In this document: piece by piece, positions 1 through 64,000 of the stretch
Position numbering within the stretch: the first letter of the stretch is position 1
Layout of the letters: the number at the start of each line of letters is the position of its first letter
Source of the DNA: an uncultured Anaerolineaceae bacterium
GTDB taxonomy: Bacteria; Chloroflexota; Anaerolineae; Anaerolineales; UBA4823
DNA: 64,000 bases
Direction: 5' to 3'
Assembly: GCA_964354345.1 (NCBI GenBank)
Contig: CAYGZL010000032.1
Coordinates: 128,684-192,683 of the forward strand
The notes under the pieces: generated by a model
The model's database searches: none
The model's input: the letters and a program-made list of their open reading frames with translations, nothing else
Told to the model about the DNA's origin: nothing
Translations under genes and position numbers: made by a program

Positions 1-1
1 C

Positions 2-2680
2 GGCATGGTGCAATTTAAGGATGTCTTCCTGGGCACTGATACACGACCGTATTCACGGGCAGTAAACTCGCAGAAGTGTATGCGCGTGGCTGGCAAGCAT
101 AACGACCTGGAGGATGTCGGTCGGGATGACACACACCACACCTTTTTTGAGATGCTGGGAAACTGGTCCTTTGGCGATTACTATAAAAAGGAAGCCATTA
201 CCTGGGCCTGGGAACTACTCACTGAGGTATGGGGGCTACCCAAAGACCGCTTGTACGCGACCTGCTTTGAAGATGAAAAAGGCAAAATCGAACGAGACGA
301 CGAAGCCGCAATTAATTGGCGCCAGCAACCAGGTTTCAATCCAAACCATGTGCTGTTTTTTGGGCGAAAGGACAATTTCTGGGAAATGGCAGAGACCGGT
401 CCGTGTGGACCCTGCTCAGAAATCCACATTGATCGTGGGATCGAGTTTTGTAACCAACAAGATATCTCCGGGCATGTGTGCGGCGTCAACGGGGATTGCA
501 CTCGCTTCTTAGAACTGTGGAATCTGGTCTTTATCCAATATAATCGCCTGAGCCCAACCACTCTGGAACCACTGGCTGCCAAGCATGTGGACACTGGGAT
601 GGGCTTCGAGCGGATCGTGTCTGTGCTCCAGAATGTCGATTCTAACTATAAAACCGATGTCCTGGCACCCCTTATGGATATTGTTCAGCAATTAACCGGT
701 CATAGTGACATCGAACGACAGGAAAACCCGACCCCATATCGAGTGATTGCAGATCATGCGCGCGCCGCGGCGTTCTTGATCGCCGATGGCGTCGTTCCAG
801 GCAATGTCGGGCGTAACTATGTGTGCCGTATGATTATTCGTCGCGCGGCGCGTTTTGGTATGAAGATAGGCTTGAATCAACCTTTCCTGGCACAGGTTGC
901 CCAAAAGGGGATCGAAAATTATGGGAGTTTTTATCCAGAGTTAGCACGCAACCGCTCGGCGATCCTGACCAACCTGACCCGTGAAGAGGAACGCTTCCAG
1001 CGCACTGTCGAGAGTGGCCTTGCCAAGCTAGAGAACTTATTAGAAAAGCTGACCGCCAGTCGTGAACGCGATAGAACAATGCAGGAGGATGGTTCTGTTG
1101 TTTTATTTCTGCCTGGCGAGCAGGCTTTTGAGTTGTACGCGACTTACGGCCTCCCCCTGGAAATCACGCGCGATATCGCCCGTGAGCATAACCTCGATGT
1201 AGATGAAACTGGCTTTCGCCAGGCGATGGATCGCCATCGGCTGGCCTCCAGCGCGGGTGAAGCTTTTGGCTCTTTAGGAGGCAACGACGTTGATATTTAC
1301 CGGCAATTGCTGCAAGAGCAACAGGCGCTTGGGTTATTAGGTGCGGAGGGTGTCGATTTTCATCTATACGACCGAGTTGAGCTGCAACATGGATTGGAGC
1401 TGAGTGTGAAAGGACAGGTATTGGCCTTTGTGCGTGGTGGGGCTTCATCTCATGGTCAATTCGTTAACCAGGTTCAGACTGGTGAAAAGGTGGAAGTCTT
1501 GCTGGCTGAGACTTGCTTCTATGTGGAATCTGGCGGTCAGGTCTCGGATACGGGTACCATTCGGGCAGCCGATAGAAGCTGGGAAATTACTGTGACCGGC
1601 ATGCGTAAACCTGCTGCCGGAATCATCGTACATATCGGGGAGGTTTATCGTGGGCAACCAGCTGTTGGCGACTTATGTGTCGCCCAGGTGGATGTCGCAC
1701 GCCGGCAAGAGATCATGCGCAACCATACGGGCACACACCTGCTACATGCCGAGCTGCGCGCAGTTCTGGGTGAACATGCCCGGCAGGCAGGTTCACTGGT
1801 CGCCCCCGACCACTTGCGTTTCGACTTCACTCATCCGCAAGCGGTCGCCCCCGAGCAGTTAGAACGCATCCAGGCTGGCGTTAACCGGGCAATCCTGAGT
1901 AATTATCCTTTGCAAATTCAAGTCAAGCCACTCCACCAGGCAATGAGCGAAGGCGCTATGGCGCTTTTCGGCGAGAAATATGGCGATACAGTGCGCACGA
2001 TTAGCATCGGCGGTGAGCATCCCTTCTCTTACGAACTTTGCGGTGGTACACATGTCCCAGAAACTGGTGATATCGGCATATTACTGATCACGAGTGAGGG
2101 TAGCGCCGCGGCGGGCATCCGGCGTATCGAAGCCGTTACCGGGCGTGGCGCCTACGAACTCGTCCAGAGCCGATTCCAGGCATTGAAACGATCCGCCGAT
2201 TTGCTGGCAGCTCCGCCCGAGGAACTCCCTGCCCGAACAGAAATTATTCTGCAGGAGCTTAGCGAAGCACGCAAGCAGATTGCCACTCTACGCCGCGAGC
2301 TGGCTACCTATGAATTTAATCGTTCCCTGGATACTGTTCCGCTTATTGCAGGAGTGCCTGTGTTGACTGGCATACTTCCCAATGCTGACGCCGACACCTT
2401 GCGCCTGATGACTGACCGCTTCCGTCAGCATTTCCCGAGCGGGGTGGCGGTGTTGGGGAGTGTTGGCAGCGACGGGAAACCGATTTTGATCGCCGTTGTG
2501 ACTGAAGACCTGGTCAAACGCGGCCTGCACGCTGGAGAACTGGTGAAGTTCGCCGCTCAACCCTTGGGTGGAGGCGGGGGTGGACGACCGACTTTAGCCC
2601 AGGCTGGCGGTAAAGACGCCCGCCAGTTGGAAGCAGCGCTTAACAGTGTGTCAAGTTGGGTCGAAAACAAATTAAAATAA
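2..2680 (+). CDS. alaS: alanine--tRNA ligase, 5' end outside the window
   Basis: The ORF is open to the window edge. Motifs FEMLGNWSFGDYYK, editing-domain HTGTHLLH and CGGTHV, and the C-terminal GGGGGGRPxxAQAGG tract are typical of AlaRS. About 40 N-terminal residues are missing. Confidence 0.95.
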   Translation, partial: GMVQFKDVFLGTDTRPYSRAVNSQKCMRVAGKHNDLEDVGRDDTHHTFFEMLGNWSFGDYYKKEAITWAWELLTEVWGLPKDRLYATCFEDEKGKIERDDEAAINWRQQPGFNPNHVLFFGRKDNFWEMAETGPCGPCSEIHIDRGIEFCNQQDISGHVCGVNGDCTRFLELWNLVFIQYNRLSPTTLEPLAAKHVDTGMGFERIVSVLQNVDSNYKTDVLAPLMDIVQQLTGHSDIERQENPTPYRVIADHARAAAFLIADGVVPGNVGRNYVCRMIIRRAARFGMKIGLNQPFLAQVAQKGIENYGSFYPELARNRSAILTNLTREEERFQRTVESGLAKLENLLEKLTASRERDRTMQEDGSVVLFLPGEQAFELYATYGLPLEITRDIAREHNLDVDETGFRQAMDRHRLASSAGEAFGSLGGNDVDIYRQLLQEQQALGLLGAEGVDFHLYDRVELQHGLELSVKGQVLAFVRGGASSHGQFVNQVQTGEKVEVLLAETCFYVESGGQVSDTGTIRAADRSWEITVTGMRKPAAGIIVHIGEVYRGQPAVGDLCVAQVDVARRQEIMRNHTGTHLLHAELRAVLGEHARQAGSLVAPDHLRFDFTHPQAVAPEQLERIQAGVNRAILSNYPLQIQVKPLHQAMSEGAMALFGEKYGDTVRTISIGGEHPFSYELCGGTHVPETGDIGILLITSEGSAAAGIRRIEAVTGRGAYELVQSRFQALKRSADLLAAPPEELPARTEIILQELSEARKQIATLRRELATYEFNRSLDTVPLIAGVPVLTGILPNADADTLRLMTDRFRQHFPSGVAVLGSVGSDGKPILIAVVTEDLVKRGLHAGELVKFAAQPLGGGGGGRPTLAQAGGKDARQLEAALNSVSSWVENKLK

Positions 2681-2684
2681 AATT

Positions 2685-4892
2685 GTGGGAAGTCTGAGAT
2701 CTTTCGCCAGGGTCAGGATGAAAATCGCTTCACTCAAGATCAGTTTCTTGCCGAAAATCGCCGGTAAATATTCGCTGCAACCCGTAATGCTCCTGCTCGT
2801 ATGTCTGCTTGCATTCGGTTTACAGATTCCTTGGCTGGGTTATTATTGGGATGATTGGCCTGGCGCCTGGTTTTTACACCGTTTGGGTCCCGCAGGTTTC
2901 ACCCAAGTCTTTTCGGTTGACCGACCGGCCTTAGGCTGGCTATTCATGCTGACGACTGCGTTGATCGGAAAATCTACCCTGGGGTGGCAGCTCCTGGGTG
3001 TTTTGGCGCGCTGGTTGAGCTGCCTGGCTTTATGGAGATTGCTTCGGGCAGTCTGGCCAGAACGAATTACTCAGGCAACCTGGGTAACCTTGCTCTTCGC
3101 GGTGTATCCTGGTTTTAAACAGCAACACATTGCCATGACTTATAGCCATGATTGGTTAATCATGGCCGGATTTTTTCTATCACTGACGCTACAAATTTGG
3201 GCGGTGCGCAAGTTGTTGCGTGGGTCTGGTTGGTCGCGGAACAGAAGCAGTTGGTTTTTGTTCATCATCTCCTGGCTTCTTTCAGCTTATGCGATGTTCG
3301 CCGATGAATATTACTTCGGCCTGGAGCTGCTCCGACCAATCCTGCTTTGGCTGGTCTTCTCAGAACAAGGCGACTCGCTTCGCCAACGCTTGAAACGCAC
3401 ACTTCTAAATGAACTCCCCTACGCCATCAGTGTCGCTCTTTTTTTGTTCTGGCGTTTGTGGATCCACATCAGTCCACGTGGTCAGGTACAGGTCTTTGAA
3501 CGCCTGGTGCAAAATCCACTGGGTGGCTTTGTGACACTCTTGACAACTGTATTAACTGACACCTTTCGGTCTAGTTTTAGCGCCTGGAGCGAAATATTTA
3601 ATTTCCCGAAGATGTTGAGCCTGGGTATCATCCCTTCGGTCTTGTATGGGATTACGACAATCATTGGTGTCGTACTTTGCCTGCTGTATTTGAAATACAC
3701 CACTCGCAGTGATACTGCTTTGGCTGCACGAAGCTGGAGCCTGAGTGCAATCATCATCGGTCTGCTGGCGCTATTTGCAGGAGGCATTCCCTTCTGGGTC
3801 ACTTATCAGCCAATTGGGTTAAGTTTTCCCTGGGACCGTTTTACATTGCCGATGATCTTCGGAACCAGCCTGCTCCTGACCGGCCTATTACAACTATTAA
3901 TCCCCAAAACAGGGTTGAGGATCCTGTTCTTAAGCATTATGCTTGGACTGGCCACCGGGTTGCATGTGACCAATGGCAACCTGTATCGGAGGGAGTGGGC
4001 TGCCCAAAAAACCATGTTTTGGCAAATCACCTGGCGCGCTCCCGGGATACAGCCAGGTACAGTGCTGCTGACAACCGAGCTGCCCTTCACTTATTTTAGC
4101 GACAACTCCTTGACCGCGCCTCTGAACTGGATATACGAGCCGCAAACAAAAAATCCTCAGAATATCCAGAGAACGAGTTCGATCGATCGCCTGAGTCTAA
4201 GAATGGATTACCTGTTTTATGTGGTTGAATCGCGCCTGGGTTTCCGCTTGCCCAGTTTAGAAAAAGACTTGCCCATTGAACAACCTTACCGTACACTCAC
4301 ATTTTATGGATCTACATCTCAGGCGCTGGTTGTGTATGTAAATCCCCCGGCTTGTCTGAGAATCATTGATCCCGTCGTGGATGCACGTCTGCCGCAGAAA
4401 CCCAATTATCTGGCAGAAATGCTGCCGCTATCGAACCTGAACACGATTTTACCTGATGCGGATCCACCTGCCCAACCACCAGCTGCGATCTTTGGTAGTG
4501 AGCCAGAACCCGACTGGTGTTATTATTTTGAGAAAGCCGACCTGGCTCGACAACTTGGCGACTGGTCGCAAGTAGTCAACCTGGGAGAACAAGCATTCAA
4601 CCTAAACCAACGATTGTATGAGGTGAACGCGCCTGAATTGACTCCTTACATCGAAGGATATGCACATCTGGGACAATGGCAGGAGGCCCAACAATTGACT
4701 CAGCAAGCCTATCAATTATCAACCCGGATGCAACGCATGTTGTGCGCCACCTGGGGCAGGATTGCCCAAAGCACCTCACCGGATGGGGCTCAACAAGCTT
4801 CACTGGCTGAAATCAGAACCAGCCTGAAATGCACCGAGCTAAGCGGCCAAGATAGGATGACTACCTCGCTACTCTCAGGACAGGTCCCTTGA
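2685..4892 (+). CDS. large polytopic membrane protein, GT-C-like glycosyltransferase candidate (paralog 1 of 3)
   Basis: 735-aa ORF starting at GTG 2685 (alternative ATG 2718), 4 nt after the alaS stop. The N-terminal ~480 aa are rich in hydrophobic helices. An acidic GYYWDDWPG motif follows the first helix. YPGFKQQ, DRFTLP and FWQITWRAPG are shared with the next two ORFs. The C-terminal ~200 aa are soluble and carry WCYYFEKADLARQ. Confidence 0.6.
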   Translation: MGSLRSFARVRMKIASLKISFLPKIAGKYSLQPVMLLLVCLLAFGLQIPWLGYYWDDWPGAWFLHRLGPAGFTQVFSVDRPALGWLFMLTTALIGKSTLGWQLLGVLARWLSCLALWRLLRAVWPERITQATWVTLLFAVYPGFKQQHIAMTYSHDWLIMAGFFLSLTLQIWAVRKLLRGSGWSRNRSSWFLFIISWLLSAYAMFADEYYFGLELLRPILLWLVFSEQGDSLRQRLKRTLLNELPYAISVALFLFWRLWIHISPRGQVQVFERLVQNPLGGFVTLLTTVLTDTFRSSFSAWSEIFNFPKMLSLGIIPSVLYGITTIIGVVLCLLYLKYTTRSDTALAARSWSLSAIIIGLLALFAGGIPFWVTYQPIGLSFPWDRFTLPMIFGTSLLLTGLLQLLIPKTGLRILFLSIMLGLATGLHVTNGNLYRREWAAQKTMFWQITWRAPGIQPGTVLLTTELPFTYFSDNSLTAPLNWIYEPQTKNPQNIQRTSSIDRLSLRMDYLFYVVESRLGFRLPSLEKDLPIEQPYRTLTFYGSTSQALVVYVNPPACLRIIDPVVDARLPQKPNYLAEMLPLSNLNTILPDADPPAQPPAAIFGSEPEPDWCYYFEKADLARQLGDWSQVVNLGEQAFNLNQRLYEVNAPELTPYIEGYAHLGQWQEAQQLTQQAYQLSTRMQRMLCATWGRIAQSTSPDGAQQASLAEIRTSLKCTELSGQDRMTTSLLSGQVP

Positions 4893-4896
4893 GTCT

Positions 4897-7044
4897 ATGC
4901 TCGCGTTAAAGAAACTCCATTTTGGTGTATGGTCGGTTCCAGGTGCACTTTTATTGCTCTGCATCGGAGCCTTCGGCTGGTTAATCCCCTGGTTGGGGTT
5001 TTATCAAGACGACTGGGTAGTCATCTGGTTTGCACGGACCTTCGGCTCACAGGTATTTATTGATTTTTTTGCTAAAGAGCGCCCTTTCCTGGCAGGCATC
5101 TACATGGTCAGCACATGGCTGATCGGCGATTCTGCCATCGGTTGGCAGATCTTCGGTCTCCTGGGCAGATGGGTGGCTGCTCTGGCTGCCTGGTGGACGC
5201 TACGTTCCCTCTGGCCCAAAAAACCGTTACAAGTATTGGGAGTCGTATTCCTTTTCACGATCTACCCCGGTTTTAAACAGCAATACGTGTCTGTGCTTTA
5301 CAGCCAGGATTTCCTGATCCTGGCAGCCATGATCGCCTCTTTAGGTCTGACCATCCATGCCGTTCGCAGCGCAAGGCAGGGGAAGATTTGGCGGGCAGCC
5401 GGACTGACTGTGTTGGCATTAATCCTGACAGCGTTCGCTGATTTTTCGTCAGAATATTTCTTCGGCATGGAGCTGTTCCGCCCCCTCTTTATCTGGCTCG
5501 TCGTTGGTGAACAACACACCCTAATCCGGCAACGACTGCTGCGTGCGTTGAAGTACTGGTTACCTTACCTGGCACTAACCGGCATCTTCTTGGTATGGCG
5601 GTTGTTCATCTTCCAGTATGTCACTTATCAACCTCAGCTTGCCATGAATATCAGCTCCACTCCATGGGTGACTATTCAACGGTTAGCTCAAACGATTATC
5701 GAAGACTCCTACGAAACGGTTGCGTTAGCCTGGTTTCAAACCCTGGACATCGCCAGGATGGGGGAATTTAGTTTCGCGACCATGCTACTGCGCTGGTTAG
5801 TGGTCTGTGGGAGCGCAGGTCTGGTCGTTTTTTACCTGATACACCTGCAAAAAAGCATCTCTTTGCGCCTCACTCAAGACAAGCCTGGTGATCCGAACAA
5901 TCTCCCAGCCAAAACAGATATACAAAACAACGCCGGTGAAAACAAAGAGATCCTTAATGATTCTCAGAATACCGCATGGAGTAAACAAGCGATCCTGATC
6001 GGAGGGCTTTCTTTGCTGATTTCAGGATGGCCATTCTGGTTCACCAACCTGAGTATTGGGATTGAAATCCCCTACGACCGGTTTACTCTTCCCTATATGT
6101 TGGGTGTCAGCATACTTATCATTGGGATCCTGGAATGGCTCATCAGAACGCCATTCCAACGGATCTTAATCATCGGACTTCTCGTCGGATTGACCATACC
6201 TACTCACCTCAAGATCGCCAATTCCTTCCGGCAGATCCATAATCAGCAAGCGTCTTTATTCTGGCAACTTGCTTGGCGAGCGCCTGGGTTAAAGCAAGGC
6301 ACCCTGTTGCTAATGAACTCCTTTCCATTTCCTTACACCGGCGCTATGTCGTTAGGTGCGATCACGAATTGGATCTATGCGGATCTTCCACACTACCCCA
6401 CCATGGATTATGATTTCATCTTTATCCAGGATAAACTTGGGAATATCTTACCCGCCCTAGAAAAAGGCTTACCGATCGTACGCCCTTTCCGCTCAGTAAC
6501 TTATACTGGCTCGACTTCTGAAGCTCTGGTCATGCACCTTCCAGAGAATGGTTGTTTACGAATCCTCGATCCCCAACGAGATCTGAACATGCCAGCACTC
6601 CCCTTGTTGACTTCCCAGGCAATTCCCATTTCCAACCTGGAGCAGATTACAGCCTCTGGAACAGAAGCTGCTCAGCGCGTTCGTCAGCTTTTTGGTTCTG
6701 AACCCACGCATGGCTGGTGCTACTACTACGAAGTGGCAGAGCTGGCGCGCCAACAACGAGACTGGAAGCAAGTCGCTTCACTAGCTGATCAAGCGCTAAA
6801 CCTGAAGGTAAAATATTATGAAATCAATGCCACCGAATTTGCCCCTTTTATAGAGGGGTATGCCATGACCGGTAAGTGGACCGAGGCACGCCGCATCACT
6901 CTGGAGGCCTACCGTCTGTCTGCTAAGGTGCGGCCTCTCCTATGCACAGTATGGGACGAGATTGCACAATCGGCTCCCGCGGATATGGCGGGTCAGGATG
7001 TGATTAAGGCCATGAAGGAAAAACTTGCATGCTCGAAAAATTGA
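4897..7044 (+). CDS. large polytopic membrane protein, GT-C-like glycosyltransferase candidate (paralog 2 of 3)
   Basis: 715-aa ORF starting 4 nt after paralog 1. Motifs GFYQDDWVV, YPGFKQQ, DRFTLP, FWQLAWRAPG and WCYYYEVAELARQ are collinear with the neighbouring ORFs. It has a unique hydrophilic loop (QDKPGDPNNLPAKTDIQNNAGENKE). Confidence 0.6.
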   Translation: MLALKKLHFGVWSVPGALLLLCIGAFGWLIPWLGFYQDDWVVIWFARTFGSQVFIDFFAKERPFLAGIYMVSTWLIGDSAIGWQIFGLLGRWVAALAAWWTLRSLWPKKPLQVLGVVFLFTIYPGFKQQYVSVLYSQDFLILAAMIASLGLTIHAVRSARQGKIWRAAGLTVLALILTAFADFSSEYFFGMELFRPLFIWLVVGEQHTLIRQRLLRALKYWLPYLALTGIFLVWRLFIFQYVTYQPQLAMNISSTPWVTIQRLAQTIIEDSYETVALAWFQTLDIARMGEFSFATMLLRWLVVCGSAGLVVFYLIHLQKSISLRLTQDKPGDPNNLPAKTDIQNNAGENKEILNDSQNTAWSKQAILIGGLSLLISGWPFWFTNLSIGIEIPYDRFTLPYMLGVSILIIGILEWLIRTPFQRILIIGLLVGLTIPTHLKIANSFRQIHNQQASLFWQLAWRAPGLKQGTLLLMNSFPFPYTGAMSLGAITNWIYADLPHYPTMDYDFIFIQDKLGNILPALEKGLPIVRPFRSVTYTGSTSEALVMHLPENGCLRILDPQRDLNMPALPLLTSQAIPISNLEQITASGTEAAQRVRQLFGSEPTHGWCYYYEVAELARQQRDWKQVASLADQALNLKVKYYEINATEFAPFIEGYAMTGKWTEARRITLEAYRLSAKVRPLLCTVWDEIAQSAPADMAGQDVIKAMKEKLACSKN

Positions 7045-9122
7045 AATTTCGTTCGTGGACATTTCCACTTACCTTACTCTTGCTATCCATCTTGTGTTTC
7101 GGTTTACTTATCCCCTGGTTAGGATTTTACCAGGATGACTGGTACTTAATTTGGCTGTCGCATTTTTTCGGCGCAAATATTTTCTTCCCTTTTTTCGAAA
7201 ACCAACGCCCAATTCTCGCGTTGGTATACATTTTTACAACGAAGTTGGTTGGAACCTCCGCCGTGGGCTGGCAAATCTTTGGCTTACTCACCCGCTGGCT
7301 AGCCGCGCTGTCAGTCTGGTGGGCATTGAAACTGGCCTGGCCCAATCGTCCAAAACAAGTGGCCTGGATTACCGTGTTATTCCTCGTCTACCCTGGTTTT
7401 CAAGAGCACTTTGTCGCGGTTGTCTACAGCCAGAATTACCTCCTGATTACAGCCTCTTTGATCGCTTTGGGTTTGTCTTTATGGGTTGTGCGTAATCAAA
7501 CCAGGTTGACCATCCCTTTAACCATACTGGGAGTGTCTCTATCGCTATTGAGCGTATTTTCGTCCGAGTATTTCTTCGGTTTAGAATTTTTTCGCCCGTT
7601 GCTATTATGGGTGGTAGTCGGAGAGAAAATCAGTAGTCTCTGGCAACGCTTATCCAAAACATTGCTCTATTGGGCGCCTTACCTGGCAGCCTTGATCTTC
7701 TTCCTCGTCTGGCGTATTTTTATTTTTAAGTTTCCGACTTACCAGCCAAAGCTGGCCCAACAATTCGTCAGCGGTCCCTCGAATACTATCCTGACCATGG
7801 CGCAAACCGTGATCCAGGACTTCTTCGATGTCAGCCTGTTTGCCTGGACACAAACCCTGAATTTTGTCCGGACCGTCGAGCCTACCCTGCTTCTCGTGGT
7901 AATTAAATGGGTCATCCTCCTGGTAGGCGCAGCACTCACAATTTTCTACTTATCTAAATTTGTTGGAAAAGACGAAGAACCTCTCGAAGCGTCAGCTTCA
8001 ATAAAACCATCGCCTAGCTGGGCAATCCAGGCAATTATGATTGGGGTATTTTCCGTAATTATCACCGGGTGGCCGTTCTGGTTTGCGGGGTTGGAGATTG
8101 AGTTAGATATTTCACAGGAGCGTTTCACTCTGGCTTTCATGCTGGCTGTCAGTATCATGCTCGTTGGCCTGATCGAATTGTTCATTAAAACTGATCGCCA
8201 AAAAATTGTCATCATTGGTGTGATGGCTGGCCTCGCAATGGGCTGGCAATTAAAAGTGGCAGAGACCTTTCGGGAAGCTCATGCTGGTCAAGAAACATTC
8301 TTCCAGCAGCTGGTATGGCGCGCCCCTGGTTTGAAAAGCGGTACATTGCTTTTAACGAATCCACTGCCGATTAATTACAGTGGTGCAAATTCGCTAGCTG
8401 CTCCACTGAATTGGATTTACGCTCAAAATTACCAATATCCCAACATGGAATACGAGCTATTTTACATCCCGGATAAGCTAGGAAACGAACTTCCAGCTTT
8501 ACAGAATGGCCTGCCGATCACGAAACGATACGGTGTGATCACCTACCATGGCTCGACTTCCCAATCCCTGGTCGTTTATTTCGAACCGCCCGGCTGTGTC
8601 CTGGTGCTGGATCCGGCGGTCTATGGTGAAACTCCCATCAATGGATTGGATCAGCCTTCAATTTCGATTCCACGTCTGCCCGACTCAATTAACACCGCAG
8701 TGCCGATTTCACATGTTGGTCAAATTATCCCCTCCGCAGACATGCCCATCCACAACTTCCAGGAAATATTTGGCCAATCTACAACCTCAAATTGGTGTTA
8801 TTATTTCGAAAAAGCAGACCTGGCCCGGCAGTTTAGCGATTGGCCAACAGTCGTAGCGTTAGGCGACGAAGCAGCCCGCCAAAGTTTACGCCCGGTCGCC
8901 AAACAAGAGATTGAATTTTTACCTTTCATCGAGGGGTATGCCCACCAGGGAAACTGGAAACAGGCAGCGCGCCTGACGCGATTGACAGCCGGCTCTGTAC
9001 CCGCCATGGTACCAATCCTATGCAGTACCTGGACGCGAATCCAGCAAAACACCTCACCCGGCATTGAGCGAGATACGTATATTTCCAATTTCTGGTCAGA
9101 TTATGGATGTGGAGAGCCGTAA
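7029..9122 (+). CDS. large polytopic membrane protein, GT-C-like glycosyltransferase candidate (paralog 3 of 3)
   Basis: 697-aa ORF overlapping paralog 2 by 16 nt. Motifs GFYQDDWYL, YPGFQEH, ERFTLA, FQQLVWRAPG and WCYYFEKADLARQ. Confidence 0.6.
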   Translation: MLEKLKFRSWTFPLTLLLLSILCFGLLIPWLGFYQDDWYLIWLSHFFGANIFFPFFENQRPILALVYIFTTKLVGTSAVGWQIFGLLTRWLAALSVWWALKLAWPNRPKQVAWITVLFLVYPGFQEHFVAVVYSQNYLLITASLIALGLSLWVVRNQTRLTIPLTILGVSLSLLSVFSSEYFFGLEFFRPLLLWVVVGEKISSLWQRLSKTLLYWAPYLAALIFFLVWRIFIFKFPTYQPKLAQQFVSGPSNTILTMAQTVIQDFFDVSLFAWTQTLNFVRTVEPTLLLVVIKWVILLVGAALTIFYLSKFVGKDEEPLEASASIKPSPSWAIQAIMIGVFSVIITGWPFWFAGLEIELDISQERFTLAFMLAVSIMLVGLIELFIKTDRQKIVIIGVMAGLAMGWQLKVAETFREAHAGQETFFQQLVWRAPGLKSGTLLLTNPLPINYSGANSLAAPLNWIYAQNYQYPNMEYELFYIPDKLGNELPALQNGLPITKRYGVITYHGSTSQSLVVYFEPPGCVLVLDPAVYGETPINGLDQPSISIPRLPDSINTAVPISHVGQIIPSADMPIHNFQEIFGQSTTSNWCYYFEKADLARQFSDWPTVVALGDEAARQSLRPVAKQEIEFLPFIEGYAHQGNWKQAARLTRLTAGSVPAMVPILCSTWTRIQQNTSPGIERDTYISNFWSDYGCGEP

Positions 9123-9125
9123 ACG

Positions 9126-10100
9126 ATGAATGTAGTCACACTTTCCCCCGGTTTATCAGTAGTTGTCCCGGTTTATAACAGTGCAGAGACTCTGGCTGAG
9201 CTAACTACGCGACTGGCCAAAGTGTTGCCAGGACTGGTCACACAATATGAGTTAATCCTGGTCAATGATGGCAGCCAGGATAAGAGCTGGGAAATAATTC
9301 TGGAATTAACCAGGATCTACCCCTGGATCCGGGCGATTAACTTGATGCGGAACTACGGCCAGCATAACGCCCTCTTGTGCGGGATTCGAAGCGCGCGCTT
9401 CGATCTCATCGTTACGATGGATGACGATCTACAACATCCCCCAGAAGAAATTTATAAACTACTCGCTAAACTGGCGGAGGGCTATGATGTGGTGTATGGG
9501 ATTCCTCAAAGAATGCCCCATTCCTGGTGGCGTAATTTATTCTCGGTGATTATCAAGCGCGTCCTGGCTTATGTAATGGGGGTTAAAACTGTGCGCGACT
9601 TTGCAGCCTTCCGCGCCTTGCGCACCCGGCTTCGCCGCGCCTTCGAAAATTACCAAAACCCCAATGTCTTAATTGATGTTTTACTTTCATGGGGCACGCA
9701 TCGTTTCACCACAACGGTCGTTAACGAGAATCCTCGGCCGGCTGGGCGATCGAACTACAGCCTTTCACGGCTGGTCCAATACACTATGGTAGTCATTACC
9801 GGCTTTAGCACCTTCCCGTTGCGCCTGGCGAGTGTGGTCGGATTCATCTTTACTCTGTTCGGCATTGGGGTATTTCTATACGTTGTCGCCATCTATTTTC
9901 TGGTGGGCAGTATGCCAGGATTTCCATTCCTGGCATCACTGGTTTCGTTATTTAGCGGAACCCAGCTTTTCGCGCTGGGTATCTTCGGCGAATATTTAGC
10001 GCGCATCTTTGATCGCAGTATGGATCGCCCTCCGTATGTGGTTGAAGAGGATCTGAAACTATCTCCAGAGGTACAAACCTCCGCGGACGCTGAATCCTGA
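9126..10100 (+). CDS. GT2 polyprenyl-phosphate glycosyltransferase (ArnC/GtrB-like)
   Basis: SVVVPVYN, NDGSQD, NYGQHNAL, DDDLQHPPEE and EGYDVV, plus two C-terminal TM helices and GEYLARIF. It is collinear with E. coli ArnC as I recall it. Confidence 0.8.
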   Translation: MNVVTLSPGLSVVVPVYNSAETLAELTTRLAKVLPGLVTQYELILVNDGSQDKSWEIILELTRIYPWIRAINLMRNYGQHNALLCGIRSARFDLIVTMDDDLQHPPEEIYKLLAKLAEGYDVVYGIPQRMPHSWWRNLFSVIIKRVLAYVMGVKTVRDFAAFRALRTRLRRAFENYQNPNVLIDVLLSWGTHRFTTTVVNENPRPAGRSNYSLSRLVQYTMVVITGFSTFPLRLASVVGFIFTLFGIGVFLYVVAIYFLVGSMPGFPFLASLVSLFSGTQLFALGIFGEYLARIFDRSMDRPPYVVEEDLKLSPEVQTSADAES

Positions 10101-10105
10101 CCCTT

Positions 10106-10807
10106 ATGCAGTGTGTCATTCTTCAGCCCTCTTACATCCCCTGGCGAGGATATTTCGACCAGATTTACCAGGCTGATGTCTTTGTATTTTACGATGATGT
10201 GCAATACGATAAACACGGCTGGCGGAATCGCAACCGGATCAAAACCAACCAGGGCCTCCAATGGCTGACCATCCCTGTCCAATCCAGCGGGAATGTCACC
10301 GAACACATTCCCATCAACCAGATCCAAATTAACTGGCAGCAGCCATGGAACCGCAAACATTGGGCTTCTATCCAACAGGCCTATAGGAAAGCCCCCTATT
10401 TTCATACGTACGCGCCTGTACTTGAGGTTTATTACCAACGTCATGCCGAGCTGCTTGCAGATTTCACGATTGATCTGACCATGGCTCTAGCGCGTGAACT
10501 TGGGATCACGAAAACACGCTTCTTACGCTCTTCAAGTCTGGCTGTCCAAGGGGTGAGGACTGATCGGCTAATCGCTATCTTAAAGTTGGTCGGCGCGGAT
10601 CATTACTTGAGCGGACCTTCCGCTCGAGACTATCTTGAAGAAAGGAAATTCCAGGCCAGTGGGATCAGTTTATCTTATATGGTCTACGATTATCCACAAT
10701 ATCCCCAACTTTACCCCCCCTATGATCCTCAGGTATCTATCCTGGATTTATTGTTCATGACCGGGCCGGATGCGCTACAATATATTATCAACCAACCGAC
10801 AGTCTGA
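10106..10807 (+). CDS. WbqC-family protein (polysaccharide-cluster protein of unknown biochemical role)
   Basis: The N-terminus ILQPSYIPWRGYFDQI..FYDDVQYDKHGWRNRNRIKT..WLTIPV matches my recollection of the WbqC (PF08889) signature. Confidence 0.65.
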   Translation: MQCVILQPSYIPWRGYFDQIYQADVFVFYDDVQYDKHGWRNRNRIKTNQGLQWLTIPVQSSGNVTEHIPINQIQINWQQPWNRKHWASIQQAYRKAPYFHTYAPVLEVYYQRHAELLADFTIDLTMALARELGITKTRFLRSSSLAVQGVRTDRLIAILKLVGADHYLSGPSARDYLEERKFQASGISLSYMVYDYPQYPQLYPPYDPQVSILDLLFMTGPDALQYIINQPTV

Positions 10808-10828
10808 TCCGATACAGATGAAATAAAC

Positions 10829-11968
10829 ATGGATACATATACCATCGGTTTCAATAAACCCACCCTGGTCGGCACAGAGTTTGAGTATATCCGCCAGGCT
10901 TTTGAAAATGAGCATGTCTCTGGAGATGGCATCTTCACGAAAAAATGCCATGCCCTGCTTGAAAACCAATTGGGCATACCCAAGGTGCTTTTAACGACTT
11001 CATGCACCCATGCCCTGGAACTGGCCATTTTGCTGCTAGATCCCCAACCTGGTGATGAGTTCATCCTGCCGTCTTTCACCTTTGTCTCGACTGCGAATGC
11101 CTTCGTATTGCGTGGTGCGCGGCCAGTCTTTATTGATATCCGGCCAGACACCCTTAACCTGGATGAGAATCAGCTCGAACCTCTAATTACATCACGCACG
11201 CGCGCCATCCTACCCGTGCATTATGCAGGAGTCGGCTGCGAAATGGATGCTATTCTCGAAATCGCAAACGGTTATCAAATCCCTATCGTAGAGGATAATG
11301 CGCATGGCTTGTTTGGGAAATATAAAGGGCGTTACTTAGGTACTTTCGGATGCATGGCAACCCAAAGTTTTCACGAAACCAAGAACTTTACCTGCGGTGA
11401 AGGTGGGGCGCTGCTTATCAACAATCCTGCCTATTCAGAACGTGCAGAAATCATCCGAGAGAAAGGTACTAATCGCAGCCGTTTCTTCCGTGGTCAAGTG
11501 GACAAGTACACCTGGGTCGACGTTGGGTCGAGCTACCTGCCTTCCGAAATTCTGGCAGCGTTCTTATATGCGCAGCTTGAAGCCCGCCAAGCCATTCAGA
11601 CCACGCGTAAATATATTTGGGATTATTACCAGCAGAACTTGGCGGATTGGGCTTCCCGGCATGGGATCCGGCTGCCAGTGGTGCCGGATTACTGCGAGCA
11701 GCCCTACCACATGTTTTACATGCTGCTCCCCTCACTTGAGAAACGCCAGGCGTTGATCGCGCACCTGAAGTCGAAAGGAATTCAAGGCGTTTTTCATTAT
11801 TTACCCCTACACCTCTCAGACATGGGTTTAAAATTCGGAGGGAAGGTCAGCGACTGTACGGTAACTCAAGATGTCAGCGATCGGCTGTTACGTTTACCCT
11901 TCCACAACCAATTGACTCAGTCAAACCAGGATCGCGTGATTGAAGCCATCCATGAGTTCATAATTTAA
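10829..11968 (+). CDS. DegT/DnrJ/EryC1-family PLP aminotransferase, WecE-like (NDP-4-keto-6-deoxyhexose 4-aminotransferase)
   Basis: SFHETKNFTCGEGGALLIN, REKGTNRSRFFRGQVDKYTWVDVGSSYLPSE and MFYMLLP closely parallel E. coli WecE. Confidence 0.85.
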   Translation: MDTYTIGFNKPTLVGTEFEYIRQAFENEHVSGDGIFTKKCHALLENQLGIPKVLLTTSCTHALELAILLLDPQPGDEFILPSFTFVSTANAFVLRGARPVFIDIRPDTLNLDENQLEPLITSRTRAILPVHYAGVGCEMDAILEIANGYQIPIVEDNAHGLFGKYKGRYLGTFGCMATQSFHETKNFTCGEGGALLINNPAYSERAEIIREKGTNRSRFFRGQVDKYTWVDVGSSYLPSEILAAFLYAQLEARQAIQTTRKYIWDYYQQNLADWASRHGIRLPVVPDYCEQPYHMFYMLLPSLEKRQALIAHLKSKGIQGVFHYLPLHLSDMGLKFGGKVSDCTVTQDVSDRLLRLPFHNQLTQSNQDRVIEAIHEFII

Positions 11969-11974
11969 AGTCTA

Positions 11975-12421
11975 ATGAACCTAAACCACCAACCGCGCCG
12001 CATTCTAGCTGTTGATCCGGGGGAAAAACGCCTGGGGATCGCTTTAAGTGATCCAACGGGATTGATTGCCAATCCACTAACAATCATCGAACATATTTCC
12101 CGACCCCTCGACGCGGCGCGAATCGCTCACCTGGCACTGGAAAACGAAGCGATTTGCATCATTGTTGGAGAGGCATTAAATGAGGATGGTCAGCCAACCC
12201 CACAAAGCCGGCGCGCTGAACGATTAGCAGTGGCAATCCGAGAGCAATGCGAGATCCCAGTCGTGCTTTGGGACGAAAGCGGTAGTACCCGGGCAGCCCG
12301 CAACGCACGCCTGGCCTTAGGCGTCCGTCGCAAGAGGCGCAAGGGACACCTGGATGAACTCGCTGCAACCTACATTCTACAAACCTACCTGGACGCTCAT
12401 CCCTATTCTAGCGATATGTGA
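11975..12421 (+). CDS. ruvX: YqgF/RuvX putative pre-16S rRNA nuclease / Holliday-junction-resolvase-like protein
   Basis: 148 aa. ILAVDPGEKRLGIALSD at the N-terminus and WDESGSTRAAR are typical of YqgF. Confidence 0.85.
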   Translation: MNLNHQPRRILAVDPGEKRLGIALSDPTGLIANPLTIIEHISRPLDAARIAHLALENEAICIIVGEALNEDGQPTPQSRRAERLAVAIREQCEIPVVLWDESGSTRAARNARLALGVRRKRRKGHLDELAATYILQTYLDAHPYSSDM

Positions 12422-12433
12422 GTTTGCTTCAAA

Positions 12434-13573
12434 ATGCGTCGCCTGCTCTCACTCCTCGTTTCACTATCCCCAATCTTATTGATTATCCTGTGCCTGGCCG
12501 CGATTGTCCTGGGATGGTTCGCCTGGCGTCTACCTGAGCAAGCGGAAACCACCTTCGGCCCGTCTGCCCCCAGCTTGGGCTTAATTCAACGGGTATACCT
12601 GTCTGCACAACTCACGTTGTTGTCAGATAACCTGACTAAAGCCAATGAACCCAACGGAACAGATCGCTCATTTTCGATTCAATTGGGCGAGTCTACTCTC
12701 TCCATCACCAATCGCCTCGAACAGGAAGGTTTTATTTCGAGCTCCCAGGCGCTGCGGACCTATCTGGTTTATTCTGGTCTGGATACTACCTTACAAACGG
12801 GCGACTACCATCTCAGCCCGGCCATGACTCCATTGGAAATAACCCAAAAATTTCAGAACGCCAGTTCTACCGATGTAAAATTCCGCATTTTAGCAGGTTG
12901 GCGCATCGAAGAAATCGCCGCTGCTTTACCCACCTCGGGGTTGGATATTACACCCGAGGCGTTTCAACAAGCAGCTTACCATCCTTATTTGCCACCTGAT
13001 CTAACCATTAATCTCCCAGATGGCGCGTCGCTCGAGGGTTTCTTATATCCTGATCTGTATCAGTTCCCTCGATCGATCGGGGTTAATGATTTTCTCAAGG
13101 GTCTGGTGGTCCGTTTCTCAGAGCAGAACAATGAGGAACTATCCCAAGGCTTTGAAAAGCAAGGATTAAGCGTTTTCGAGGCAGTCACCCTGGCCTCCAT
13201 TATCCAACGCGAAGCGATTGTTGAAGAAGAAATGCCGATGATTGCCTCTGTCTTTTATAACCGCCTGGCAACTGGAATGAAGCTTGACTCTGATCCAACC
13301 GTCCAATATGCACTGGGTTATATACCAGAGAGAAAGGGATGGTGGAAAAATCCTCTCAGCCTGGAAGATCTCCAGGTAAATTCACCCTATAATACTTATC
13401 TGAATAAAGGCCTGCCTCCTGGACCGATTTCTAATCCGAGTCTGAACGCTATCATGGCAGTCGCTTTTCCTGCTCAGACTCCCTATTTTTACTTCCGGGC
13501 AGCCTGTGATGGCTCGGGATTGCATTTATTTTCTAAGACATTTCAGGAACATTTAAATAAAGGCTGCCCGTAA
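12434..13573 (+). CDS. mltG: endolytic murein transglycosylase MltG (YceG family)
   Basis: N-terminal TM helix. ASIIQREA, VFYNRL..MKLDSDPTVQYALG and SPYNTYLNKGLPPGPISNPS are YceG-like motifs. Confidence 0.9.
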   Translation: MRRLLSLLVSLSPILLIILCLAAIVLGWFAWRLPEQAETTFGPSAPSLGLIQRVYLSAQLTLLSDNLTKANEPNGTDRSFSIQLGESTLSITNRLEQEGFISSSQALRTYLVYSGLDTTLQTGDYHLSPAMTPLEITQKFQNASSTDVKFRILAGWRIEEIAAALPTSGLDITPEAFQQAAYHPYLPPDLTINLPDGASLEGFLYPDLYQFPRSIGVNDFLKGLVVRFSEQNNEELSQGFEKQGLSVFEAVTLASIIQREAIVEEEMPMIASVFYNRLATGMKLDSDPTVQYALGYIPERKGWWKNPLSLEDLQVNSPYNTYLNKGLPPGPISNPSLNAIMAVAFPAQTPYFYFRAACDGSGLHLFSKTFQEHLNKGCP

Positions 13574-13614
13574 CACAGCCGGTCGGGTTCAGGGACGAAA
13601 CCCAACATCGTTAT

Positions 13615-14340
13615 TCAAGGCTGGTTATACATCCCATGTAAATCGTTCAGGCGTATTTTCAAGAGTTCGCGTACCATGTTGAAAGTATCTTGAACTGGTT
13701 TTACTTTACTCTGGCCACGGTAATACCAATCGATAGGTACCTCCTGGATCGTATACCCCCATTTCCGCGCGATGAATAATATTTCAACATCAAAACCCCA
13801 ACCCGGTATGGTTTGCGCCCGGAACAACTGATGGGCTACATCCGCCCGAAAACACTTAAATCCACATTGGGTATCTTGCAACCCGGCGACAGCCAGCCAA
13901 CGAACGAGAGTATTAAATACCCGACCCATCACATGCCTGTATTCCGGTTCACCGATCCGCCGAGCACCGGGGGTTTCACGCGAGGCAATCAAGATCGGGG
14001 TTGTATGAGCGAACAGCGCCGAAAACTTGGTAAATTCGGCAATAGGCATTGAGAGATCCGAATCGCAGAGGAAAACCCATTCTCCTCGGCTGGCCAGCAC
14101 GCCATTCCGGCAAGCATGACCTTTCCCCCCATGACTCACCCGGAGCAAATTTAAGTCGGGGTGTTTTTGTATTGCTTCCTGAACGATCTGCGCGGTATGA
14201 TCCACGCTCCCATCATCAACGACAGTGACCTCGAATGAATAATTCTGATGGTTATAGAATTCCATCGTGTCTTGCAGCGTTATTGCCAGCCGGGCTGCCT
14301 CGTTATATGCCGGGATTACCACCGAGAGGAATGGTTTCAT
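13615..14340 (-). CDS. GT2 glycosyltransferase, soluble, polyprenol-phosphate hexosyltransferase-like
   Basis: 241 aa. LSVVIPAYNE, VDDGSVDHT, CDSDLS (DxD) and QCGFKCF motifs. Confidence 0.75.
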   Translation of the reverse strand: MKPFLSVVIPAYNEAARLAITLQDTMEFYNHQNYSFEVTVVDDGSVDHTAQIVQEAIQKHPDLNLLRVSHGGKGHACRNGVLASRGEWVFLCDSDLSMPIAEFTKFSALFAHTTPILIASRETPGARRIGEPEYRHVMGRVFNTLVRWLAVAGLQDTQCGFKCFRADVAHQLFRAQTIPGWGFDVEILFIARKWGYTIQEVPIDWYYRGQSKVKPVQDTFNMVRELLKIRLNDLHGMYNQP

Positions 14341-14378
14341 CGTGATGCTCTACTCCCTCGAAATGACCTTTCAGTAAA

Positions 14379-15407
14379 TCAACGCCTGGTGATTATTCCC
14401 TTCACCAGACTCCAGATAAAGGCGCTACCCCAACTTAAATGCATTGCAGCGATGGCAACCGGCAAACCGATGGTTAGGCTTGCATCCTTCCGCTGGATCG
14501 CCAGACACAGACCTGCCCCGAACATAACCAATAAATAAGCCAACGACATGAAAGCCAAACATCCTCTCGCTGCTGCGAAGAACAAGGACAGCATCCCCAG
14601 CACAAGCAAGCAAACTACAAATATGGGGGGTAAAGCCTGCCTCCAGCGTAAAGTCTCAGGATAACGACGTAACATACGGAATTTCCAGAAACCGTACCGT
14701 CCATATTGGCGGATTAATTCCTTAAGGCTGGCCCGAGCATAATAAGCGCTCCGGATCGCCGGATCCAGCCACACCTTTCCACCCGACTGGCGCACGCGCG
14801 TATTAAACTCATAATCCTCATTCGTCAGCAAGGATTCGTCGTAAGGGCCAGAGCCGCCTGCAGGCCAGGGTATTCGTTCAAGCAAGTGTTTGTGAAATGC
14901 GCCAAAGGGAACCGTGTCAACCTTTTGCGCTTGCGTGGCGTAGCGATAAAGTGCATCGCCGACTCCAAGCGGATGAGCAGCTGCCGCGGCAATCGCTCTC
15001 GAAATCCAACCGCTGCCCCGAGGACGGATTTCCCAGACTCCACCCACAATATCCCCCAGGTCGGCCTGTAAATCTTGCACACAACGCATCACATATTCAG
15101 GATCAGGCACCGCATGGGCGTCCATACGGATAATCATCTCGCCGCCCGCTGCCGCGATCGCCTGATTCAAGCCAGCCGGGATAGTTCGACGCGGATTATC
15201 GATCACTCTCACCTGGATCTCCGGATGGCTGGCGGTAAACTCCATGATCGCCGGGCGCGTCTGGTCGGTGGACATTCCATCGGCGATGATGACCTCCATT
15301 CGAGCAGACGGATATGACTGGCAGCGAAGCGCCTCTAACAGCAGACCAATCGTCGTCTGCTCGTTAAAACAGGGAACGATGATAGAAACAGGTGGAAAAT
15401 CTGGCAT
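14379..15407 (-). CDS. GT2 glycosyltransferase with C-terminal transmembrane helices
   Basis: 342 aa. VSIIVPCFNE, ADGMSTDQT, RMDAH and TNEDYEF, followed by about 3 hydrophobic helices. Confidence 0.75.
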   Translation of the reverse strand: MPDFPPVSIIVPCFNEQTTIGLLLEALRCQSYPSARMEVIIADGMSTDQTRPAIMEFTASHPEIQVRVIDNPRRTIPAGLNQAIAAAGGEMIIRMDAHAVPDPEYVMRCVQDLQADLGDIVGGVWEIRPRGSGWISRAIAAAAAHPLGVGDALYRYATQAQKVDTVPFGAFHKHLLERIPWPAGGSGPYDESLLTNEDYEFNTRVRQSGGKVWLDPAIRSAYYARASLKELIRQYGRYGFWKFRMLRRYPETLRWRQALPPIFVVCLLVLGMLSLFFAAARGCLAFMSLAYLLVMFGAGLCLAIQRKDASLTIGLPVAIAAMHLSWGSAFIWSLVKGIITRR

Positions 15408-15467
15408 AATCGTTGCAGGATATAACCATCTACCAGGTCGTTACTTAACCATGGAAACTCGAAGCAG

Positions 15468-16862
15468 CTATTTTTTAAGAATGTAATAGGTAGCGCGCTT
15501 GTCGCCCACTTTGATCAGGATATCCTGGCTGACCAATTCAGAAAGGTCCCGACGTAAAGTCTCCGGATGCACGCCGGGGCAGAGCTCCTGATAATCTCTG
15601 CTGGTGATGCGTCGGTAGCGCCCCAGGTAATCCAAGGCCAGACGCTGACGTGAGTTTATCGCCAGCGCGCCCAACGCAGGTAGCGGTGCAGCGGCATTCG
15701 ATGGCGCTTCCTGACTGGCAAATAATGTTACTCGGAAGGAGCCTGCAGTTTCCTCAAAACGCGGCGGACGGAAACCATGCTGGCGCATTAAAGTCACCAC
15801 ACGGTTCAATCCAAATCCCAACCGTTCCACAAATCCCAAATCCGCTAAAATCTGTATGATCACTGCATTCCGGGAAAAACGGGCTTCCAATAAGTTATCG
15901 AGAGTCACCGGGCCCGGTAAACCACCCGGTGACTGGATTTCTAGACGGTCTGAGAAAATATTTAGATGGATAGTATCTCCCTGGAGATTATAATCTCGGT
16001 GGGCGACTGCATTGATCAGCAATTCACGGACTGCTTCCAAAGGATACTCATCACGGCACTGCATTCCCGACGAACGCTGAATACCACGGAGTAAATGCTG
16101 CTGAAGAAAGGCCTCGGCCTGGCGCAACTGATCGGGCAATGTCCCTGTAATTTCTTCTTTTACGACACGGTTTGCCAGAGATGTCCCCACAAAGCGAGCT
16201 GCCAGGATAGCAGCGTTGGGCAACCAATGTTGGGGATGGCGACTAAAAAGTAGCAAGGCTGCGTATGTGGGCCGAATATCTTTGGTTACACAGCCCCGCC
16301 GATACAACGCTTGCTCGCTATGCTCAATCCCCGGTAAATTTATAGCTTCGAGATAATCTGCCACTTTTTGGGGATCAAGATCATCATAAACAGCTTCTGG
16401 GGGTGTTTGTGTTTCGAACTGAACCACACCACGCTCCAGGAGCAACTGTCGCAGGCGTCGCGCCGCCAATGGATTGGTCTGTGCTTTTTCCCGACCCCAA
16501 TAACGTCCCTCCAGACTGTACACGTAAGGTAAACCTGCTGGTACCGTAATCCATACAATCTTGGTTTTATCCACCTCGGCTGACTGTGGAACCGGAATCA
16601 CCAGAGGTGGGTCAGTTATTAATGCTGCCTGAAATATGTTAACCAGGGCTTTCTGGACATCTGTAACACCTTGTAAATGAGCTGAGCGCGGGGTGATCCC
16701 TAATACAATAACACCACCCTCCGTGTTTGCCATCCCTGCCATCACTACCGCCAGACGTGTCGGGGACACATCAGCCGGGAACCAATGCAGCTTCAGTCCC
16801 ATACCTTGAGCCAGAAGGGCAGCCAGTTCAACAGGAGAAGGCGAATTCGCTCTTAATTTCAT
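15468..16862 (-). CDS. AlbA_2 / HATPase_c_4 / wHTH putative DNA-binding ATPase-like regulator (often annotated RecG-like)
   Basis: 464 aa. The N-terminal divergent AlbA_2-like region, the central LINAVAHRDY..IFSDRLEIQSPGGLP and a C-terminal winged-helix-like tail are all present. The start ATG overlaps the lon stop (ATGA). Confidence 0.6.
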   Translation of the reverse strand: MKLRANSPSPVELAALLAQGMGLKLHWFPADVSPTRLAVVMAGMANTEGGVIVLGITPRSAHLQGVTDVQKALVNIFQAALITDPPLVIPVPQSAEVDKTKIVWITVPAGLPYVYSLEGRYWGREKAQTNPLAARRLRQLLLERGVVQFETQTPPEAVYDDLDPQKVADYLEAINLPGIEHSEQALYRRGCVTKDIRPTYAALLLFSRHPQHWLPNAAILAARFVGTSLANRVVKEEITGTLPDQLRQAEAFLQQHLLRGIQRSSGMQCRDEYPLEAVRELLINAVAHRDYNLQGDTIHLNIFSDRLEIQSPGGLPGPVTLDNLLEARFSRNAVIIQILADLGFVERLGFGLNRVVTLMRQHGFRPPRFEETAGSFRVTLFASQEAPSNAAAPLPALGALAINSRQRLALDYLGRYRRITSRDYQELCPGVHPETLRRDLSELVSQDILIKVGDKRATYYILKK

Positions 16863-19390
16863 GAGGGAGGTGTGCCTTCTTCAATGGCTCCTTCACTTCG
16901 CTCAGAACCAGGCTTCGTCCCACCCTTATGGCGCGTACGCACTGGTTTGGATTTCTCAGGCAACGCTGCCAGCGCCAGATTTAAGACCTCATCCATGTGC
17001 TCGACTGGAATAATTTGTAACTCACTGCGGGCACGCTTCGGTACATCAACAAGATCCTTCAAATTACGTTTTGGCAGCAATACAGTCTTCAAGCCTGCCC
17101 GGTGCGCTGCCAGGATTTTCTCGCGCACCCCTCCCACCGGCAATACATGACCTCGCAAGGTAATTTCGCCTGTCATACCCACCTGACATAATACCTCCCG
17201 ACCGGTAAAAGCTGAAACCAGCGCAGTACAGATGGTTATCCCCGCGCTTGGACCATCTTTAGGAATCGCGCCTTCTGGAATATGAATATGGATATCCACC
17301 TGATCGTAGATATTCGGTTCAATATTGAGTTGTACGGAGCGAGATTTCAGGTAAGAGAGGGCGGCCTGAGCCGATTCTTGCATCACATTCCCAATCTGCC
17401 CGGTAATTTGTAGGTTACCCTTGCCCTCATAAAGCGCAATTTCCACCGGCATGATCTCACCGCCGTTTTCTGTCCACGCCACTGCAGTAGCAACACCTAC
17501 TTCGTTATGCCGCTCGGCCTCCAGATTGTAAAATTGCGGTGGACCCAGAAAACGCTCGATCGCTGAGGCGATCATGTTATTGGAAAAACGTTTCCCCTCG
17601 GCTTTTAACCGCGCAATTTTGCGACAAATTTTTCCAATTTCCCGCTCGAGGTTCCGCACTCCGGCTTCGTAGGTATATTCCCGGACAATCCGCAGAACCG
17701 ATTGGTCAGCAAAATGGATCTCATCCGGCTCCAAGCCATTTTCATCAAGCTGGCGTGGAATCAAGAAACGCCGAGCGATCTCCAATTTTTCCTCTTCCAT
17801 ATACCCCGGAAATTCAATTACTTCCATTCGATCTAACAACGCAGGCGGGATTGTCCCCGTGGTATTTGCCGTCGTAATAAACATTACTTTCGACAAATCA
17901 TATGCTAATTCCAGGTAATGATCCGAAAAGGCGAAATTTTGTTCAGGATCGAGCACCTCTAACAGGGCAGAAGCCGGGTCGCCGCGGAAATCCAGGCCGA
18001 GCTTGTCGATTTCATCCAACATGAAAAGTGGATTGGCCGTGGCCGCCCGGCGCATAGTTTGCAATATTCGTCCCGGTAACGCGCCGATGTATGTCCGCCG
18101 GTGGCCGCGGATTTCGGCCTCATCGCGCACACCACCCAATGAGAGCCGGACAAACTTTCGACCAAGAGCTTCCGCAATCGAACGACCCAGAGAAGTCTTT
18201 CCTGTGCCTGGCGGTCCGACAAAGCATAGGATCGGTTGGCGACTGCGCTTGGGTTTTAAGCTACGTACTGCAATATATTCGAGGATGCGCTCTTTTGCGC
18301 GGGGTAACCCATAATGATCGCGCTCCAAAATTCTGGCCGCATGGCGCACATCTAGATTATCCTCTGAAATTGAAGTGGAGCTACTCGACCAGGGTAAATC
18401 TAGAATCCAATCAACATAGGTGCGCAAGATGCCAACTTCTGGCGACATGGGTGTCATTTGACCGAGTCGCTCAATTTCCTTGAGGGCTCGATACTTAACC
18501 TCCTCCGACAACCCTGCTGCTTCTACCCGTTGTCCCAATTCATATAGTTCACGTGTCCAGGGATCGCCCTCCCCCAATTCAGTCTGGATCGCTTTCAACC
18601 GCTCGCGTAAATAGAATTCACGCTGGGTACGATCCACTTCACTCTGAGCACGTGTATGAAGCTCGTCTTCTAACTCTAGAACATCTGCCTCCTTGGCTAA
18701 CAGGCTGATTACCCGTTTGAGACGCGCTAAAGGTTCCAGGGCGAGCAATAATTCAAGGCGATCCAGAGGCGGCGGTGCAATCGCACTGGCAATCATATCC
18801 GCCAACCAGCCAGGTTCGTTTATATTCAGCGCGTAGAGATAGGCCTCTTCGGGTAAACTGCGGTTGAGTTGGACACATTTCTGGAACATCTCACGGGCGG
18901 TACGCATGGTGGCTTCTATTTGGCGATCCATCTCCGGGTTGTCATGGATGGGGCGTGCCTTGACAATCAAATACGGATCTTCCTGAACCACCTCCACCAC
19001 TTCAACCCGTCGCCGGCCCTGGACCAGGGCAGAGCTACTGTCATCGGGCATGCTCAATAGCCTCCCTACCGCCATCTCAACCCCGATCGGCAGAAAATCC
19101 TCGACACCAGGATCTTCCTGCTCTGGATCCCGTTGGGTTAAGGCTATCACCGTCTGATCATTCAATTGTGCGTCTTCAATCGCCAATATAGCCGCTGCTT
19201 GAGATAAGAACACAGGCGATACCATATGCGGGAATATAACCACATCTCGTAAGGGTAAAACCGGACATTCAATCAAACCCTCCTCGTCTGGCATCGCATC
19301 GGGGATACTATAAAGCTCCTCAGTTCGGCGGTGTAGAGCATCGCCGAAATCGTCCTCATCATCACGAAAATACCAATCGCTATTTTTCAT
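16859..19390 (-). CDS. lon: ATP-dependent Lon protease (LonA)
   Basis: LON N-domain (LPLRDVVIFPHM), Walker A GPPGTGKTS and protease motif DGPSAGI with a downstream Lys. The ORF track starts at 19408. ATG 19390 gives an ATGA overlap with the folC stop and is preferred. Confidence 0.93.
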   Translation of the reverse strand: MKNSDWYFRDDEDDFGDALHRRTEELYSIPDAMPDEEGLIECPVLPLRDVVIFPHMVSPVFLSQAAAILAIEDAQLNDQTVIALTQRDPEQEDPGVEDFLPIGVEMAVGRLLSMPDDSSSALVQGRRRVEVVEVVQEDPYLIVKARPIHDNPEMDRQIEATMRTAREMFQKCVQLNRSLPEEAYLYALNINEPGWLADMIASAIAPPPLDRLELLLALEPLARLKRVISLLAKEADVLELEDELHTRAQSEVDRTQREFYLRERLKAIQTELGEGDPWTRELYELGQRVEAAGLSEEVKYRALKEIERLGQMTPMSPEVGILRTYVDWILDLPWSSSSTSISEDNLDVRHAARILERDHYGLPRAKERILEYIAVRSLKPKRSRQPILCFVGPPGTGKTSLGRSIAEALGRKFVRLSLGGVRDEAEIRGHRRTYIGALPGRILQTMRRAATANPLFMLDEIDKLGLDFRGDPASALLEVLDPEQNFAFSDHYLELAYDLSKVMFITTANTTGTIPPALLDRMEVIEFPGYMEEEKLEIARRFLIPRQLDENGLEPDEIHFADQSVLRIVREYTYEAGVRNLEREIGKICRKIARLKAEGKRFSNNMIASAIERFLGPPQFYNLEAERHNEVGVATAVAWTENGGEIMPVEIALYEGKGNLQITGQIGNVMQESAQAALSYLKSRSVQLNIEPNIYDQVDIHIHIPEGAIPKDGPSAGITICTALVSAFTGREVLCQVGMTGEITLRGHVLPVGGVREKILAAHRAGLKTVLLPKRNLKDLVDVPKRARSELQIIPVEHMDEVLNLALAALPEKSKPVRTRHKGGTKPGSERSEGAIEEGTPPS

Positions 19391-20763
19391 AACTCTCTCT
19401 TGTACCAAGTCTCGCGCGCCCCAGAAGCTACAAACAGACTGCCAGTTACCAACACCATTGCTTCACCCTCCGCCATTTGAATAGCCTGCACTAATGCGTC
19501 CTCTACTTTTGGTACGATCATGGCTGGGCGACCATAACGGTGAGCCAGGGTGACCAGGATTTCCGGGTCCATTGCGCGTGGGTGGTAGGAGCGGGTGGCG
19601 ACTACTCGACTCACCCGTGGCATCAATTCAGCAAACATCCCTTCTACGTCTTTATCTTCTGAGGCGCCAAAAACCAGGATCACTGGTTGCCCCGGGAAAT
19701 AATCATCCAGCGCCAGGCGTAATCGCAAGGCCGAATCACGGTTATGGGCCGAGTCGATCACGACGGGAGGGTAACGCTGAAGGATTTCAAATCTCCCAGG
19801 CCATGAAACCTTAGCAAAACCGTCTTTGATCTCACTTTCACTTATCGGCAATCCCCCACTCGCCCGCCAAACCTGCAGAGTCGTATAGGCTGTAGCCGCA
19901 TTCTCAATTTGGTGATATCCAAGTAAGGGGATGTTCAAACGGGTAGGTTCCCATTCCTGCAAACCACCTGATTCAATATATTCATTCACTAAAGCCTGAT
20001 CGGAGGCAGACCAAACCAACATTGTCTGTCCGCCAGTCAATGAATGTGACACGTGGGCATACAAGACATCCCGACCTACCTCCGTTAAAGGTGATCCTCG
20101 TTCAAGCGCCACGCGTTCGATCACATGGCGCGCCTCTTCTTTCTGCGGCGCCATGATAACCGGCACACCACATTTTATAATCCCGGCCTTTTCTCCCGCA
20201 ATTTGTGCCAGGGAGGAGCCCAGGATATTCGTGTGGTCATAGGATAATGATGTTATCACCGATACTTGCGGAATGATAATGTTGGTAGCATCCAGACGTC
20301 CGCCCAACCCAACCTCGATCACTGCTACATCCACATTCTGACGGGCAAAATACAGGAATGCTAAAGCGGTAGTAATTTCAAAAGTTGTCAATTCCGTTCT
20401 GGCATGTAAAAGAGGCTTGACCTCCTCAACCAGGTTGACTAAGTCGCCATGAGAGATTGACTGGCGGTCGATCTGGATCCGCTCGACATAATCGTGCAAA
20501 TGCGGAGAGGTATACAAACCGACGCGGTATCCCGCAGCTTGTAATGCACTGGCGCACAATGCCGAAGTAGAACCCTTACCTTTCGTTCCAGCGACATGGA
20601 TGATCGGATAGGCCTGGTCAGGGCGGCCAAGAGCATCCATAAACTCAACCATCCGCTGCAGGTTGAAATGCTCTGGTGCATAACGGAAATTGCGCGTCAG
20701 GCTATAATCTATAAAGCTAAACAAGAAATCAAGGGTTTCTTGGTAAACTTTTTCGTAATCCAT
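19387..20763 (-). CDS. folC: bifunctional folylpolyglutamate synthase / dihydrofolate synthase
   Basis: HVAGTKGKGST P-loop, Mur-ligase-like middle and C-terminal domains, 458 aa. Confidence 0.88.
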   Translation of the reverse strand: MDYEKVYQETLDFLFSFIDYSLTRNFRYAPEHFNLQRMVEFMDALGRPDQAYPIIHVAGTKGKGSTSALCASALQAAGYRVGLYTSPHLHDYVERIQIDRQSISHGDLVNLVEEVKPLLHARTELTTFEITTALAFLYFARQNVDVAVIEVGLGGRLDATNIIIPQVSVITSLSYDHTNILGSSLAQIAGEKAGIIKCGVPVIMAPQKEEARHVIERVALERGSPLTEVGRDVLYAHVSHSLTGGQTMLVWSASDQALVNEYIESGGLQEWEPTRLNIPLLGYHQIENAATAYTTLQVWRASGGLPISESEIKDGFAKVSWPGRFEILQRYPPVVIDSAHNRDSALRLRLALDDYFPGQPVILVFGASEDKDVEGMFAELMPRVSRVVATRSYHPRAMDPEILVTLAHRYGRPAMIVPKVEDALVQAIQMAEGEAMVLVTGSLFVASGARETWYKREL

Positions 20764-20875
20764 AGTTGCGTGATTGTAACCTCATGCCTACATCCAGACA
20801 AGAGTTTGGAAATTATTTTTAGCGCTGTCCCGGTGTATAAACGTACGGGCTATTTGATAGTGGTAAAATCTTGCC

Positions 20876-21625
20876 ATGTTGAAATCTCCTTGGAAGCGGA
20901 TCCTGCGCATTCTGGCCGCGTTGATTTCTATCGCTATCCTGGTTTTATTAGGGCCACGCTTGATCATTAGGGTACAAGCTGGGAGGCAGACATACTCGAT
21001 CAACGCAGTACCCGCCCAGCGTGTAGCGATTGTCTTTGGAGCAGGTTTGTGGCGTGATGGCAGCCCAACGCCAATCTTACGCGAACGAGTAGCTGCAGCG
21101 GCCGAACTCTATTTCACCGGGAAAGTCGAAAAATTGCTAATGAGTGGTGATAATCGCTTTGTTTACTACAACGAACCGGGTGCAATGCGCGAATTTGCCT
21201 TGAGTCTGAATATCCCGGAAGACGCGATTGTCCTGGATTATGCAGGACGCCGCACTTATGATACCTGCTACCGTGCAAAAGCTGTTTTTGGTGTCAAGGA
21301 AGCGATCCTGGTAACGCAGGATTTCCACCTACCCCGAGCCCTATACCTGTGCAACTCACTCGGTGTTTCAGCCGTGGGTGTATCGGCTGACGGACATAGC
21401 GGAACAGCAGATCCGGGGTACCGGCGAAGCACATTGTTCTACTGGAACATGCGTGAAATCCCGGCTGTTCTGGCGGCCTTGTGGGAAGTGAATATTTCCC
21501 ACCCTGTTCCAGTGCTGGGTGATCTAGAGCCTATTTTCCCCGATGAAGGGCAGGATGTGCGTCGATTCATGCCATTTCCGCAAAAAATTTTTCTAAAGGA
21601 GGAAGCAGCCACTGATGAACCGTGA
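20876..21625 (+). CDS. SanA/ElyC/YdcF (DUF218) family membrane-anchored protein
   Basis: N-terminal TM helix. The DUF218-like core includes AIVFGAGL, LLMSGDN and QDFHLPRALY. Confidence 0.7.
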   Translation: MLKSPWKRILRILAALISIAILVLLGPRLIIRVQAGRQTYSINAVPAQRVAIVFGAGLWRDGSPTPILRERVAAAAELYFTGKVEKLLMSGDNRFVYYNEPGAMREFALSLNIPEDAIVLDYAGRRTYDTCYRAKAVFGVKEAILVTQDFHLPRALYLCNSLGVSAVGVSADGHSGTADPGYRRSTLFYWNMREIPAVLAALWEVNISHPVPVLGDLEPIFPDEGQDVRRFMPFPQKIFLKEEAATDEP

Positions 21626-22184
21626 TCAGGCTTTAATTATCTTACGGGAATATGTCAAGAACGAGAATCTGATACGCCACATGCTGGCCGTTGAAGCCGC
21701 CATGCGCTTCTATGCCGAAAACCTTGACAGTGATAGCGAGGCATGGGGCCTGGCTGGTCTGCTTCACGATTTTGACTGGGAAATCCACCCCACATTAGAG
21801 CAACATCCTCAAGCAGGCGCAGCCATCTTACGAGCGCGAGAAGTGCCCGAAGAAATAATCGAAGCGATTCTCAGCCACGCCGATCATACCGGTATACCCC
21901 GGCAAACACGGATGCAAAAGGCGCTCTACGCTTGCGATGAAATAACGGGGTTAATCACCGCGGTTGCGTTGGTTCGTCCCTCTCGTTCCCTCTATGACCT
22001 CACCGCAGCCTCTGTTAAAAAGAAGTGGAAAGATCGAGCGTTCGCCGCAGGAGCCAACCGGGAGGAAATCTCCCGGGCAGCCCAGGAGTTTGGCGTCGAA
22101 CTCTGGGAACACGTTGACCACGTGATCGAAGCAATGCGGCGCATTGCGCCAGAATTAGGGCTGGAGGGTAGTCTTACTGGTTGA
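21615..22184 (+). CDS. HD-domain (HDIG-like) phosphohydrolase
   Basis: 189 aa. RHMLAVE...LLHDFDWE...HADH metal-ligand pattern. Confidence 0.7.
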   Translation: MNRDQALIILREYVKNENLIRHMLAVEAAMRFYAENLDSDSEAWGLAGLLHDFDWEIHPTLEQHPQAGAAILRAREVPEEIIEAILSHADHTGIPRQTRMQKALYACDEITGLITAVALVRPSRSLYDLTAASVKKKWKDRAFAAGANREEISRAAQEFGVELWEHVDHVIEAMRRIAPELGLEGSLTG

Positions 22185-22566
22185 CTAATTTGATTCCTTT
22201 GCATGGATCGCCACATTTCTGGATGACAATCTTGACATCATCATAAGTGGTCTCCTTGGCGACTAATGTTCGTCCATCGCGCAGGCTGAGGGTGAGTTGC
22301 AAGGATGATGATTGAACGATTTGGGTTACTTCTCCGTTATACATCATCGCTACAACATGGTCCCAGGCGACCTCATCGCCGCTTTTTGGTTCTGGGTAAA
22401 GCTGACTGAGCTTTTCTTGAGTCGCTCCCGGGGCAGGGTAGACCATATCGGTTGGTGCAGGATAATTAGCCGTTGATTCTACCTGGGACGTTGCTGCAGG
22501 CGGAGTGTTGCACGCGCCCAAAACGAGCGCAGCGCAAACCAGGATTAGGATAAGCCGTAACTTCAT
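22174..22566 (-). CDS. small lipoprotein, unknown function
   Basis: Signal peptide with a lipobox (LVLGAC), 130 aa. Its 3' end is convergent with the HD gene and overlaps it. Confidence 0.55.
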   Translation of the reverse strand: MKLRLILILVCAALVLGACNTPPAATSQVESTANYPAPTDMVYPAPGATQEKLSQLYPEPKSGDEVAWDHVVAMMYNGEVTQIVQSSSLQLTLSLRDGRTLVAKETTYDDVKIVIQKCGDPCKGIKLVNQ

Positions 22567-22639
22567 AGAAAAATTTACCTCCTCAAGGAAAATCTCTTAC
22601 GAATATCTGAAAATAGTTCATTATTATAAACCTGTCAAA

Positions 22640-22668
22640 TTGACAATTTGATGAATATACGCTAAACT
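22640..22668 (+). promoter_or_regulatory. sigma70-type promoter for the recombinase-like gene
   Basis: TTGACA (22640-22645), 17 nt spacer, TAAACT (22663-22668). The -35 element is part of the palindrome TGTCAAaTTGACA (22634-22645). Confidence 0.45.
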
Positions 22669-22718
22669 TAACTTAAGAAGACTATACGAAAAATCTATCC
22701 GCAATTCTTGGAGGTCAC

Positions 22719-23636
22719 ATGTCCCCCGATCCTAGTCCTCTCGCTGATTCAGCCCATATCACCTCCCAAAGTCTACTCATACCAACGATTACCGCCTGGC
22801 GTTTTTTCTTGGACGATAAGGGAAATTCGATCTACACCGTAAAAGCCTTCACAGCCGATTTACGTTTATTGGCCTCTTACTTACCTGCTGACCGCCCCTT
22901 GGGCAACATAAGCACCTTCGATCTGAATAATTTTTTGGAATGGATGCAGCGTGGACGGGGTGTTCCGTGTAGTCCAAAAACACTCTCTCGTCGGATTACC
23001 TCATTAAAGGCCTTTTTCCGCTGGTTACATCAAAACGGCGTTATCCTGATTGATCCGGCTGAAAAAGTTATTCAAAAAACTGCCATAAGCCCTTTACAAG
23101 AAGTGCTGACGCCCAATGAATATCAACTCGTTATCGAGGCCGCTCTGGTACATCGGCGCGCAACACGACCAGACACGCGTCCCTATGCGTTGTTAAAATT
23201 GCTGCTCGACACCGGAATCAAAAAAGGCGAATGCTTGACTATCAGTCAAAATCACATCGATTTAGAAGCCCCCAACGGAGCGATCCTTTTTGTCCGTTAC
23301 GCCAGCCCGCAACACCGCTATAAAGAACGCAAGATCTCCCTGACTGCTGATTGGATCGAAGCCTACCAGGAATATCAAAAACAATATCATCTTAGTGATC
23401 GGGTTTTCCCCTGGTCACCGCGCCGATTGGAATATTTACTGGAAGATATCAGTAACGAAGCCGGTTTGCGTAAACACCTGTCATTCGACATGTGCCGTTG
23501 GACATGCGCTCTCCATGATTGGCAGTCTGATACGGACCGGACAAAGATCCGTCAAAAATTAGGGATTTCAAAAATCCAGTGGCGCGAGATCAGCGCCAAG
23601 CTGGAACGCCTGGCTGCAGACAATCCATCTCGTTAA
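22719..23636 (+). CDS. tyrosine-recombinase-fold (XerC/D-like) protein with a degenerate active site
   Basis: SAM-like N-terminal core-binding domain plus an integrase-fold C-domain. Arg I is Lys (DTGIKKGE). The HxxR box reads DMCRW. No Tyr occurs in the last ~60 residues where the nucleophile should be (LGISKIQWREISAKL). Confidence 0.7.
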   Translation: MSPDPSPLADSAHITSQSLLIPTITAWRFFLDDKGNSIYTVKAFTADLRLLASYLPADRPLGNISTFDLNNFLEWMQRGRGVPCSPKTLSRRITSLKAFFRWLHQNGVILIDPAEKVIQKTAISPLQEVLTPNEYQLVIEAALVHRRATRPDTRPYALLKLLLDTGIKKGECLTISQNHIDLEAPNGAILFVRYASPQHRYKERKISLTADWIEAYQEYQKQYHLSDRVFPWSPRRLEYLLEDISNEAGLRKHLSFDMCRWTCALHDWQSDTDRTKIRQKLGISKIQWREISAKLERLAADNPSR

Positions 23637-23712
23637 ACATGACCTGACGCTCATACCCAGCGGAACTGTCTTTCGAGTAGCTCCCCTTTTTTATTGCACA
23701 CCGTGCAGAAAT

Positions 23713-23835
23713 CTACTTGGCGACAATCGAGATAATCATCGATAGGATGACAATCACACCGATTGCAATAAAAAGCAACTGTTGAATTCGCATGTTACGG
23801 ACATCGCGCTTACTGCGCGTTGATTTTTTTGCCAT
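23713..23835 (-). CDS. candidate 40-aa single-pass membrane microprotein
   Basis: Not in the ORF track because it is under 60 aa. It reads MAKKSTRSKRDVRNMRIQQLLFIAIGVIVILSMIISIVAK. A GAGG lies ~8 nt upstream, and the ATG is 10 nt downstream of the uvrC stop. Confidence 0.4.
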   Translation of the reverse strand: MAKKSTRSKRDVRNMRIQQLLFIAIGVIVILSMIISIVAK

Positions 23836-23845
23836 ACTTACGACC

Positions 23846-25711
23846 TCACTCTAGATGATCCTTGATCGTCTGCGCCAGTTTTGCGGTAATTCCAGTTACT
23901 GCGGTCAGCTCCTCGATCGAGGCATCTATTATATCTTCAATCGAGCCAAAGCGCTTTAGCAATACATTCCGGCGCGCCGGTCCGATGCCTGGCACACCAT
24001 CTAAACGGGAGGCGATGCCAGTCTTGGTGCGCAACTTGCGATGGGATGTTATGGCGAAGCGATGTGCTTCGTCACGCACCCGCTGAATCAAGTATAAACC
24101 CTGGGAATGGCGCGGCAGAACCAAGGCATTTTGTCGCCCGGGCAAGAAAAGCTCTTCGTTTTGTTTGGCCAACCCCACCACAGGAACTATACCAGCCAGC
24201 TCAAATCGTTCTAACACCGCCACGGCCCGACCTAATTGTCCCTTGCCACCATCTACCATCAACAAGTCAGGCAGACGTGCAAAGGCCTCATCCGGTTTCT
24301 TACCCGGTGAATCGGATTGCTCTTGAGCGGCTTTCCAACGATTCATGCGCCGCGTTAAAACCTCCTCCATACTGGCAAAATCATCCGGTCCAGAAACACT
24401 GCGAATATTAAAATGACGGTAAAGCTTCTTTTTCGGTACACCCTGTTCAAAAACAATCATACTGCCAACAGCAGCCGTTCCCTGAGTATTGGAGATATCA
24501 TAGCATTCGATCCGACCAATCGGATTTGCTAATTCAAGCGCAGTCTGGAGCTCGGCCAGGGCTTGTTCCTGGCGGTGGCGGTCCGATTCCCACTGCGCCA
24601 TCAAAGAACGCAATGTCTCGGAGGCATTATCAGCCGCCATCTGGATCAACTCTTGCTGTTGACCATGATGCGGTACAAGAATTTCTACCATACCGCTGCC
24701 GCGCTTCTGACTGAGCCACTGTTTGATGATCTGCGCTTCTTCGACTTCTTGCGGTAACAACACCTGAGCAGGAACAGTCAAGGACTGGTCATAGAATTGC
24801 TTGATGAACTCAGCCATCACTGCCGAGTCTGGTGTATCTTCGGCCCCCTCTAACAAGAAATAATCTCTGCCAATTAGTTTTCCACCGCGGATAAAGAACA
24901 CCTGCACACAGGCCTCGCCGTTCGAACGCGCCATGGCCAGCACATCCGAATCAGCATAATCCGCTGAAAAGACCACCTTCTGACGTTCAACCACGCTTTC
25001 GATGGCACGGATTTTATCGCGCATTACAGCAGCGCGTTCAAATTGTAGTTGCTCAGACGATTGCTCCATCTCAAGCCGCATTCGGGATGTGATCTCTTCT
25101 GTATGCCCCTCCAAGAAATGACACAGATCTTCGATCATCTGGCGATATTGCACCTGATCGACTTTTCCAATGCAGGGTGCACAGCACAGCTTAATATCAA
25201 AATACAGGCAGGCGCGTTCGTCTTTGCCGGTAATTTCCCGGTCGCAAGACAGATAAGGGAATATTCGCCGTAACACATCGAGAGTCTGATGGACTGCCCA
25301 GACACCCGTATACGGTCCGTAATAGCGTGAGCCATCCTGTACAACCAGGCGGGTAACAGTAATTTTCGGGAAAGACTCTCCCCAATGAACCTTTAGATAA
25401 GGATAGCGCTTATCGTCTTTCAACCGTACGTTGTAATGCGGGCGGTGCTTTTTAATCAGGTTCATCTCCAGGATCAGCGCCTCCAATTCGGAGCCAACAA
25501 CAATCCATTCGATGTCCACGATTTTCCGCGCCAGTTGGGAAATTTTAGCTGTGTTCAACGTACCGATGTGAAAATACGAACGCACCCGGTTACGTATATT
25601 AACCGCCTTCCCCACATAAATAACTTTGCCTGTTGCGTCCTTCATGATGTAACAACCAGGCTTGGTCGGTAAAGTAGCCAAAATACCCGTCAGGTGTTCC
25701 GTTGCTTTCAT
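23846..25711 (-). CDS. uvrC: excinuclease ABC subunit C
   Basis: GIY-YIG N-terminus (GCYIMKD..VIYVGKA), UVR domain, RNase-H-like endonuclease region and C-terminal (HhH)2. 621 aa. Confidence 0.93.
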   Translation of the reverse strand: MKATEHLTGILATLPTKPGCYIMKDATGKVIYVGKAVNIRNRVRSYFHIGTLNTAKISQLARKIVDIEWIVVGSELEALILEMNLIKKHRPHYNVRLKDDKRYPYLKVHWGESFPKITVTRLVVQDGSRYYGPYTGVWAVHQTLDVLRRIFPYLSCDREITGKDERACLYFDIKLCCAPCIGKVDQVQYRQMIEDLCHFLEGHTEEITSRMRLEMEQSSEQLQFERAAVMRDKIRAIESVVERQKVVFSADYADSDVLAMARSNGEACVQVFFIRGGKLIGRDYFLLEGAEDTPDSAVMAEFIKQFYDQSLTVPAQVLLPQEVEEAQIIKQWLSQKRGSGMVEILVPHHGQQQELIQMAADNASETLRSLMAQWESDRHRQEQALAELQTALELANPIGRIECYDISNTQGTAAVGSMIVFEQGVPKKKLYRHFNIRSVSGPDDFASMEEVLTRRMNRWKAAQEQSDSPGKKPDEAFARLPDLLMVDGGKGQLGRAVAVLERFELAGIVPVVGLAKQNEELFLPGRQNALVLPRHSQGLYLIQRVRDEAHRFAITSHRKLRTKTGIASRLDGVPGIGPARRNVLLKRFGSIEDIIDASIEELTAVTGITAKLAQTIKDHLE

Positions 25712-25807
25712 AGCAGATCGATTCTATCAAGATTAATTAGATGGTGGTAGAGGAGAAGACTCAATATCTACCTATCCGTGATACCGAAACAATTTTATAA
25801 TCATGTC

Positions 25808-26290
25808 ATGGAGCAAAAAACCCTTGAGATTGTTGTGGGTGATTTATTACGCCGAGCTGGGTTACACCTGGCGACAGCCGAGTCCTGCACGGGTGGGCTA
25901 ATTAGCCATCGCATCACAAATGTCCCCGGATCATCAGATTATTACCTGGGCGGTGTAATCGCCTATGCGAATGACGTCAAGATACACCTGTTAGGAGTCA
26001 GCCAGGCTACATTAACACAACACGGCGCGGTCAGTCGTGAGACAACTCTTGAAATGGCACGCGGAGTTCAACACCTACTAGAGGCCGACATCGGTCTGTC
26101 CGTAAGCGGTATCGCAGGACCAGGAGGCGGAACGCTTGAGAAACCGGTTGGCCAGACATGGATTGGTTTGAATGCTGAAGGCTACTCACAAGCCTGGTGC
26201 TATCTCTGGCCAGGAGATCGTTTGAGTGTCAAAACCCAAACCGCGGAACAAGCTTTACGCTTACTGATGGATTACCTGAGAAGGCTTTAG
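25808..26290 (+). CDS. CinA C-terminal-domain protein / nicotinamide-nucleotide amidohydrolase (PncC-like)
   Basis: LATAESCTGGL, VIAYANDVK and SGIAGPGGG motifs. The ORF is open from GTG 25778, but ATG 25808 matches the usual family N-terminus. Confidence 0.8.
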   Translation: MEQKTLEIVVGDLLRRAGLHLATAESCTGGLISHRITNVPGSSDYYLGGVIAYANDVKIHLLGVSQATLTQHGAVSRETTLEMARGVQHLLEADIGLSVSGIAGPGGGTLEKPVGQTWIGLNAEGYSQAWCYLWPGDRLSVKTQTAEQALRLLMDYLRRL

Positions 26291-26296
26291 CCCATC

Positions 26297-26533
26297 ATGG
26301 ATAAAATTGAAGTCACTGTCCGGTTTGATCTGCAAGGCCAAATCACCCCGATAAACTTTACCTGGAAAGACCAAACATATCCGGTGATATCAACAGGACG
26401 GCGTTGGTCAGATGGACAGACCATCCATATTCTGGTCATGATTCCCAGCCAACGGATCTTCGAACTCGTTTATGCCCCCATAGAGAGCTATTGGTATTTA
26501 TTGTCTGTTGGCCTGGAGCGATCCGCAATCTGA
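26297..26533 (+). CDS. hypothetical 78-aa protein
   Basis: The ORF starts 7 nt after the cinA-like stop. No motif was recognised. Confidence 0.4.
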   Translation: MDKIEVTVRFDLQGQITPINFTWKDQTYPVISTGRRWSDGQTIHILVMIPSQRIFELVYAPIESYWYLLSVGLERSAI

Positions 26534-26594
26534 CAGGGGTCTTTTAGAATCACCAGCCGGTGAGAGGTCCCACCGGCCGGGAAAATTATCCGTT

Positions 26595-28382
26595 TCAGGC
26601 TGTACCTAAGCGAGCCCTCTCTTCGGCAGCCACACCTGGTTCTAGCTTACGGAACAGCGGCGCAGGTTGTCTTAGCGCCTGTCCGGGCTGGAGTTGGCTG
26701 GGTTGCCAGGCGCCGTTTGCCTCCCCTGAGCGGTACCGTAAAACCGTATGGTCTCCAAGCGCATCAGAATAGGTTTCAACGAACTGTTGCCCGAACAAGG
26801 GCTGGGTATATCCGAAGTAAGTGTGTAACCTTTCGGAGGTAAATGGCAAGAACGGCGCCAACAATATCTTGAGCGAGTCGATCGCTCGTAATCCGGTATA
26901 AATACTCTTTGCCGCAGCTTCACGATCACTTTTGATTTCAAACCAGGGCGCTGCCTTATCCAAATACTTGTTAACTTCGCCAGCCAGGCGAAAAGCCTCA
27001 ATTAAAGCAGCTCGCAGTCGAACCGCGCTTAGATGATCGCCAACACTTTGGAAACCCTTTTCAACCACAGACAATATTTCCTTGTCGGCAGGTCGCAGTT
27101 CTCCAGGTGTAGGGACTTGCCCTTGCCAGGTCCGATAGGCGAACGATAGAACCCGGTTAGCCAGATTTCCCCAGGTTGCCACCAGTTCATCATTGTTGCG
27201 GCGAACGAAGTCGTCCCAATCCCAGTCGGTATCCTTACTCTCGGGCATATTGATCGTCAGGTAATAGCGCAACGGATCTGGATCATAACGGGAGAGAAAA
27301 TCCAACCCCCATACCCCCCAATTCCGGCTCCCGGAAATTTTCTTGCCTTCCATATTTAAAAACTCGTTGGCTGGCACATCATAAGGCAGGGTCAGATGAG
27401 TTCCTTCTCGTTCATCGTAATATCTGCCAAACCATTCACCAACTCCTGCGAGTTGGGCTGGCCAAATCACTGCATGGAAAGGGATGTTATCTTTGCCAAT
27501 AAAATAGTATGCCCGCGCCTGTGGATTCAACCACCACTGCTCCCAGGCATCCGGCTGACCGATGATTTGTGCCCATTCAATTGCCGCAGACAGGTAGCCA
27601 ATAACTGCTTCAAACCACACATACAGACATTTACCCTCCCAGCCCTCCACCGGAACAGGGATACCCCAATCCAGGTCGCGCGTAATTGGTCGACCGTGCA
27701 ATCCTTCAGCCAGGATTTGCCCCAGCGATTGGCGCAACACATTTGGCCTCCAGTAGCCTTCTCGCTGGCGGAGAAAATTAATCACAGTCTCTTGTAAAGC
27801 CCCTAAATCCAGGTAGAAATGCTGGGTTTCCTTTAATATTGGCGTCGAACCATCCATCTTGGAACGAGGTTGAACCAACAAGGTTGCATCCAACAGGTTG
27901 CCGCAGCCATCACACTGGTCACCGCGGGCGTTCGGATAACCGCAAAAATAGCAAGTCCCTTCTACATAACGATCCGGCAAGAACCGCCCCTGGGAAGGAG
28001 CATACCATTGTTGTTGCCGATCGGCATACAGATAACCTCTTTTTTGGAGCGCCAGAAAGATTGATTGAGAGACCTTGAAATGGTTTGCGGTATGGGTGCT
28101 GGTATATAGATCGTATGTCAGGCCTAGTTTTTGGAAAAGCTCCAAAAAACCAGCATGGTACTTTTGATACACCTCCAGCGCAGTTGTCTTTTCGACATCC
28201 GCCCGAACGGTTACAGGCGTACCATGCGCATCCGATCCAGATACCATGATCACCCGGTTACCTGCCAGGCGGTGATAACGCGCAAAAATATCCGCCGGTA
28301 AATAAGAACCAGTGATATTACCAACATGAATTAGGGAATTGGCATACGGCCAGGCCACTGCAACCAGGATATTGTCTGCCAT
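26595..28382 (-). CDS. metG: methionine--tRNA ligase
   Basis: Class I motifs PYANSLIHVGN (HIGH-like) and KISGSR (KMSKS-like), plus zinc knuckles CYFCGY..CDGCG. 595 aa. Confidence 0.93.
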   Translation of the reverse strand: MADNILVAVAWPYANSLIHVGNITGSYLPADIFARYHRLAGNRVIMVSGSDAHGTPVTVRADVEKTTALEVYQKYHAGFLELFQKLGLTYDLYTSTHTANHFKVSQSIFLALQKRGYLYADRQQQWYAPSQGRFLPDRYVEGTCYFCGYPNARGDQCDGCGNLLDATLLVQPRSKMDGSTPILKETQHFYLDLGALQETVINFLRQREGYWRPNVLRQSLGQILAEGLHGRPITRDLDWGIPVPVEGWEGKCLYVWFEAVIGYLSAAIEWAQIIGQPDAWEQWWLNPQARAYYFIGKDNIPFHAVIWPAQLAGVGEWFGRYYDEREGTHLTLPYDVPANEFLNMEGKKISGSRNWGVWGLDFLSRYDPDPLRYYLTINMPESKDTDWDWDDFVRRNNDELVATWGNLANRVLSFAYRTWQGQVPTPGELRPADKEILSVVEKGFQSVGDHLSAVRLRAALIEAFRLAGEVNKYLDKAAPWFEIKSDREAAAKSIYTGLRAIDSLKILLAPFLPFTSERLHTYFGYTQPLFGQQFVETYSDALGDHTVLRYRSGEANGAWQPSQLQPGQALRQPAPLFRKLEPGVAAEERARLGTA

Positions 28383-28422
28383 GATAGACCTCCAGTTCTT
28401 CCATTTACTAAGTTCATCCCAT

Positions 28423-28455
28423 AGAAAGCGGGCTGTCCTGTGGTGGACAGCCCGC
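28423..28455 (-). terminator. intrinsic terminator inside the metG 5' leader
   Basis: On the minus strand GCGGGCUGUCC-ACCACA-GGACAGCCCGC forms an 11-bp GC-rich stem followed by UUUCU. It ends ~40 nt upstream of the metG ATG. Confidence 0.6.
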
Positions 28456-28523
28456 GGCGATATTTAAATCCTTATCGAACTACCTTCGCCCTACAGACAG
28501 CTGACCATACGGACGCGTTAAGA

Positions 28524-28592
28524 CTAGCCCATGCTGCGCATTAACATCGAGCGCAGAGTCATCCGTCGGTTCAGGGAGAAGAAAACAGTCAT
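28524..28592 (-). CDS. candidate Met-rich leader peptide (22 aa) upstream of metG
   Basis: The minus-strand ORF reads ATG ACT GTT TTC TTC TCC CTG AAC CGA CGG ATG ACT CTG CGC TCG ATG TTA ATG CGC AGC ATG GGC TAG, giving MTVFFSLNRRMTLRSMLMRSMG. A GAGAGG lies 9 nt upstream. It sits between a promoter and the terminator. Confidence 0.45.
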   Translation of the reverse strand: MTVFFSLNRRMTLRSMLMRSMG

Positions 28593-28620
28593 CTTCGATA
28601 ACCTCTCAAATATAGAGGTT

Positions 28621-28649
28621 AGTTTAAGGCCGCCTGGTTAATTTGTCAA
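28621..28649 (-). promoter_or_regulatory. sigma70-type promoter of the metG leader
   Basis: Minus strand: TTGACA (28649-28644), 17 nt spacer, TAAACT (28626-28621). Confidence 0.5.
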
Positions 28650-28662
28650 GGAGAAACGCGGT

Positions 28663-29169
28663 CTATTGTAATAATGCTAAACCGCTCAGATGAGGTTCTA
28701 TCTCCTCATCATCATGATGACAGGTGGATTCGCTTAAATCGTTGCCACAGATCGGACAAAGCCCCTTACAATCTGATTGGCAGATTGGGCTCATTGGAAA
28801 AGCCAGAATCATTTCTTCGCGAACCAGTGGCTCCAGATCGATTTTGCCTGTCTCAGGCACCAACAAACCTGAATCAGTTATGGAGTTCGGCGTAAAGGCA
28901 TACAATTCGGTAAAATCAATATTCAACGACTGATCAAAATCCTTGAGACAACGCCCACATTCCACTGTTGAAAATGCATTCAATTTCATCTGCAACAAAA
29001 GACCTTGAGCCGTCCGAGTTACCCGGGCAACGCCAGTCAGGTTGCGTAAATCCAGATCGGGATGCAGGTGAATTTCGGGAAAATCAAATGGAAATTCCCG
29101 ACTATAACCGGCAGTTTCGTGGATAATAAAGCCAACGTTAAGCTTCAGTGCATCACGTGGTGTATACAT
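28663..29169 (-). CDS. YceD/DUF177 family protein (23S rRNA accumulation protein-like)
   Basis: 168 aa. CGRCLKDF ... CKGLCPICGNDL cysteine pairs are typical of DUF177. Confidence 0.8.
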   Translation of the reverse strand: MYTPRDALKLNVGFIIHETAGYSREFPFDFPEIHLHPDLDLRNLTGVARVTRTAQGLLLQMKLNAFSTVECGRCLKDFDQSLNIDFTELYAFTPNSITDSGLLVPETGKIDLEPLVREEMILAFPMSPICQSDCKGLCPICGNDLSESTCHHDDEEIEPHLSGLALLQ

Positions 29170-29221
29170 CGGTCGGATTATAACATATGGCTACTATACT
29201 TCGATCGGAGGAGGTTAATCC

Positions 29222-29827
29222 ATGCGTTTATTGCTAGCCAGTACGAACAAAGGGAAACAGCGCGAAATCCAGGCGCTACTCCAAGGCCTGGGGGTTGAGT
29301 TAATCACCCCCGACCAGCTTGGCCTGGAATTAGAGGTCGTAGAAGATGGGCAAACTTACGCCGAGAATGCCGCGCACAAAGCCGTAGCTTTTATGCGGAC
29401 CTCAGGGTTGGCGACACTGGCAGATGATTCTGGATTAGAAGTAGATGCCCTGAATGGGTTGCCCGGTTTGCATTCGGCACGATTTGTTCCCCATCCAGGG
29501 GCTACGGATGCCGACCGGCGCAAACTTGTACTCGAAAAGCTCCAAGGCTACCCCCGTCCCTGGACAGCCCGCTTCCGTTGCGTGATTGCATTGGCGACGC
29601 CGGCTGGCCAGGTCTATACCGCTGAAGGGGTTTGTCCAGGAGAAATTATTCCCCATGAACGTGGGCATAATGGATTTGGTTATGATCCCATCTTTTGGCT
29701 GCCTGATATTGACCGGACCATGGCAGAGTTAGAAATGGTCGAGAAAAACCAGCTAAGCCATCGTGCCCGAGCGGTTATCGCCTCGCGACACATCCTGGCT
29801 CAATTGATTGCCAGTCACCCGGGCTGA
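29222..29827 (+). CDS. rdgB: non-canonical purine NTP pyrophosphatase (RdgB/HAM1 family)
   Basis: LLLASTNKGKQREI, DDSGLEVDAL.G.PG..SARF and GFGYDPIF motifs. Confidence 0.88.
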   Translation: MRLLLASTNKGKQREIQALLQGLGVELITPDQLGLELEVVEDGQTYAENAAHKAVAFMRTSGLATLADDSGLEVDALNGLPGLHSARFVPHPGATDADRRKLVLEKLQGYPRPWTARFRCVIALATPAGQVYTAEGVCPGEIIPHERGHNGFGYDPIFWLPDIDRTMAELEMVEKNQLSHRARAVIASRHILAQLIASHPG

Positions 29828-29845
29828 TTTTAAATTGAGGATCAA

Positions 29846-30634
29846 ATGCATCTCGAATCTGGAATCTTCTACAATGTTTACGAATCCGGAGCATATTACA
29901 ACAACCCACCCGTGATATTGATCCACGGCGCGGCTGGGATTCATCTCTCCTGGCCGCCCCAAATCCGTCGTTTGACTGGTTTTAAGACCTATGCTTTGGA
30001 CCTGCCAGGACATGGTCAATCCCAGGGCCCTGGCCTTGACTCCATTCAAGGATATGCTAAATTGATCGGTATTTGGGCAAGACAACTAAACCTTGCGCCT
30101 GCTATTCTTATCGGACATTCCATGGGTGGCGCTATCGCTCTCACATTGGCCAGCGAATATCCTGAACAGGTGCGCGGGCTGGTGTTGGTGGGGGTTAGCT
30201 CCCGCTTACAAGTTGCCCCTGCCTTATTAGAGGCCATCACCGATCCAACCCGTTTCTCAGAAGCCATCCACACTCTCATCGCCTGGTCCTTCAGCCGAAG
30301 CGCCGATCCCCGCACGATTGCGCTGGTCACCCGGCAGATGACCCTGACCCAACCTGAAGTTCTGCAACGAGATTTTTTGGCCTGCAACGCTTTCGATATC
30401 ACAGATCGATTACCTGCAATCCAGCAGCCAGTTCTGGTAATCTGCGGCTCAGCCGATCGAATGACTCCCCTGCGCCATTCAGAATTTTTAGCCAACCAAC
30501 TGCCACATGCGTGTTTGGAAATCATTTCTGATACCGGGCATATGACGATGTTGGAGGCGCCTCAGGTGGTCGCCTCCGCCTTATACGGTTTTTTAGAAAA
30601 AATCAAAACCCCAGGGGGTATGCAATCAGAATAA
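29846..30634 (+). CDS. alpha/beta-fold hydrolase
   Basis: HGAAG oxyanion region, nucleophile elbow GHSMGG and C-terminal GHM. 262 aa. Confidence 0.75.
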   Translation: MHLESGIFYNVYESGAYYNNPPVILIHGAAGIHLSWPPQIRRLTGFKTYALDLPGHGQSQGPGLDSIQGYAKLIGIWARQLNLAPAILIGHSMGGAIALTLASEYPEQVRGLVLVGVSSRLQVAPALLEAITDPTRFSEAIHTLIAWSFSRSADPRTIALVTRQMTLTQPEVLQRDFLACNAFDITDRLPAIQQPVLVICGSADRMTPLRHSEFLANQLPHACLEIISDTGHMTMLEAPQVVASALYGFLEKIKTPGGMQSE

Positions 30635-30669
30635 TAAGCGCAGTTTCAGATGACTGTTAAAAAAAGGTC

Positions 30670-30698
30670 TTGCCGATTCAATGCAGTCCAGGTATAAT
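30670..30698 (+). promoter_or_regulatory. sigma70-type promoter of tRNA-Val
   Basis: TTGCCG (30670-30675), 17 nt spacer, TATAAT (30693-30698), about 11 nt upstream of the tRNA 5' end. Confidence 0.5.
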
Positions 30699-30709
30699 CC
30701 TATCCTCTC

Positions 30710-30783
30710 GGGCGGGTAGCTCAGTTGGTTAGAGCACTGCTTTGACATAGCAGAGGTCGTAGGTTCGAGCCCTATTCCGCCCA
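30710..30783 (+). tRNA. tRNA-Val (anticodon GAC)
   Basis: Hand-folded cloverleaf. The acceptor pairs GGGCGGG with UCCGCCC. D-arm GCUCAGUUGGUUAGAGC. Anticodon stem CUGCU/AGCAG with loop UUGACAU. T-arm GUAGG-UUCGAGC-CCUAU. Discriminator A. No encoded CCA. Confidence 0.9.
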
Positions 30784-30803
30784 CTTGTAGTATAATTATA
30801 TAA

Positions 30804-31088
30804 AGGCGATGACCGGGACGAGTAACCGAATGGTGAAACTGACAGGGAGAGGAGATCAGCGACTGAAAGTCTCCTTCAGATCACAACGGCGAAAACCACC
30901 CGAGAGCATGAACCCTAACCAGGCACAAATCCTGCAGTAAGGTAAACGGTTGACCCCGTTATCAGTCGTAATGAGATTTTCGAGGAAAATTTCCAGCCGA
31001 TGTTAATAACCGGATGGACCTTGGAAAATCTGGGTGGAACCGCGTGATGAAACTCTCGCCCCAGGTAGGACGAGAGTTTTTCATTTTT
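30804..31088 (+). promoter_or_regulatory. T-box riboswitch leader (Thr, ACC specifier) controlling thrS
   Basis: The Stem I base GGCGAUGA...GAGUA forms a GA/K-turn. The specifier region GAAAACCACCCGAGAGCA carries ACC followed by A at 30895-30898. The T-box sequence AAUCUGGGUGGAACCGCG lies at 31027-31044 and is followed by a terminator. Confidence 0.88.
31053..31081 (+). terminator. T-box terminator hairpin
   Basis: CTCTCG (31053-31058) pairs with CGAGAG (31071-31076) and is followed by TTTTT. It overlaps the 3' side of the T-box antiterminator region. Confidence 0.75.
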
Positions 31089-31152
31089 AACTAGTCCAGA
31101 CCTTTAGGGTTTTAGAAACACTATAGGTCTAGACCACGAAAGGAGTAGCAAG

Positions 31153-32949
31153 ATGGCTGAAAAACTACAAGAACCCTATGAGAAGAGCGATTTGTATCGC
31201 TTACGCCATTCGACCGCGCATGTCATGGCTCAAGCCGTGGTTGAAATGTTCCCAGAGGCCAAGTACACCATCGGACCGCCAGTTGAAGATGGTTTCTATT
31301 ACGATTTCGATCTACCCCGGCCACTCACTCCCGAAGACCTGCATTTGGTCGAAGAGCGTATGCGTGCGATCATCAAGGGCGACCATCCTTTCCAGAGGCA
31401 GGTTATCTCTGCTGAGCAAGCGCGCCAAATTTTTCAAGACCAACCCTATAAACTGGATTTAATTGACGGCCTGGAAACAGGTGGCCTGGATGAATATGGC
31501 AATCCGTTGACTGAAAAATCTGAGATATCCATCTATATTCAGGACGAATTTGTCGACCTGTGCCGTGGGCCGCATGTGGAGAACACATCAGAGATCAATC
31601 CAGCAGCCATTAAACTGATGAGCGTCGCGGGAGCTTACTGGCGCGGTGATGAGCATAACCCGATGCTGCAACGGATCTACGGCACGGCCTGGCGGACCTC
31701 CCAAGAGCTGGAAGAATACCTGTGGCGTCTGGAAGAAGCGCGCAAGCGTGATCATCGCCGCCTGGGCAAAGATCTCGGTTTATTCTATTTTTCTGAAGAC
31801 ATCGGCCCAGGATTGCCACTCTTCACTCCGAAAGGTGAAATGTTGCGCCACCTGATGGAAATGTACGTGCGCGAGACCCAGACCCGCTATGGTTACCAGC
31901 ACGTGTGGACTGGTCATATGGTCAAAGAAGATCTGTTCAGGCGCTCAGGGCATTACGAAAACTACAAAGATGGCATGTTCCCGCCGATGGTGGATGAAAA
32001 TATCACCTATCGACTAAAACCGATGAATTGTCCAAGCCACATGACGCTATACAAGGAGATGGGCAAACATTCCTATCGCGAATTGCCGTTGCGTTTGGCT
32101 GAGTTTGCCACACTGTACCGCTACGAGAAGACAGGTGAGTTAACCGGCCTGACCCGGGTGCGCGCGGTGACCCAAGATGATTGTCACATCTTCTGTACTG
32201 AAGAACAGGTGGAGCAGGAATTCACCCTGGCTCTCAATTTGATCAGGGAAGTTCTCGGGCGTTACCGGTTCACGGATTATAAAGTTCGTCTCTCGCTGCG
32301 CGGTAGCGGTGGCAAGTATGTCCAGGATGAGGAAAAATGGATCAAAGCCGAGGCTGCACTGCGTGCTGCTCTGGACAAGAACCAGGTGGAATATTTCGAA
32401 GCCACCGGTGAAGCCGCTTTTTATGGTCCGAAAGCTGATTTCCTGGCCAGGGATGTTCTCGGGCGAGAATGGCAGCTCTCCACCATTCAGGTAGACTTCA
32501 TTCAACCTGCCCGGTTAGGGTTGGTTTACATCGGTGAAGATGGACAGGAACACACACCGGTAGTGCTACATCGCGCTGTAACGGGTTCGACCGAACGCTT
32601 CCTGGGCGTCCTGATCGAGCAGTTCGCGGGTGCATTTCCCGTCTGGCTGGCGCCTGTCCAGGCTGTACTGATCCCAATCGCCGATCGCCACCTGCCTTAT
32701 GCCCATCAGGTCGCTGAGCAACTCAAAGCCGCCGGCTTGCGGGTGGAAGTGGACGAGCGCAGTGAACGGATGAACGCCAAAATCCGTGATGCCCAGAACC
32801 AGAAAATCCCTTATATGCTGGTAGTTGGCGATAAGGAAATGGTGCAGAACCAGGTCGCGCTACGTTTACGCTCTGGTGAAAATCCCGGTCCCATAGATCT
32901 GGCTGCTTTTCTAGCCAGGGCGCGTCAGGATCTGCAAGACGGTGTATAA
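31153..32949 (+). CDS. thrS: threonine--tRNA ligase (short form without the N-terminal TGS domain)
   Basis: Editing-domain HSTAHV, class II catalytic core (RLAEFATLYRYE, TQDDCHIF, FYGPKADF) and C-terminal anticodon-binding domain. 598 aa. Confidence 0.93.
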   Translation: MAEKLQEPYEKSDLYRLRHSTAHVMAQAVVEMFPEAKYTIGPPVEDGFYYDFDLPRPLTPEDLHLVEERMRAIIKGDHPFQRQVISAEQARQIFQDQPYKLDLIDGLETGGLDEYGNPLTEKSEISIYIQDEFVDLCRGPHVENTSEINPAAIKLMSVAGAYWRGDEHNPMLQRIYGTAWRTSQELEEYLWRLEEARKRDHRRLGKDLGLFYFSEDIGPGLPLFTPKGEMLRHLMEMYVRETQTRYGYQHVWTGHMVKEDLFRRSGHYENYKDGMFPPMVDENITYRLKPMNCPSHMTLYKEMGKHSYRELPLRLAEFATLYRYEKTGELTGLTRVRAVTQDDCHIFCTEEQVEQEFTLALNLIREVLGRYRFTDYKVRLSLRGSGGKYVQDEEKWIKAEAALRAALDKNQVEYFEATGEAAFYGPKADFLARDVLGREWQLSTIQVDFIQPARLGLVYIGEDGQEHTPVVLHRAVTGSTERFLGVLIEQFAGAFPVWLAPVQAVLIPIADRHLPYAHQVAEQLKAAGLRVEVDERSERMNAKIRDAQNQKIPYMLVVGDKEMVQNQVALRLRSGENPGPIDLAAFLARARQDLQDGV

Positions 32950-32964
32950 ACGAGTATAATTGAG

Positions 32965-32993
32965 GCTGAGCAGACGGATTTTGTCTGCTCAGC
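32965..32993 (+). terminator. strong hairpin after thrS (terminator-like, no clear U tract)
   Basis: GCTGAGCAGAC-GGATTTT-GTCTGCTCAGC forms an 11-bp perfect stem. Confidence 0.45.
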
Positions 32994-33013
32994 TACTGCA
33001 TTCGGTTAAGCGG

Positions 33014-33043
33014 TTGACGATTTAGCGCATCCTGTGGTATCAT
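33014..33043 (+). promoter_or_regulatory. sigma70-type promoter with extended -10 for infC-rpmI-rplT
   Basis: TTGACG (33014-33019), 18 nt spacer, TGgTATCAT (33035-33043). Confidence 0.55.
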
Positions 33044-33096
33044 GGCGCACGCTAACCGCAAAGTATTGTTTTCGATTCGATCAAAAGGAGTGAGTT

Positions 33097-33624
33097 ATCA
33101 GCGCAGTTACTTATCGTGTTAATGAAACAATCCGCGTTCCCGAGGTACGCCTGATCGGCCCTAATAATGAAAATGTTGGGGTTGTCTCAATCGAGGAAGC
33201 ACGCCGGATTGCTCGTGATGCTGAACTGGACCTGGTTGAAGTTGCCCCCAACTCTGAACCACCAGTCTGCCGGGTGATGGACTTTGGAAAATTCATATAT
33301 GAACGCACCAAGAAAGAGCGCGAAGCTCGTAGAGCTCAAACCAAGATTGAGGTTAAAGAGATTCGCCTGCGCCCTAAGACAAACGAACATCATCGTGATT
33401 TGCGTGTCCGCGATGCCCGGCGTTGGTTGACTGAAGGGATGAAGGTAAAGGTACGTATCCGCTTTCGCGGTCGGGAAATAACCTATCCAGAAATCGCGCT
33501 GAACGATTTGAAGGAAGTAGCAGAAGAGTTGTCCGATATTGCGATAATTGAACAACCCCCAGCTTTGGAAGGACGCACCATGTTAATGGTGCTGGCGCCT
33601 GGAAAGATAACGAAGAAAAAGTAA
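33097..33624 (+). CDS. infC: translation initiation factor IF-3, non-canonical AUC start
   Basis: The frame is open from the TGA at 33091. The translation ISAVTYRVNETIRVPEVRLIGPNNENVGVVSIEEARRIARDAELDLVEVAPNSEPPVCRVMDFGKF is the IF-3 N-domain and lies upstream of the first ATG (33274). AAGGAG at 33085-33090 sits 6 nt before ATC 33097. Confidence 0.85.
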   Translation: MSAVTYRVNETIRVPEVRLIGPNNENVGVVSIEEARRIARDAELDLVEVAPNSEPPVCRVMDFGKFIYERTKKEREARRAQTKIEVKEIRLRPKTNEHHRDLRVRDARRWLTEGMKVKVRIRFRGREITYPEIALNDLKEVAEELSDIAIIEQPPALEGRTMLMVLAPGKITKKK

Positions 33625-33730
33625 TCTGCACTATATTTATTGAGATTACTCATTGTGGAACAGTAGTTTCATGGTGAAGAATCCGCGGATGGTCGTTGTC
33701 CGCGGAATTTCGTGTGAGAGGAGATTGAGC

Positions 33731-33967
33731 GTGCCACGTAAGCCAAGAACAGAGAAGTATAAAATTAAGACCCACAAGGCTACTGCGAAACGCTTTCGGC
33801 TGACTGGAACGGGATTGCTGGTGCGTACAAAGGGTGGCAAGAGCCACTTCCGCCGGCGCACCTCAAAGCGTGTTAAGCGCCTGCTATCCGAGATGGTGCA
33901 GGTCAAAGGACGCGGGATCGTCAAGCGCGTACAGCGCCTGGCTCCTTATCTCAAGAAAGCCAGCTAG
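33731..33967 (+). CDS. rpmI: 50S ribosomal protein L35
   Basis: KIKTHKATAKRFRLTGTG..KGGKSH is an L35 signature. GTG 33731 is preceded by GAGGAGA. The longer 33653 ORF start is not supported. Confidence 0.85.
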   Translation: MPRKPRTEKYKIKTHKATAKRFRLTGTGLLVRTKGGKSHFRRRTSKRVKRLLSEMVQVKGRGIVKRVQRLAPYLKKAS

Positions 33968-34146
33968 GGGCGGTTCATTCAGTGGATCGCTCCGCAGTAG
34001 GCGGGCGCTGGTGTCACCAGACACCAGGCAGTATTCATTTCCGAACCCGCAGGGGATCGGTATCCAATTTTGTGGCGGCCGTTGGGTGTGTGAAACAGGT
34101 AGTGATATGCGCTACCGACGCCCAGGGGTTCGCAGGAGAGTAAAGA

Positions 34147-34500
34147 ATGGCTCGTGTAAAGACTGGTCCTTATCGTCATCGACATCATAAGAAGGTATTA
34201 AAGCTCACCAAAGGCCAATTTGGAACTCGCAGTCGACTGTTCCGGCGCGCCAATGAGGCCATGCTCAAGAGCTTGTGGTATTCTTACCGCGACCGGCGTT
34301 CCCGCAAGCGCGATCTACGTCGACTATGGATCGCTCGGATAAATGCGGCCGCCCGACTGTATGGTATTTCCTACAGCCGCCTGATCCATAGTTTGAAAGA
34401 GCATAAGATTGCATTAAACCGGAAAATATTGGCCGACCTGGCCGTCCGCGATCCGCAGGCGTTTGCTGCGGTGATCGCTCAGGTCCATCCTGGCAGCTAA
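34147..34500 (+). CDS. rplT: 50S ribosomal protein L20
   Basis: [24 protein letters not shown]...[21 protein letters not shown] is an L20 signature. Confidence 0.95.
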
Positions 34501-34571
34501 CAGCTCCGATCACGGTAGGTTTGCCGTGACTGGCGATCACATCTCAACGAAACTATCGTTTCGCTCACACC

Positions 34572-34605
34572 CGGGATGGCTTAACCCACCATCCCGTTTT
34601 CGTTT
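34572..34605 (+). terminator. intrinsic terminator after rplT
   Basis: CGGGATGG-CTTAACCCA-CCATCCCG followed by TTTTCGTTT. Confidence 0.7.
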
Positions 34606-34892
34606 ATTATTAACCTGTAACATTTTAGTAGAACAAACGTAAACAAGTTACTTATCCCTCTCTAGTTGTCTGGAGGTAGAACGTCTGCGAAATCGAAATT
34701 AGAGATGTTACTTATCCGTCAAACTCTGTCCCCCATCCATCGTTGAAGAACACATTGACGCTCTGAGCCGGGTCGTCCCCGGTGAGTGGTATGATCCATT
34801 GAATAAGGATGGAACCCAACTATTAACGAAAACGAGCAGGATGAAATCTACCTGTCGGATTATACAGGAACAGTGTACAGCCCGGTGAAAAA

Positions 34893-36497
34893 ATGAAAGC
34901 GAATCCAATTCAAAATTGGTTGGCATTGCACTTCATCCAAAAACTGATTGGATGGGTGGGGGTGTTATTGATCATATCTGCTTGCACAAAACCTGCAGGA
35001 TTGAAACCGCCTGATGTTATCCGGCTTACAGCATCAACTTATCAGGAAGATGAACAACCAGACCAATCCGCTGCCTTGTTGCCAGCTGCACAGACCAGAT
35101 TGGGGTCTCTCGCTGATTTTCCCCGCTACAACCTTACCTTAACCATCCTGGATAATACCTACCAGGGTCAGGCTCACATAACCTATACAAACACCGAGAC
35201 AACTGCGCTCAACCAACTCTACTTTCGCCTGCTTCCCAATGGGCACAACAGCTTCGGCGATGGTTCAATGACAATCGCTAACCTGACCGTAGATGGTCAG
35301 CCTGCCAGTTCGACGCTTTCGGTAAGTAACTCAGCCCTGGAGGTATCGTTGGAGCGCCCTCTTGAACCTCGGCAAAAAACCGAGGTCGCCATGGATTTCA
35401 GCGGTGTGGTCCCGGTTAATTTTGGTAGCACCGCCCAAACCGCCGGTTATGGGATTTACAATGTCTCCAACAAAATTATGACGCTTTCAGGCTGGTATCC
35501 GATCCTGGCGGTTCACGAACCCTCTGGCTGGCGCCTGGATCCAGTTTCCTGGATGGGTGATTCGACTTACAGCACTACCGCCTTCTTCACGGTCAACATC
35601 TCCGCGCCCGTCGAGTCCAAGATTGTAACCACAGGAATTGAAGTAATCGCTGTTGATCATGAGATATCGGAGACGCGAAATTTACCCCCTGATCAACAAC
35701 CAGAACAGCGCAGTTATATCAGTGGGCCGGCGCGTGACTTCATCGTGATTGTCGGTCAAGAGCTACAGGAGTCACACCAATCAGTGGATGGCACGACAAT
35801 TCATTCGTATTATTTCCCTAAACATCAAAGCGCGGGGAAACGGGCTTTGGAAATTGCCGTGGAATCTCTGCAAATCTATAACCAACAAATCGGCGCCTAT
35901 CCCTATCGTGAGTTGGATGTGGTTGAAACAGCGCTCAAGCATGCTTCGGGTGTCGAATTCCCTGGTGTAATCCTGATCAGCAGCGATCTATACGATACTC
36001 CCGATCAGCCCGCGTTTGTTGTCACGGTTGCACATGAGGTTGCCCACCAGTGGTGGTATAACGTTGTAGGCAACGATGTCTTCTTACACCCATGGCAAGA
36101 CGAAGCCTTAACTACCTATACATCAAGCCTATATTACGAATTTGGACTGGGAAAAAGCGCCGCACAAGGGCTGATACAATACTGGCAAGATCGCTATGAT
36201 CAGCTTTCTGACCAGGGTATTGATGATCGCATCGCGGAGACCCTGGCGCATTACCAAAACCGCGGTGATCCAAGCCTATATAGCACAATTGTTTATTCAA
36301 AAGGCGCACTGTTTTTTATTAATTTGCGTCAGCAAATCGGCGATACGGCATTCTTTCAGGCGATGCGGTCTTACTACCAGACCTACCAGTATCAGATAGC
36401 TACTCCTGATAATCTGCTCAATGCCTTTGAGCAGTCCTCTGGACGTTCGCTGAGGGACTTATACCAACAATGGCTATATTCCGCGTCTCGCCCTTAA
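34893..36497 (+). CDS. M1-family zinc metallopeptidase (aminopeptidase N-like) lipoprotein
   Basis: Lipobox LIISAC. HEVAHQWW followed by a Glu about 19 residues later (WQDEAL) fits the gluzincin HEXXH-X18-E pattern. Confidence 0.8.
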   Translation: MKANPIQNWLALHFIQKLIGWVGVLLIISACTKPAGLKPPDVIRLTASTYQEDEQPDQSAALLPAAQTRLGSLADFPRYNLTLTILDNTYQGQAHITYTNTETTALNQLYFRLLPNGHNSFGDGSMTIANLTVDGQPASSTLSVSNSALEVSLERPLEPRQKTEVAMDFSGVVPVNFGSTAQTAGYGIYNVSNKIMTLSGWYPILAVHEPSGWRLDPVSWMGDSTYSTTAFFTVNISAPVESKIVTTGIEVIAVDHEISETRNLPPDQQPEQRSYISGPARDFIVIVGQELQESHQSVDGTTIHSYYFPKHQSAGKRALEIAVESLQIYNQQIGAYPYRELDVVETALKHASGVEFPGVILISSDLYDTPDQPAFVVTVAHEVAHQWWYNVVGNDVFLHPWQDEALTTYTSSLYYEFGLGKSAAQGLIQYWQDRYDQLSDQGIDDRIAETLAHYQNRGDPSLYSTIVYSKGALFFINLRQQIGDTAFFQAMRSYYQTYQYQIATPDNLLNAFEQSSGRSLRDLYQQWLYSASRP

Positions 36498-36599
36498 GTA
36501 GAGGCCAATCTATTGCATGGATCTGGTGAAGTGTACCGTCTGTTCATCCTTTACAATAATCAGCGAGAATTAACCGATCTGTATGAGGAAGACAAATAA

Positions 36600-37205
36600 A
36601 TGACTATCCAATCTCCCTTGTTCTTCGGTGAGAATATTTGCCTGGGACCGATCGACCACGAAAAGGATCCGGAAATTGAAACCAGGTGGACTAACGATCC
36701 TGAATATCTCCGCATGATCTATCCTGAACCGGCTCGTCCACTATCTCAAGCTCAGATCAAGAAGAAATACGAGGCCATCGAGAAAGCCATTCAAGAAGAG
36801 CGTAACCAGTTTTACTTCACGATCCGCATGCGTTCAGACGACCATCTGATTGGCTTTGCCCAGATCTTCTGGATCGAATGGACACATGGCGCTGCGAATA
36901 TCCGCCTGGGCATTGGCGAACCTCAAGATCGTAGGCACGGCTATGGTTCTGAGATCCTGCGCTTGTTGCTGCGTTTCTCTTTTACCGAGCTAAATCTTTA
37001 TCGCCTGACTGCGTCTGTCCCAGAATATAATCAGGCAGCTTTACGCTTTTTCAAAAAAAGTGGATTCATTGAAGAAGTACGGCGGCGCCAGGCTTTGCAA
37101 CGCGATGGACGCCGTTGGGATAACCTTCTTCTGGGCATCTTACGCCAGGAATGGGAAGCTCATCTGCCTGAGCATTCTGATATACGCCAGGAAGATGGTG
37201 TATGA
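36600..37205 (+). CDS. GNAT N-acetyltransferase (RimJ/RimL-like), tandem copy 1
   Basis: RRHGYGSEILRLLLRFSFTELNLYRL...YNQAALRFFKKSGF is the GNAT motif A/B region. It is a paralog of the next two ORFs. Confidence 0.8.
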   Translation: MTIQSPLFFGENICLGPIDHEKDPEIETRWTNDPEYLRMIYPEPARPLSQAQIKKKYEAIEKAIQEERNQFYFTIRMRSDDHLIGFAQIFWIEWTHGAANIRLGIGEPQDRRHGYGSEILRLLLRFSFTELNLYRLTASVPEYNQAALRFFKKSGFIEEVRRRQALQRDGRRWDNLLLGILRQEWEAHLPEHSDIRQEDGV

Positions 37206-37771
37206 AACCCAATCTGTTTCAGGGCAAGCTGGTACGCCTGGTTGCGGAGGAACCGGTCACCCTCGGTCAAGCTTTTTCCCGCTGGGCGCGCAATTCGGAA
37301 TATTTCCGCTTATTAGACAATGACCCTGCTACTTTGCGATCGGCGAAACAAATCAGTGCGTGGTTCGAAAAATCTTCTGACAGTGAACCTTATAAAGAGA
37401 TCACCTTTCCAATCCACACGTTACAAGAGGACCGCTTGATTGGATTTATTGGCCTGGGTGGTTTCCAATGGACACACGGGGATGCCTGGGTCGGGATAGG
37501 TCTGGGTGAGCGAGATTATTGGGGGAAGGGATATGGCACAGACGCCATGCTGCTCCTGTTGCGTTATGCCTTCACCGAGCTTAACTTATTCCGGGTCTCA
37601 CTCGGTGTGTTTGAATATAACCCGCGGGCTTTACGATCCTATGAAAAGGCCGGTTTTACGGTAGAAGGCCGCGAGCGTCAGAAGGTATTACGGGATAACC
37701 GGCGTTGGGATAACATTTACATGAGCATCCTGTATCCGGAATGGCAGGTCTCACAAGCAGCACTGGGATAA
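37202..37771 (+). CDS. GNAT N-acetyltransferase (RimJ/RimL-like), tandem copy 2
   Basis: ATGA overlap with copy 1. WGKGYGTDAMLLLLRYAFTELNLFRVSLGVFEYNPRALRSYEKAGF. Confidence 0.8.
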   Translation: MKPNLFQGKLVRLVAEEPVTLGQAFSRWARNSEYFRLLDNDPATLRSAKQISAWFEKSSDSEPYKEITFPIHTLQEDRLIGFIGLGGFQWTHGDAWVGIGLGERDYWGKGYGTDAMLLLLRYAFTELNLFRVSLGVFEYNPRALRSYEKAGFTVEGRERQKVLRDNRRWDNIYMSILYPEWQVSQAALG

Positions 37772-37794
37772 TTGATCTATAGAAGGCGCTTTGT

Positions 37795-38397
37795 ATGGAA
37801 ACCCATCTATTCACCGGCGAGTTCGTTCGATTGGTAGCAGCCGATCCAGAGGCAATCGCCCCGGCTTTCAGCCGCTGGTCACGCGATTCCGAGTTCGTCC
37901 GGCTGCTTAACAGCGGTGAAGCTACCCCACTATCAGCCCGCGCCATGCGAAACCTGATGGATCGACAGCCGGAAAAGGATCCCCCAAATTTCTTTTGGTT
38001 CGCCATCCATACCCTGACCGGTGATCACCTGATCGGTGATATTGCTTTGGATGGTATCCGTTGGTCCCACCGGGAAGCTTTTGTTGGTATTGGGCTTGGC
38101 GAGCGGGAATGGTGGGGAAAAGGTTATGGTACCGACGCGATGAGGATTATCCTGCGTTACGCTTTCCTGGAATTAAACTTACTGCGTGTCTCCCTGAATG
38201 TATTCGAATATAATCCGCGCGCCATTCGCTCCTACGAGAAACTCGGTTTCATCCATGAAGGGCGCATGCGCCAGTATCTTCATCGTGAAGGTCAACGCTG
38301 GGATATGATTTTCATGGGCATCCTGCGCGAAGAATGGGAACAAAACAATGCCCGCCAAACCGCCATCATTACTTACGATAATAAACCTGGAGATTGA
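37795..38397 (+). CDS. GNAT N-acetyltransferase (RimJ/RimL-like), tandem copy 3
   Basis: WGKGYGTDAMRIILRYAFLELNLLRVSLNVFEYNPRAIRSYEKLGF. It is closest to copy 2. Confidence 0.8.
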   Translation: METHLFTGEFVRLVAADPEAIAPAFSRWSRDSEFVRLLNSGEATPLSARAMRNLMDRQPEKDPPNFFWFAIHTLTGDHLIGDIALDGIRWSHREAFVGIGLGEREWWGKGYGTDAMRIILRYAFLELNLLRVSLNVFEYNPRAIRSYEKLGFIHEGRMRQYLHREGQRWDMIFMGILREEWEQNNARQTAIITYDNKPGD

Positions 38398-38403
38398 AAT
38401 CCC

Positions 38404-39006
38404 TTGATTATCACCACCATCATCTTCGACCTGGGGGGCGTTTTATTCCGCACAGAGGACCGCCAACCCCGCGCACAAACCGCTGCTCGCTTGGGATTAA
38501 CTTATGAAGCCTTAGACGAGATCATTTATGACGGCCCTTCCGCCAGGCAAGCCGGGGTGGGAAAGATCACAGCCAGCCAACATTGGGAAAATGTTTGCCA
38601 GATACTCAACTGGCCGCTGGAGAGACTGTCAGAACTGCAAGAAGGCTTCTGGGGTGGAGATCGTCTGGACTGGGAGCTGGTTGCCTGGATCCGCTCGCTA
38701 CGTCGCCGCTACCACACCGGTCTGTTGAGCAACGCCTGGGATGATCTCCGTGGTTGGCTGGAACAACGCTGGTTCATCGCCGATGCATTTGACACCATTA
38801 TTATTTCCGCTGAAGTCAAGTTGGCCAAGCCTGATCCGCGTATCTTCCAACTGACCATGGAACGCATGCAAACAACCCCTGAGGCGACTATATTTATAGA
38901 TGATTCCGAAGAAAATATTACAGCCGCCAGGGATTTCGGATTACACGCGATCCAATTCCAAAATCCAGATCAGGCGCGCCGGGAATTGTTAGAACTGCTG
39001 TCTTAA
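38404..39006 (+). CDS. HAD-superfamily hydrolase (subfamily IA-like)
   Basis: TTG start. Motif I IIFDLGGVL, motif II LLSN, and KPDP plus FIDDSEEN for motifs III/IV. Confidence 0.8.
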   Translation: MIITTIIFDLGGVLFRTEDRQPRAQTAARLGLTYEALDEIIYDGPSARQAGVGKITASQHWENVCQILNWPLERLSELQEGFWGGDRLDWELVAWIRSLRRRYHTGLLSNAWDDLRGWLEQRWFIADAFDTIIISAEVKLAKPDPRIFQLTMERMQTTPEATIFIDDSEENITAARDFGLHAIQFQNPDQARRELLELLS

Positions 39007-39008
39007 CC

Positions 39009-40442
39009 ATGGAACTCACTGGCCTAAGCCTTTCCGTCGCTGCCAGACAAATCCACCTGGGAGCGCTTTCTCCAATAGAGCTGACCCAGGCCTACATGGA
39101 GCGGATTGAACGCCTGAATCCAGGACTAAATTGTTACCTCACATTAACGCCTGAGCTGGCATTAAGCCAGGCCGGTCAGGCGGAAGCAATCTGGCAAGCC
39201 TGGCTCACTGATGATCGGATTCCAGCCATGGGCAACCTACCCCCGTTGCTGGGCATTCCCTTGGCCTTGAAGGATTTGTTTGAGACGGCAGGTGTACGCA
39301 CGACGGCTGGCTCGAAGTTCTTCCAAGATTACATCGCCATGCAGGATGCTGCAGTTGTCAGTCTGCTTAAACAAGCCGGCGCAATTATGCTGGGGAAACT
39401 CAACATGCACGAGATTGCACTGGGGGTAACCAATGACAACCCCCATTTCGGACCTTGCCGCAATCCTTGGAATCGGGAACGCATCCCAGGTGGTTCGTCC
39501 GGAGGCTCGGCAGCCGCATTAGCAGCTCATTTGTGCCTGGGATCCTTGGGCAGCGACACCGGCGGCTCAATCCGCATTCCGGCTTCCTTGTGTGGAATTG
39601 TTGGTCTAAAACCTACTTATGGGCGAGTCAGCCTGCGAGGCGTGATACCATTAAGCTGGAATTTGGATCATGTCGGGCCGATGGCACGTGAAGTGCGCGA
39701 TGTAGCGATCCTGTTAGGGGAAATCGCGGGTTATGACTCTCTCGATCCTGCCAGCCTGAATGTGCCAATCGAGAATTACCTGTCCCATCTGGAAAAAGGT
39801 GTGCGTGGGTGGCGAATTGCTCTCGCCGCCGATAATTACTTCACCAACATCGACCCGCAAGTTGTTGATGCAGTACATACTGCTGCGCAGGTGTTCAGAC
39901 AATTAGGGGCGCATGTGGAAGAGGTTCCCTTCCCGCATGCCTGGGAGGCGGCACAGGCCAACGGTCAAATGACTGCCTGTGATGCTGCTGCTTTTCACCA
40001 CCAACGCCTGATAAGCCAACCGGCCTCCTTTGGAGAAGATGTACGGAGGCGGCTTTTGTTCGGCGCAGAAATTACCTCAACGGAATATTGCCAGGCGCGA
40101 CGCACTCAGGTCGTATTGCGACGAGAGTTCGAACAGTTCTTCCAGAATTATGACCTGTTGCTGACTCCCACAACTCCCATTCCTGCACCGTTGATCGAAG
40201 GACCTGATGCGGTTGAACAAGCCCGTCTGTTGACCCGTTTTACAGCGCCTTTCAACCTGACCGGACTTCCAGCCTTGTCCTTGCCGTGTGGTTTCACCAC
40301 TCAGGATTCTGATCCACTGCAAGGCTCAGTACCAATCGGTCTGCAACTTATTGCCAGACCCTGGCATGAGGTTGCCATACTGCAAGCTGCTTTCGCATAC
40401 GAACAAGCCACGCCCTGGCACACCTATATTCCCGATCTCTAA
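39009..40442 (+). CDS. amidase-signature family enzyme (GatA-like amidase)
   Basis: GGSSGGSAAALAA with the downstream GSDTGGSIRIPAS amidase signature. 477 aa. Confidence 0.85.
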   Translation: MELTGLSLSVAARQIHLGALSPIELTQAYMERIERLNPGLNCYLTLTPELALSQAGQAEAIWQAWLTDDRIPAMGNLPPLLGIPLALKDLFETAGVRTTAGSKFFQDYIAMQDAAVVSLLKQAGAIMLGKLNMHEIALGVTNDNPHFGPCRNPWNRERIPGGSSGGSAAALAAHLCLGSLGSDTGGSIRIPASLCGIVGLKPTYGRVSLRGVIPLSWNLDHVGPMAREVRDVAILLGEIAGYDSLDPASLNVPIENYLSHLEKGVRGWRIALAADNYFTNIDPQVVDAVHTAAQVFRQLGAHVEEVPFPHAWEAAQANGQMTACDAAAFHHQRLISQPASFGEDVRRRLLFGAEITSTEYCQARRTQVVLRREFEQFFQNYDLLLTPTTPIPAPLIEGPDAVEQARLLTRFTAPFNLTGLPALSLPCGFTTQDSDPLQGSVPIGLQLIARPWHEVAILQAAFAYEQATPWHTYIPDL

Positions 40443-40492
40443 TTTGGCGCGTAAATTTTGCTGTCTTCTCTCTGACAGTCGCTCGCGGATGG

Positions 40493-43174
40493 TCAATTGC
40501 TGCTTATCGTTGTGGCAAGAAAGGCGGTTGACAGGCTTTTTTCATCATCCATTACTAATTCCATGCGGTACCCGGGGTGAAAATCAGCCACTGCGACCAG
40601 GCGTACCACTTCAGCAAACTTATCCCGGCATTCTACCCACTCCATAAGATGGTTGGGTGTGTCATTAAAGAATGACTGGTTGAAAACCGTGCGAGAATCA
40701 TCCAGACAAATTGCTACCGGATAAATTTGCACTTCCATCAAGTCTTGAAAGAAATGTGTCCCCAATGATGGTTCAGGCGCGGGACCGATACCCTTCCCAG
40801 CCAGTTCTACCAATGCTTGCGCGTTACAGATGTCCGAATAACTAACATAGATACCCAGATCTGGGTTAACGGTTCCCCACCGCCCCGGTCCCAGACAGAT
40901 GAATGGCCGGTTGGACAAAGCGGTGTTTACCCGGGCAACAATCCGACCGACTTCTGTGCGCTCCGCAGGGGTTGCCAGAGCAAAATATCTATCCGGGACG
41001 ACATAGAGAACAAATTGGATATCTTCCAGATGCCCGGGCGGGACAATAAAATGGGAGACAAAAACGATGTCCTCATCCGGTAAATATTTAGGCAGGCAGC
41101 CAACAGGTACAGTTTGCATCCGGCTCTGTGGTCGGCATTGTAAGAGGCTAATTTTAACCTGTGGTTGGAGACTACCAGGGTCCGGGATATGTACGGTGAA
41201 CTCCACATCCACTGCCGACCGGTAGTTTTCCTCAAGCAACCGTAGCAAGCGAGAAAGCTGTGCTGCAAACGGTGTGCGCCGTAACAGCTCATCGAAGGTA
41301 ATCGCCAGGCGCGGCACTTCCGTCTCCGGTACCCGACTGCGTGGTGTTACAAAATAACCGTCTTGCTCAAGCTGGGCAATGTATCGCAAGGGTGGATAGC
41401 GAGAATTGATCACTTGATTAATTTGTAAACTTTTAAATTGATTATCTGCCAGGTCAATCAGGTCAACATAATGTTGGGAGTAATGGCGGATAGCCTCACA
41501 ATTGTCATCCGGCTGCAAGGTTGGGTGACTTAAAGCCACCAATCGAGGGAAGTCGTTACCCACTCGCTCAACTGCGCGGGTTCCTAAACCCCACACCAGG
41601 CGGGCAAAACCATCTTCACGGCGAATCTGCGGCGCCCAACGGTAAAGGTTATGACTGAAAGCCACGCCGGCCGCGTGAGGCAGGAAATAAGAACCGAACT
41701 GCTCTCCTTGCACGACCTGAATTAGAATCACCATACGCTCATCAAAATCTTGCAGACCGCGACTGCGCCGGTATAACAACGCTTCGGGTTTCAAGGTGCT
41801 GGCATAGGTCCGAGCAATAGCGTTAACCAGCGCTTTTAAATTGTCCACAGGGTTACCCTGGTTAGGACAAAAAAAGCTATCATACTTACCGGCAAAGGAT
41901 GTGCCAAAGTTATCTTCGAGTTGACCGGACGAGCGCACAATCACCGGAAATGGACCAACCTGGTGCAACACTTTGTGTAGTTCGATCAGGACTTCCGGAG
42001 GGAACTCTCCATTCTGAAATTCCTCTTGAATCTGGGGATATTCCGCGCGGATCTGTTCTTCGGATTTATACTTCTGATCATTGCGGTGCATCAAGCCATT
42101 CATCGCCATGAAGATGTACATCACATCCGAACCGATAAAGAATGACTCAGGGATGCGTACGCAGGCGCGCAGGCCTTCATCGCCCACCTGGGAAAGGATA
42201 CGCGCTGCCAGGAGCATACCTGTCGCCTTACCTCCGATTTTCCCTAGCCCAATCTTCCGCCGGTGAATCTCGGCCAGGTCGGCAATGGTAAACCATTCTT
42301 TGGCAATATGGATAGTGGCCAATTGGTCGCTGATCAAACGGCGGATCAGAACGACCTTCAATTCACGCAGATGGTGTTCCAAGGGAGCGCGCTCTTCAGG
42401 CGGAATTTTTTCAATTGCCAACGCCTGCGCGATAAGTAATTCTTCTGGCGCCAATTCCGGATCGAGCGGGGTAGATCGGTCTACTTCGGTTCGGACGAGA
42501 GCCGATGGTGGATAATGCTGTGCCGGGTCGGGCCGCGTCCAAACTAGATGTGAATGAAAACCGACCCATTGTGTAGACGGGAGTGGACGATTGGCACTTG
42601 ATCCTGGCAGTGGAACAGCCATCCCCCAGCCACGTTGATCGACGATATCAAGGTCATCTGCCATATGAATACTGAGGGTAAAACAAGCAGGAGTAGCGTT
42701 CTTGCAGTTGAGCTTCCTCCGACTCATTGCCAGAGCTGTTTCGAGAGTCATGGACAAAGATCCTAGCGCGGCACTTTTACGATCCACCCAGGCGACCAGG
42801 TTAAGACCTCTTTTACCTTCTACGACCCGTGCAGCGCTCGGAATGGCAGAATTGTCGGTGGGGTACACCTGCGTATCTTCCCTTTGCACTGTTCCGCCAG
42901 TCTGAGAGTGCAAGTCAGACGGCTCGATCTCAAATTCATATACCGCTTTGACTGTTTTATCCAGGTTATCCAGATACTCACTGATCTGGCTAACCAGGCT
43001 GTTAAAGACATACAAACACGCGTCACAACGACCTTGCCGTAATGCCAGTCGGGTTTGCTCCAGGTTGCCGTTAAACTTTCGTCTCGCGCAGTAGACGACA
43101 GCCTGCTCGACCATCTCATCTGCGAGGGTTTGATCTAATTGACCATGTTCTTCAAGCGCCATCCTCCCCTCCAT
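40493..43174 (-). CDS. PEP/pyruvate-binding (PPDK_N ATP-grasp-like) domain protein, no recognisable phosphohistidine swivel domain
   Basis: 893 aa. KIGGKATGMLLA resembles the GGKA motif of the PPDK/PEP-synthase N-domain. No GGxTSHAA-type His motif was found. A conserved-looking C-terminal GPGRWGT...SLGTHFFQDL region is present. Confidence 0.5.
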   Translation of the reverse strand: MEGRMALEEHGQLDQTLADEMVEQAVVYCARRKFNGNLEQTRLALRQGRCDACLYVFNSLVSQISEYLDNLDKTVKAVYEFEIEPSDLHSQTGGTVQREDTQVYPTDNSAIPSAARVVEGKRGLNLVAWVDRKSAALGSLSMTLETALAMSRRKLNCKNATPACFTLSIHMADDLDIVDQRGWGMAVPLPGSSANRPLPSTQWVGFHSHLVWTRPDPAQHYPPSALVRTEVDRSTPLDPELAPEELLIAQALAIEKIPPEERAPLEHHLRELKVVLIRRLISDQLATIHIAKEWFTIADLAEIHRRKIGLGKIGGKATGMLLAARILSQVGDEGLRACVRIPESFFIGSDVMYIFMAMNGLMHRNDQKYKSEEQIRAEYPQIQEEFQNGEFPPEVLIELHKVLHQVGPFPVIVRSSGQLEDNFGTSFAGKYDSFFCPNQGNPVDNLKALVNAIARTYASTLKPEALLYRRSRGLQDFDERMVILIQVVQGEQFGSYFLPHAAGVAFSHNLYRWAPQIRREDGFARLVWGLGTRAVERVGNDFPRLVALSHPTLQPDDNCEAIRHYSQHYVDLIDLADNQFKSLQINQVINSRYPPLRYIAQLEQDGYFVTPRSRVPETEVPRLAITFDELLRRTPFAAQLSRLLRLLEENYRSAVDVEFTVHIPDPGSLQPQVKISLLQCRPQSRMQTVPVGCLPKYLPDEDIVFVSHFIVPPGHLEDIQFVLYVVPDRYFALATPAERTEVGRIVARVNTALSNRPFICLGPGRWGTVNPDLGIYVSYSDICNAQALVELAGKGIGPAPEPSLGTHFFQDLMEVQIYPVAICLDDSRTVFNQSFFNDTPNHLMEWVECRDKFAEVVRLVAVADFHPGYRMELVMDDEKSLSTAFLATTISSN

Positions 43175-43328
43175 TCAAAGAGCCTATCTCTCAGTCAAAA
43201 AACCTGTGCACTCACCGCTGCTTCATAGCACAACAGTCCTACATCCTTCCGTCCTTATACCCGTTGCCGCCCATGGGTGCCGGAACTTCGGAGCTACCAG
43301 TCCGCACTGTTTCGTGCAGCGCAGTTTC

Positions 43329-43973
43329 CTAAAATGGCAATTGACGTTCAAAGCCAGCCAACTTAAGACCGGTGAGAGCAGCAGTATTTAAATCCATAGC
43401 ACGTAAATCTTCAGTTGTAAGATCTACGATCCGGCGATGACCTGATAGCATCGTAAGAATTTTGACTTCTTCCGCACAAGCATGAATGAAGTTTGCCAGC
43501 CGGTGACCGACCTCCACCGGATCCAGCCGGGCGCGCAATTCGGGCTTCTGGCTGGTAATACCATAGGGGCAGTTGCCACGCTGGCAGGCATAACAGACCC
43601 GGCAACCCATCGCCACTTCGGCAGCGCTGCCAAATCCCACAGCATCGGCGCCCATCGCCAAAGCTTTGAACGCGTCCAGATGGCTGCGGATGCCACCCAG
43701 GGCATTAGCTTGACCTTTTGATGCACACCGTAATCCTGGAGCGCTCTTACTGCGGGAGGCAAACAGGCGATCGTAGGTATCCCAACGCCCTGGGTAACGA
43801 TATCAGGCGAACAACCTGCACCACCAACCAGGCCATCAATGCTGATCGCGTCTGCACCGGCTTCAATGCATGGCAATGACCACAGCCAGTGCACAATGCT
43901 GGATCAATATTGGCTACCGGTGTCTCGACTCGAATGACATCCTGGTCAAGGAAATGGGCGACGCGTGAATTGG
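43329..43973 (-). pseudogene. decayed glutamate-synthase-related (GltB FMN-domain) gene fragment with a 4Fe-4S remnant
   Basis: One frame reads IDPALCTGCGHC. A second reads CIEAGADAISIDGLVGGAGCSPD...HQKVKL. A third reads NALGGIRSHLDAFKALAMGADAVGFGSAAEVAMGCRVCYACQRGNCPYGITSQKPELR. A 1-nt frameshift lies near 43704-43709, and the expected ~250 aa between the ferredoxin motif and the FMN-domain core are absent. Confidence 0.7.
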
Positions 43974-44476
43974 TCAAAAACGAATCGAATATGTAATCAA
44001 TCCTTTACAAACCTTTTCTGGACAATGTTTCTCACAGATGTGGGCTTCAAATTCTCCGCGGATATAACGCAGCGTCGTCAACACCGGATCAGGCGCTGTC
44101 TGCCCCAAACCACGCAACGAGCTACTTTAATAGTTACAGCTAACTCCTCCAGATAAGCAATATCGCCTGGCTCGCCTTCCCCACTGCAAATACCTTCCAA
44201 AGTTGCCAGCATAGCCTTCGTCCCAATCCGGCAGGGGACACATTTACCACATGACACCTGTTGGGTAAAATTCATGAAGTAGCGCGCAAAATTTATCATG
44301 CAGGTATCTTCATCCGCCACCACCAATCCGCCAGATCCCATGATCGCCCCAAGAGAGGAAAGCGACTCGTAATCAATCGGTATATCCAGATGCTCAGCTG
44401 GTAAACAGCCCCCTGAAGGCCCACCTAAATGGGCAGCTTTAAACTGCTTCCCTTTTGGAATACCATCACCGACCTC
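43974..44476 (-). pseudogene. 5'-truncated, frameshifted NuoF/HydB-like (NADH dehydrogenase 51-kDa-type) gene fragment
   Basis: It reads KQFKAAHLGGPSGGCLP..DYESL..GSGGLVVADEDTCM..SCGKCVPCRIGT, then shifts frame near 44130 to SSLRGLGQTAPDPVLTTLRYIRGEFEAHI. The expected LCGLG Cys is Arg. The FMN/NADH-binding N-terminal half is missing, and an in-frame TAG lies just upstream. Confidence 0.7.
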
Positions 44477-44628
44477 CTAGATCACGTTCCGCAATGATCC
44501 AACGGCAAAGTATAAAATTCTAAGCCGTGATACAATTCAGCGTTCTATTCATATCACGACTTGTCATAACATCCGGCACAGGGAATCCTGAACTTACTCT
44601 TTCACATTGTCCCGCAACGGAGACATAA

Positions 44629-46035
44629 ATGCAAATTCCTCTTATAAGAGCCGGCAGAGTCCAAGAAGGTAATTCACTCCAGGTGGAAATAGGTGATGGG
44701 TTGATCCTGCGGCGCGGCAAACCGGCTGATGCAGAAAAATTGTCTGCTTTCAATGCCCGAATTCACAGCGACCTCGGCCCCGATCACCCCGATGAAAGGG
44801 TCAGCGTCTGGTCCCACGACCTCCTCACCCGGCCTCACCCGACCTTCCAGCCGGGCGATTTCACGATCATCGAGAAAGCAGCAACAGGGGAGATTGTTTC
44901 TTCGATGAACCTGATCTCTCAAACCTGGTCGTATGCGGGGATCCCCTTCGGTGTTGGCCGGCCTGAGCTGGTAGGCACGTTGCCCGAATATCGCCACCGC
45001 GGTCTTATTCGAGCACAGTTTGAAGTGATCCACCGCTGGAGCGCCGAACGGGGTGAAAAAGTGCAGGCGATTACCGGGATTCCGTATTATTACCGCATCT
45101 TTGGCTATGAGATGTGCCTGGATTTGGGTGGTGGTAGGTCGGGTTCCAAGAACACCGAGCAACTGTTTCGACATGTTCCCCGTCTGAGTGAAGGGCAAGC
45201 GGAGCCTTACACGATTCGACCCGCTCTGGAAGCTGACCTGCCCTTTATCGGCGAATTGTATGACCAGGGTCGTAAACGGTGGGCGGTTGGATGCATCTGG
45301 AACCAGGATCTCTGGCGATATGAACTAACTATAAAAAACCCTAAAAATGTCAATCGTGTGGAGCTACGTATCATAGAAGCTGCACCAACCGGTGATTCGG
45401 ATCCCCGGGTGGGTTTCCTGGCTCACCCCGCCTGGACCTGGGGGCCGATGCAGGTGGCAACGGCATACGAGTTAAAGCCCGGCATCTCCTGGGCAGCAGT
45501 AACACCCTGCGTGGTTCGTTACCTGGTCACGACCGGTGAGACGTATGCCTCCCAGGATAACCGCCCGGGGGGATTGACCAGCTTTGGTTTATGGTTTGGC
45601 GCAGAACATCCGGTTTATGAGGTCATGAAATTTGGTCTGCCGCAAGTCCGTACACCCTATGCCTGGTATCTACGTGTTCCTGACCTGATCGGTTTTCTCC
45701 AACAGATCGCCCCAGCACTCGAACAACGCCTGGCAGACTCTCCTCTGGTGGGGCATTCTGGAGAAGTAAAGCTTACTTTCTATAGCAATGGTTTGCGGAT
45801 GATTTTCGAGCATGGCCGTCTGAACCAGATTGAAAATTGGACACCCACTCCAGTCGGACACAGCGGTGATGCGGCATTTCCCGGGCTGACTTTCTTACAG
45901 CTTCTTTTCAGCTACCGCTCGCTGGATGAATTGCGCCATGCCTTCCCCGATTGTTGGCAGGATAACGACACGGTATACGCTTTACTGAAGGCGCTCTTTC
46001 CCAAGCAACCTTCGAATGTATGGCCGATTTCATAA
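44629..46035 (+). CDS. GNAT-domain protein with a long C-terminal extension (Eis-like architecture possible)
   Basis: LPEYRHRGLIRAQFEVI is a GNAT motif A (R-x-x-G-x-x). 468 aa. Confidence 0.5.
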   Translation: MQIPLIRAGRVQEGNSLQVEIGDGLILRRGKPADAEKLSAFNARIHSDLGPDHPDERVSVWSHDLLTRPHPTFQPGDFTIIEKAATGEIVSSMNLISQTWSYAGIPFGVGRPELVGTLPEYRHRGLIRAQFEVIHRWSAERGEKVQAITGIPYYYRIFGYEMCLDLGGGRSGSKNTEQLFRHVPRLSEGQAEPYTIRPALEADLPFIGELYDQGRKRWAVGCIWNQDLWRYELTIKNPKNVNRVELRIIEAAPTGDSDPRVGFLAHPAWTWGPMQVATAYELKPGISWAAVTPCVVRYLVTTGETYASQDNRPGGLTSFGLWFGAEHPVYEVMKFGLPQVRTPYAWYLRVPDLIGFLQQIAPALEQRLADSPLVGHSGEVKLTFYSNGLRMIFEHGRLNQIENWTPTPVGHSGDAAFPGLTFLQLLFSYRSLDELRHAFPDCWQDNDTVYALLKALFPKQPSNVWPIS

Positions 46036-46049
46036 ATAGGAGCCCAACC

Positions 46050-46976
46050 TTACGGAACATATACAGACACATTCCAATGACGATAACGTGCCAGGCGACC
46101 ATGGACGATATCATCAAAAGTCTGGCGAAGTTGGGTCGTCAAGGGACCCATTACACCCAACCCTACTGGACGATGGTCTATCCGGGTAACGGCAGTGATC
46201 TGAGCAGCCGTCCCGGTCATAAAGAACTCATCACAAAGATAAATTTCAGTCCGATCAATTGGGCGTTCGACTACCAGGACGCCGAGTTCTTGTTTGGCGA
46301 TCTCAATCACAGTTCGGCGGGTAATCCCTTCGAGAATATTCTCCGTAATCGGTGGTGTTACTAAGACACCTTCACGCCACATAAAAACATTCATCGCGCT
46401 GCCCTCCGCGACATGACCTTCTTGAGTTAATACCAGAGCCTCATCGAATCCTGCTCGAATTGCATCGGTTTTTACCAATGCTGAGTTGGCATAAGCGCCA
46501 GCGATCTTTCCGCGCGCTGGGATCGTGTTATCATCCACCCGGCGCCAAGAAGAAACTGTGACATGGGCATTCGTATCATTCTGAACATAGCGATCGAATG
46601 GCACCGCTACGATAGAAATTTCATCCTTTAGATCATGCAGCTTCACACCGATAATTTCATCGGCTTTAAACGCTAACGGGCGAATGTAAATATCCCGGCG
46701 ATAGCCCTCTTTCTTTAACAGCTCTAAAGTAATCTGGAGTAAGTCTTCTGGAGTTTGTTTTAATTCTATACATATTAATTTCGCCGACATTCTAAACCGG
46801 CGGAAATGATCAAGCGGTCGAAATAAATATAACTGCTCATATTCGCTATTCCAATAACCGCGTAACCCACCAAAAGCCGCCGTGCCATAGTTCAGGGCAT
46901 GTGTCATCACGCTTACTTTGGCATCTGAGTAGGCGACTATCTCACCCTTAAAATATGCATATCGAGGAAACTCCAT
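46050..46976 (-). CDS. ilvE: branched-chain amino acid aminotransferase (PLP fold type IV)
   Basis: 308 aa. YGTAAFGGLRGY, IYIRP, EGSAMNVF and GITRRTVIE motifs. Confidence 0.88.
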   Translation of the reverse strand: MEFPRYAYFKGEIVAYSDAKVSVMTHALNYGTAAFGGLRGYWNSEYEQLYLFRPLDHFRRFRMSAKLICIELKQTPEDLLQITLELLKKEGYRRDIYIRPLAFKADEIIGVKLHDLKDEISIVAVPFDRYVQNDTNAHVTVSSWRRVDDNTIPARGKIAGAYANSALVKTDAIRAGFDEALVLTQEGHVAEGSAMNVFMWREGVLVTPPITENILEGITRRTVIEIAKQELGVLVVERPIDRTEIYLCDEFFMTGTAAQITAVTRIDHRPVGLGVMGPLTTQLRQTFDDIVHGRLARYRHWNVSVYVP

Positions 46977-47025
46977 TCGATTTACCTCCTGACAACAAGA
47001 TCGTGTCCTTAAAACAACGGGGACG

Positions 47026-47034
47026 ATTATAACA
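47026..47034 (-). promoter_or_regulatory. extended -10 promoter element for ilvE
   Basis: The minus strand reads TGtTATAAT about 45 nt upstream of the ilvE ATG. The -35 element is weak. Confidence 0.4.
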
Positions 47035-47134
47035 TTTGACTGCAGCCATCCGATTCAGCAAACGACTTGGAACCATTTCGCGGAGAATCCCTGACTTCCG
47101 GTTATACTTACTCCGCATCGAGCCGGAACCTCGT

Positions 47135-47178
47135 AACTACTGTTACGCCGGAACTACTGTTACGCCGGAACTACTGTT
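47135..47178. repeat. 17-nt tandem direct repeat, 2.6 copies
   Basis: AACTACTGTTACGCCGG occurs at 47135-47151 and 47152-47168, with a partial copy at 47169-47178. The unit length is not a multiple of 3. Confidence 0.9.
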
Positions 47179-47186
47179 TCGTTAGC

Positions 47187-47711
47187 ATGAATAACCATTG
47201 GCAGACCCTTATCTTCTGGGACGATACGATAACCCACCGCTTACGAATCGCTGAAAAGCCAGGCCCGATCCGTACATTTGCAATTTTATTCGCCCACTCC
47301 GCAGACTCCTGGTTTTGGTTACTTGGCCTCGCCCTGGTTGGTATGCTCGGACCAAGGGAGTGGAGGAATCTCGAAGCGAAGCTGGCGATAGGCATCGTGG
47401 TTACGGCGCTCATTGTATTCATCATCAAATTCGCAATTCGCCGGCAACGCCCCACAGGAGACTGGGGTGAAATCTACCGCAAGACTGACCCGCACTCTTT
47501 CCCTTCTGGACACGCCGCCCGAGCAGCCATGTTGGCAATGGTCTGCCTGGCTGTCGGAATACACGACCTGGGACTGATCTTGTTCGTCTGGTTTGGGTTA
47601 GTCTCTCTGGCACGCGTTGCCATGGGGGTTCATTACCTTCTAGATGTAATAGCTGGTGGTGTCCTTGGGATTCTCCTTGGTTTTATCTTGAGCCTGCGCT
47701 TTATTTTTTGA
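47187..47711 (+). CDS. PAP2-family (type 2 phosphatidic acid / undecaprenyl-PP phosphatase-like) membrane protein
   Basis: KxxxxxxRP (KFAIRRQRP), PSGHA and SRVAMGVHYLLDV are the PAP2 motifs. ATG 47187 is preferred over TTG 47067 because the intervening stretch is the 17-nt repeat. Confidence 0.8.
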   Translation: MNNHWQTLIFWDDTITHRLRIAEKPGPIRTFAILFAHSADSWFWLLGLALVGMLGPREWRNLEAKLAIGIVVTALIVFIIKFAIRRQRPTGDWGEIYRKTDPHSFPSGHAARAAMLAMVCLAVGIHDLGLILFVWFGLVSLARVAMGVHYLLDVIAGGVLGILLGFILSLRFIF

Positions 47712-47720
47712 TCTAAAAGC

Positions 47721-48782
47721 TTACTCCGCGCCACGCATCTCGTTCTTCAAACTCTCAATGGCAGAGATTGGCGTGGGATCAACGCCGTAAGCCATGGCCA
47801 GGAAATAGGCAACATAATCGCCCAGATGCAGGCAGGTCCATAAGTGCGCCAGAGGCGAATTACCCCGGGCATCGACAAAATCCGTGTTTAGACCTTCTAA
47901 CATGAAAATTTTCCGCGTCAAATCGTTTCGCAGGCGGTTACGTGGAAAATCCGAGGGCGCCCTTAAGAACAAAGCCATAATCTGGCCAATCAACGGCTGC
48001 GGAAGCTCAACCCCAGCCAGGGTATTATGATCGGCCTCCGGCATAATTTCGAACTGTGCCCAGGCCTTGGCAAGCTCATTAATTTGCCCCTTCCACCGCC
48101 GAGCCACTGGTGCTAAGACACCTGAACCCAAAACCGTTACCCACCTGCCTACCAGTTGCCCTGCCAGGCGCTTGGCCGGATTCTTAGCTGCTGGTACTCC
48201 CGGTTGGATCTGAGCTTGTTGGTCTTTCATCTCCAAAACAGCCTCTCTCAAATCAGGCGATGAATCCGGCAACAAATTCAGGCGCGTCAGAGCCCCTAGC
48301 AGCAATCCAAATGAAAAACCGACCGCCGCACGCGGCTGTCCTTGATAGACATACCGCCAAACCGGCGTCCCATTCCGGTCACCCAATTCAGCCAGTTTTC
48401 CGCCAGTAGTAATCACCAGGCACCGGCATTGATTAACCAACGCCTGTTCAAATGCTGAAAGGGTCTCTTCAGTGTTCCCAGAATGGGAAGATGCGACGAC
48501 CAGGGTTTCTGGACCACGTGCCCAGACCGGTAAGCCATAATCGCGATGAACGATGATCGGCGTAGAACAGACGAGCCCGGCATAAGCCGCCAATAAGTCG
48601 GCCCCGATCGCGGACCCCCCCATTCCAGCGACCAGAACATGACGGATCCCCGACCAGACTGGTAAAGGTTGGGTAAATCCCAATTCCCAGGCGCTTTGAA
48701 GCTGGTCCGGCAAGCCTTCTATGTGGGATAGCATGTTATTCTTATCAAGATTCGCAAATTGAGTAAGGTCGTCCAGGTTCAT
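47721..48782 (-). CDS. SIS-domain bifunctional phosphoglucose/phosphomannose isomerase-like protein
   Basis: 353 aa. VAGMGGSAIGADL and SHSGNTEET are SIS motifs. Confidence 0.75.
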   Translation of the reverse strand: MNLDDLTQFANLDKNNMLSHIEGLPDQLQSAWELGFTQPLPVWSGIRHVLVAGMGGSAIGADLLAAYAGLVCSTPIIVHRDYGLPVWARGPETLVVASSHSGNTEETLSAFEQALVNQCRCLVITTGGKLAELGDRNGTPVWRYVYQGQPRAAVGFSFGLLLGALTRLNLLPDSSPDLREAVLEMKDQQAQIQPGVPAAKNPAKRLAGQLVGRWVTVLGSGVLAPVARRWKGQINELAKAWAQFEIMPEADHNTLAGVELPQPLIGQIMALFLRAPSDFPRNRLRNDLTRKIFMLEGLNTDFVDARGNSPLAHLWTCLHLGDYVAYFLAMAYGVDPTPISAIESLKNEMRGAE

Positions 48783-48795
48783 GATTCACTCCTGA

Positions 48796-49644
48796 TTATG
48801 GTTCTTCGCCTTTAGACGGGTATTGGCGTACTCGCATGACTAACTGGTAAACAGAACGCCGCGGCCAGCCAGATTGCATAGCCAGGCGGCTGGCAATAAC
48901 CGCTGGCTTATCCCCTTGGGCCAGGCTTTCATAGATCACCGACCGTAACTGGTTTTCGGTCCAGCTCTCTAGATCCCCTGGATTTCCACCCACCACCAGC
49001 GTAAATTCACCGCGGGGACTCTGCTGGGTGAAATGCTCGAGGGCCTGACTCAAATTTCCCCGGTAGATTTCCTCATACAACTTGGTCAGTTCACGCGCCA
49101 CAGCTATGGGACGATCACCCAAAACATCCAGTAAATCTTTCAATGAATCACACAGCCGATGGGGTGCTTCGAGAAAAATCAACGTGAAGCGCAGCGCCGT
49201 AATCCCCTCGAGAAAACGGCGACGTTCGCCTCCCCGGCGGGGTAGATAACCAAGATATACAAAAGCATCCGTTGGTAACCCCGAAGCGACTAATGCCGCG
49301 ATTGGTGCGCAAGCGCCCGGAATCGGGCTGACCGGATACCCTTCTTTTAAAACTGCCCGGACTAATTCGTAGCCCGGATCATTTAACGCCGGTGTGCCGG
49401 CATCAGACACCAGGGCAACATCCCCCTCAGATAAAGTTGCCAGAATTTTTTCTAGCTTGCTGAGTTTATTGTATTCATAATAACTGGTCAGTTGCGTTTG
49501 AATCTGGTAATGCGCCAGGAGTTGTTTCGTCTTACGCGTGTCTTCTGCAGCAATCAAGCGAACCTGGCGTAAGATCGTTAATGAGCGAGCGCTGATATCG
49601 TCCAGATTCCCAATCGGCGTCGCAACCAGATACAATGTACCCAA
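48796..49644 (-). CDS. rsmI: 16S rRNA (cytidine1402-2'-O)-methyltransferase
   Basis: GTLYLVATPIGNLDDIS..AEDTR and SDAGTP are RsmI tetrapyrrole-methylase-fold motifs. Confidence 0.88.
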   Translation of the reverse strand: MGTLYLVATPIGNLDDISARSLTILRQVRLIAAEDTRKTKQLLAHYQIQTQLTSYYEYNKLSKLEKILATLSEGDVALVSDAGTPALNDPGYELVRAVLKEGYPVSPIPGACAPIAALVASGLPTDAFVYLGYLPRRGGERRRFLEGITALRFTLIFLEAPHRLCDSLKDLLDVLGDRPIAVARELTKLYEEIYRGNLSQALEHFTQQSPRGEFTLVVGGNPGDLESWTENQLRSVIYESLAQGDKPAVIASRLAMQSGWPRRSVYQLVMRVRQYPSKGEEP

Positions 49645-49670
49645 AGCTTATCCTGAGCGAAGTGAATGAA

Positions 49671-50783
49671 CTAAGGAACAGACCAGGTCAACACCTCTGC
49701 TGATAACACCCCGTTATCAGGATTTATCTTGAGTAAAAGCATCCAGCCCGGTAATCCCATGCCTGTTCGATAACATAGATAAGTGCCTTGGGGTTGACTT
49801 TCCACAACCAGAGGGGTGTTGCTCAGCACCCCTTGACGGCAATCTGTTAGCGAGGGCTGATCGGAGCCGAAGATATAATACATTGTATTCCCAAGGGGGA
49901 TCAGCGTGTGTTGCCCATCGGACAATTTTTCATAAGACAGGTCCTCCCCACCGTTATCTACACGGTTTAAATCCAGATCTAGTTTATTGCCAGGCGACAA
50001 AGAAGCCGGACCGCGCACCTGAAGCACCGGTGACACTGTAGCCGTAGGTGAAGGAGTCGGTGTGCCTGGGGTGGCTGTCTGGGTGGACAAGGCAAGTACC
50101 GTGATACGAACCCAAAACGGTGAATTACCCTGCGGACCAATCCCAAACCAATCCCCACCGGAGCTACCGCTTTCCCCTACTGAGCGTAGCTTCCAATTCC
50201 CTTGATAAGTTCCCGAAGGGACAGGCGCCACCAGGTCAATGGAGACATCCACGGTTTGTCCGGGCGCTACCTCAAAGGGAAGTGAAACGTTAGCCGGTGC
50301 GCCCATCAATTCTCCGGAGAAATAGGCAAGCATGTAACCCTTCTTCCAGGTACACACGCCAATATTCTGTAAACGCCAGGTCTTCGTAAAGGCCTGACCG
50401 GGGTTTATCTGCATATCGTCTGGAATGGTTACATCAATGGGATTGCCCGCCGCAGCCAGGTTACAGATTGCAGTCGGGGTGACCGATATTGCTGGTGGGC
50501 TTTGCGAAGCAATCCCAGCCGCAACAGAAGGGGAGGGCGTAGTAATGAGTACACCTGTGTCAGTAGAATTCAACGACGAGGTTGACAGAGGTGGCTCAGT
50601 ATATAGTGCTATCGCCTGAGTTAATCGTGCACTGACCGTCTGGTAAGCCTGCGTTACACTCAATGTCGCATTCTGTGCGCTTCGCCCACCAGGCAGATTA
50701 CATCCAACCAGGGCAAATAATAGAACCAACAGGAAACTACTGTTCCTAACGCCCCGAAAGGATAAACATGCAATTTTAATCAT
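49671..50783 (-). CDS. secreted lipoprotein with a beta-sandwich (NBR1-like) domain, unknown function
   Basis: Lipobox ALVGC. The segment FTKTWRLQNIGVCTW...VAPGQTVDVSIDLVAPVPSGTYQGNWKL resembles Nbr1_FW-type domains. Confidence 0.45.
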   Translation of the reverse strand: MIKIACLSFRGVRNSSFLLVLLFALVGCNLPGGRSAQNATLSVTQAYQTVSARLTQAIALYTEPPLSTSSLNSTDTGVLITTPSPSVAAGIASQSPPAISVTPTAICNLAAAGNPIDVTIPDDMQINPGQAFTKTWRLQNIGVCTWKKGYMLAYFSGELMGAPANVSLPFEVAPGQTVDVSIDLVAPVPSGTYQGNWKLRSVGESGSSGGDWFGIGPQGNSPFWVRITVLALSTQTATPGTPTPSPTATVSPVLQVRGPASLSPGNKLDLDLNRVDNGGEDLSYEKLSDGQHTLIPLGNTMYYIFGSDQPSLTDCRQGVLSNTPLVVESQPQGTYLCYRTGMGLPGWMLLLKINPDNGVLSAEVLTWSVP

Positions 50784-51924
50784 GATTAAAGCCTAAGCGC
50801 TTTGCCAGGATATGTGCAATCTGGCGCGAGGCCTGGGGTTTGGCCAGACGAAGGCTGGCCGCGACTGCCTGTGCTCGCTTCTCAGGGTGCTCAATCCAAT
50901 CGTTGATAGCACTCACAATCTGCCTGGGTCGCGGAGCCCAAATGCCAGCTCCTTCAGAAACAACATAAGATACATTTCCCTCTTCCTGACCCGGCAGCCG
51001 GCTATATAAAATAATTGGCAGCCCGGCAATTAACGCCTCGCTGATTGTTCCAGGACCAGCCTTTGTCACCAGAATATCAGCCGCGCCCATAAAATCAGAC
51101 ATTTCACGGACAAAACCATACATAAAGGTGGGAATTGACCAGGATAAAGATTCTAAACGCTCCTTTAACACCTGGTTCTTTCCTGTTATGATCACCAATG
51201 ACACCGCAGGACAAGAAGCCTCGATTGCGCGAGCGGTTCTTTCTAAAGGCCCCATCCCCTCTCCACCTCCAACCAGGAGAATTAAAGGGCGGTCCTGGGG
51301 CCATCCCCAGCGCGCGCGCAAGTCGAACCGGTTTTCAGGAGGTTGACAAAAACGATCAGCGACTGGTAATCCAACTACTTGAAGTTGATCTGGTCGCAAC
51401 CCACAAGTTAACGCCTTTTGGCGGGCTATTTCTGTTGGAACCACGCACAAGTCCACTAATCGCGAATACCAGAACGCATGCACCGAAACCAAATCGGTGA
51501 CCACGGTGATATACGGAGGACGTTGGTTACCCAGGATACGAAGGATCGGCCAATTCGCCAGTGGGTGAACCGAGACGATCATATCGGAGGGGTGTTCCTT
51601 TGCCAGGGTATAGATAGCTTTCCGCACATATGGTATAAAGCTATCGATGATCAACTTTACCTGACGGTTGCCGTTACTGAGATGAAACCCAAACGCCCAG
51701 GCTCTCGGTGCCCGCACCATCGTTGGGTAAAGCTCAGGCATCCAGTTGAGGGGAGGTGGCCCATAATCCTTAAGAATATCCACCATTTCTGTGGTTATCT
51801 GTTCTCCATATTCAAGATGAACAGCTTCAATAATCGCCTCGGCTGCACTACGGTGTCCGCCCCCTGTGGCAGAGAATAGAAACAAGATATGCGGCCGTTT
51901 AGGGGTTTGGGTTTCTATGATCAT
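50776..51924 (-). CDS. GT28-family glycolipid synthase (MGDG synthase / UgtP-like)
   Basis: [16 protein letters not shown]-terminus and C-terminal GGGEGMG...[12 protein letters not shown] pattern. Confidence 0.8.
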
Positions 51925-52090
51925 TTTTTGGCAATATCATCTTTAATCGGCGGGCTAATATTCTGCGCGGAAGTAATATCCTTCGTCCGCATTGCATACA
52001 CTCTAATCCAATATCGGCTCCCATCCGAACGACCTTCCACTCAAAACCACCACAGGGATGGGGTTTCCTAAGCCGGATGATATCATCCAT
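51899..52090 (-). CDS. DUF951-family small protein
   Basis: [43 protein letters not shown] matches the DUF951 pattern (KKPHPCG...W...R.GaDi...C..Cg). The start could be ATG 52090 or 52108. Confidence 0.65.
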
Positions 52091-52166
52091 TTGTATTTCA
52101 GGCAGCATACCGCGGATTATATCATGAGGGAAGCCAACCAAATTTGCAATCCCTTCCGACCCAGGA

Positions 52167-52175
52167 TGGTATAAT
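52167..52175 (+). promoter_or_regulatory. extended -10 promoter element for the M50 protease gene
   Basis: TGgTATAAT at 52167-52175, AGGAG at 52185-52189 and ATG at 52198. Confidence 0.45.
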
Positions 52176-52197
52176 ACTCTTCCCAGGAGATAAATGG

Positions 52198-52854
52198 ATG
52201 CTAAACCTGAGCCCGGCAATTCTGATCTCACGTATTCTTATTCTGATCATATCATTTACTATTCACGAATTTGCACATGCCTGGACGGCCAATTCCTTCG
52301 GCGATACAACACCCCGCCAGAACGGTCGACTCACCCTCAATCCCCTTGCTCATCTTGACCCGATCGGCTCATTGCTTTTATTAGTAGCCGGCTTTGGTTG
52401 GGCAAAACCGGTTCCGGTTAATCCCTACGCTCTGCAACGTCACTCTCGGGCAGCTTTGATGTGGGTATCTCTGGCTGGTCCTTTTTCCAATTTGCTGATG
52501 GCATGCCTGGCGGCGATTCCGTTCCGGGTTGGCCTGGTCAACCCCATTGAAGCATTTAGCTCAAGTACAGGGATATTACCAACACTGTCTCAATTTTTAG
52601 GTGGGTTTATTTGGATCAACCTGATCCTGATGCTGTTTAATCTGATCCCTCTGGCTCCCCTAGATGGGGAAAAGGTGATCGAGTATTTTGTTCCGCCTGC
52701 CTGGTCGCGCGTTTTAGATAACATCCGCCCCTATGGTCCAATCATTTTACTCGCTTTGGTCATGATTCTGCCCTATTTTGGGATTGACCTGATTTATACG
52801 GTGCTTGGACCACCCCTCACTTTCCTCGTTCAGTTGCTGATAGGAAAATCGTGA
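52198..52854 (+). CDS. site-2 protease family (M50) membrane metalloprotease
   Basis: HEFAHAW and [10 protein letters not shown] motifs with several TM helices. ATG 52198 has a good RBS. The ORF is open from TTG 52144. Confidence 0.8.
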
Positions 52855-53417
52855 GAATTCGTTACAGCGCCAGCTATGGCTTAACCAGAATTCTCTATCG
52901 TATTCGCCAATTTTGGCAGGTATTCCGAGGCATCCCCAGCCAGGAGGACTTACAGGAAGCCCAAAAGGTGCTTTCCCCAACTCTACTGGCGTTATTCTAC
53001 CGCATGCAAGCCAGCGAACAGACGCACGGCCTGGCCATGTTTCACCAATTCGTCCAAAACGGGGAAACCAGCCAAGATTTACTGGTCGCGGCCTTGTTAC
53101 ACGATGCAGGCAAAAGCCGCTATCCGTTGCAAACTATGGAAAGGGTACTGATTGTCCTGGGAGAAGCGTTCTTGCCTGAACGTGTCAAGGAGTGGGGGAA
53201 GGGACAACCGGTCAGTTGGAAGAAATCCTTTGTGGTTGCAGTCCAGCATCCTACTTGGGGAGCGGAAATGGCTGCCCGGGCAGGAGCTTCAGCTTTAACC
53301 GTGGCTTTAATCCTTTATCATCAGGAGCCACCCGAGATTGCAGCCGGTCTGTCCCCCGTGATCGCGGCTGACAATCATGCTCTTTATCTACTTCAGTCAC
53401 TGGATAATCGTTTTTAA
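52851..53417 (+). CDS. HD-domain protein
   Basis: GTGA overlap with the M50 gene. The H..LLHDAGK pattern is present. Confidence 0.6.
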   Translation: MRIRYSASYGLTRILYRIRQFWQVFRGIPSQEDLQEAQKVLSPTLLALFYRMQASEQTHGLAMFHQFVQNGETSQDLLVAALLHDAGKSRYPLQTMERVLIVLGEAFLPERVKEWGKGQPVSWKKSFVVAVQHPTWGAEMAARAGASALTVALILYHQEPPEIAAGLSPVIAADNHALYLLQSLDNRF

Positions 53418-53431
53418 ACCGGGATTTCCTA

Positions 53432-54421
53432 ATGGCAATTAAAATAACCATCATCGGATTGGGTCAAATTGGCACATCGATTGGACTGGCACTGGCGAAT
53501 CAAAAAAACGCACTCTTACGGGTTGGTCATGATCGCGAGCCAACCATCGCGCGGCGCAGTAAATCACTCGGCGCGGTAGACCACATCGAGTTTAATCTTT
53601 ATAAGGCGGTTGAGGAAGCCAGCGTCGTCATTCTCGCTTTACCTGCCGATCAGATACATGAAACACTGTCATTGATCGTAAAAGACCTGAAGGAGGGGGC
53701 AGTAGTTCTCGATACTGCACCGGTTAAAGGGGCGACCATTGGCTGGGTTAACGAACTACTGCCTGAGGGTCGTTACTATGTGGGATTAACTCCAGGGATT
53801 AACCCTGCCTATCTCAACGAGACTAAGGTTGGGATCGAGGCAGCACATGCAGATCTGTTCCACAATGGTTTGATTGCGATAACGACGCCAGGCCGTTCCA
53901 ATTCAGAAGCCATCCAACTGGCCACCGACCTTGTTCGCTTTTTAGGAGCCGCGCCGCTGTTTGCCGATCCGAACGAGATGGATGGCGTAATGGCAGCCAT
54001 ACATCTGTTACCCCAGCTTATGGCAGCCGCGTTACTCCTTACCACCACCGGGCAACCCGGCTGGCGCGAAGGGCAAAAATTAGCCGGGCGATCTTATACC
54101 AATGTCAGCGATCCCATGACCCAGACCGATCCTAAAGCCCTCCGCGCAGCAGCGTTGCACAATCGCCAGAATGTCATGCGGCTGCTAGATCTGGCTATCG
54201 CTGCGCTGCAGGCATTGCATAATGATATTTCTGAACAAAATGGCGAGAATTTAGATCTTCGGTTACAAAAAGCGCGTGAAGTTCGCGATCTATGGTGGCG
54301 TCAACGCCAGGCAGCCGATTGGCTTAGCGCCGAAATGGCTCCGAAATCCGAACTACCCACCGCCTCCGAAATATTTGGCCGGTTGATTGGCTTGGGACGC
54401 AGGTCAAAACCTGGAAAATAG
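53432..54421 (+). CDS. tyrA: prephenate/arogenate dehydrogenase
   Basis: Rossmann N-terminus ITIIGLGQIGTSIGLAL and a PDH-family helical C-domain. 329 aa. Confidence 0.7.
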   Translation: MAIKITIIGLGQIGTSIGLALANQKNALLRVGHDREPTIARRSKSLGAVDHIEFNLYKAVEEASVVILALPADQIHETLSLIVKDLKEGAVVLDTAPVKGATIGWVNELLPEGRYYVGLTPGINPAYLNETKVGIEAAHADLFHNGLIAITTPGRSNSEAIQLATDLVRFLGAAPLFADPNEMDGVMAAIHLLPQLMAAALLLTTTGQPGWREGQKLAGRSYTNVSDPMTQTDPKALRAAALHNRQNVMRLLDLAIAALQALHNDISEQNGENLDLRLQKAREVRDLWWRQRQAADWLSAEMAPKSELPTASEIFGRLIGLGRRSKPGK

Positions 54422-54466
54422 CCTGGGTGTGCGCCTACATATCTCAATAGAAACACGAGGTGAACG

Positions 54467-55651
54467 ATGTCAGATAAGCTGAAATGGATCGAAACAGAAC
54501 TCCAAAACTTAAGAGAAACTGGTTTTTACAATCGCATTCGCACATTGAGCTCGCCTCAAGGCGCCTGGCTGACAGTGGATGGGAAAAGAGCCTTAAATTT
54601 CTGTTCGAATAACTACCTGGGGTTAGCCAATCATCCCCATCTGATTCAGGCTGTCCAAACTGCAGTCGCGCAATATGGGGTGGGTCCAGCCGCTGTCCGT
54701 TCAATCGCAGGGACGATGGATTTACACCTGCAACTCGAAAAACGGCTCGCAGCTTTTAAAGGAGTAGAAGCCACGATTACTTTTCAATCCGGCTTCAAGG
54801 CCAACCTGGCAACATTACCGGTTTTGGTCGGGAAGGATGATGCTATTTTTTCCGATGAGCTTAATCATGCCAGCATTATTGATGGCAGCCGGCTCTCAGG
54901 CGCGCAAATTATCCGTTACGCCCACGCCAACCCAGACGACCTGGACCTTAAATTACGAGAAAATCGGGGTAAGTTCCCGAAAGCAGTTGTCGTCACCGAT
55001 GGGGTTTTTAGTATGGATGGCGATATCGCTCCCTTGGATCGGATTTATGAAGTATCCCAGCAGTATGAAGCCATCCTGATGGTTGACGACGCCCACGGTG
55101 AAGGTGTCTTAGGCAGAGGTGGGCGTGGGATCGTAGACCATTTCGGTCTGCACGGTAAGGTAGATGTTGAAATAGGTACGCTATCCAAGGCCTTTGGCGT
55201 GGTCGGCGGAGTGGTTGCGGGTAATCCCCTCATCGTAGAATGGTTGCGTCAGCGTGGGCGACCCTTCCTGTTCTCTTCGGCAATGACAGTACCGGATACC
55301 GCGGCCTGCCTGGCTGCTCTTGACCTGCTTGAAAATTCGACTGAGTTAGTGGACCGGCTGTGGGAAAATACCCGTTACTATAAAAACGCAATGAAAAATC
55401 TGGGCTTTGATATCGGCAAGAGCGTCACACCAATCACGCCTGTCATGCTGGGCGAAGCCCCCCTGGCGCAGGCTTTTAGTCGTGATTTGTTCGAAATGGG
55501 CGTCTTTGCCATGGCAATCGGCTTTCCAACGGTTCCACGCGGAAAAGCGCGCATCCGGGTCATGATCTCCGCTGCTCACAGTCAAGCCGATTTGGATTTC
55601 GGATTAGATGCTTTCGCGAATGTTGGACGGAAACTAGGTGTACTTTCCTGA
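54467..55651 (+). CDS. kbl: glycine C-acetyltransferase / 8-amino-7-oxononanoate synthase family PLP enzyme
   Basis: [26 protein letters not shown] and the TLSKAFG Lys motif. 394 aa. Confidence 0.8.
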
Positions 55652-55664
55652 TTTATACGTAATT

Positions 55665-55697
55665 AAAAAAGCAGCCCTTGTTAAGGGCGGCTTTTTA
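55665..55697. terminator. bidirectional intrinsic terminator
   Basis: AAAAAA-GCAGCCCTT-GTT-AAGGGCGGC-TTTTT lies between the convergent kbl and the 76-aa gene. Confidence 0.7.
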
Positions 55698-55709
55698 ATA
55701 AAACCCCTG

Positions 55710-55940
55710 TTAGGCAGTTTCAGATAATGGATCAACCGCCGGGTTGGTTCCTGCCCAAACGCAACTTTCTCTCCCTTCAAGGTTGCATTCCAAGGCATTC
55801 GAACAGCGATGCGCCTCAACTCGGGCAGCCAGGTCAGGGAGAATGTCTGCTGGATAAACCACCTCAGCCTCAAGGCTTACATCCTTATCGATATGATTAC
55901 AATGCTGAACTTTAATAACTTCCCATACTTTATCAGCCAC
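55710..55940 (-). CDS. hypothetical 76-aa Cys/His-containing protein
   Basis: GTG start preceded by GGAGG 6 nt upstream. Four Cys residues (HCNH, HRCS, ECN, SCVW). No family was recognised. Confidence 0.5.
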   Translation of the reverse strand: MADKVWEVIKVQHCNHIDKDVSLEAEVVYPADILPDLAARVEAHRCSNALECNLEGRESCVWAGTNPAVDPLSETA

Positions 55941-56088
55941 AGAGTGCCTCCGTTAGTAAACTACCCATGATTATACAGAATTATTTGCAGTTGCATAGTG
56001 TCAGGTGTCAGTAATAAAGACAAATTGTATCATTTATAGAAGACAAATATCAATAACATTAAAAAGGCCAAAGAGGGTGTCAATATCT

Positions 56089-56116
56089 TTGACATTTTTT
56101 AATACTCACGTATAAT
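56089..56116 (+). promoter_or_regulatory. sigma70-type promoter of the ABC importer operon
   Basis: TTGACA (56089-56094), 16 nt spacer, TATAAT (56111-56116), within an AT-rich intergenic region. Confidence 0.5.
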
Positions 56117-56243
56117 GGTGAGATCGTCAATTCGTAAGTATCTGACATTAAAGATCGGAGGTGATTACCTGCATAAAGTTTAAACATCCATATCCACTAT
56201 CCCAAATCAACCCTAATTTACAATTTCCATTGGAGGAGAAAAT

Positions 56244-57959
56244 ATGTCCCGCAGACCTTTATATCTTCTGGTAGCGGTTTTTATGGTTCTGAGTATTGTT
56301 TTGAGCGCCTGTGGTACAGGCGCGCAGCAACCCACCGTTGAACCAACCGCTGAACCAACCGCACCGCCCAAGCCTACCGTTGCTCCCACCTACACGACAA
56401 TGAAGGTTGAGGCGCCAGATTGTAACTATGGCGGTAATTTGAAGGCGATCGAATCGACCGATGAGTTCACCGTCAAGTTCACTTTCTGCAAACCCGACCC
56501 CGCTTTCCTGCCGAAGGTTGCTTCTGTGGAAGCATTTAACATTTATGATGCTGATTACCTTAAATCAATCGGCGGCGATGCAACCAAGATGAATGACAAC
56601 CCAATCGGCTCAGGTCCTTACATGGTCAAGGAATGGGTGCGTGGTGATCATATCACTTTTGTCCCCAACCCCAACTATTATGGCGAAAAGCCGGCGAACA
56701 AGACTTTCATCTTGAAATGGAATAAAGAAGCCGCATCTCGTTTGCTCGATCTACAAGCGGGCAACATCAGTGGTGTTGCTGAAGTTACCGCGGATGATAT
56801 TGCCACGATTAATGCGGATGCAAACCTGAAGCTTTATCCCCGTAAGATCAATAACTTCCTCTACCTGGGCGTTAACAACACCAAGCCGCCCTTTGATAAC
56901 GAGAAAGTCCGTCAGGCATTCGCCATGGCGATTGACAAGCAACGCATTATCGACAACTTCTACGCACCAGGATCGGTCGCCGCGACTCAGTTTGTTCCGC
57001 CGGGTGTTAAACCAGGCTTTACGGATGGCTACCAGGGCACCAAGTTCGATGCAGCGACAGCCAAGCAAATGCTAACCGATGCTGGCTTTGACTTCAATCA
57101 GGAATATGTTTTATCCTACGCCGAGCGCACTCGGCCCTACTTCCCACAGCCGACCAAGATCGCCCAAGATGTCCAGGCTCAACTGGCCGAAATTGGCATC
57201 AAGATCAAGCTGGAAATGCAAGAATGGGCTGCTTACCTGCCAGACACACGCGACGGCAAAAAAACCCTCTTCTTCCTGGGTTGGAGTGAAGACTATCCTG
57301 ACGCGACTAACTGGTACGATGTTTTCTTAACTGGTTCCAGCCAAAGTTTCGGGAATGCTTTCCCAGATATCGTGGAATTGATTCAAAAGGCTGCTACACT
57401 TGGCGATCCAGTCGAGCGCCAGAAGCTTTACGACCAGGTCAACAAGCTGTACGATCAGCATGTTCCAACGATCGTCCTGGCGCATGGCACAACCAACCTG
57501 GCTTTCCTGGCCTCGGTAAAGAACGTTGTCCTCGGTCCTTACAACGAGAACTTCCCGCAGATGGTACCGGATGACGGCACCCTCGTTTTCTCCCAGGACG
57601 GCGAGCCGGTTTCGTTGGATTGCGCTGATGAAACCGACGGCAACTCCTTCCGCGCTTGCAAGCAAGTTTTTAGCAAGCTGTATGACTTTGAGTGGGGTTC
57701 TTCATCTCTCAAGCCTGACCTGGCTGAAAAATGTGTTGGCAATAGCGATGCCACCCAATGGACCTGCACTCTCCGTAAGGGTGTCAAGTTCTCGAACGGT
57801 GCTGCACTGGACGCGAATGATGTTGTCACCACCTTTGCCCTTGGTTGGGATGCCACGAATCCGCTTCGTAAAGGTAATTCGGGCGCGTTCCAATACTTCA
57901 AGGACTTCTTCGGACCTAAGGCTCTCAATCAACCGCCTGAACCAACTCCAACCCCCTGA
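56244..57959 (+). CDS. ABC transporter substrate-binding lipoprotein, family 5 (peptide/nickel type)
   Basis: Lipobox VLSAC. 571 aa with SBP_bac_5-like motifs (GSGPY, NPNYYG, LGWSEDYPDA). Confidence 0.85.
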   Translation: MSRRPLYLLVAVFMVLSIVLSACGTGAQQPTVEPTAEPTAPPKPTVAPTYTTMKVEAPDCNYGGNLKAIESTDEFTVKFTFCKPDPAFLPKVASVEAFNIYDADYLKSIGGDATKMNDNPIGSGPYMVKEWVRGDHITFVPNPNYYGEKPANKTFILKWNKEAASRLLDLQAGNISGVAEVTADDIATINADANLKLYPRKINNFLYLGVNNTKPPFDNEKVRQAFAMAIDKQRIIDNFYAPGSVAATQFVPPGVKPGFTDGYQGTKFDAATAKQMLTDAGFDFNQEYVLSYAERTRPYFPQPTKIAQDVQAQLAEIGIKIKLEMQEWAAYLPDTRDGKKTLFFLGWSEDYPDATNWYDVFLTGSSQSFGNAFPDIVELIQKAATLGDPVERQKLYDQVNKLYDQHVPTIVLAHGTTNLAFLASVKNVVLGPYNENFPQMVPDDGTLVFSQDGEPVSLDCADETDGNSFRACKQVFSKLYDFEWGSSSLKPDLAEKCVGNSDATQWTCTLRKGVKFSNGAALDANDVVTTFALGWDATNPLRKGNSGAFQYFKDFFGPKALNQPPEPTPTP

Positions 57960-58045
57960 GTAATTTGTTATAAGTAACATCGGATGGGGCATCCAAAGAT
58001 GCCCCATCCGGCTTAAAATCCGGCTAATATCTACTCTTTTTCGCT

Positions 58046-59122
58046 ATGATTCAATTTATCGTTCGCCGATTGCTTTTGCTTTTCCCGGTTCTCCTAGGTA
58101 TATTGCTGGTCACCTTCACGATCACGCGCCTGGTCCCTGGGAATCCCTGCTATGTGATGTTGGGTGAACGCGCCAATGCCGCCACCTGCGATGAATTCAT
58201 GAAGCGCTATGGCCTGGATAAAAGTATGCCGGAGCAGTTTGGCAGGTTTATCCTAAACTTGCTTACAGGCGATTTCGGTACCTCGATTAAAGACAGACGA
58301 CCAATCACCACGATTATCGCCGAACGTTTGCCAATGACGATCGAACTGACCATCCTGGCGATGATCTTTGCTTCGATTTTTGGCGTCCTCCTGGGCGTCG
58401 TCTCAGCCCTCAACCGGAACAGCATTGTTGATACCCTGACGATGATCGGTGCAAATATTGGGGTAAGTATGCCGGTGTTCTGGCTGGGTCTTCTTTTAGC
58501 CTATGTTTTCGCCCTGCTTCTAAAAGGTACACCTTTAGCCTTGCCACCCAGCAGCCGATTGTCAGCAGGGATGTCCTTAGTGCCCTTGGATCTGGCTTGG
58601 GGTCTTCAGGATATTACTGGCATTGGAAAATTCTTACTCCAACTTACTTCCAACTCGGCCATTCTAAATGGTTTGTTAACCGGTAATTTCGCCCTGGTCG
58701 GAGACGCACTGAGACACCTGATCTTGCCTGCATTGGCTGTCGGTACAATTTCACTCTCGGTGATTGCCCGTATGACACGCTCGAGCTTGTTGGATGTGTT
58801 AGGTCAGGACTTTATCCGTACCGCCCGGGCAAAAGGTCTGAAATATTCAACTGTAATCTCGCGCCATGCTCTACGGAATGCCTTGATCCCAATTGTCACA
58901 ATTATTGGTATTCAAACAGGCGGGTTGCTATCTGGAGCAGTTCTGACTGAAACGATTTTTTCGCTCCCAGGTGTCGGTTCGCGCATGGTTGAGGCGATCT
59001 TGAGCCGTGATTATCCGGTCGTGCAGGGCTTTGCCGTTGTCATCGCTTTGATCTTCGTCTTCACCAACCTCATTGTGGATGTCTCCTATGCCTACCTTGA
59101 TCCGCGCATCAGGCTTAAATAG
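58046..59122 (+). CDS. ABC transporter permease (DppB/OppB-like)
   Basis: BPD_transp_1 EAA-type loop (DFIRTARAKGL) and N-terminal MIQFIVRRLL. 358 aa. Confidence 0.85.
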   Translation: MIQFIVRRLLLLFPVLLGILLVTFTITRLVPGNPCYVMLGERANAATCDEFMKRYGLDKSMPEQFGRFILNLLTGDFGTSIKDRRPITTIIAERLPMTIELTILAMIFASIFGVLLGVVSALNRNSIVDTLTMIGANIGVSMPVFWLGLLLAYVFALLLKGTPLALPPSSRLSAGMSLVPLDLAWGLQDITGIGKFLLQLTSNSAILNGLLTGNFALVGDALRHLILPALAVGTISLSVIARMTRSSLLDVLGQDFIRTARAKGLKYSTVISRHALRNALIPIVTIIGIQTGGLLSGAVLTETIFSLPGVGSRMVEAILSRDYPVVQGFAVVIALIFVFTNLIVDVSYAYLDPRIRLK

Positions 59123-59125
59123 TCT

Positions 59126-60064
59126 ATGACTGCTACAACCACCACGCCCGAACTAATATCTGAGCCCATCACACTGCGCGGTAACCCATCCACACAATCG
59201 CTGCGTCGCTTTCTCCACCATCGCTCAGCTCAATTAGGCATGTTCTTGTTGGGAATCCTTTTACTCTGTGCAATTTTCGCCGAACAAATTGCACCCTTCG
59301 ATCCCATCATTCCTTTGAAAGGCGTCAAACGCCGTGATACTCCATGTATTCATTTTTTGGGTTGCCCCATAGAAAAATCCCAGCATTTAATGGGAATTGA
59401 TGGCAACAACCGCGATTTATTTTCTCGGGTTATCTTTGGCGCACGATTATCTCTGCAAATCGGCATTTCAACCATCACCTTTGCCATCATCGTCGGTGGT
59501 TTGTTGGGAGCCATTGCGGGTTTTGTCGGTGGGTGGTTGGACGATCTGATCATGCGCTCCCTGGACGTATTAATGGCTTTCCCCAGCCTGTTGTTGGCAA
59601 TCGCCATTGTAGCTGTATTGGGACCAGGGTTAATTAATGCTTTGTTAGCCATAGCTATTATAGAAATCCCCATCTACGCCCGTGTGGTACGCGCCAGTGT
59701 CTTATCCGTTAAAGAGTTGGATTTCGTCATGGCTTCACGTGCCTTAGGCGCGTCGAACTTTAGCATCTTGTTCAACCGCATTCTCCCTAACTCCCTGACT
59801 CCCCTGATCGTTCAGGGGACGTTGGGCATCGCCACCGCTATCTTGAGCGCCGCAGCATTAAGCTTTCTGGGATTAGGGGCGGAATTTCCGACTCCGGAAT
59901 GGGGACTGATGCTCGGTGAGGAACGCAACAGTGTATTCAATGCCCCCCATCTAGTTTTCTTTCCTGGATTGGCCATTATGGTGACCGTGCTATCTTTCAA
60001 CTTAATTGGTGATGGCCTGCGCGACGCACTCGATCCCCGCCTCTCAGGGCTAAAAGTCAGTTAA
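59126..60064 (+). CDS. ABC transporter permease (DppC/OppC-like)
   Basis: HLMGIDGNNRDLFSRVIFGAR and LDFVMASRALGAS are typical of OppC/DppC. Confidence 0.85.
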   Translation: MTATTTTPELISEPITLRGNPSTQSLRRFLHHRSAQLGMFLLGILLLCAIFAEQIAPFDPIIPLKGVKRRDTPCIHFLGCPIEKSQHLMGIDGNNRDLFSRVIFGARLSLQIGISTITFAIIVGGLLGAIAGFVGGWLDDLIMRSLDVLMAFPSLLLAIAIVAVLGPGLINALLAIAIIEIPIYARVVRASVLSVKELDFVMASRALGASNFSILFNRILPNSLTPLIVQGTLGIATAILSAAALSFLGLGAEFPTPEWGLMLGEERNSVFNAPHLVFFPGLAIMVTVLSFNLIGDGLRDALDPRLSGLKVS

Positions 60065-60091
60065 TTGACTCTCCCAGCACTGTGGTAAAGT

Positions 60092-60124
60092 ATCCCAGGC
60101 TATCCTTCACTGGGATGCTTTTAT
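60092..60124 (+). terminator. intrinsic terminator after the permease genes
   Basis: ATCCCAG-(11 nt loop)-CTGGGAT followed by GCTTTTATT. Confidence 0.55.
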
Positions 60125-60150
60125 TATTGGCTGACCAGGATATACTACCT

Positions 60151-60179
60151 TTGACATTATTCACTGCTGAGGCTACAAT
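60151..60179 (+). promoter_or_regulatory. sigma70-type promoter for coaE-cdaA-cdaR
   Basis: TTGACA (60151-60156), 17 nt spacer, TACAAT (60174-60179). Confidence 0.5.
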
Positions 60180-60226
60180 TCAGAGTGGCTGGACGATCAT
60201 TAGATCAATAGGCCTCTGGAGGAGAA

Positions 60227-60844
60227 TTGAGCGCCTGGCCAGGTAAATATATTATCGGCTTAACCGGCAATATTGCCACCGGTAAAAGCAGCGTTCGGAG
60301 AATGTTAGAAGAATTGGGCGCCTATGGAATTGATGCAGACGCCGTGGCGCATCGCGCCATGTTGCCAGGCGCGCCAGGTTATCTCGCCGTGATTCGGGAG
60401 TTTGGCAATCAAATCGTTTCCGCAGACCGCCAGATAAACCGGAGACAGCTTGGCCAGATCGTATTTTCCGATCCTGCTGCCCTGGCTCGTCTGGAGGCGA
60501 TTATTCACCCACAAGTGACTCGAATTGTGGCACAATTAATCCGGCAGGCTGCCCCGTATGTTATCGTAGTTGAAGCGATCAAGTTGATCGAGTCGGGGCT
60601 TAACAAGAGGTGCGATTCGGTTTGGGTTACGGTTACGCCAATAGAGATCCGATTGGCGAGATTGACGCAATACCGGGGTATGGATATCGCAACAGCCAGA
60701 CAGCGCATCGAAGCCCAATCACCTCAGAGGGATAAAGTGGCCCTGGCAGATGTGGTAATTTATAATTCCGGATTACTCGAGGATACGCGAAGACAGGTAA
60801 AAGCAGCTTGGGAGAAATTCGTACCCCATTCAGAAAAAGGTTAA
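60227..60844 (+). CDS. coaE: dephospho-CoA kinase
   Basis: TTG start. IGLTGNIATGKS P-loop and IHPQV motif. 205 aa. Confidence 0.85.
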   Translation: MSAWPGKYIIGLTGNIATGKSSVRRMLEELGAYGIDADAVAHRAMLPGAPGYLAVIREFGNQIVSADRQINRRQLGQIVFSDPAALARLEAIIHPQVTRIVAQLIRQAAPYVIVVEAIKLIESGLNKRCDSVWVTVTPIEIRLARLTQYRGMDIATARQRIEAQSPQRDKVALADVVIYNSGLLEDTRRQVKAAWEKFVPHSEKG

Positions 60845-60859
60845 GTCGGAGTTTGCAAA

Positions 60860-61741
60860 GTGCCTGATATTATCAGCAATCTATTGGCAAACCTGGTGTT
60901 TATATTCGAACGCCTGAACTGGTTGAGCATCATCGATCTGGCTCTGGTGACAATTGTTTTTTATGCCATATTGAGGTTGATTCGCGATACCCAGGCGATG
61001 GTGCTTCTGCGGGGTGCGTTCTTCCTCTTAGTGTTAATAAGTTTATTGACTTCGTTGGCCGGGCTGCCTGCTTTCTCGTGGTTAATCCAGACCTCTTTAC
61101 CCGCCCTGATTCTGGCGATCCCTGTAATATTTGCGCCTGAAATTCGCCGGGCGCTGGAAAGACTAGGGCGCGCCGGTAACATTTTACCAGTTGATAAAGA
61201 TACCCACGGCGTTCAAGACACCATCCGCGCCGTAGTCACTGCAGCTATCCGCCTTGCAGACCAGCAGCATGGGGCTTTGATTGTGTTACAACGCCAGGAT
61301 GTCCTGGATGACTATGTTCGCTCGGGTGTCCAACTTAACGCACAGGTAACGCCAGAGTTGCTCTTACAAGTGTTTTATCCGAATACCCCTTTACATGATG
61401 GCGCCGTGATCATATCAGGAAACCGTTTGATTGCCGCAGCTTGTGTAATGCCCTTATCCTCAAGTGGTGTTTTATCCGATACCCCGGAGCGGAAAATGGG
61501 ATTACGCCACCGGGCAGCGTTGGGCATCTCGGAAGTAAGCGATGCAGTAGCAGTAGTCGTGTCTGAGGAAACTGGCGCAATCACCGTGGTACACGGAGGC
61601 AGGATGATCCGTCGATTAGACGCTGACCGTCTGGAAAATATCCTGCGCGCCTTTTACCGTCCAACACCAGTCGGCGGTGGACTTACTAACCTGCTTAACA
61701 CATTGTTCAAGCGGGAGCCAACGCAGCGGGAGGATCAATAA
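60860..61741 (+). CDS. cdaA: diadenylate cyclase CdaA (membrane-anchored DAC domain)
   Basis: GTG start and three N-terminal TM helices. DAC motifs PLHDGAVII and RHRAALGISE..DAVAVVVSEETG. Confidence 0.9.
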   Translation: MPDIISNLLANLVFIFERLNWLSIIDLALVTIVFYAILRLIRDTQAMVLLRGAFFLLVLISLLTSLAGLPAFSWLIQTSLPALILAIPVIFAPEIRRALERLGRAGNILPVDKDTHGVQDTIRAVVTAAIRLADQQHGALIVLQRQDVLDDYVRSGVQLNAQVTPELLLQVFYPNTPLHDGAVIISGNRLIAAACVMPLSSSGVLSDTPERKMGLRHRAALGISEVSDAVAVVVSEETGAITVVHGGRMIRRLDADRLENILRAFYRPTPVGGGLTNLLNTLFKREPTQREDQ

Positions 61742-63082
61742 ATGAGCTCTTCCTTTCGGAGGCTTTTTCGGAATTTTAGCACATTTTTACTGGCGTTTAT
61801 TTTAGCTGCCGCAGTATGGATTACCGCGGTTGTTTCCACAGATCCGAACGAAGAGAATCCTTATCAACCCATTCCACTTGAAGTGGTCGGACAAGATTCA
61901 AGCCTGGTTCTGATGGGCAGTATCCCTGATCAAGCCCGGATTACGATTAATGCGCCTAAGTCGATCTGGAACCATTTGCTCAATAATCCTGGTCTACTCA
62001 AAGCCTGGATTGATTTTACGGGCCTGGGTGCCGGGGAACACCTGGTGAAAGTGGAAGTACAGGTCAACGCCAGCCCGCTGCGGGTAAGTCAGGTCGAACC
62101 CAGCGAGATACGTGTTGTGCTCGAACCTCAGGCTACCCATAAGTTTCCCGTTGAATTAAATATTACTGGCGATCCTCCACTCGGTTATAAAAAAGAAATC
62201 CCTTATAGCGATCCCGGTGAAGTTACTATTTCAGGACCTGCCTCCGCCATTGCGAAAGTTGGCCAGGTGCGCGCACAATTCAATATCGCCGGAGCAAGCC
62301 AATCAGTCAACGCCTCGGTTCTGGTAGAAGTTCTGGACAAGAATGGTACAGCAGTAAATAATATTACCGTCCTCCCCCGGTCAGTTACTATCACTCAACC
62401 GATCAGCTTATTAGGAGGCTTTAAGAATGTGGCTGTCAAAGTTGAAACCAAAGGACAAGTTGCCAATGGTTATCGCCTGACTAATTTAACGGTGACCCCG
62501 CCCACCGTCACGGTTTCATCGACCAATCCCCGCACTGTGAACGAACTCCCTGGTTATATCGAAACGATGCCGGTCGACCTGACCAATTTAACGGATGACG
62601 TAGAAATTAATGTGAATCTGAATCTACCCAAAGGCGTCACCCTGGTTCGAGAGCCAAGCGTGCTTGTCCAAATCGGAGTAGCTGCGATTGAAGGTAGCCT
62701 GACGATGACTTTGCCAGTTGAAATTTTGGGGTTAGCACCAGGCTTACAGGCGGTTGTCTCTCCAGTTTCTTTGGATGTAATCATCTCCGGTCCATTGCCT
62801 GTTCTGGATACTTTAAGTCAATCCAGCTTCAGGATTGTGGTTGATTTAACCGGTTTGGAGTTAGGGACACACCAGGTGAAACCGGTAATTGACCTGGCGC
62901 CAGATAAAGTCAGCGTGCAAACACTGCTACCCGATACGATTGAGGTCAATATATTGCCAGCCCCCACAGCAACGCCTACCTCGACGCCGGTCGCTACATC
63001 AACTCAAACCCCCACAGCAACGCGGGCACCAATCCTACCAACACACCCTCGGGCCACGCCTACACCAACCCGTAAACCATAA
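61742..63082 (+). CDS. cdaR: YbbR-domain protein CdaR (CdaA regulator) with a Pro/Thr-rich C-terminal tail
   Basis: It starts at the nucleotide after the cdaA stop. It has an N-terminal TM helix, repeated YbbR-like beta domains, and a tail reading PAPTATPTSTPVATSTQTPTATRAP...TPTPTRKP. Confidence 0.8.
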   Translation: MSSSFRRLFRNFSTFLLAFILAAAVWITAVVSTDPNEENPYQPIPLEVVGQDSSLVLMGSIPDQARITINAPKSIWNHLLNNPGLLKAWIDFTGLGAGEHLVKVEVQVNASPLRVSQVEPSEIRVVLEPQATHKFPVELNITGDPPLGYKKEIPYSDPGEVTISGPASAIAKVGQVRAQFNIAGASQSVNASVLVEVLDKNGTAVNNITVLPRSVTITQPISLLGGFKNVAVKVETKGQVANGYRLTNLTVTPPTVTVSSTNPRTVNELPGYIETMPVDLTNLTDDVEINVNLNLPKGVTLVREPSVLVQIGVAAIEGSLTMTLPVEILGLAPGLQAVVSPVSLDVIISGPLPVLDTLSQSSFRIVVDLTGLELGTHQVKPVIDLAPDKVSVQTLLPDTIEVNILPAPTATPTSTPVATSTQTPTATRAPILPTHPRATPTPTRKP

Positions 63083-63091
63083 GGTAATTCA

Positions 63092-64000
63092 ATGTCAAAA
63101 CCTGTTGTCGCCCTGGTCGGGCGCCCGAATGTGGGTAAAAGCACTTTATTCAACCGCCTGGCGGAAGAACGCCTGGCCGTGGTCGATGATATTCCTGGCA
63201 CGACTCGCGATCGCCTGGTAACCGAGGCGGAGTGGGCAGGCGTTGCTTTTGATATCGTAGACACGGGAGGTATTGATCCAACCGAAACCAGTCCAGGCCG
63301 GTCAAAAAAGCCCCTGTCGGTCGGTTCGGCGGATTATATTAATCAAATTCGTGCTCAAGCCGAAATTGCGATCCGCGAGGCAGATGCGGTGCTTTTTATT
63401 GTCGACGCCGATGCTGGAATCACGCCAGCTGATCGCGAAGTAGCCCAGATCTTACGCCGTAACCAGCACATGCGCGAGGGGAAGCTTTACCCACCAGTGT
63501 TATTGGTGGTCAATAAGGCAGATAGTGAGAATAGGAGGGCTCGGGCTGTTGAATTTTTCGAGTTAGGTATGGGAGATCCTTACCCTATCTCCGCAGTGCA
63601 TGGCACAGGGACTGGCGATATGCTAGATGATCTTATCGAGCTATTCCCCAAAGTAGAGGAGGACGAGACCGACGAGTCGGTTAAAATAGCCATCGTTGGA
63701 AAACCAAATGTAGGAAAATCCAGCTTGCTCAACCGGATCCTGGGTGAGGAGCGTGCCATCGTCAGCCCTATCCCCGGTACTACGCGCGATGCCATTGACA
63801 CTCCAATGGAGTATGCTGGAATACCGCTGACATTAATTGATACAGCCGGCATCCGCAAACGCGGAAAAATTGAGCCAGGAGTGGAAAAATATAGTGTTTT
63901 ACGCTCACTGCGCGCCATCGAACGCGCAGATGTAGCCTTGTTGGTCATTGATGCCACCAGTGGTGTGACTGCCCAGGACACCCACATCGCGGGCTTTATC
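63092..64000 (+). CDS. der: ribosome-associated GTPase Der/EngA, 3' end outside the window
   Basis: ATG 63092 gives MSKPVVALVGRPNVGKSTLFNRL. The second GTPase domain (KIAIVGKPNVGKSSLLNRI) begins near 63680. The ORF is open to the window edge. Confidence 0.92.
   Translation, partial: MSKPVVALVGRPNVGKSTLFNRLAEERLAVVDDIPGTTRDRLVTEAEWAGVAFDIVDTGGIDPTETSPGRSKKPLSVGSADYINQIRAQAEIAIREADAVLFIVDADAGITPADREVAQILRRNQHMREGKLYPPVLLVVNKADSENRRARAVEFFELGMGDPYPISAVHGTGTGDMLDDLIELFPKVEEDETDESVKIAIVGKPNVGKSSLLNRILGEERAIVSPIPGTTRDAIDTPMEYAGIPLTLIDTAGIRKRGKIEPGVEKYSVLRSLRAIERADVALLVIDATSGVTAQDTHIAGFI

Follow-up and report, generated by a model that had tools for sequence, protein, structure and literature searches.

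Six genes lie between alaS and ruvX-mltG in an uncultured Anaerolineaceae bacterium, and they raise the questions of what they make and whether they were inserted into a housekeeping neighborhood, as the initial annotation had supposed. We analyzed them within a window of 64,000 nucleotides, the whole stretch of DNA considered here, and the ORF list confirmed all six open reading frames (ORFs), tightly packed on the plus strand, where they had been placed earlier. The upstream flank, alaS (positions 5 to 2680, plus strand; TIGR00344, 794 bits), is cut at its 5' end by the window start and ends 4 nt before the block; in locus L001, where alaS is complete, its product has 937 amino acids (aa). 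The block itself, all on the plus strand, encodes three large membrane proteins, M1 (2685 to 4892), M2 (4897 to 7044), and M3 (7029 to 9122), followed by an ArnC/GtrB-type polyprenyl-phosphate glycosyltransferase (GT2; 9126 to 10100), a WbqC-family protein (10106 to 10807), and a WecE-type PLP aminotransferase (10829 to 11968). On the same strand, ruvX (11975 to 12421; PF03652) starts 6 nt past the aminotransferase gene and precedes mltG (12434 to 13573; PF02618). Within the block, neighboring genes are 3 to 21 nt apart except for M2 and M3, which share 16 nt, and from alaS through mltG no gap among the nine genes exceeds 21 nt. Besides, promoter-like and terminator-like sites between alaS and mltG were no more common than in shuffled sequence. 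The block is probably cotranscribed constitutively.

The M family has approximately 3,400 cluster representatives (clusters at 50% identity), and we compared the block with the 78 genomic loci closest to it. All 78 belong to Chloroflexota, mostly to Anaerolineae, and about half of them show the order alaS, M (one to three copies), GT2, a modifier gene, WecE, further genes, ruvX, and mltG, a recurrence that the initial annotation itself had named as counting against an insertion. The M proteins of these conserved-order loci are only 33 to 43% identical to M2, and the neighbors beyond, a spermine-synthase-like gene upstream of alaS and HATPase and lon genes downstream, are syntenic as well. Furthermore, the GC content, GC3, and codon-usage distance of the block fall within the range found elsewhere in the window, and no integrase or mobile-element genes were found at the block edges in the ORF list or by profile search. 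The region from 7029 to 9122 (M3) is indeed more AT-rich than alaS, as had been remarked (GC, 0.479 versus 0.538; GC3, 0.533 versus 0.553), but the difference is trivial, with housekeeping genes such as mltG (GC, 0.484) equally low.

The slightly lower GC of M3 could nevertheless be read as a trace of a recent horizontal acquisition that placed an island between alaS and ruvX, and two further observations point the same way. In Bacillus and other Firmicutes, the genes alaS, ruvX, and mltG lie next to one another, and a related cassette occurs on proteobacterial plasmids: an Azospirillum plasmid carries WecE, WbqC, and ArnC-like GT2 genes together with a methyltransferase and a small EamA transporter, and a Rhizobium plasmid carries a similar gene set. 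We regard a recent island as very improbable and rejected it, given the order shared by so many Anaerolineae loci with such divergent M proteins, the synteny outside alaS and mltG, the unremarkable composition, and the block edges free of mobile-element genes. Thus, Anaerolineae have long carried the block as a native feature; the supposed insertion is contradicted as a recent event, and an ancient one at the base of Anaerolineae is possible.

The three large proteins are, judged from their sequences, old tandem paralogs of one family. M1 (735 aa from GTG at 2685, or 724 aa from the ATG at 2718 chosen by gene callers), M2 (715 aa), and M3 (697 aa) share 39% (M1 and M2), 43% (M2 and M3), and 37% (M1 and M3) identity. 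M1 clusters with alaS-type M proteins that occur as single copies in other genomes, and M3 clusters with M proteins adjoining GT2-WbqC elsewhere (e.g., in locus L003); a protein identical to M3 was found on metagenome contigs with the gene order unchanged. M1 to M3 matched neither the Pfam and NCBIfam profiles, including those of GT-C families, nor PDB sequences. Among 56 members of the family, none matched a GT-C Pfam model even at an E value of ≤10, and only weak TPR_2 matches appeared; a profile of the M family retrieved only TPR/PPR repeats from the PDB sequences. Membership in the known GT-C sequence families (PMT, PMT_2/ArnT, STT3, YfhO, DUF2723, and others) was accordingly rejected. Within the 56 aligned sequences, which include M1 to M3, Asp-38, Asp-39, Arg-62, Pro-63, Glu-186, and Arg-195 (M2 numbering) are invariant, as are four cysteines in the C-terminal domain, and M1 retains every one of these residues, the Asp-Asp (DD) pair included. 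The Azospirillum cassette also encodes a 527-aa hypothetical protein that shares the LGFYxDDW...RP...WQ loop with M, in the form LGFYHDDW; by hhalign it matched M with a probability of 92.8% (E value, 3.9e-7), which makes it a distant relative.

An AlphaFold (AF2) model of M2 (pLDDT, 93.9; pTM, 0.92) comprises approximately 11 transmembrane (TM) helices followed by a C-terminal alpha/beta and TPR-like domain; a crude scan found 9 to 10 hydrophobic segments in each large protein. In a Foldseek search of the PDB, the best matches of M2 were STT3 (8agc_A; E value, 5.5e-4; probability, 1.0; and also 6s7t_A) and ArnT (5ezm; E value, 8.9e-3; probability, 1.0), followed by Pmt4 (9i5k; probability, 0.94) and by EmbA/B, AftA, and AftD (probabilities, 0.51 to 0.66). 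Membrane-domain matches with a probability of ≥0.9 were GT-C enzymes without exception. The E values for GT-C matches are modest (5.5e-4 to 0.7), and the kinship must be distant because the global TM-scores are low (0.23 to 0.33). Asp-38 and Asp-39 come straight after TM1, and the N terminus of M is positively charged; by the positive-inside rule and the four invariant cysteines, we infer that the DD pair lies in the first external loop. These observations support the assignment of the M proteins to the GT-C fold, with a predicted transferase activity. The acidic first-loop site that had been anticipated for the large proteins was thus present, and the label of three different GT-C-like transferases was apt as to the fold, whereas the three are paralogs of one family.

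Directly beside M, 67 of the 78 loci carry an ArnC-like GT2 gene, and they do so in three or more distinct arrangements; from this adjacency we predict that M uses a lipid-phosphate-linked sugar donor. The same coupling to a lipid-phosphate-sugar synthase tells against M being a transporter or a scaffold with a GT-C-like helical bundle rather than a glycosyltransferase. MFS transporters do appear as weak Foldseek matches of M2 (probability, ≤0.35), and the low TM-scores and the lack of any matching GT-C sequence model would suit such a role; all membrane-domain matches of high probability are GT-C enzymes, however, and the invariant DD pair sits at the exact place of the GT-C catalytic acids, which leaves a nonenzymatic function quite improbable. 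Somewhat less remote, yet still improbable, is an oligosaccharyltransferase-like activity, in which M would transfer an undecaprenyl diphosphate (Und-PP)-linked glycan made elsewhere to proteins such as those of an S-layer or sheath, and GT2, WbqC, and WecE would contribute a single sugar to that glycan or have nothing to do with it. The STT3 subunits at the head of the Foldseek list and the TPR-like repeats, a protein-binding module, are in keeping with it, but monophosphate-donor enzymes (ArnT, Pmt4, and Emb/Aft) matched with comparable scores. Besides, an initiating phosphoglycosyltransferase, a Wzx/PglK-type flippase, and further Leloir glycosyltransferases are all missing from the operon, and the adjacency of M and GT2 is a hallmark of systems based on undecaprenyl phosphate (Und-P)-linked monosaccharides.

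The GT2 itself (324 aa; PF00535, 3.3e-28) accords with an Und-P-monosaccharide system. It aligns end to end with the structures of ArnC (9hwj_A, 4.6e-51, residues 10 to 313 of 324) and GtrB (5ekp, 8e-46), and it combines a GT-A domain, with a DDD motif at residues 99 to 101, and C-terminal hydrophobic helices at roughly residues 223 to 284, as is typical of ArnC/GtrB-type enzymes and as had been proposed. The best NCBIfam matches, ArnC (1.4e-55) and PgfS (1.6e-48), are both under cutoff, and identity with ArnC proper (NF007986, the Und-P 4-deoxy-4-formamido-L-arabinose transferase) was rejected at 188.5 bits versus a cutoff of 529.

The proposed WecE-like nature of the aminotransferase (379 aa) was borne out at the equivalog level, with NF008687 at 569.1 bits (cutoff, 375) and TIGR02379 at 522.3 bits (cutoff, 434.85). 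Its PDB matches include Escherichia coli WecE (4piw, 1.7e-126) and ArnB (1mdo, 1.4e-49), and its substrate is presumably dTDP-4-keto-6-deoxyglucose. The WbqC-family protein (233 aa) belongs to PF08889 (1.8e-80; 270.3 bits versus a gathering cutoff of 21.3). It has 7,387 homologs, of which the best 120 are 67 to 76% identical and the named ones among these are from Anaerolineales. Its AF2 model (pLDDT, 91.8) is closest in fold to BshC (4wbd; probability, 0.97), with a weak E value of 1.7e-2. The slot between GT2 and WecE holds WbqC plus a methyltransferase in 25 loci, a GNAT in 16, WbqC alone in 5, and nothing in 4, and GNAT and WbqC occurred together in none of 53 loci. The GNAT of the slot best matched WecD, the dTDP-Fuc4N acyltransferase, over its full length (2.4e-29). 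WbqC thus appears to take the place of the WecD-like GNAT, and we propose it as a modifier of the dTDP-amino-sugar. It need not be the N-acylating enzyme, because the cassette from Azospirillum encodes a hexapeptide acetyltransferase alongside WbqC. The locus assigns this orphan family, which has thousands of members, a definite place in metabolism, one in which it is interchangeable with WecD.

Taken together, the GT-C fold with its DD pair, the ArnC/GtrB-like GT2, the WecE equivalog, and the adjacency of M and GT2 support the Arn/Gtr-type logic suggested at the outset, and we consider it likely that the block is a native, lipid-carrier-dependent glycosylation module of Anaerolineae that acts outside the cytoplasmic membrane and uses a rare amino sugar. 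In such a module, dTDP-4-keto-6-deoxy-D-glucose would be provided by RmlA and RmlB encoded elsewhere (no rmlA or rmlB was found among the scanned window ORFs), and the WecE homolog would convert it to a dTDP-4-amino-4,6-dideoxyhexose, the sugar being Fuc4N or perhaps its gluco isomer. WbqC might then modify this nucleotide sugar, for which the 4-amino group is the likeliest site, and GT2, as its homology suggests, would load the sugar on Und-P at the cytoplasmic face. The lipid-linked sugar would be carried across the membrane by a flippase encoded outside the block, neither the block nor the other scanned window ORFs containing GtrA, ArnE/F, or a similar protein. Finally, M1, M2, and M3, with an external, putatively disulfide-containing C-terminal domain with TPR-like repeats, would attach the sugar to at least one acceptor in the envelope.

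Why there are three M proteins admits several answers. Each paralog may have its own acceptor or position, or the three may act sequentially or form heteromers; the three acceptors or linkages deduced in the initial annotation are therefore one option only, since a single M copy suffices in many genomes. Alternatively, the three might jointly form an Emb/Aft-type polymerizing or branching machine, possibly heteromeric, that builds an amino-sugar homo-oligomer on a wall or lipid primer. The fold matches include EmbA/B, AftA, and AftD, the old paralogs each keep all invariant residues, and M varies from one to three copies across genomes with the same single GT2. Most genomes have a single M, however, so that one M appears to suffice for the basic function, and we consider a polymerizing machine unlikely, though less so than the oligosaccharyltransferase-like activity.

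With the module that we favor, the locus yields a specific pathway, open to experiment, by which a surface glycan conserved across Anaerolineae would be made. These bacteria abound in sediments, digesters, and wastewater sludge, and their envelope biochemistry, to our knowledge, has been little described. M further defines a sizeable GT-C-fold family, with its approximately 3,400 clusters, that current profile libraries miss. A more specific version is conceivable, and we put it forward only tentatively. M1 to M3 would be the first members of a GT-C family, perhaps of CAZy rank, that is typical of Anaerolineae and has distant LGFYxDDW relatives in proteobacterial WecE/WbqC/ArnC-like cassettes; the donor would be Und-P-4-acylamido-4,6-dideoxyhexose, of which we know of no description; WbqC would acylate the 4-amino group, for instance with an amino acid, by an ATP-dependent ligation like that of BshC/MshC; and the product would be a core, housekeeping-linked envelope decoration. 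If true, this would add to glycobiology both a lipid-linked donor and a GT-C family that are new, and it would explain the tight linkage of these genes to alaS, ruvX, and mltG in what looks like a constitutive operon.

Among known systems, the order of chemistry agrees with that of the Arn pathway (ArnB, ArnA, ArnC, ArnD, ArnE/F, and ArnT), which modifies lipid A with 4-amino-4-deoxy-L-arabinose. In both, the latter as predicted here for the block, a 4-amino sugar nucleotide is formed by a PLP aminotransferase and altered at its amine, after which the sugar is placed on Und-P by an ArnC-type GT2 and transferred outside by a GT-C protein. The block is nevertheless not an Arn operon, for ArnA (dehydrogenase/formyltransferase), the deformylase ArnD, and the flippase ArnE/F are absent from it and from the scanned window ORFs. 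Its predicted nucleotide sugar is based on a dTDP-6-deoxyhexose and that of Arn on a UDP-pentose, and M stands outside the family of ArnT and is modeled by no profile library. Chloroflexota are reported to lack LPS, so that lipid A is unlikely as the acceptor.

The pairing of a GT2 polyprenyl-phosphate sugar synthase with a GT-C protein is shared with GtrA/GtrB/GtrX, CsbB/GtcA/YfhO, PgfS/PgfM, and the Citrobacter GT136 system (PMC11127046; reviewed in PMC8035078). Unlike these three-component systems, the block has no flippase gene but three tandem GT-C paralogs, its predicted donor is a modified amino-dideoxyhexose with biosynthetic genes of its own in the block, and M is not YfhO, PMT_2, GT136, or any other modeled family. 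The Fuc4NAc branch of enterobacterial common antigen resembles the block in its WecE, which is matched at the equivalog level, and in the WecD-like GNAT that sister loci pair with WecE, for which WbqC stands in here. There, however, the cytoplasmic WecF uses dTDP-Fuc4NAc directly on an Und-PP-linked intermediate, whereas the sugar of the block is predicted to be placed alone on Und-P and transferred outside. Finally, the PMT/TMTC-type O-mannosyltransferases that contain TPR repeats share with M the GT-C domain, as the fold match to Pmt4 indicates, an acidic pair in loop 1 (the DE motif in PMT), and external TPR-like repeats. M differs from them in that it matches no PMT or PMT_2 model, in that its predicted donor is an amino-dideoxyhexose rather than mannose, and in that a protein acceptor is hypothetical.

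The nine genes from alaS to mltG lie on one strand, separated by gaps of 3 to 21 nt and by a single 16-nt overlap. Three large membrane proteins, M1 (2685-4892, +), M2 (4897-7044, +), and M3 (7029-9122, +), were placed by ORF listing, which together with profile scans also gave alaS (5-2680, +), an ArnC/GtrB-like GT2 (9126-10100, +), a WbqC-family protein (10106-10807, +), a WecE-type aminotransferase (10829-11968, +), ruvX (11975-12421, +), and mltG (12434-13573, +). This reproduces exactly the six-gene layout between alaS and ruvX-mltG described in the initial annotation; M1 may start at ATG 2718 instead of GTG 2685. Two metagenome contigs carry the identical locus. Promoter-like and terminator-like matches across the gene run, internal ones included, did not outnumber those found in shuffles of the sequence, and the run from alaS to mltG looks like one transcription unit.

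Scanning a single genome for each species gave at least 561 M relatives, and the best 78 loci were analyzed. These were from Chloroflexota throughout, the majority labeled Anaerolineae, and include those of the cultured Leptolinea tardivitalis YMTK-2 and Leptolinea sp. HRD-7. About half of the loci share the order alaS, M (1 to 3 copies), GT2, modifier gene, WecE, 0 to 3 extra genes, ruvX, and mltG, and also keep the flanks, with a spermine-synthase-like gene ahead of alaS and HATPase/lon on the downstream side. The second main context has M, GT2, WbqC, methyltransferase, and WecE at another chromosomal site, for example in Leptolinea and its relatives, and a few loci have the reversed order, GT2 then M. 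The ArnC-like GT2 directly adjoins an M gene in 67 of the 78 loci. Because the M proteins of these loci are only 33 to 43% identical to M2, the arrangement is old, and the triplication is ancient too, since M1 groups with the single-copy M proteins of alaS-type loci in a neighbor-joining tree, in which M2 and M3 form a separate deep clade. The initial annotation had taken the block for an insertion into a housekeeping neighborhood. We found no compositional foreignness: the block genes have a GC of 0.48 to 0.50 and a GC3 of 0.53 to 0.56, against 0.47 to 0.55 and 0.43 to 0.57 in the remaining window, their codon-usage distances are ordinary, and none of the three measures sets them apart from the flanks. 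The old, conserved arrangement and the flank-like composition leave practically no room for a recent genomic island. Thus, on the initial annotation's own terms, the block is an ancestral feature of this lineage and not an insertion, and it is still an uncharacterized system.

Several further genes were observed around these loci. A phage-integrase-family (tyrosine recombinase) gene at 22719-23636 (+), with modest scores and probably XerC/D-like, is 10 kb away and not at the edge of the block. An HATPase_c_4 gene with a weak SLFN_AlbA_2 match (15468-16862, -) shares 4 nt with the start of lon and is conserved at this place in many of the related loci. In many alaS-type loci (L004:13248-14768 and 28 others), the gene directly upstream of ruvX, after the glycosylation genes, encodes a conserved protein (about 503 aa) that is not present in the window; it exceeds the Pfam gathering cutoff for Baseplate_J (30.8 versus 21.1 bits), an odd family for a housekeeping operon, and has no NCBIfam match. 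In some alaS-type loci (L015:14154-16994 and relatives), a 429-aa protein with no Pfam match and a 517-aa sulfatase-like protein are encoded between WecE and ruvX. The latter scores slightly under the Pfam sulfatase cutoff; it would belong to the LtaS/EptA fold class and hints at a larger envelope-polymer locus.

M1, M2, and M3 share 37 to 43% pairwise identity over their full length. None of them matched Pfam or NCBIfam, so that the GT-C families named in the initial annotation were not recovered by profile search, and a Pfam search of 56 M-family members at an E value of ≤10 gave just weak TPR_2 matches (in 11 of the 56) and noise, e.g., DUF751. Single-sequence and profile searches of PDB sequences with M likewise gave no GT-C match; the profile matched designer PPR/TPR proteins. 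More than 531 homologs were found among 5.8 billion proteins, all unnamed and none with a Pfam domain, and the few with taxonomic labels were from Anaerolineae or Chloroflexi metagenome-assembled genomes. The profile of 56 members retrieved 3,401 cluster representatives among 1.84 billion, 1,713 of them at E ≤ 1e-30. These comparisons indicate that M1 to M3 are paralogs of one family for which there is no existing profile model. Invariant columns (M2 numbering) include G34, D38, D39, W40, R62, P63, W83, E186, and R195, as well as four cysteines (C553, C608, C683, and C712), and all of these residues are retained by M1, M2, and M3. Two unusual forms, each a possible fusion or assembly artifact, were also seen: a metagenomic homolog of 1,196 aa (P0001) and a 2.8-kb stop-to-stop ORF at the expected position of M and GT2 (L031:3348-6170).

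The GT-C assignment made in the initial annotation gained support from structure. An alignment-based AlphaFold model of M2 (pLDDT, 93.9; pTM, 0.92) comprises about 11 transmembrane helices (residues 1 to 461), a mixed alpha/beta domain (470 to 600), and a helical repeat domain (607 to 710). Its matches in the PDB were STT3 (8agc_A, E value of 5.5e-4, and 6s7t_A, 1.9e-3; probability, 1.0 for both), ArnT (5ezm, 8.9e-3; 1.0), Pmt4 (9i5k, 0.44; 0.94), EmbA/B (7bvc, 0.31; 0.66), AftA (8if8, 0.50; 0.51), and AftD (6w98, 0.69; 0.60). They are GT-C glycosyltransferases without exception, and transporters appeared with low probability only; that M is not a glycosyltransferase is very unlikely, even with the missing profile matches in mind. 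Global TM-scores against these structures were low (0.23 to 0.33), which makes M2 a remote relative within this fold class. The N terminus of M is positively charged, and in the alignment and the model the D38-D39 pair immediately follows the first transmembrane helix, opening a juxtamembrane helix. The catalytic acids of the GT-C enzymes PglB, ArnT, and PMT sit at such a position, and the acidic first-loop site anticipated from the initial reading is thus present as an invariant pair. The 11 helices and the four invariant cysteines predict an extracytoplasmic location for the C-terminal domain. The helical part of this domain is TPR-like on the basis of the weak TPR_2 matches, the profile matches to PPR/TPR proteins, and the TPR/PPR folds also found among the structure matches of M2.

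The window GT2 aligned end to end with the structures of ArnC (9hwj_A, 4.6e-51) and GtrB (5ekp, 8e-46) and has C-terminal membrane helices as in that subfamily; it falls far below the equivalog cutoffs of both ArnC and PgfS. These alignments indicate an enzyme of the ArnC/GtrB type. OST-like enzymes using Und-PP-glycans would share the STT3 matches of M2; ArnT was matched with the same probability and the ArnC-like GT2 is tightly coupled to M, and we consider this reading of M quite unlikely. An Emb/Aft-like polymerizing set, or heteromers, would suit the three paralogs and the EmbA/B, AftA, and AftD matches; this too seems unlikely. The aminotransferase exceeded two NCBIfam WecE cutoffs (569 versus 375 bits and 522 versus 435 bits) and matched WecE of E. 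coli in the PDB (1.7e-126).

We further compared the space between GT2 and WecE in the 53 loci holding both genes. This slot contains WbqC with a SAM methyltransferase in 25 loci, a GNAT acetyltransferase in 16, WbqC alone in 5 (the window being counted twice), and no gene in 4; the other 3 have a methyltransferase alone, WbqC with an unclustered ORF, or an unclustered ORF alone. In none of the 53 do GNAT and WbqC occur together. The best NCBIfam match of the GNAT, full length and under the family cutoff, was WecD (dTDP-4-amino-4,6-dideoxy-D-galactose acyltransferase; 2.4e-29). Sister loci thus encode WecE, a WecD-like enzyme, an ArnC-like GT2, and M, which implies a putative Und-P-linked donor of the Fuc4NAc type. 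In the window, the acetyltransferase is replaced by WbqC, and we infer that WbqC decorates the same sugar with an alternative substituent, probably at the amino group, with the caveat that a hexapeptide acetyltransferase coexists with WbqC in an Azospirillum plasmid cassette.

WbqC belongs to PF08889, a family with no known function, and the best 120 of its 7,387 homologs are 67 to 76% identical, the few named ones being from Anaerolineales. No sequence relatives were found in the PDB. The WbqC model (pLDDT, 91.8) has a Rossmann-like core and one notable structural match, BshC (4wbd; probability, 0.97; E value, 1.7e-2; rmsd, 4.1 Å over 164 columns), followed by weak matches to nucleotidyltransferases and class I tRNA synthetases. 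BshC is assigned to the addition of cysteine onto GlcN-malate in bacillithiol synthesis, and the likeness may serve as a lead for function. Sequence and fold searches give no support for a known formyl- or acetyltransferase. The wbq gene names come from the E. coli O121 O-antigen cluster, and the O121 antigen has Qui4N with an N-acetylglycyl group; an amino-acyl ligase role of WbqC would fit.

A tblastn search of plasmids with WbqC gave 63 records. On the Azospirillum brasilense plasmid NZ_CP059454.1 (L082, 6534-13797), WbqC, GT2, methyltransferase, acetyltransferase, rffA/WecE, EamA, and two hypothetical proteins are encoded together, and this cassette and that of Rhizobium sp. N731 (L085) both hold a small EamA transporter (ArnE/F-like in size in Azospirillum), WbqC, an ArnC-like GT2, SAM methyltransferases, a hexapeptide acetyltransferase, and rffA. 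The Azospirillum GT2 (323 aa) is 27% identical to the window GT2 over its full length. A rare 527-aa hypothetical protein of the Azospirillum cassette (7 homologs found; no Pfam match) opens with FLGFYHDDW...TRPLY, compared with PWLGFYQDDW...ERPFL in M. Its profile (8 homologs) aligned with that of M in the first external loop (hhalign probability, 92.8%; E value, 3.9e-7) and has an invariant Glu in NELFWF, comparable to SEYFFG in M. Thus, an LGFYxDDW membrane enzyme together with WecE, WbqC, and an ArnC-like GT2 forms a functional unit that recurs. Two hypothetical proteins of 613 aa from Rhizobium, encoded close to the plasmid cassette, proved to be unrelated to M.

The Arn/Gtr-type logic initially proposed is backed by the families and folds assigned to the proteins, by their invariant motifs, and by the coupling of the genes across genomes, and we regard such a pathway as fairly probable for the block. 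WecE would form a dTDP-4-amino-4,6-dideoxyhexose, WbqC would modify it, and GT2 would put the modified sugar on Und-P; a flippase would then carry the lipid-linked sugar across the membrane, where M1, M2, and M3 would pass it to one or more envelope acceptors. Flippase, rmlA, and rmlB genes are absent from the block and from about 40 scanned ORFs of the window. A DedA/VTT-domain membrane protein is encoded directly upstream of M in L022 (9342-9914) and seven other Leptolinea-type loci. DedA proteins are implicated in undecaprenyl-phosphate translocation, and by analogy this protein (as flippase or recycler) and the small EamA of the proteobacterial cassettes are candidate flippases. We lean slightly toward a protein acceptor, given that the external domain is TPR-like and that STT3 and PMT are among the fold matches. 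Lipid A would be a less likely acceptor, as Chloroflexota reportedly lack LPS. The proximity of mltG, initially thought suggestive, is uninformative because the backbone synteny is conserved.

Two more GT2 genes (13615-14340, -, and 14379-15407, -) are convergent on mltG. The 241-aa GT2 among them weakly matches, over its full length, dolichyl-phosphate hexose transferase, PpgS, and DPMS (5mlz), and four other loci (L025, L035, L039, and L077) have a homolog ahead of alaS; a possible role is that of a second lipid-phosphate-sugar synthase feeding some of the M paralogs. Also related to the envelope, elsewhere in the window, are a PAP2 phosphatase, possibly an Und-PP phosphatase (47067-47711, +), and an MGDG-synthase-like GT28 gene overlapping a gene with an N_BRCA1_IG domain (49671-51924, -). 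Three tandem GNAT (Acetyltransf_3) genes of about 190 to 200 aa are followed by an HAD hydrolase and an amidase (36600-39006, +).

The block is not an Arn operon, since it lacks ArnA, ArnD, and ArnE/F, which the Arn operon has, and its GT2 scores below the ArnC cutoff. Literature searches on WbqC, on Fuc4NAc with GT-C, and on Anaerolineae envelope glycosylation gave nothing specific, and neither the GT-C family of M, nor the predicted donor sugar, nor the alternation of WbqC and WecD is described in the libraries or literature searched. In its logic, the block resembles known multicomponent extracytoplasmic glycosylation systems (PMC11127046, PMC8035078).

Follow-up and report, generated by a model that had tools for sequence, protein, structure and literature searches.

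Three consecutive paralogous genes in the window, by which we mean the whole 64,000 nt stretch of contig CAYGZL010000032.1 (uncultured Anaerolineaceae bacterium) analysed here, are proposed to form, along with the three genes immediately downstream, an Arn/Gtr-type extracytoplasmic glycosylation cassette in which the paralogs are GT-C transferases (Table 1). We give this reading a probability of about 0.7. That the family to which the paralogs belong consists of GT-C enzymes whose lipid-linked donor is supplied by the neighbouring GT2 is very probable and, if the proposed activity is true, these proteins represent a candidate new glycosyltransferase family. The family comprises 3,444 clusters at 50% identity and is confined, as far as sampled, to Chloroflexota, all 79 of the retrieved genomic loci falling within this phylum and mostly within the Anaerolineae; it is also unmodelled by curated databases. 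Pfam, NCBIfam and PDB sequence searches with the family returned no match, in keeping with the view of the initial annotation that it was not a recognised named family, and profile searches did not assign it an alternative, non-glycosyltransferase function. Pfam GT-C models had no matches across 52 members even at E ≤ 10, PDB profile searches found nothing, and an hhalign comparison of the family with E. coli ArnT gave a probability of 0.2; hence none of these approaches found a sequence-level link to known GT-C families.

Table 1. Positions within the window of the cassette genes and of features of the paralogs they encode
Feature	Position (nt)	Strand	Remarks
Paralog 1	2685-4892	+	735 aa from GTG 2685; likelier start ATG 2718 gives 724 aa
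DD codons, paralog 1	2850-2855	+	D56-D57 (735-aa numbering), just after TM1
C-terminal domain equivalent, paralog 1	~4038-4889	+	
Paralog 2	4897-7044	+	715 aa; the modelled copy
DD codons, paralog 2	5008-5013	+	D38-D39, start of first extracytoplasmic loop
C-terminal domain, paralog 2	6280-7041	+	Residues 462-715; predicted extracytoplasmic, four invariant Cys
Paralog 3	7029-9122	+	697 aa; 16 nt overlap with the end of paralog 2
DD codons, paralog 3	7134-7139	+	D36-D37
C-terminal domain equivalent, paralog 3	~8322-9119	+	
GT2	9126-10100	+	324 aa, two C-terminal membrane helices; full-length homolog of ArnC/GtrB (Sll0501)/PgfS
WbqC-like protein	10106-10807	+	PF08889, E 1.8e-80
WecE-like PLP-dependent aminotransferase	10829-11968	+	Predicted substrate dTDP-4-keto-6-deoxyhexose

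The coordinates and lengths originally reported for the three forward strand ORFs (735, 715 and 697 aa) were reproduced exactly, the true start of paralog 1 probably being at 2718 rather than 2685 on the basis of a separate gene call on the same DNA. Their description as collinear paralogs also stands: all three pairwise blastp alignments are collinear across approximately 700 residues and far beyond chance, with identities of 38.6% between paralogs 1 and 2 (E 1e-172), 37.1% between 1 and 3 (E 3e-161) and 43.2% between 2 and 3 (E 0).

The suggestion that these proteins are GT-C-like is supported by structural matches, conservation of the DD pair, charge topology and the adjacency of the GT2 gene, four lines of evidence that are independent of one another. 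The AlphaFold2 model of paralog 2 had a pLDDT of 93.2 and a pTM of 0.91, with values of 92.2 and 0.92, respectively, for the membrane domain alone. When the membrane part was compared with the PDB using Foldseek, every match with a probability of at least 0.9 was a GT-C enzyme, these matches having weak E-values (about 1e-3 to 1e-2) and TM-scores that were all below 0.5. Those with a probability of at least 0.95 were to STT3 (8agc and 6s7t; probability 1.0, query-normalised TM-scores of 0.39-0.43), ArnT (5ezm and 5f15; 0.95-0.99) and Pmt4 (9i5k; 0.97, with the best TM-scores among the matches, 0.45/0.43) only; EmbB scored 0.5.

Eleven membrane helices were assigned to residues 1-461 of paralog 2, followed by the C-terminal domain. 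K and R residues are dense (0.19-0.26 per residue) in the N-terminal tail and in four of the five loops placed in the cytoplasm, and sparse (0.00-0.06) in all of the loops placed outside; the fifth inside loop, the variable TM8-TM9 loop, has a density of only 0.09, and its placement follows from helix alternation alone. The pooled density was greater inside than outside in all 95 sequences. This charge bias indicates that the N-terminus is inside, and that both the DD pair and the C-terminal domain are outside, in agreement with the extracytoplasmic location first proposed for them. A different fate befell the proposal that divergence of a mid-protein loop, including a hydrophilic insert, is consistent with diversified substrate specificity: the insert falls in the cytoplasmic TM8-TM9 loop, and is hence a poor candidate for determining the choice of acceptor. 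Better candidates are the C-terminal domain and EL4, the outside TM7-TM8 loop (residues 239-292 of paralog 2), which is divergent (17-43% identity).

With the exception of the first cysteine motif, each of the shared motifs quoted in the initial annotation was recovered at equivalent positions of the three paralogs. Common to all three are G(Y/F)Y(W/Q)DDW, YPGF(K/Q)(Q/E)(Q/H), (D/E)RFTL(P/A) and F(W/Q)Q..WRAPG, as well as WCYY(F/Y)E.A(D/E)LARQ,.P(Y/F)IEGYA and LC..W. Residue conservation was counted over 95 family ORFs, with paralog 2 as the numbering reference. The DD pair is kept in all 94 homologs covering that position; R62, W83, P124, R395, R461 and P463 are present in all 95 ORFs, and E186 and R195 in 94. 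None of the three outcomes that the initial annotation had named as refuting its reading (a cytoplasmic DD motif, loss of the DD pair in homologs, or a profile assignment to another function) was observed. GT-C enzymes generally have a DD or DxD motif just after TM1, along with a conserved arginine in one of the outside loops belonging to the C-terminal helix cluster (PMC6801728), a pattern that the conserved DD and arginine residues of the family fit.

The C-terminal domain had been described as a helical, TPR-like region of around 200 residues containing three conserved cysteines. It is in fact about 255 residues long and begins with a strand-rich half; only the second half is helical and TPR-like, and the TPR-like nature of this half is weakly supported, TPR_2 Pfam matches being present in nine of 52 members, all below the Pfam cut-off, and a TPR domain being matched by Foldseek with a probability of 0.91 in the paralog 2 model. 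The cysteines number four (C553, C608, C683 and C712 in paralog 2), owing to an additional residue near the C-terminus (KCTE, ACSK and GCGE in the three paralogs), and the domain has exactly four in 94 of the 95 family members. The first of the motifs, CLRI, holds for paralogs 1 and 2, whilst paralog 3 reads CVLV.

The genes downstream point to the nature of the donor. Full-length homology to ArnC, GtrB and PgfS (E 4.6e-51 against 9hwj) predicts that the GT2 is a polyprenyl-phosphate glycosyltransferase making a lipid-linked donor. The aminotransferase scores 569 bits against the NCBIfam WecE equivalog (cut-off 375), and matches WecE structures with an E-value of 1.7e-126, compared with 1.4e-49 for ArnB; the position of the WbqC-like protein in the cassette suggests a putative role in tailoring an amino sugar. 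Intergenic distances across the six genes range from -16 to 21 nt. Co-occurrence with ArnC-like GT2 genes, to which the initial annotation had drawn attention, is common: of 78 loci, 66 have a GT2 gene immediately after the one or more family genes and 12 lack it at this position, whilst a WecE-like aminotransferase is found within 9 kb in 53 (missing in 25) and WbqC in 35.

This partnership bears on whether the family might instead comprise GT-C-fold oligosaccharyltransferases, resembling STT3, PglB or O-OTases, which would transfer a preassembled oligosaccharide from polyprenyl diphosphate rather than a single sugar from a monophosphate. The top Foldseek matches are STT3 subunits, and, as in STT3 and PglB (GT66), TM1 is followed by an acidic motif and the C-terminal domain is large and extracytoplasmic. 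However, the STT3 Pfam model matches none of 52 members, the WWDxG-like motif is missing from all three paralogs, and there are 11 helices, as in PMT and TMTC proteins, rather than the 13 of STT3. Furthermore, the usual partner is an ArnC/GtrB-type polyprenyl-monophosphate enzyme rather than an initiating phosphoglycosyltransferase or Wzx-type flippase; this suggests a monophosphate-linked single sugar and not the diphosphate-linked oligosaccharide used by STT3 and PglB, and we regard an oligosaccharyltransferase as improbable.

The flanking genes raise a further alternative, namely a glycan polymerase or ligase (similar to Wzy, WaaL or SEDS proteins) acting on a wall or sheath polysaccharide, to which the neighbouring sugar genes would be loosely related. 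In its favour, the paralogs have many helices and carry a large outside domain, and the window cassette lies between alaS and ruvX-mltG, MltG being an enzyme that acts on peptidoglycan strands. Yet Leptolinea-type loci lack the linkage to alaS, ruvX and mltG but keep that to the GT2, WaaL, Wzy and SEDS structures are not among the probable Foldseek matches, and there is no Wzy_C or O-antigen ligase Pfam match, all of which make this explanation very unlikely.

The number of copies upstream of the single GT2 is one in 68 loci, two in six and three in four others and the window. The tandem triplication originally described is correct insofar as three paralogs are adjacent, but it was no recent event: the copies belong to distinct old clades that also contain copies from other genomes, paralog 1 being of the ortholog type found singly beside alaS in other Anaerolineae, and the clade of paralog 3 consisting of the copies that immediately precede the GT2 gene in genomes with several copies. 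The three copies are ancient. It might be argued that only one is functional, the others being redundant or decaying duplicates without a distinct role, since a single copy suffices in 68 of 79 loci and paralog 3 departs from the common motifs at ERFTLA, FQQL and CVLV. This is very unlikely, as all three ORFs are intact and full length and retain every family-invariant residue, the identities of 37-43% and the clades common to other genomes imply long retention under selection, and the 4 nt spacing of paralogs 1 and 2 and the 16 nt overlap of paralogs 2 and 3 suggest co-translation.

Under the proposed Arn/Gtr-type scheme, the WecE-like aminotransferase would generate dTDP-4-amino-4,6-dideoxyhexose, which the WbqC-like protein would tailor, probably at the amino group. 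The GT2 would transfer the sugar to polyprenyl phosphate at the cytoplasmic face, and a putative flippase would carry the lipid-linked sugar across the membrane; in the outer leaflet, each GT-C paralog would then transfer it from polyprenyl phosphate to a surface acceptor. The invariant R195, R395 and R461 (paralog 2) may bind phosphate, with D38-D39, where the first outside loop begins, acting as a base or metal ligand, and the acceptor would probably be chosen through the divergent TM7-TM8 loop and the C-terminal domain, with its four cysteines and TPR-like half. A 4-amino-4,6-dideoxyhexose derivative as donor is plausible and doubtful in equal measure; known ArnC/GtrB-type enzymes are users of UDP-sugars, such that a dTDP-sugar donor would be unusual. 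The most likely arrangement is that the three paralogs share one donor and modify different acceptors or positions, as do the Gtr type-specific transferases, PgfM1/PgfM2 and EmbA/B/C, with the odds that it is the acceptor itself that differs being about even. Protein and wall polysaccharide are roughly equal candidates for the acceptor class, and lipid is less likely.

No flippase gene (of the GtrA, SMR or MATE type) was found within the operon, nor any small multi-helix ORF across the whole window, and MFS transporters are present in the Foldseek lists, but that the paralogs themselves transport or flip the lipid-linked sugar that the GT2 makes, or else serve as scaffolds, is the least likely explanation of all, as the MFS matches have probabilities below 0.4 and TM-scores of about 0.13 (compared with 0.95-1.0, and up to 0.45, for GT-C enzymes), the invariant polar residues are found within outside loops or at their margins, an arrangement also seen in GT-C active sites, and a conserved 255-residue outside domain with four invariant cysteines would be unexpected in a flippase.

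In the Arn pathway, the ArnB aminotransferase, ArnC (GT2) and ArnT (a GT-C enzyme of GT83) act to add an amino sugar to lipid A. Like the E. coli arn operon, the cassette combines in a single operon a sugar 4-aminotransferase, an ArnC-type GT2 and multi-helix GT-C proteins; the GT2 is an ArnC homolog over its full length, ArnT is among the high-probability Foldseek matches (0.95-0.99), and E. coli ArnT has an acidic pair (PDET) right after TM1. However, the sequences of the family resemble neither ArnT nor the Pfam models PMT_2 and PMT, the helices number 11 as against 13, and the family carries a large C-terminal domain that bears four cysteines and is TPR-like in one half. In place of an ArnB-like aminotransferase there is a WecE-like one (dTDP-6-deoxyhexose), equivalents of ArnA, ArnD, ArnE and ArnF are lacking, and the window has three transferases per donor synthase. 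To our knowledge, Anaerolineae do not make lipid A; the acceptor must therefore differ from that of Arn.

Three-component systems pair a polyprenyl-phosphate sugar synthase with at least one acceptor-specific GT-C enzyme (PMC11127046). Examples are GtrA/GtrB/Gtr*, CsbB/GtcA/YfhO, PgfS/PgfM1/PgfM2 and the pentofuranose systems with GT136, the last being a precedent for founding a new glycosyltransferase family on a GT-C fold that resembles no existing family in sequence. In such systems several GT-C enzymes can share one donor, as is proposed for the cassette, but the cassette differs in having no flippase gene and in that the sequences of the family show no relationship to those of their GT-C components. 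We know of no described donor in such systems that is a 4-amino-4,6-dideoxyhexose derivative.

A third comparison is with the protein O-mannosyltransferases TMTC1-4 (GT105) and the PMT clan (GT39 and TMEM260), of which Pmt4 gives the family's best TM-scores. The family differs from these in being bacterial and confined to one phylum, in having four invariant cysteines, a probable amino sugar donor in place of mannose, and no DUF1736, PMT or PMT_2 Pfam match; furthermore, its C-terminus has around three helical hairpins after a strand-rich subdomain, compared with around ten TPRs in TMTC proteins. Nevertheless, TMTC1-4 have a membrane domain of approximately 460 residues composed of 11 helices, an N-terminus in the cytoplasm, a first outside loop in which a DD pair is strictly conserved, a structured TM7-TM8 outside loop, a variable cytoplasmic TM8-TM9 loop and a luminal, non-cytoplasmic C-terminal domain of helical TPR repeats (PMC7801869), an architecture nearly identical to that of the family described here.

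The three consecutive ORFs at this locus probably encode GT-C glycosyltransferases that are fed by the product of the adjacent GT2 gene, a reading to which we assign a probability of roughly 0.8. The initial annotation described them as collinear paralogs, which is borne out by alignments along approximately 700 residues: identity is 38.6% between paralogs 1 and 2 (E = 1e-172), 37.1% between paralogs 1 and 3 (E = 3e-161) and 43.2% between paralogs 2 and 3 (E = 0). All the sequence motifs it quoted were found at equivalent positions in the three proteins. Its list of three conserved cysteines stands with two changes: the one quoted as CLRI is present as such in paralogs 1 and 2, but replaced by CVLV in paralog 3, and there is a fourth conserved cysteine near the C terminus. 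In a separate gene prediction for this DNA, paralog 1 is 724 aa long, which would put its start at the ATG at position 2718.

Features of the window and of related loci (a locus handle, where given, precedes the colon; all other coordinates are those of the window)
Feature	Coordinates	Strand	Remark
Paralog 1	2685-4892	+	735 aa, GTG start
Paralog 2	4897-7044	+	715 aa
Paralog 3	7029-9122	+	697 aa
GT2	9126-10100		324 aa; 3 nt downstream of paralog 3
WbqC-like protein	10106-10807
DegT-family aminotransferase	10829-11968
alaS-ruvX-mltG(yceG) cluster	5-13573		interrupted by the cassette
Further GT2 gene	13615-14340	-	converges on the operon
Further GT2 gene	14379-15407	-	converges on the operon
ORF-poor stretch	32950-34892		about 1.9 kb
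Three tandem GNAT-type ORFs, then HAD hydrolase	36600-39006		GNAT-type ORFs of about 190-200 aa
ORF resembling glutamate synthase	43424-43894	-	155 aa
PAP2-family membrane phosphatase	47067-47711	+	tandem repeat at 47135-47178
N_BRCA1_IG protein and adjoining glycosyltransferase	49671-51924	-	370-aa protein
Cassette-variant examples (methyltransferase, GNAT, ~505-aa protein)	L045:13708-14349; L001:4493-5122; L013:13005-13739; L002:13257-14771
DedA/VTT-domain membrane protein, Leptolinea tardivitalis	L045:9376-9924		directly upstream of the family gene

A homolog search gave 531 significant matches among the 8,000 candidates scored; among the matches listed, nearly all are around 680 aa long, none carries a precomputed Pfam domain and almost every family member is either labelled 'hypothetical protein' or has no name. 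With a profile built from 52 members, at least 3,444 clusters formed at 50% identity are matched at E <= 1e-3; at E <= 1e-30 the number is 1,717. At least 569 stretches of species-representative genomes encode a relative, and the best 79 of these loci all come from Chloroflexota, mostly Anaerolineae; among them are the cultured Leptolinea tardivitalis YMTK-2 and Leptolinea sp. HRD-7. No relatives were found in a scan of viral contigs, hence there is no sign of a seroconversion module carried by phage. Scans of the three paralogs with Pfam and NCBIfam returned nothing above any curated cut-off, sequence searches of the PDB with profiles of three and of 52 sequences found neither a GT-C match nor any other relative, and nothing relevant to this GT-C-like family in Anaerolineae or Chloroflexi was found in the literature. 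The family is real, large and unnamed, and restricted to one phylum as far as sampled. One metagenomic protein of 1,196 aa (P0001) scores 782 bits, above any homolog of single length; it could either join two family copies in one chain or result from a merged gene call.

Conservation was assessed over 95 family ORFs, taken from the 79 retrieved loci and the window, with residues numbered as in paralog 2. The aspartate pair D38-D39, ten residues beyond the end of TM1 in the AlphaFold2 model, is found in each of the 94 homologs that cover this position; R62, W83, P124, R395, R461 and P463 are present in all 95 ORFs, and E186 and R195 in 94 of them. R395 falls within the (D)RFTLP motif of the TM9-TM10 outside loop, and R461 within WRAPG. 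Topology was judged from the density of lysine and arginine in each loop, with the helices taken from the AlphaFold2 model. Values of 0.19-0.26 per residue were obtained for the N-terminal tail and loops TM2-3, TM4-5, TM6-7 and TM10-11, against 0.00-0.06 for loops TM1-2, TM3-4, TM5-6, TM7-8 and TM9-10; the variable TM8-TM9 loop, with a density of only 0.09, is assigned to the inside because the helices alternate. When pooled, the density is higher inside than outside in 95 of 95 sequences. The predicted arrangement is thus one of 11 helices with the N terminus inside; the C-terminal domain is outside, and the DD pair lies where the first outside loop begins. The charge bias agrees with the earlier placement of both the DD pair and the C-terminal domain on the extracytoplasmic side, and all the invariant polar residues lie within, or border, outside loops.

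Such a pattern is familiar from the GT-C superfamily (PMC6801728), whose members have a DD, DxD or DE motif not far beyond TM1, within the first extracytoplasmic loop, and additional conserved motifs in the outside loops that follow. The C-terminal helix cluster also contributes an outside loop with a conserved arginine or lysine, the proposed binder of the donor phosphate. The family shares the DD pair after TM1, the later-loop motifs and the arginine in the C-terminal cluster, and R395 and R461 may, by analogy, participate in binding the donor phosphate. The C-terminal domain has exactly four cysteines in 94 of the 95 ORFs, with C553, C608, C683 and C712 invariant. It had been described as TPR-like, which holds for only part of it: in the AlphaFold2 model it includes around three helical hairpins, and the last ~140 residues of paralog 2 match TPR domains in Foldseek (FKBP52, probability 0.91), but there is a strand-rich half as well. 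TPR_2 matches below the Pfam cut-off were found in nine of 52 members (best E = 6e-4) in a scan at E <= 10.

The AlphaFold2 model of paralog 2, built with the 52-sequence alignment, has a pLDDT of 93.2 and a pTM of 0.91 for the whole protein, and of 92.2 and 0.92 for residues 1-465 alone. When the membrane part was compared with the PDB using Foldseek, every match with a probability of at least 0.9 was a GT-C enzyme: STT3 (GT66; 8agc, 6s7t, 8age and others) with probabilities of 0.97-1.0 and query-normalised TM-scores of 0.37-0.43, ArnT (GT83; 5ezm, 5f15) with 0.95-0.99 and approximately 0.34, and Pmt4 (GT39; 9i5k) with 0.97 and TM-scores of 0.45/0.43. EmbB (GT53) followed at a probability of about 0.5 (TM-score ~0.3). 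The E values of the GT-C matches are only 1e-3 to 1e-2 and every TM-score is below 0.5, hence the family would be a distant GT-C member, not near any of those with a solved structure. Together with the DD and arginine motifs, these models uphold the GT-C reading of the initial annotation.

No sequence link to a known family within the superfamily was found. A Pfam scan of 52 aligned members at E <= 10 matched no GT-C model, whether for ArnT, PMT_2 and PMT (GT83 and GT39; PF13231, PF02366) or for STT3 and PglB (GT66; PF02516). Aligning the family profile to a single E. coli ArnT sequence with hhalign gave a probability of 0.2; a homolog search with the same protein returned only Escherichia and Citrobacter sequences at least 76% identical to it, useless for building a profile, and a phmmer search with ArnT turned up no PMT_2 relative among 763 ORFs of the window and the retrieved loci. 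The family has the structural and motif features of the GT-C superfamily but fails to match the sequence models of GT83/GT39, GT66 and GT105; it is a candidate for a new GT-C family, and its lipid-linked donor sugar may also be new.

Given the STT3 matches, the paralogs could be imagined to move a whole oligosaccharide as STT3 does; however, the partner gene, the lack of a WWDxG-like motif in any of the three paralogs and the helix count are all contrary to this. A role as polymerase or ligase would likewise be conceivable for a membrane protein of this type, but no such match was seen with either structures or Pfam. A transporter or flippase was rejected on the low Foldseek probabilities, which for MFS proteins were below 0.4 (TM-score ~0.13).

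The GT-C reading draws further on gene order. The cassette is flanked by alaS and ruvX-mltG, and its intergenic gaps range from -16 to 21 nt, hence the three paralogs and the downstream genes probably form one operon; promoter-like sites occurred at chance level in a promoter scan, and terminator-like sites were found within T-rich coding sequence. Over its full length the GT2 is homologous to ArnC (E 4.6e-51), GtrB/Sll0501 and PgfS, and is therefore predicted to be a polyprenyl-phosphate glycosyltransferase. The co-occurrence with an ArnC-like GT2 that had been proposed was observed in 66 of the 78 other loci, where the next gene after the family copy or copies is at least 45% identical to the GT2 gene of the window; this proximity lends indirect support to a polyprenyl-phosphate-linked sugar as the probable donor. 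The aminotransferase exceeds the NCBIfam equivalog cut-off for WecE, the dTDP-4-amino-4,6-dideoxygalactose transaminase (569 against 375 bits), and matches WecE structures at E 1.7e-126 and ArnB at 1.4e-49. For WbqC, neither a PDB relative nor, in the library searched, relevant literature on its function was found. An aminotransferase gene is within 9 kb in 53 of the 78 loci, and a WbqC gene in 35. The GT2 and the family gene are constant across loci, while the sugar-tailoring genes vary: 28 loci have a SAM methyltransferase gene between those for the aminotransferase and WbqC, and in 20 a GNAT acetyltransferase gene follows the GT2, neither being present in the window. The latter arrangement recalls the WecD/WecE pair.

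The alaS-ruvX-mltG cluster is otherwise widespread, and the same insertion site is used in about 26-32 of the 78 related loci; those of the Leptolinea type carry the cassette elsewhere. In 27 loci, though not in the window, a downstream gene encodes a conserved protein of around 505 aa, for which the match to Baseplate_J-like is weak. All the ORFs from alaS to mltG are accounted for and none encodes a flippase of the GtrA, SMR or MATE type, nor does the 64-kb window contain any small multi-helix ORF; a flippase gene may lie elsewhere in the genome. DedA proteins have been proposed to be polyprenyl phosphate recyclers or flippases, and the DedA/VTT-domain protein of Leptolinea tardivitalis could be the missing flippase or recycler. 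Of the two further GT2 proteins encoded beyond the operon, that of 241 aa has no predicted membrane helices. As it weakly resembles dolichyl-phosphate hexose transferase and polyprenyl-phosphate sugar synthases of the PpgS type over its full length, it is a candidate for a second lipid-sugar synthase.

Other features were observed elsewhere in the window. The ORF-poor stretch, in which no ORF exceeds 122 aa and nothing matches Rfam, lies in the sole 2-kb bin of the window's second half with a clearly positive GC skew (+0.088). Of the tandem GNAT-type ORFs, the second and the third each share 38% identity with the first; ORFs 1 and 3 were scanned, and both match Pfam Acetyltransf_3. The 155-aa ORF matches only positions 225-279 of the 369 in the conserved glutamate synthase region, and may be a gene fragment. 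Near its 5' end, the PAP2-family gene contains 2.6 copies of a perfect 17-bp tandem repeat, and the protein with an N_BRCA1_IG Ig-like domain adjoins a glycosyltransferase resembling MGDG synthase or GT28.

The number of family genes varies between loci, with one copy in 68 of the 79 retrieved, two in six and three in four; the window is a further three-copy locus. In a neighbour-joining tree, constructed without bootstrapping, paralog 1 clusters with single-copy alaS-linked genes and the middle copy of related locus L016, paralog 3 with the copies just upstream of the GT2 in loci L001, L003, L009, L016 and L029, and paralog 2 is sister to the paralog 3 clade, whilst the triplets of loci L061, L070 and L076 form their own separate clades. 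Hence the copies are old, and tandem expansion has happened more than once. The description of the locus as a tandem triplication is thus accurate as to arrangement; a recent event was rejected on the tree and on the 37-43% identity. Extra copies might be suspected of being redundant or decaying, but the three retain every invariant residue and belong to old clades. The paralogs diverge in the TM7-TM8 outside loop (17-43% identity) and in TM8, and have no alignable identity in the cytoplasmic TM8-TM9 loop, which holds hydrophilic inserts. These are the mid-protein inserts previously linked to substrate specificity; being cytoplasmic, they are unlikely to set that for the acceptor.

Homology, structure prediction and synteny together suggest an Arn/Gtr-type pathway operating outside the cytoplasm. 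The aminotransferase, probably along with WbqC, would produce a tailored dTDP-4-amino-4,6-dideoxyhexose; the GT2 would load this amino sugar onto polyprenyl phosphate, a flippase would export the lipid-linked sugar, and each GT-C paralog would pass it to its own acceptor. The odds that the sugar is a 4-amino-4,6-dideoxyhexose derivative appear about even, and a difference in acceptor between the paralogs is a similarly balanced proposition. The TPR-like half of the C-terminal domain hints at a protein acceptor, its strand-rich half and the wall-related neighbouring genes at a polysaccharide.

Anaerolineae are poorly studied filamentous bacteria, abundant in digesters, sediments and soils, with a cell envelope that is almost unstudied. 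The GT-C placement and the ArnC-like/WecE-like cassette offer a testable surface glycosylation pathway for Chloroflexota, and point to a candidate new CAZy family and to lipid-linked amino-sugar donors of a class that may be new. We know of no GT-C enzyme or ArnC/GtrB-type synthase for which a polyprenyl-phosphate 4-amino-4,6-dideoxyhexose donor has been described. A tentative proposal, for which the balance falls slightly short of even, is that these genes are the founding example of a GT-C family of CAZy rank, specific to Chloroflexota (Anaerolineae), that uses such a donor, made from a dTDP-sugar by the ArnC-like enzyme, and diversifies decoration through tandem copies. If so, expansions of one to three copies per donor synthase would diversify surface, sheath or glycoprotein decoration, and the one-, two- and three-copy loci would be a natural series for the evolution of GT-C acceptor specificity.

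It is well established that in three-component systems a single donor synthase can serve several acceptor-specific GT-C enzymes (PMC11127046). The cassette likewise has a polyprenyl-phosphate sugar synthase beside the GT-C genes; however, those systems encode a dedicated flippase, which is lacking at this locus. In architecture the proteins of this family come very near the TMTC O-mannosyltransferases (GT105). The latter have 11 helices, and their first outside loop carries a strictly conserved DD; the TM7-TM8 outside loop is structured, the cytoplasmic TM8-TM9 loop is variable, and a TPR domain lies on the luminal side (PMC7801869). The family differs in having no DUF1736 (PF08409) match and around three helical hairpins in its model, as opposed to about ten canonical TPR repeats, but is nearly identical in its 11 helices, internal N terminus and DD pair in the first outside loop, and likewise has a C-terminal helical-repeat domain on the non-cytoplasmic side. 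No concept is overturned: the cassette appears to follow the same working logic as the Arn, Gtr and TMTC systems.

Follow-up and report, generated by a model that had tools for sequence, protein, structure and literature searches.

A candidate methionine leader-peptide attenuator upstream of metG in uncultured Anaerolineales

Synthetase attenuators and the metG leader

T-box leaders (RF00230) represent the usual RNA-based control of aminoacyl-tRNA synthetase genes in the Firmicutes and some Chloroflexota. To our knowledge, leader-peptide attenuation has been described for Trp, His, Phe, Thr, Leu, Ile/Val and Cys codons, and the synthetase attenuators known or predicted are those of pheST, trpS, leuS and hisS paralogues. 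The known case of an aminoacyl-tRNA synthetase attenuator is pheM-pheST (cited in PMC1262725), with further leader-peptide attenuators predicted for trpS and leuS in Streptomyces (PMC1262725) and for hisS paralogues in Bacillus (PMC2965389). In neither PMC1262725 nor PMC2965389 are metG, methionyl or Chloroflexi mentioned in an attenuator context. A preliminary description of the DNA considered here had proposed a ribosome-stalling attenuator upstream of metG in the window (the whole 64-kb stretch analysed), and the computational evidence supports this reading, with the window copy being an atypical member of a larger leader family. The sequence evidence points to a known mechanism, ribosome-stalling attenuation, being applied to methionine and metG. 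In line with the earlier suggestion that such control had not been described, no account of a metG or Met leader-peptide attenuator was found in searchable full text, a scope outside which lies Lopatovskaya et al. 2010, reportedly the broadest survey of synthetase attenuators.

Like E. coli pheM-pheST, the metG leader incorporates a cognate-codon-rich upstream open reading frame (uORF) ahead of a synthetase gene, followed by a terminator with a competing antiterminator, and it is proposed to link the level of the synthetase to the charging of its own tRNA. It differs from pheM-pheST in the amino acid (Met rather than Phe), the gene (metG) and the taxon (Chloroflexota rather than Gammaproteobacteria), and the two share no sequence similarity. 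Furthermore, the regulatory codon of the metG leader doubles as the initiation codon, and translation of the uORF continues across the antiterminator strand in most members of the family. Since AUG serves to start translation as well, and methionyl-tRNA synthetase (MetRS) charges both the initiator and the elongator tRNA, one may ask of a Met attenuator how it integrates signals from initiation with those from elongation. With trpL, hisL, thrL and leuL, the window copy shares a predicted four-region logic (1:2, 2:3 and 3:4 pairings) and regulatory codons ~20–40 nt upstream of region 2, while the short-form members of the family also share a stop codon near region 2. Unlike these leaders, which control biosynthetic operons, the metG leader precedes a synthetase gene, the gap has no match to the Rfam Trp, His, Thr and Leu leader families, and most members, in which no convincing 1:2 helix is predicted, seem to use direct occlusion of the antiterminator by the ribosome. 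The Streptomyces trpS/leuS and Bacillus hisS predictions resemble it as computationally identified cognate-codon uORFs before synthetase genes outside the Proteobacteria, but concern other amino acids and phyla. Similarly to T-boxes, the metG leader is proposed to sense tRNA charging and to control an intrinsic terminator before a synthetase gene, although the T-box binds uncharged tRNA directly, without translation. Such an element would extend cognate-codon attenuation to the Chloroflexota and may provide a compact sensor of Met-tRNA charging, conserved in many uncultured Anaerolineales, a major lineage of sediments and wastewater-associated samples (anaerobic digesters).

Anatomy of the leader in the window

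The gap between yceD and metG contains a promoter, a Met-rich uORF and an intrinsic terminator, together with the other features listed in Table 1. The preliminary description had placed in this 280-nt gap a TTGACA-17-TAAACT promoter, a 22-codon uORF with a ribosome binding site and four internal AUG codons, three of them in the last seven codons, a CUGCGC/GCGCAG hairpin and an 11-bp terminator before metG, and all of these could be located on the minus strand. The promoter matches the consensus at 10/12 positions and is the sole sigma-70-like site within 27800..29400. Five ATG codons in total occur in the uORF; the probability of at least four ATGs in 21 codons, calculated from the window ATG frequency of 0.0156, is 2.9e-4, which agrees with the earlier rough estimate of 1e-4 to 1e-3 and is weak evidence by itself since six 12-codon stretches with at least four ATGs occur over all six frames of the window. 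The CTGCGC/GCGCAG inverted repeat is perfect, and it is absent from the minimum-energy fold of the full window leader. The terminator (28455..28428) comprises an 11-bp stem with nine G-C pairs and a 6-nt loop, followed by TTTCT, and its hairpin energy of -24.0 kcal/mol is stronger than the family average. A distance of 45 nt separates the end of the stem from the metG ATG, and the metG Shine-Dalgarno sequence, which is also kept ahead of metG in relatives, lies 3' of the terminator and is left unsequestered. No further terminators of the metG-leader type were found in the window.

Table 1. Coordinates of the metG leader features and flanking genes in the window
Feature	Position	Strand	Description	Basis
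metG	26595..28382	-	Methionyl-tRNA synthetase, 595 aa; gene proposed to be regulated	Pfam tRNA-synt_1g (E=1.6e-135) plus Anticodon_3
Gap upstream of metG	28383..28662	-	280 nt, between yceD and metG	
metG Shine-Dalgarno	28389..28393	-	GGAGG; 3' of terminator	Read from sequence
Region 4	28423..28438	-	Terminator 3' arm GGACAGCCCGC (28438..28428) and U tract UUUCU (28427..28423)	Terminator scan
Region 3	28441..28460	-	UCGCCGCGGGCUGUCCACCA; holds terminator 5' arm GCGGGCUGUCC (28455..28445) and part of loop	
Region 2	28486..28507	-	Predicted antiterminator 5' strand, UGGUCAGCUGUCUGUAGGGCGA	Box homologue GGTCAGCT at 28506..28499
CGCGTCC	28511..28517	-	Homologue of the family CGCGCC (Arg-Ala) block	Leader alignment
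Leader uORF	28524..28592	-	22 codons plus TAG, MTVFFSLNRRMTLRSMLMRSMG	ORF list
Candidate regulatory Met codons	Met11 28562..28560; Met16 28547..28545; Met18 28541..28539; Met21 28532..28530	-		
Inverted repeat	28556..28534	-	CTGCGC-TCGATGTTAAT-GCGCAG, perfect 6 bp	
Region 1	28552..28613	-	5' half of long leader hairpin (Shine-Dalgarno, start codon, codons 1–14)	Minimum-energy fold
Shine-Dalgarno-like	28602..28607	-	GAGAGG, 9 nt before uORF ATG	Sequence reading and Shine-Dalgarno heuristic
Promoter	28621..28649	-	-35 TTGACA 28649..28644, 17-nt spacer, -10 TAAACT 28626..28621	Consensus scan
yceD	28663..29169		Flanks gap on metG-distal side	Pfam YceD

Rfam comparison of the gap region (28300..28750) at E<=10, a check proposed in the preliminary description to exclude known leaders, identified no leader, T-box or riboswitch, the sole matches being four weak C/D snoRNA-like hits in the coding end of yceD that are attributed to chance. 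The T-box family (RF00230) has no match in the metG gap at the same E<=10, and no T-box consensus sequence could be found there. At Rfam gathering thresholds the window yields a single match, to one tRNA. A T-box leader is found upstream of thrS in the same window (81.2 bits, E=3.2e-18 in an Rfam-type search); the organism thus uses T-boxes, but not for metG, and one genome would carry the two devices side by side, a T-box for thrS and a leader peptide for metG. Upstream of metG in 18 Anaerolineaceae loci that are not members of the leader family, no known RNA was found. The only matches in these 18 loci are tRNAs and downstream cobalamin riboswitches.

Conservation of the leader family

Using a sequence profile built from 44 non-redundant leaders, the same layout could be distinguished upstream of metG in 54/160 related Anaerolineales loci, and alignment of these regions, the comparison suggested in the preliminary description, shows that the uORF and its Met cluster are conserved. 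All 54 full-length profile matches among the 962 kb searched occur on the coding strand and directly upstream of metG, and the window leader (28542..28425) is recovered at E=1.3e-10 by a profile made without the window. A 379-aa ORF of the window contains, in its 3' end, a weak profile match (13495..13573) that was judged to be due to chance. BLASTN comparison of the window leader against the relatives yields short matches only, at the -35 box, the Met cluster and the terminator, and the family was recognised by sequence reading and the profile, beyond what BLASTN showed. The family layout comprises TTGACA-17-TAnAcT, a short uORF with an in-frame ATG cluster, a CGCGCC block, a box (GGGCAGCC), a spacer of ~45 nt, with the box 45–61 nt ahead of the terminator, and the terminator itself (GGCTGTCC-loop-GGRCAGCC-T run). 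At the corresponding position, 43/44 members carry the promoter pattern TTGACW-16/18-TAnAMT, and the uORFs follow Shine-Dalgarno sequences or have start codons close to the promoter. The gene upstream of the leader varies, and includes yceD (window and L163), a sigma-70 region-4 gene (L162) and genes with sigma-like C-termini (L001–L006), such that the leader travels with metG. Partial losses are also observed, with L025, L080, L111, L112 and L156 retaining the hairpin alone and the leader being deleted in L162. That relatives retain the complete layout is the decisive evidence that its occurrence in the window is not due to chance.

The positions of ATG triplets were determined in 43 non-redundant relatives as offsets from the independently conserved box, so that no reading frame was chosen beforehand. 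An ATG is present at offset -22 in 31/43, at -28 in 30/43 and at -40 in 21/43 relatives, and the ATG counts per frame relative to the box are 178 vs 17 vs 8, a bias which indicates that the cluster functions as codons. Across the family, 121/882 internal uORF codons (13.7 %) are ATG, and four members (L149, L020, L081 and L083) have only one to three internal Met codons. The Met codons span -22 to -46 from the box, the last of them lying at a median of -22, and a stalled ribosome would thus leave the box free. The uORF stops are located at -1 to -8 in eight members and, after read-through of the box, at +13 to +29 in the remaining 35 members apart from the window, with the stop at exactly +29 in 20/44 members, and a TGA/TGG switch at one position of the uORF end gives rise to short and long forms. 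Apart from the Met cluster and Arg-Ala block, the peptides differ widely in length (~12–50 aa) and sequence, and the persistence of a Met cluster in an otherwise variable peptide is typical of attenuator leader peptides.

The terminator is present in 44/44 members, in all of which the minimum-energy fold of the full-length leader includes it, and it lies 22–160 nt from metG. Its helix is 93.9 % paired, with five pairs changed on both sides and a score reached by 0/500 shuffles. The box, a copy of the terminator 3' arm, is complementary to the 5' arm (GGCUGUCC), with 94.8 % of cells paired, a value which drops to 28–51 % when the partner is slid. This box:5' arm helix is the alternative structure competing with the terminator, for which the preliminary description had found no convincing candidate. 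An unbiased RNAduplex search selects the box in 24/29 members, and L022 shows compensating changes (CGGCAGCT with AGCTGCCG). The antiterminator shows little covariation, with two-sided changes in two cells only, because both strands are nearly invariant. Fold predictions favour the box:arm helix in the untranslated nascent RNA of only 26/44 members. RNAalifold analysis of the 44 leaders gives a consensus structure consisting of the terminator alone, and thus supports neither a conserved 1:2 helix nor an aptamer.

Folding of the window copy, proposed mechanism and alternatives

The window copy is a true homologue of the family on alignment and profile evidence, yet atypical in its early stop, weakened box and strong predicted anti-antiterminator hairpin. 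Its uORF is the only one in the family that ends ~20 nt ahead of the box, the TAG aligning (MAFFT) with the family's last Met codon at offset -22, and its CGCGTCC block sits 3' of the stop and outside the translated part. MAFFT aligns GGTCAGCT with the family box, from which it differs by two substitutions, with the homologous register giving a U-U mismatch and a U-G pair. The antiterminator segment (28510..28439; -22.1 kcal/mol, z=-1.39) is no better than shuffles. Another candidate antiterminator, UGGGCUAGUC, which overlaps the stop codon and is the best RNAduplex match (-15.4 kcal/mol), was set aside as the less likely one because both MAFFT and the profile align GGTCAGCT with the family box. 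Region 3 is able to pair alternatively with region 2, as antiterminator, or with region 4, as terminator, while region 1 pairs with 28511..28460 and thereby sequesters region 2 in a predicted anti-antiterminator. The minimum-energy fold of 28614..28458 (-53.2 kcal/mol, z=-3.14) is equalled by 1/200 shuffles, and the alternative hairpin of the window leader is unusually stable (z=-3.14 and -4.22). In ribosome-constrained folds 28507..28486 pairs with 28460..28441, and the terminator 5' arm has six to eight paired bases with the ribosome at Met11, Met16 or Met18, and none without a ribosome or with the ribosome at Met21 or the stop. With the stop at -20 from the box, a terminating ribosome cannot occlude it, and prevention of the antiterminator in the window must thus come from the predicted 1:2 hairpin. 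This helix was obtained by energy minimisation of one sequence only; a comparably strong hairpin is missing from most other members, and window-like 1:2 behaviour in a simple fold test was found only in the window and L012 among 29 members tested.

The present analysis shows the anatomy of the leader and its conservation, the ATG frame bias, competing helices that are complementary, and no match to a known RNA family. From these we infer ribosome stalling, transcription-translation coupling and the regulatory outcome as parts of an attenuator model, in which the metG gap probably functions as a ribosome-mediated transcription attenuator, tuning metG to the supply of charged tRNA-Met. Transcription would begin ~7 nt past TAAACT and a ribosome would load on the 22-codon uORF. 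When Met-tRNA is scarce, whether methionine itself or MetRS activity is low, the ribosome would stall at Met11, Met16 or Met18 and leave the 5' half of the leader unpaired, such that region 2 would be free to capture the emerging terminator 5' arm, no terminator would form and RNA polymerase would read into metG. When Met-tRNA is plentiful, the ribosome would reach the TAG and depart, the 5' half would re-pair with region 2, and with region 2 sequestered the 11-bp terminator would form and transcription would end in the U tract, 45 nt ahead of metG. A simpler scheme may apply in most family members, where the box:arm antiterminator would tend to form by default and would be blocked by a ribosome translating over or through the box. 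The geometry of the family fits a codon placement in which a stalled ribosome would free the antiterminator and an unimpeded one would prevent it. We know of no demonstration of tight transcription-translation coupling in the Chloroflexota. Initiation on the uORF itself needs fMet-tRNA, and the response to a severe MetRS shortage is thus hard to predict.

A more specific version of the attenuator, to be taken as tentative, is that the family constitutes a default-ON, three-element Met attenuator reading both functions of MetRS, from which the window lineage re-evolved the four-region design. The naked nascent leader of most members would fold into the box:arm antiterminator, and termination would need both initiation (fMet-tRNAfMet) and elongation through the AUG cluster (Met-tRNAMet) before the terminator 3' arm is made, with the ribosome covering or passing the box in time. 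Failed initiation would thus induce metG, the opposite of the trp-type rule whereby no translation gives super-attenuation. The window lineage would have regained the classical design through its early stop and 1:2 hairpin.

Several explanations other than a methionine-responsive attenuator may be considered. The window copy could be a decayed relic of a working family attenuator, reduced to a partial, constitutive terminator or to the terminator of yceD. This is unlikely, even though the last Met codon of the family has given way to a stop, the box reads GGTCAGCT rather than GGGCAGCC with a z-score of only -1.39 for the antiterminator segment, and parts of the element have clearly been lost in other lineages (L025, L080, L111, L112, L156 and L162), for the promoter, Shine-Dalgarno sequence, start codon, four internal Met codons and above-average terminator are all intact, the stable alternative hairpin and ribosome-constrained folds reproduce the classical four-region logic, and an identical sequence occurs in an independent assembly (L161). 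The change from ATG to TAG also takes two substitutions, and the stop is therefore not a single nonsense hit. Quite unlikely, too, is an element that senses translation in general, such as ribosome availability or inhibitors, rather than methionine, with the uORF and competing helices working as in the attenuator model and the ATGs kept mainly for self-complementary CAUG palindromes, formed by NNC-AUG repeats and serving as a pause or structure element. The Met cluster is indeed self-complementary as RNA in many members (e.g. GCCAUGAUGUGCAGCAUGGC), the four members with one to three internal Met codons keep both box and terminator, and where the uORF reads through the box, as in many members, any translational slowing would act alike. 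However, structure alone needs no shared ATG frame, yet one frame holds 178 ATGs against 17 and 8, RNAalifold finds no conserved helix within the Met cluster, and the element occurs in 962 kb only before metG, whose product charges the tRNA concerned.

Direct recognition of the leader RNA by a protein or small molecule, whether through MetRS autoregulation or a methionine/SAM-type riboswitch, with the AUG block as the site and an incidental uORF, is considered very unlikely. In its favour, E. coli ThrRS binds its own mRNA leader and represses that mRNA, and the Met cluster, CGCGCC block and box are conserved at the nucleotide level. Nevertheless, the gap has no Rfam match at E<=10, the terminator is the only conserved structure, and the window has no CAU-anticodon-loop mimic such as CUCAUAA. 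The strong triplet periodicity of the ATGs, the stop position conserved relative to the box (+29 in 20/44 members) and the Shine-Dalgarno sequences or promoter-adjacent start codons also speak against it. The conserved frame and translation signals would equally suit a functional Met-rich micro-protein, with the terminator merely ending its transcript, but this is scarcely credible given a product whose length (~12–50 aa) and sequence are highly variable outside the Met cluster and Arg-Ala block and whose end toggles between TGA and TGG in short and long forms. Furthermore, metG lies 22–160 nt past the terminator hairpin and the promoter scan of the window (27800..29400) gave no second promoter-like site.

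The methionine-responsive attenuator is the preferred reading of the window leader, of which close relatives are few. No MetRS relatives above ~80 % identity were found in GTDB species genomes or JGI metagenomes, and a search of 5.8 billion proteins recovered only a three-member 90 % cluster. The closest relative is L161, with its identical leader, followed by one at 81 % MetRS identity.

Layout of the leader upstream of metG

The window genome is of the Anaerolineales type of Chloroflexota, and the best matches to its methionyl-tRNA synthetase (MetRS) come from MAGs that carry the label Anaerolineales, Anaerolineae or Chloroflexota, none of them above 80 % identity. The promoter, the leader ORF (uORF) with its ribosome-binding site and four internal ATG codons, the 6-bp hairpin and the 11-bp terminator of the preliminary description could all be located upstream of metG (Table). 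Its rough chance estimate for the ATG count was borne out by calculation (P = 2.9e-4 for at least four ATG in 21 codons), but since six comparable 12-codon ATG-rich stretches can be counted across the six frames of the window, this count alone is not compelling. The whole leader folds better than shuffled sequences (-88.6 kcal/mol; z = -4.2). An Rfam scan of the metG gap up to E<=10, proposed as a check, matched no family at all, and a T-box identity was rejected on this basis.

Table. Features of the metG leader in the window and their forms in the leader family
Feature	Window position	Strand	Window copy	Family form
yceD	28663..29169	minus	followed by the 280-nt gap, then metG	
Promoter	28649..28621	minus	TTGACA-17-TAAACT; sole promoter-like site within 1.6 kb	CTTGACAAA-17-TAnAcT
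uORF start		minus	GAGAGG upstream	SD, or start codon adjoining promoter
uORF	28592..28524	minus	22 codons, MTVFFSLNRRMTLRSMLMRSMG; four internal ATG codons	short, dense ATG cluster; e.g. loci L024 (...YSMAMMCSMAMLCSMAMDLRA-stop), L005 (...NYMMMRVSMAAMMAMSGRAQRRAAS...), L069 (...MAGMSTMMEMMRRAASQAA...)
uORF stop		minus	TAG	aligned on last Met codon
Inverted repeat		minus	CTGCGC/GCGCAG, 6 bp	
CGCGCC block	28517..28511	minus	CGCGTCC	conserved, 5' of box
Box	28506..28499	minus	GGTCAGCT, placed by alignment and profile	GGGCAGCC, conserved
Spacer, box to terminator				~45 nt, variable
Terminator	28455..28423	minus	11-bp G+C-rich hairpin and TTTCT; stem end 45 nt upstream of metG ATG	GGCTG(T/C)CC-loop-GG(R)CAGCC, then T run
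metG	26595..28382	minus	downstream of the 280-nt gap	

A leader family with Met codons in frame

The comparison covered eighty metG loci of GTDB species genomes and eighty of JGI metagenomes, and reading of their upstream regions distinguished a common layout in many relatives, comprising a promoter, uORF, CGCGCC block, conserved box, spacer and terminator. A profile of 44 non-redundant leaders, searched against 962 kb of DNA, gave 54 full-length matches, all on the coding strand and directly upstream of metG; this kind of comparison had been proposed in the preliminary description, and its outcome supports the idea put forward there. When built without the window, the profile still detects 28542..28425 (E = 1.3e-10). 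The upstream neighbour is yceD in some members and a sigma-factor gene in others, and the element therefore belongs to metG.

Using the box as an anchor chosen independently of any reading frame, ATG trinucleotides in the 43 non-window members are distributed 178, 17 and 8 over the three frames, with ATG at -22 in 31, at -28 in 30 and at -40 in 21 of these members. Across the family 13.7 % of internal uORF codons are ATG, while peptide length and residues outside the Met cluster are variable. Short-form uORFs (8 members) stop 1-8 nt 5' of the box, typically as CGC GCC TGA, and long-form uORFs translate the box as (R/W/Q)-A-A and stop at +13 to +29 (+29 in 20/44). This comparative evidence indicates that the clustered ATGs are decoded in frame, and the frame bias, variable peptide and uORF ends are properties of an attenuator leader peptide.

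The CGCGCC block (Arg-Ala; columns ~84-90 of the MAFFT alignment A1) is conserved nearly as strongly as the helices, and the codon after it alternates between TGG in long and TGA in short uORFs; it could act as a pause signal, through a nascent-peptide effect or as a pairing partner. In loci L009, L014, L057 and others the first in-frame uORF ATG lies ~7 nt past the -10 box, and their leader peptide may be translated from a leaderless mRNA; the window and other members have a 5' UTR of 20-30 nt with an SD. Five loci (L025, L080, L111, L112, L156) keep a hairpin, GGCTGTCC..GGACAGCC-TTTT, between yceD and metG, ~30-60 nt upstream of metG, without the Met-rich uORF and box; the profile matches the terminator part only, and this terminator is apparently unconditional. 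Locus L162 (268..310), which among the diverged relatives is the nearest in MetRS identity (82 %), has lost the entire leader, and its -35 box CTTGACAAAT almost abuts the metG GGAGG, 41 nt past a sigma-70 region-4 gene. Locus L133 has a canonical leader and terminator (1014..1137) ~365 nt upstream of metG (1501), and a ~20-bp inverted repeat in the intervening DNA (GAGCGTAGCGGAGTGAAGAATCCC ... GGGATTCCTCGCTACGCTC) suggests that a small element was inserted between attenuator and metG.

Competing helices and the window copy

The antiterminator that the preliminary description lacked appears to be a pairing of the box with the terminator 5' arm, the box being essentially a second copy of the 3' arm. 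In alignment A1, 94.8 % of the cells of this helix are paired, vs 28-51 % with the partner slid by 1-3 columns, and RNAduplex, run without bias on the 140 nt 5' of every terminator, chose the box in 24/29 members. The terminator helix is 93.9 % paired, with changes on both sides in five pairs (equalled in 0/500 shuffles). True covariation is sparse in the antiterminator because both strands are almost invariant; compensating changes occur in locus L022 (CGGCAGCT with AGCTGCCG), and in all six members with U->C in the 5' arm, the box and the 3' arm alike carry G. As judged from the alignment, such a three-way constraint on one sequence is the prediction of competing helices. In predicted folds, box:arm pairing is favoured in nascent transcripts ending before the 3' arm in 26/44 members, and the minimum-energy fold contains the terminator in all 44 full-length transcripts; these models give the antiterminator the metastability expected for attenuation. 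The last Met codon typically lies 22 nt 5' of the box. Stalling at this codon or 5' of it would leave the box free, and a ribosome at a stop 1-8 nt 5' of the box, or moving through the box, would preclude the box:arm helix. Most members appear to have a default antiterminator directly occluded by the ribosome.

The window copy is unusual: its stop TAG aligns with the last Met codon of the family and lies 20 nt upstream of the box, and the box carries two substitutions. In ribosome-constrained folds the terminator 5' arm is unpaired without a ribosome or with one at Met21 or the stop, and in those states 28613..28552 (the leader 5' half) pairs with 28511..28460 in a long hairpin (-53.2 kcal/mol; z = -3.14). 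With the ribosome at Met11, Met16 or Met18, 28507..28486 pairs with 28460..28441, a stretch that takes in the 5' arm together with some loop bases. By these models the window leader follows classical four-region logic, and its lineage appears to have this arrangement, unlike most members. The window antiterminator segment alone reaches -22.1 kcal/mol, vs -24.0 for the terminator, and is no better than shuffles (z = -1.39). Near relatives of the copy are confined to one 3-member 90 % cluster, in which the leader of L161 is identical, and the next relative (L163; 81 % MetRS identity, Ham1-yceD-metG synteny as in the window) has a canonical short form, MLSGYATIRYSMAMMCKMAVIYRA-stop followed by GGGCAGCT.

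Proposed mechanism, alternatives and other elements

The element is probably a leader-peptide transcription attenuator that raises metG transcription in response to a shortage of charged tRNA-Met, and the comparative evidence argues strongly for this reading, as first put forward from the window alone. Anatomy, conservation, codon-frame bias, helix complementarity with mutual exclusivity, and the absence of a known RNA family are shown by the analysis. Ribosomes would stall at AUG, transcription and translation would be coupled in Chloroflexota, and metG output would respond; an interesting twist is that the codon sensed would also be the start codon. The element would work like E. coli pheM-pheST and the trp, his, thr and leu leaders, and resembles the trpS and leuS attenuators predicted in Streptomyces (PMC1262725) and the Bacillus leader with His codons that precedes hisS paralogues (PMC2965389). 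Full-text literature searches yielded no account of a leader with Met codons or of metG attenuation, the survey of Lopatovskaya et al. (2010) not being covered.

The most plausible alternative, though an unlikely one, is that the copy has decayed in this one genome. Slightly less likely again is a sensor of general translation status, not of methionine. Recognition of the leader by an RNA-binding protein or ligand is improbable; RNAalifold found no conserved structure besides the terminator in the family leaders, which is evidence against an aptamer. A functional micro-protein is the least probable of these, and the frame bias, variable peptide and uORF ends are at odds both with a structured RNA and with a small protein that has a function of its own.

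A weak profile match at 13495..13573 (+; E = 0.007), within the 3' end of an ORF of 379 aa (12434..13573), was judged to be chance and stems from an inverted repeat, GGGCAGCC ... GGCTGCCC. Cobalamin riboswitches (49-60 bits, + strand) occur at a conserved position ~2.7 kb past the metG end in six loci (L029, L030, L042, L044, L050, L053), which are Anaerolinea-type cousins without the Met leader. Unlike metG, thrS (threonyl-tRNA synthetase; 31153..32949) in the window has a T-box leader (30800..31066, +; 81.2 bits, E = 3.2e-18), which was missed by the default scan because its score is below the Rfam gathering score of 93. Both the T-box sequence GGGTGGAACCGCG and a terminator-like hairpin downstream are visible, and tRNA-Val(GAC) (30710..30784) lies directly upstream.
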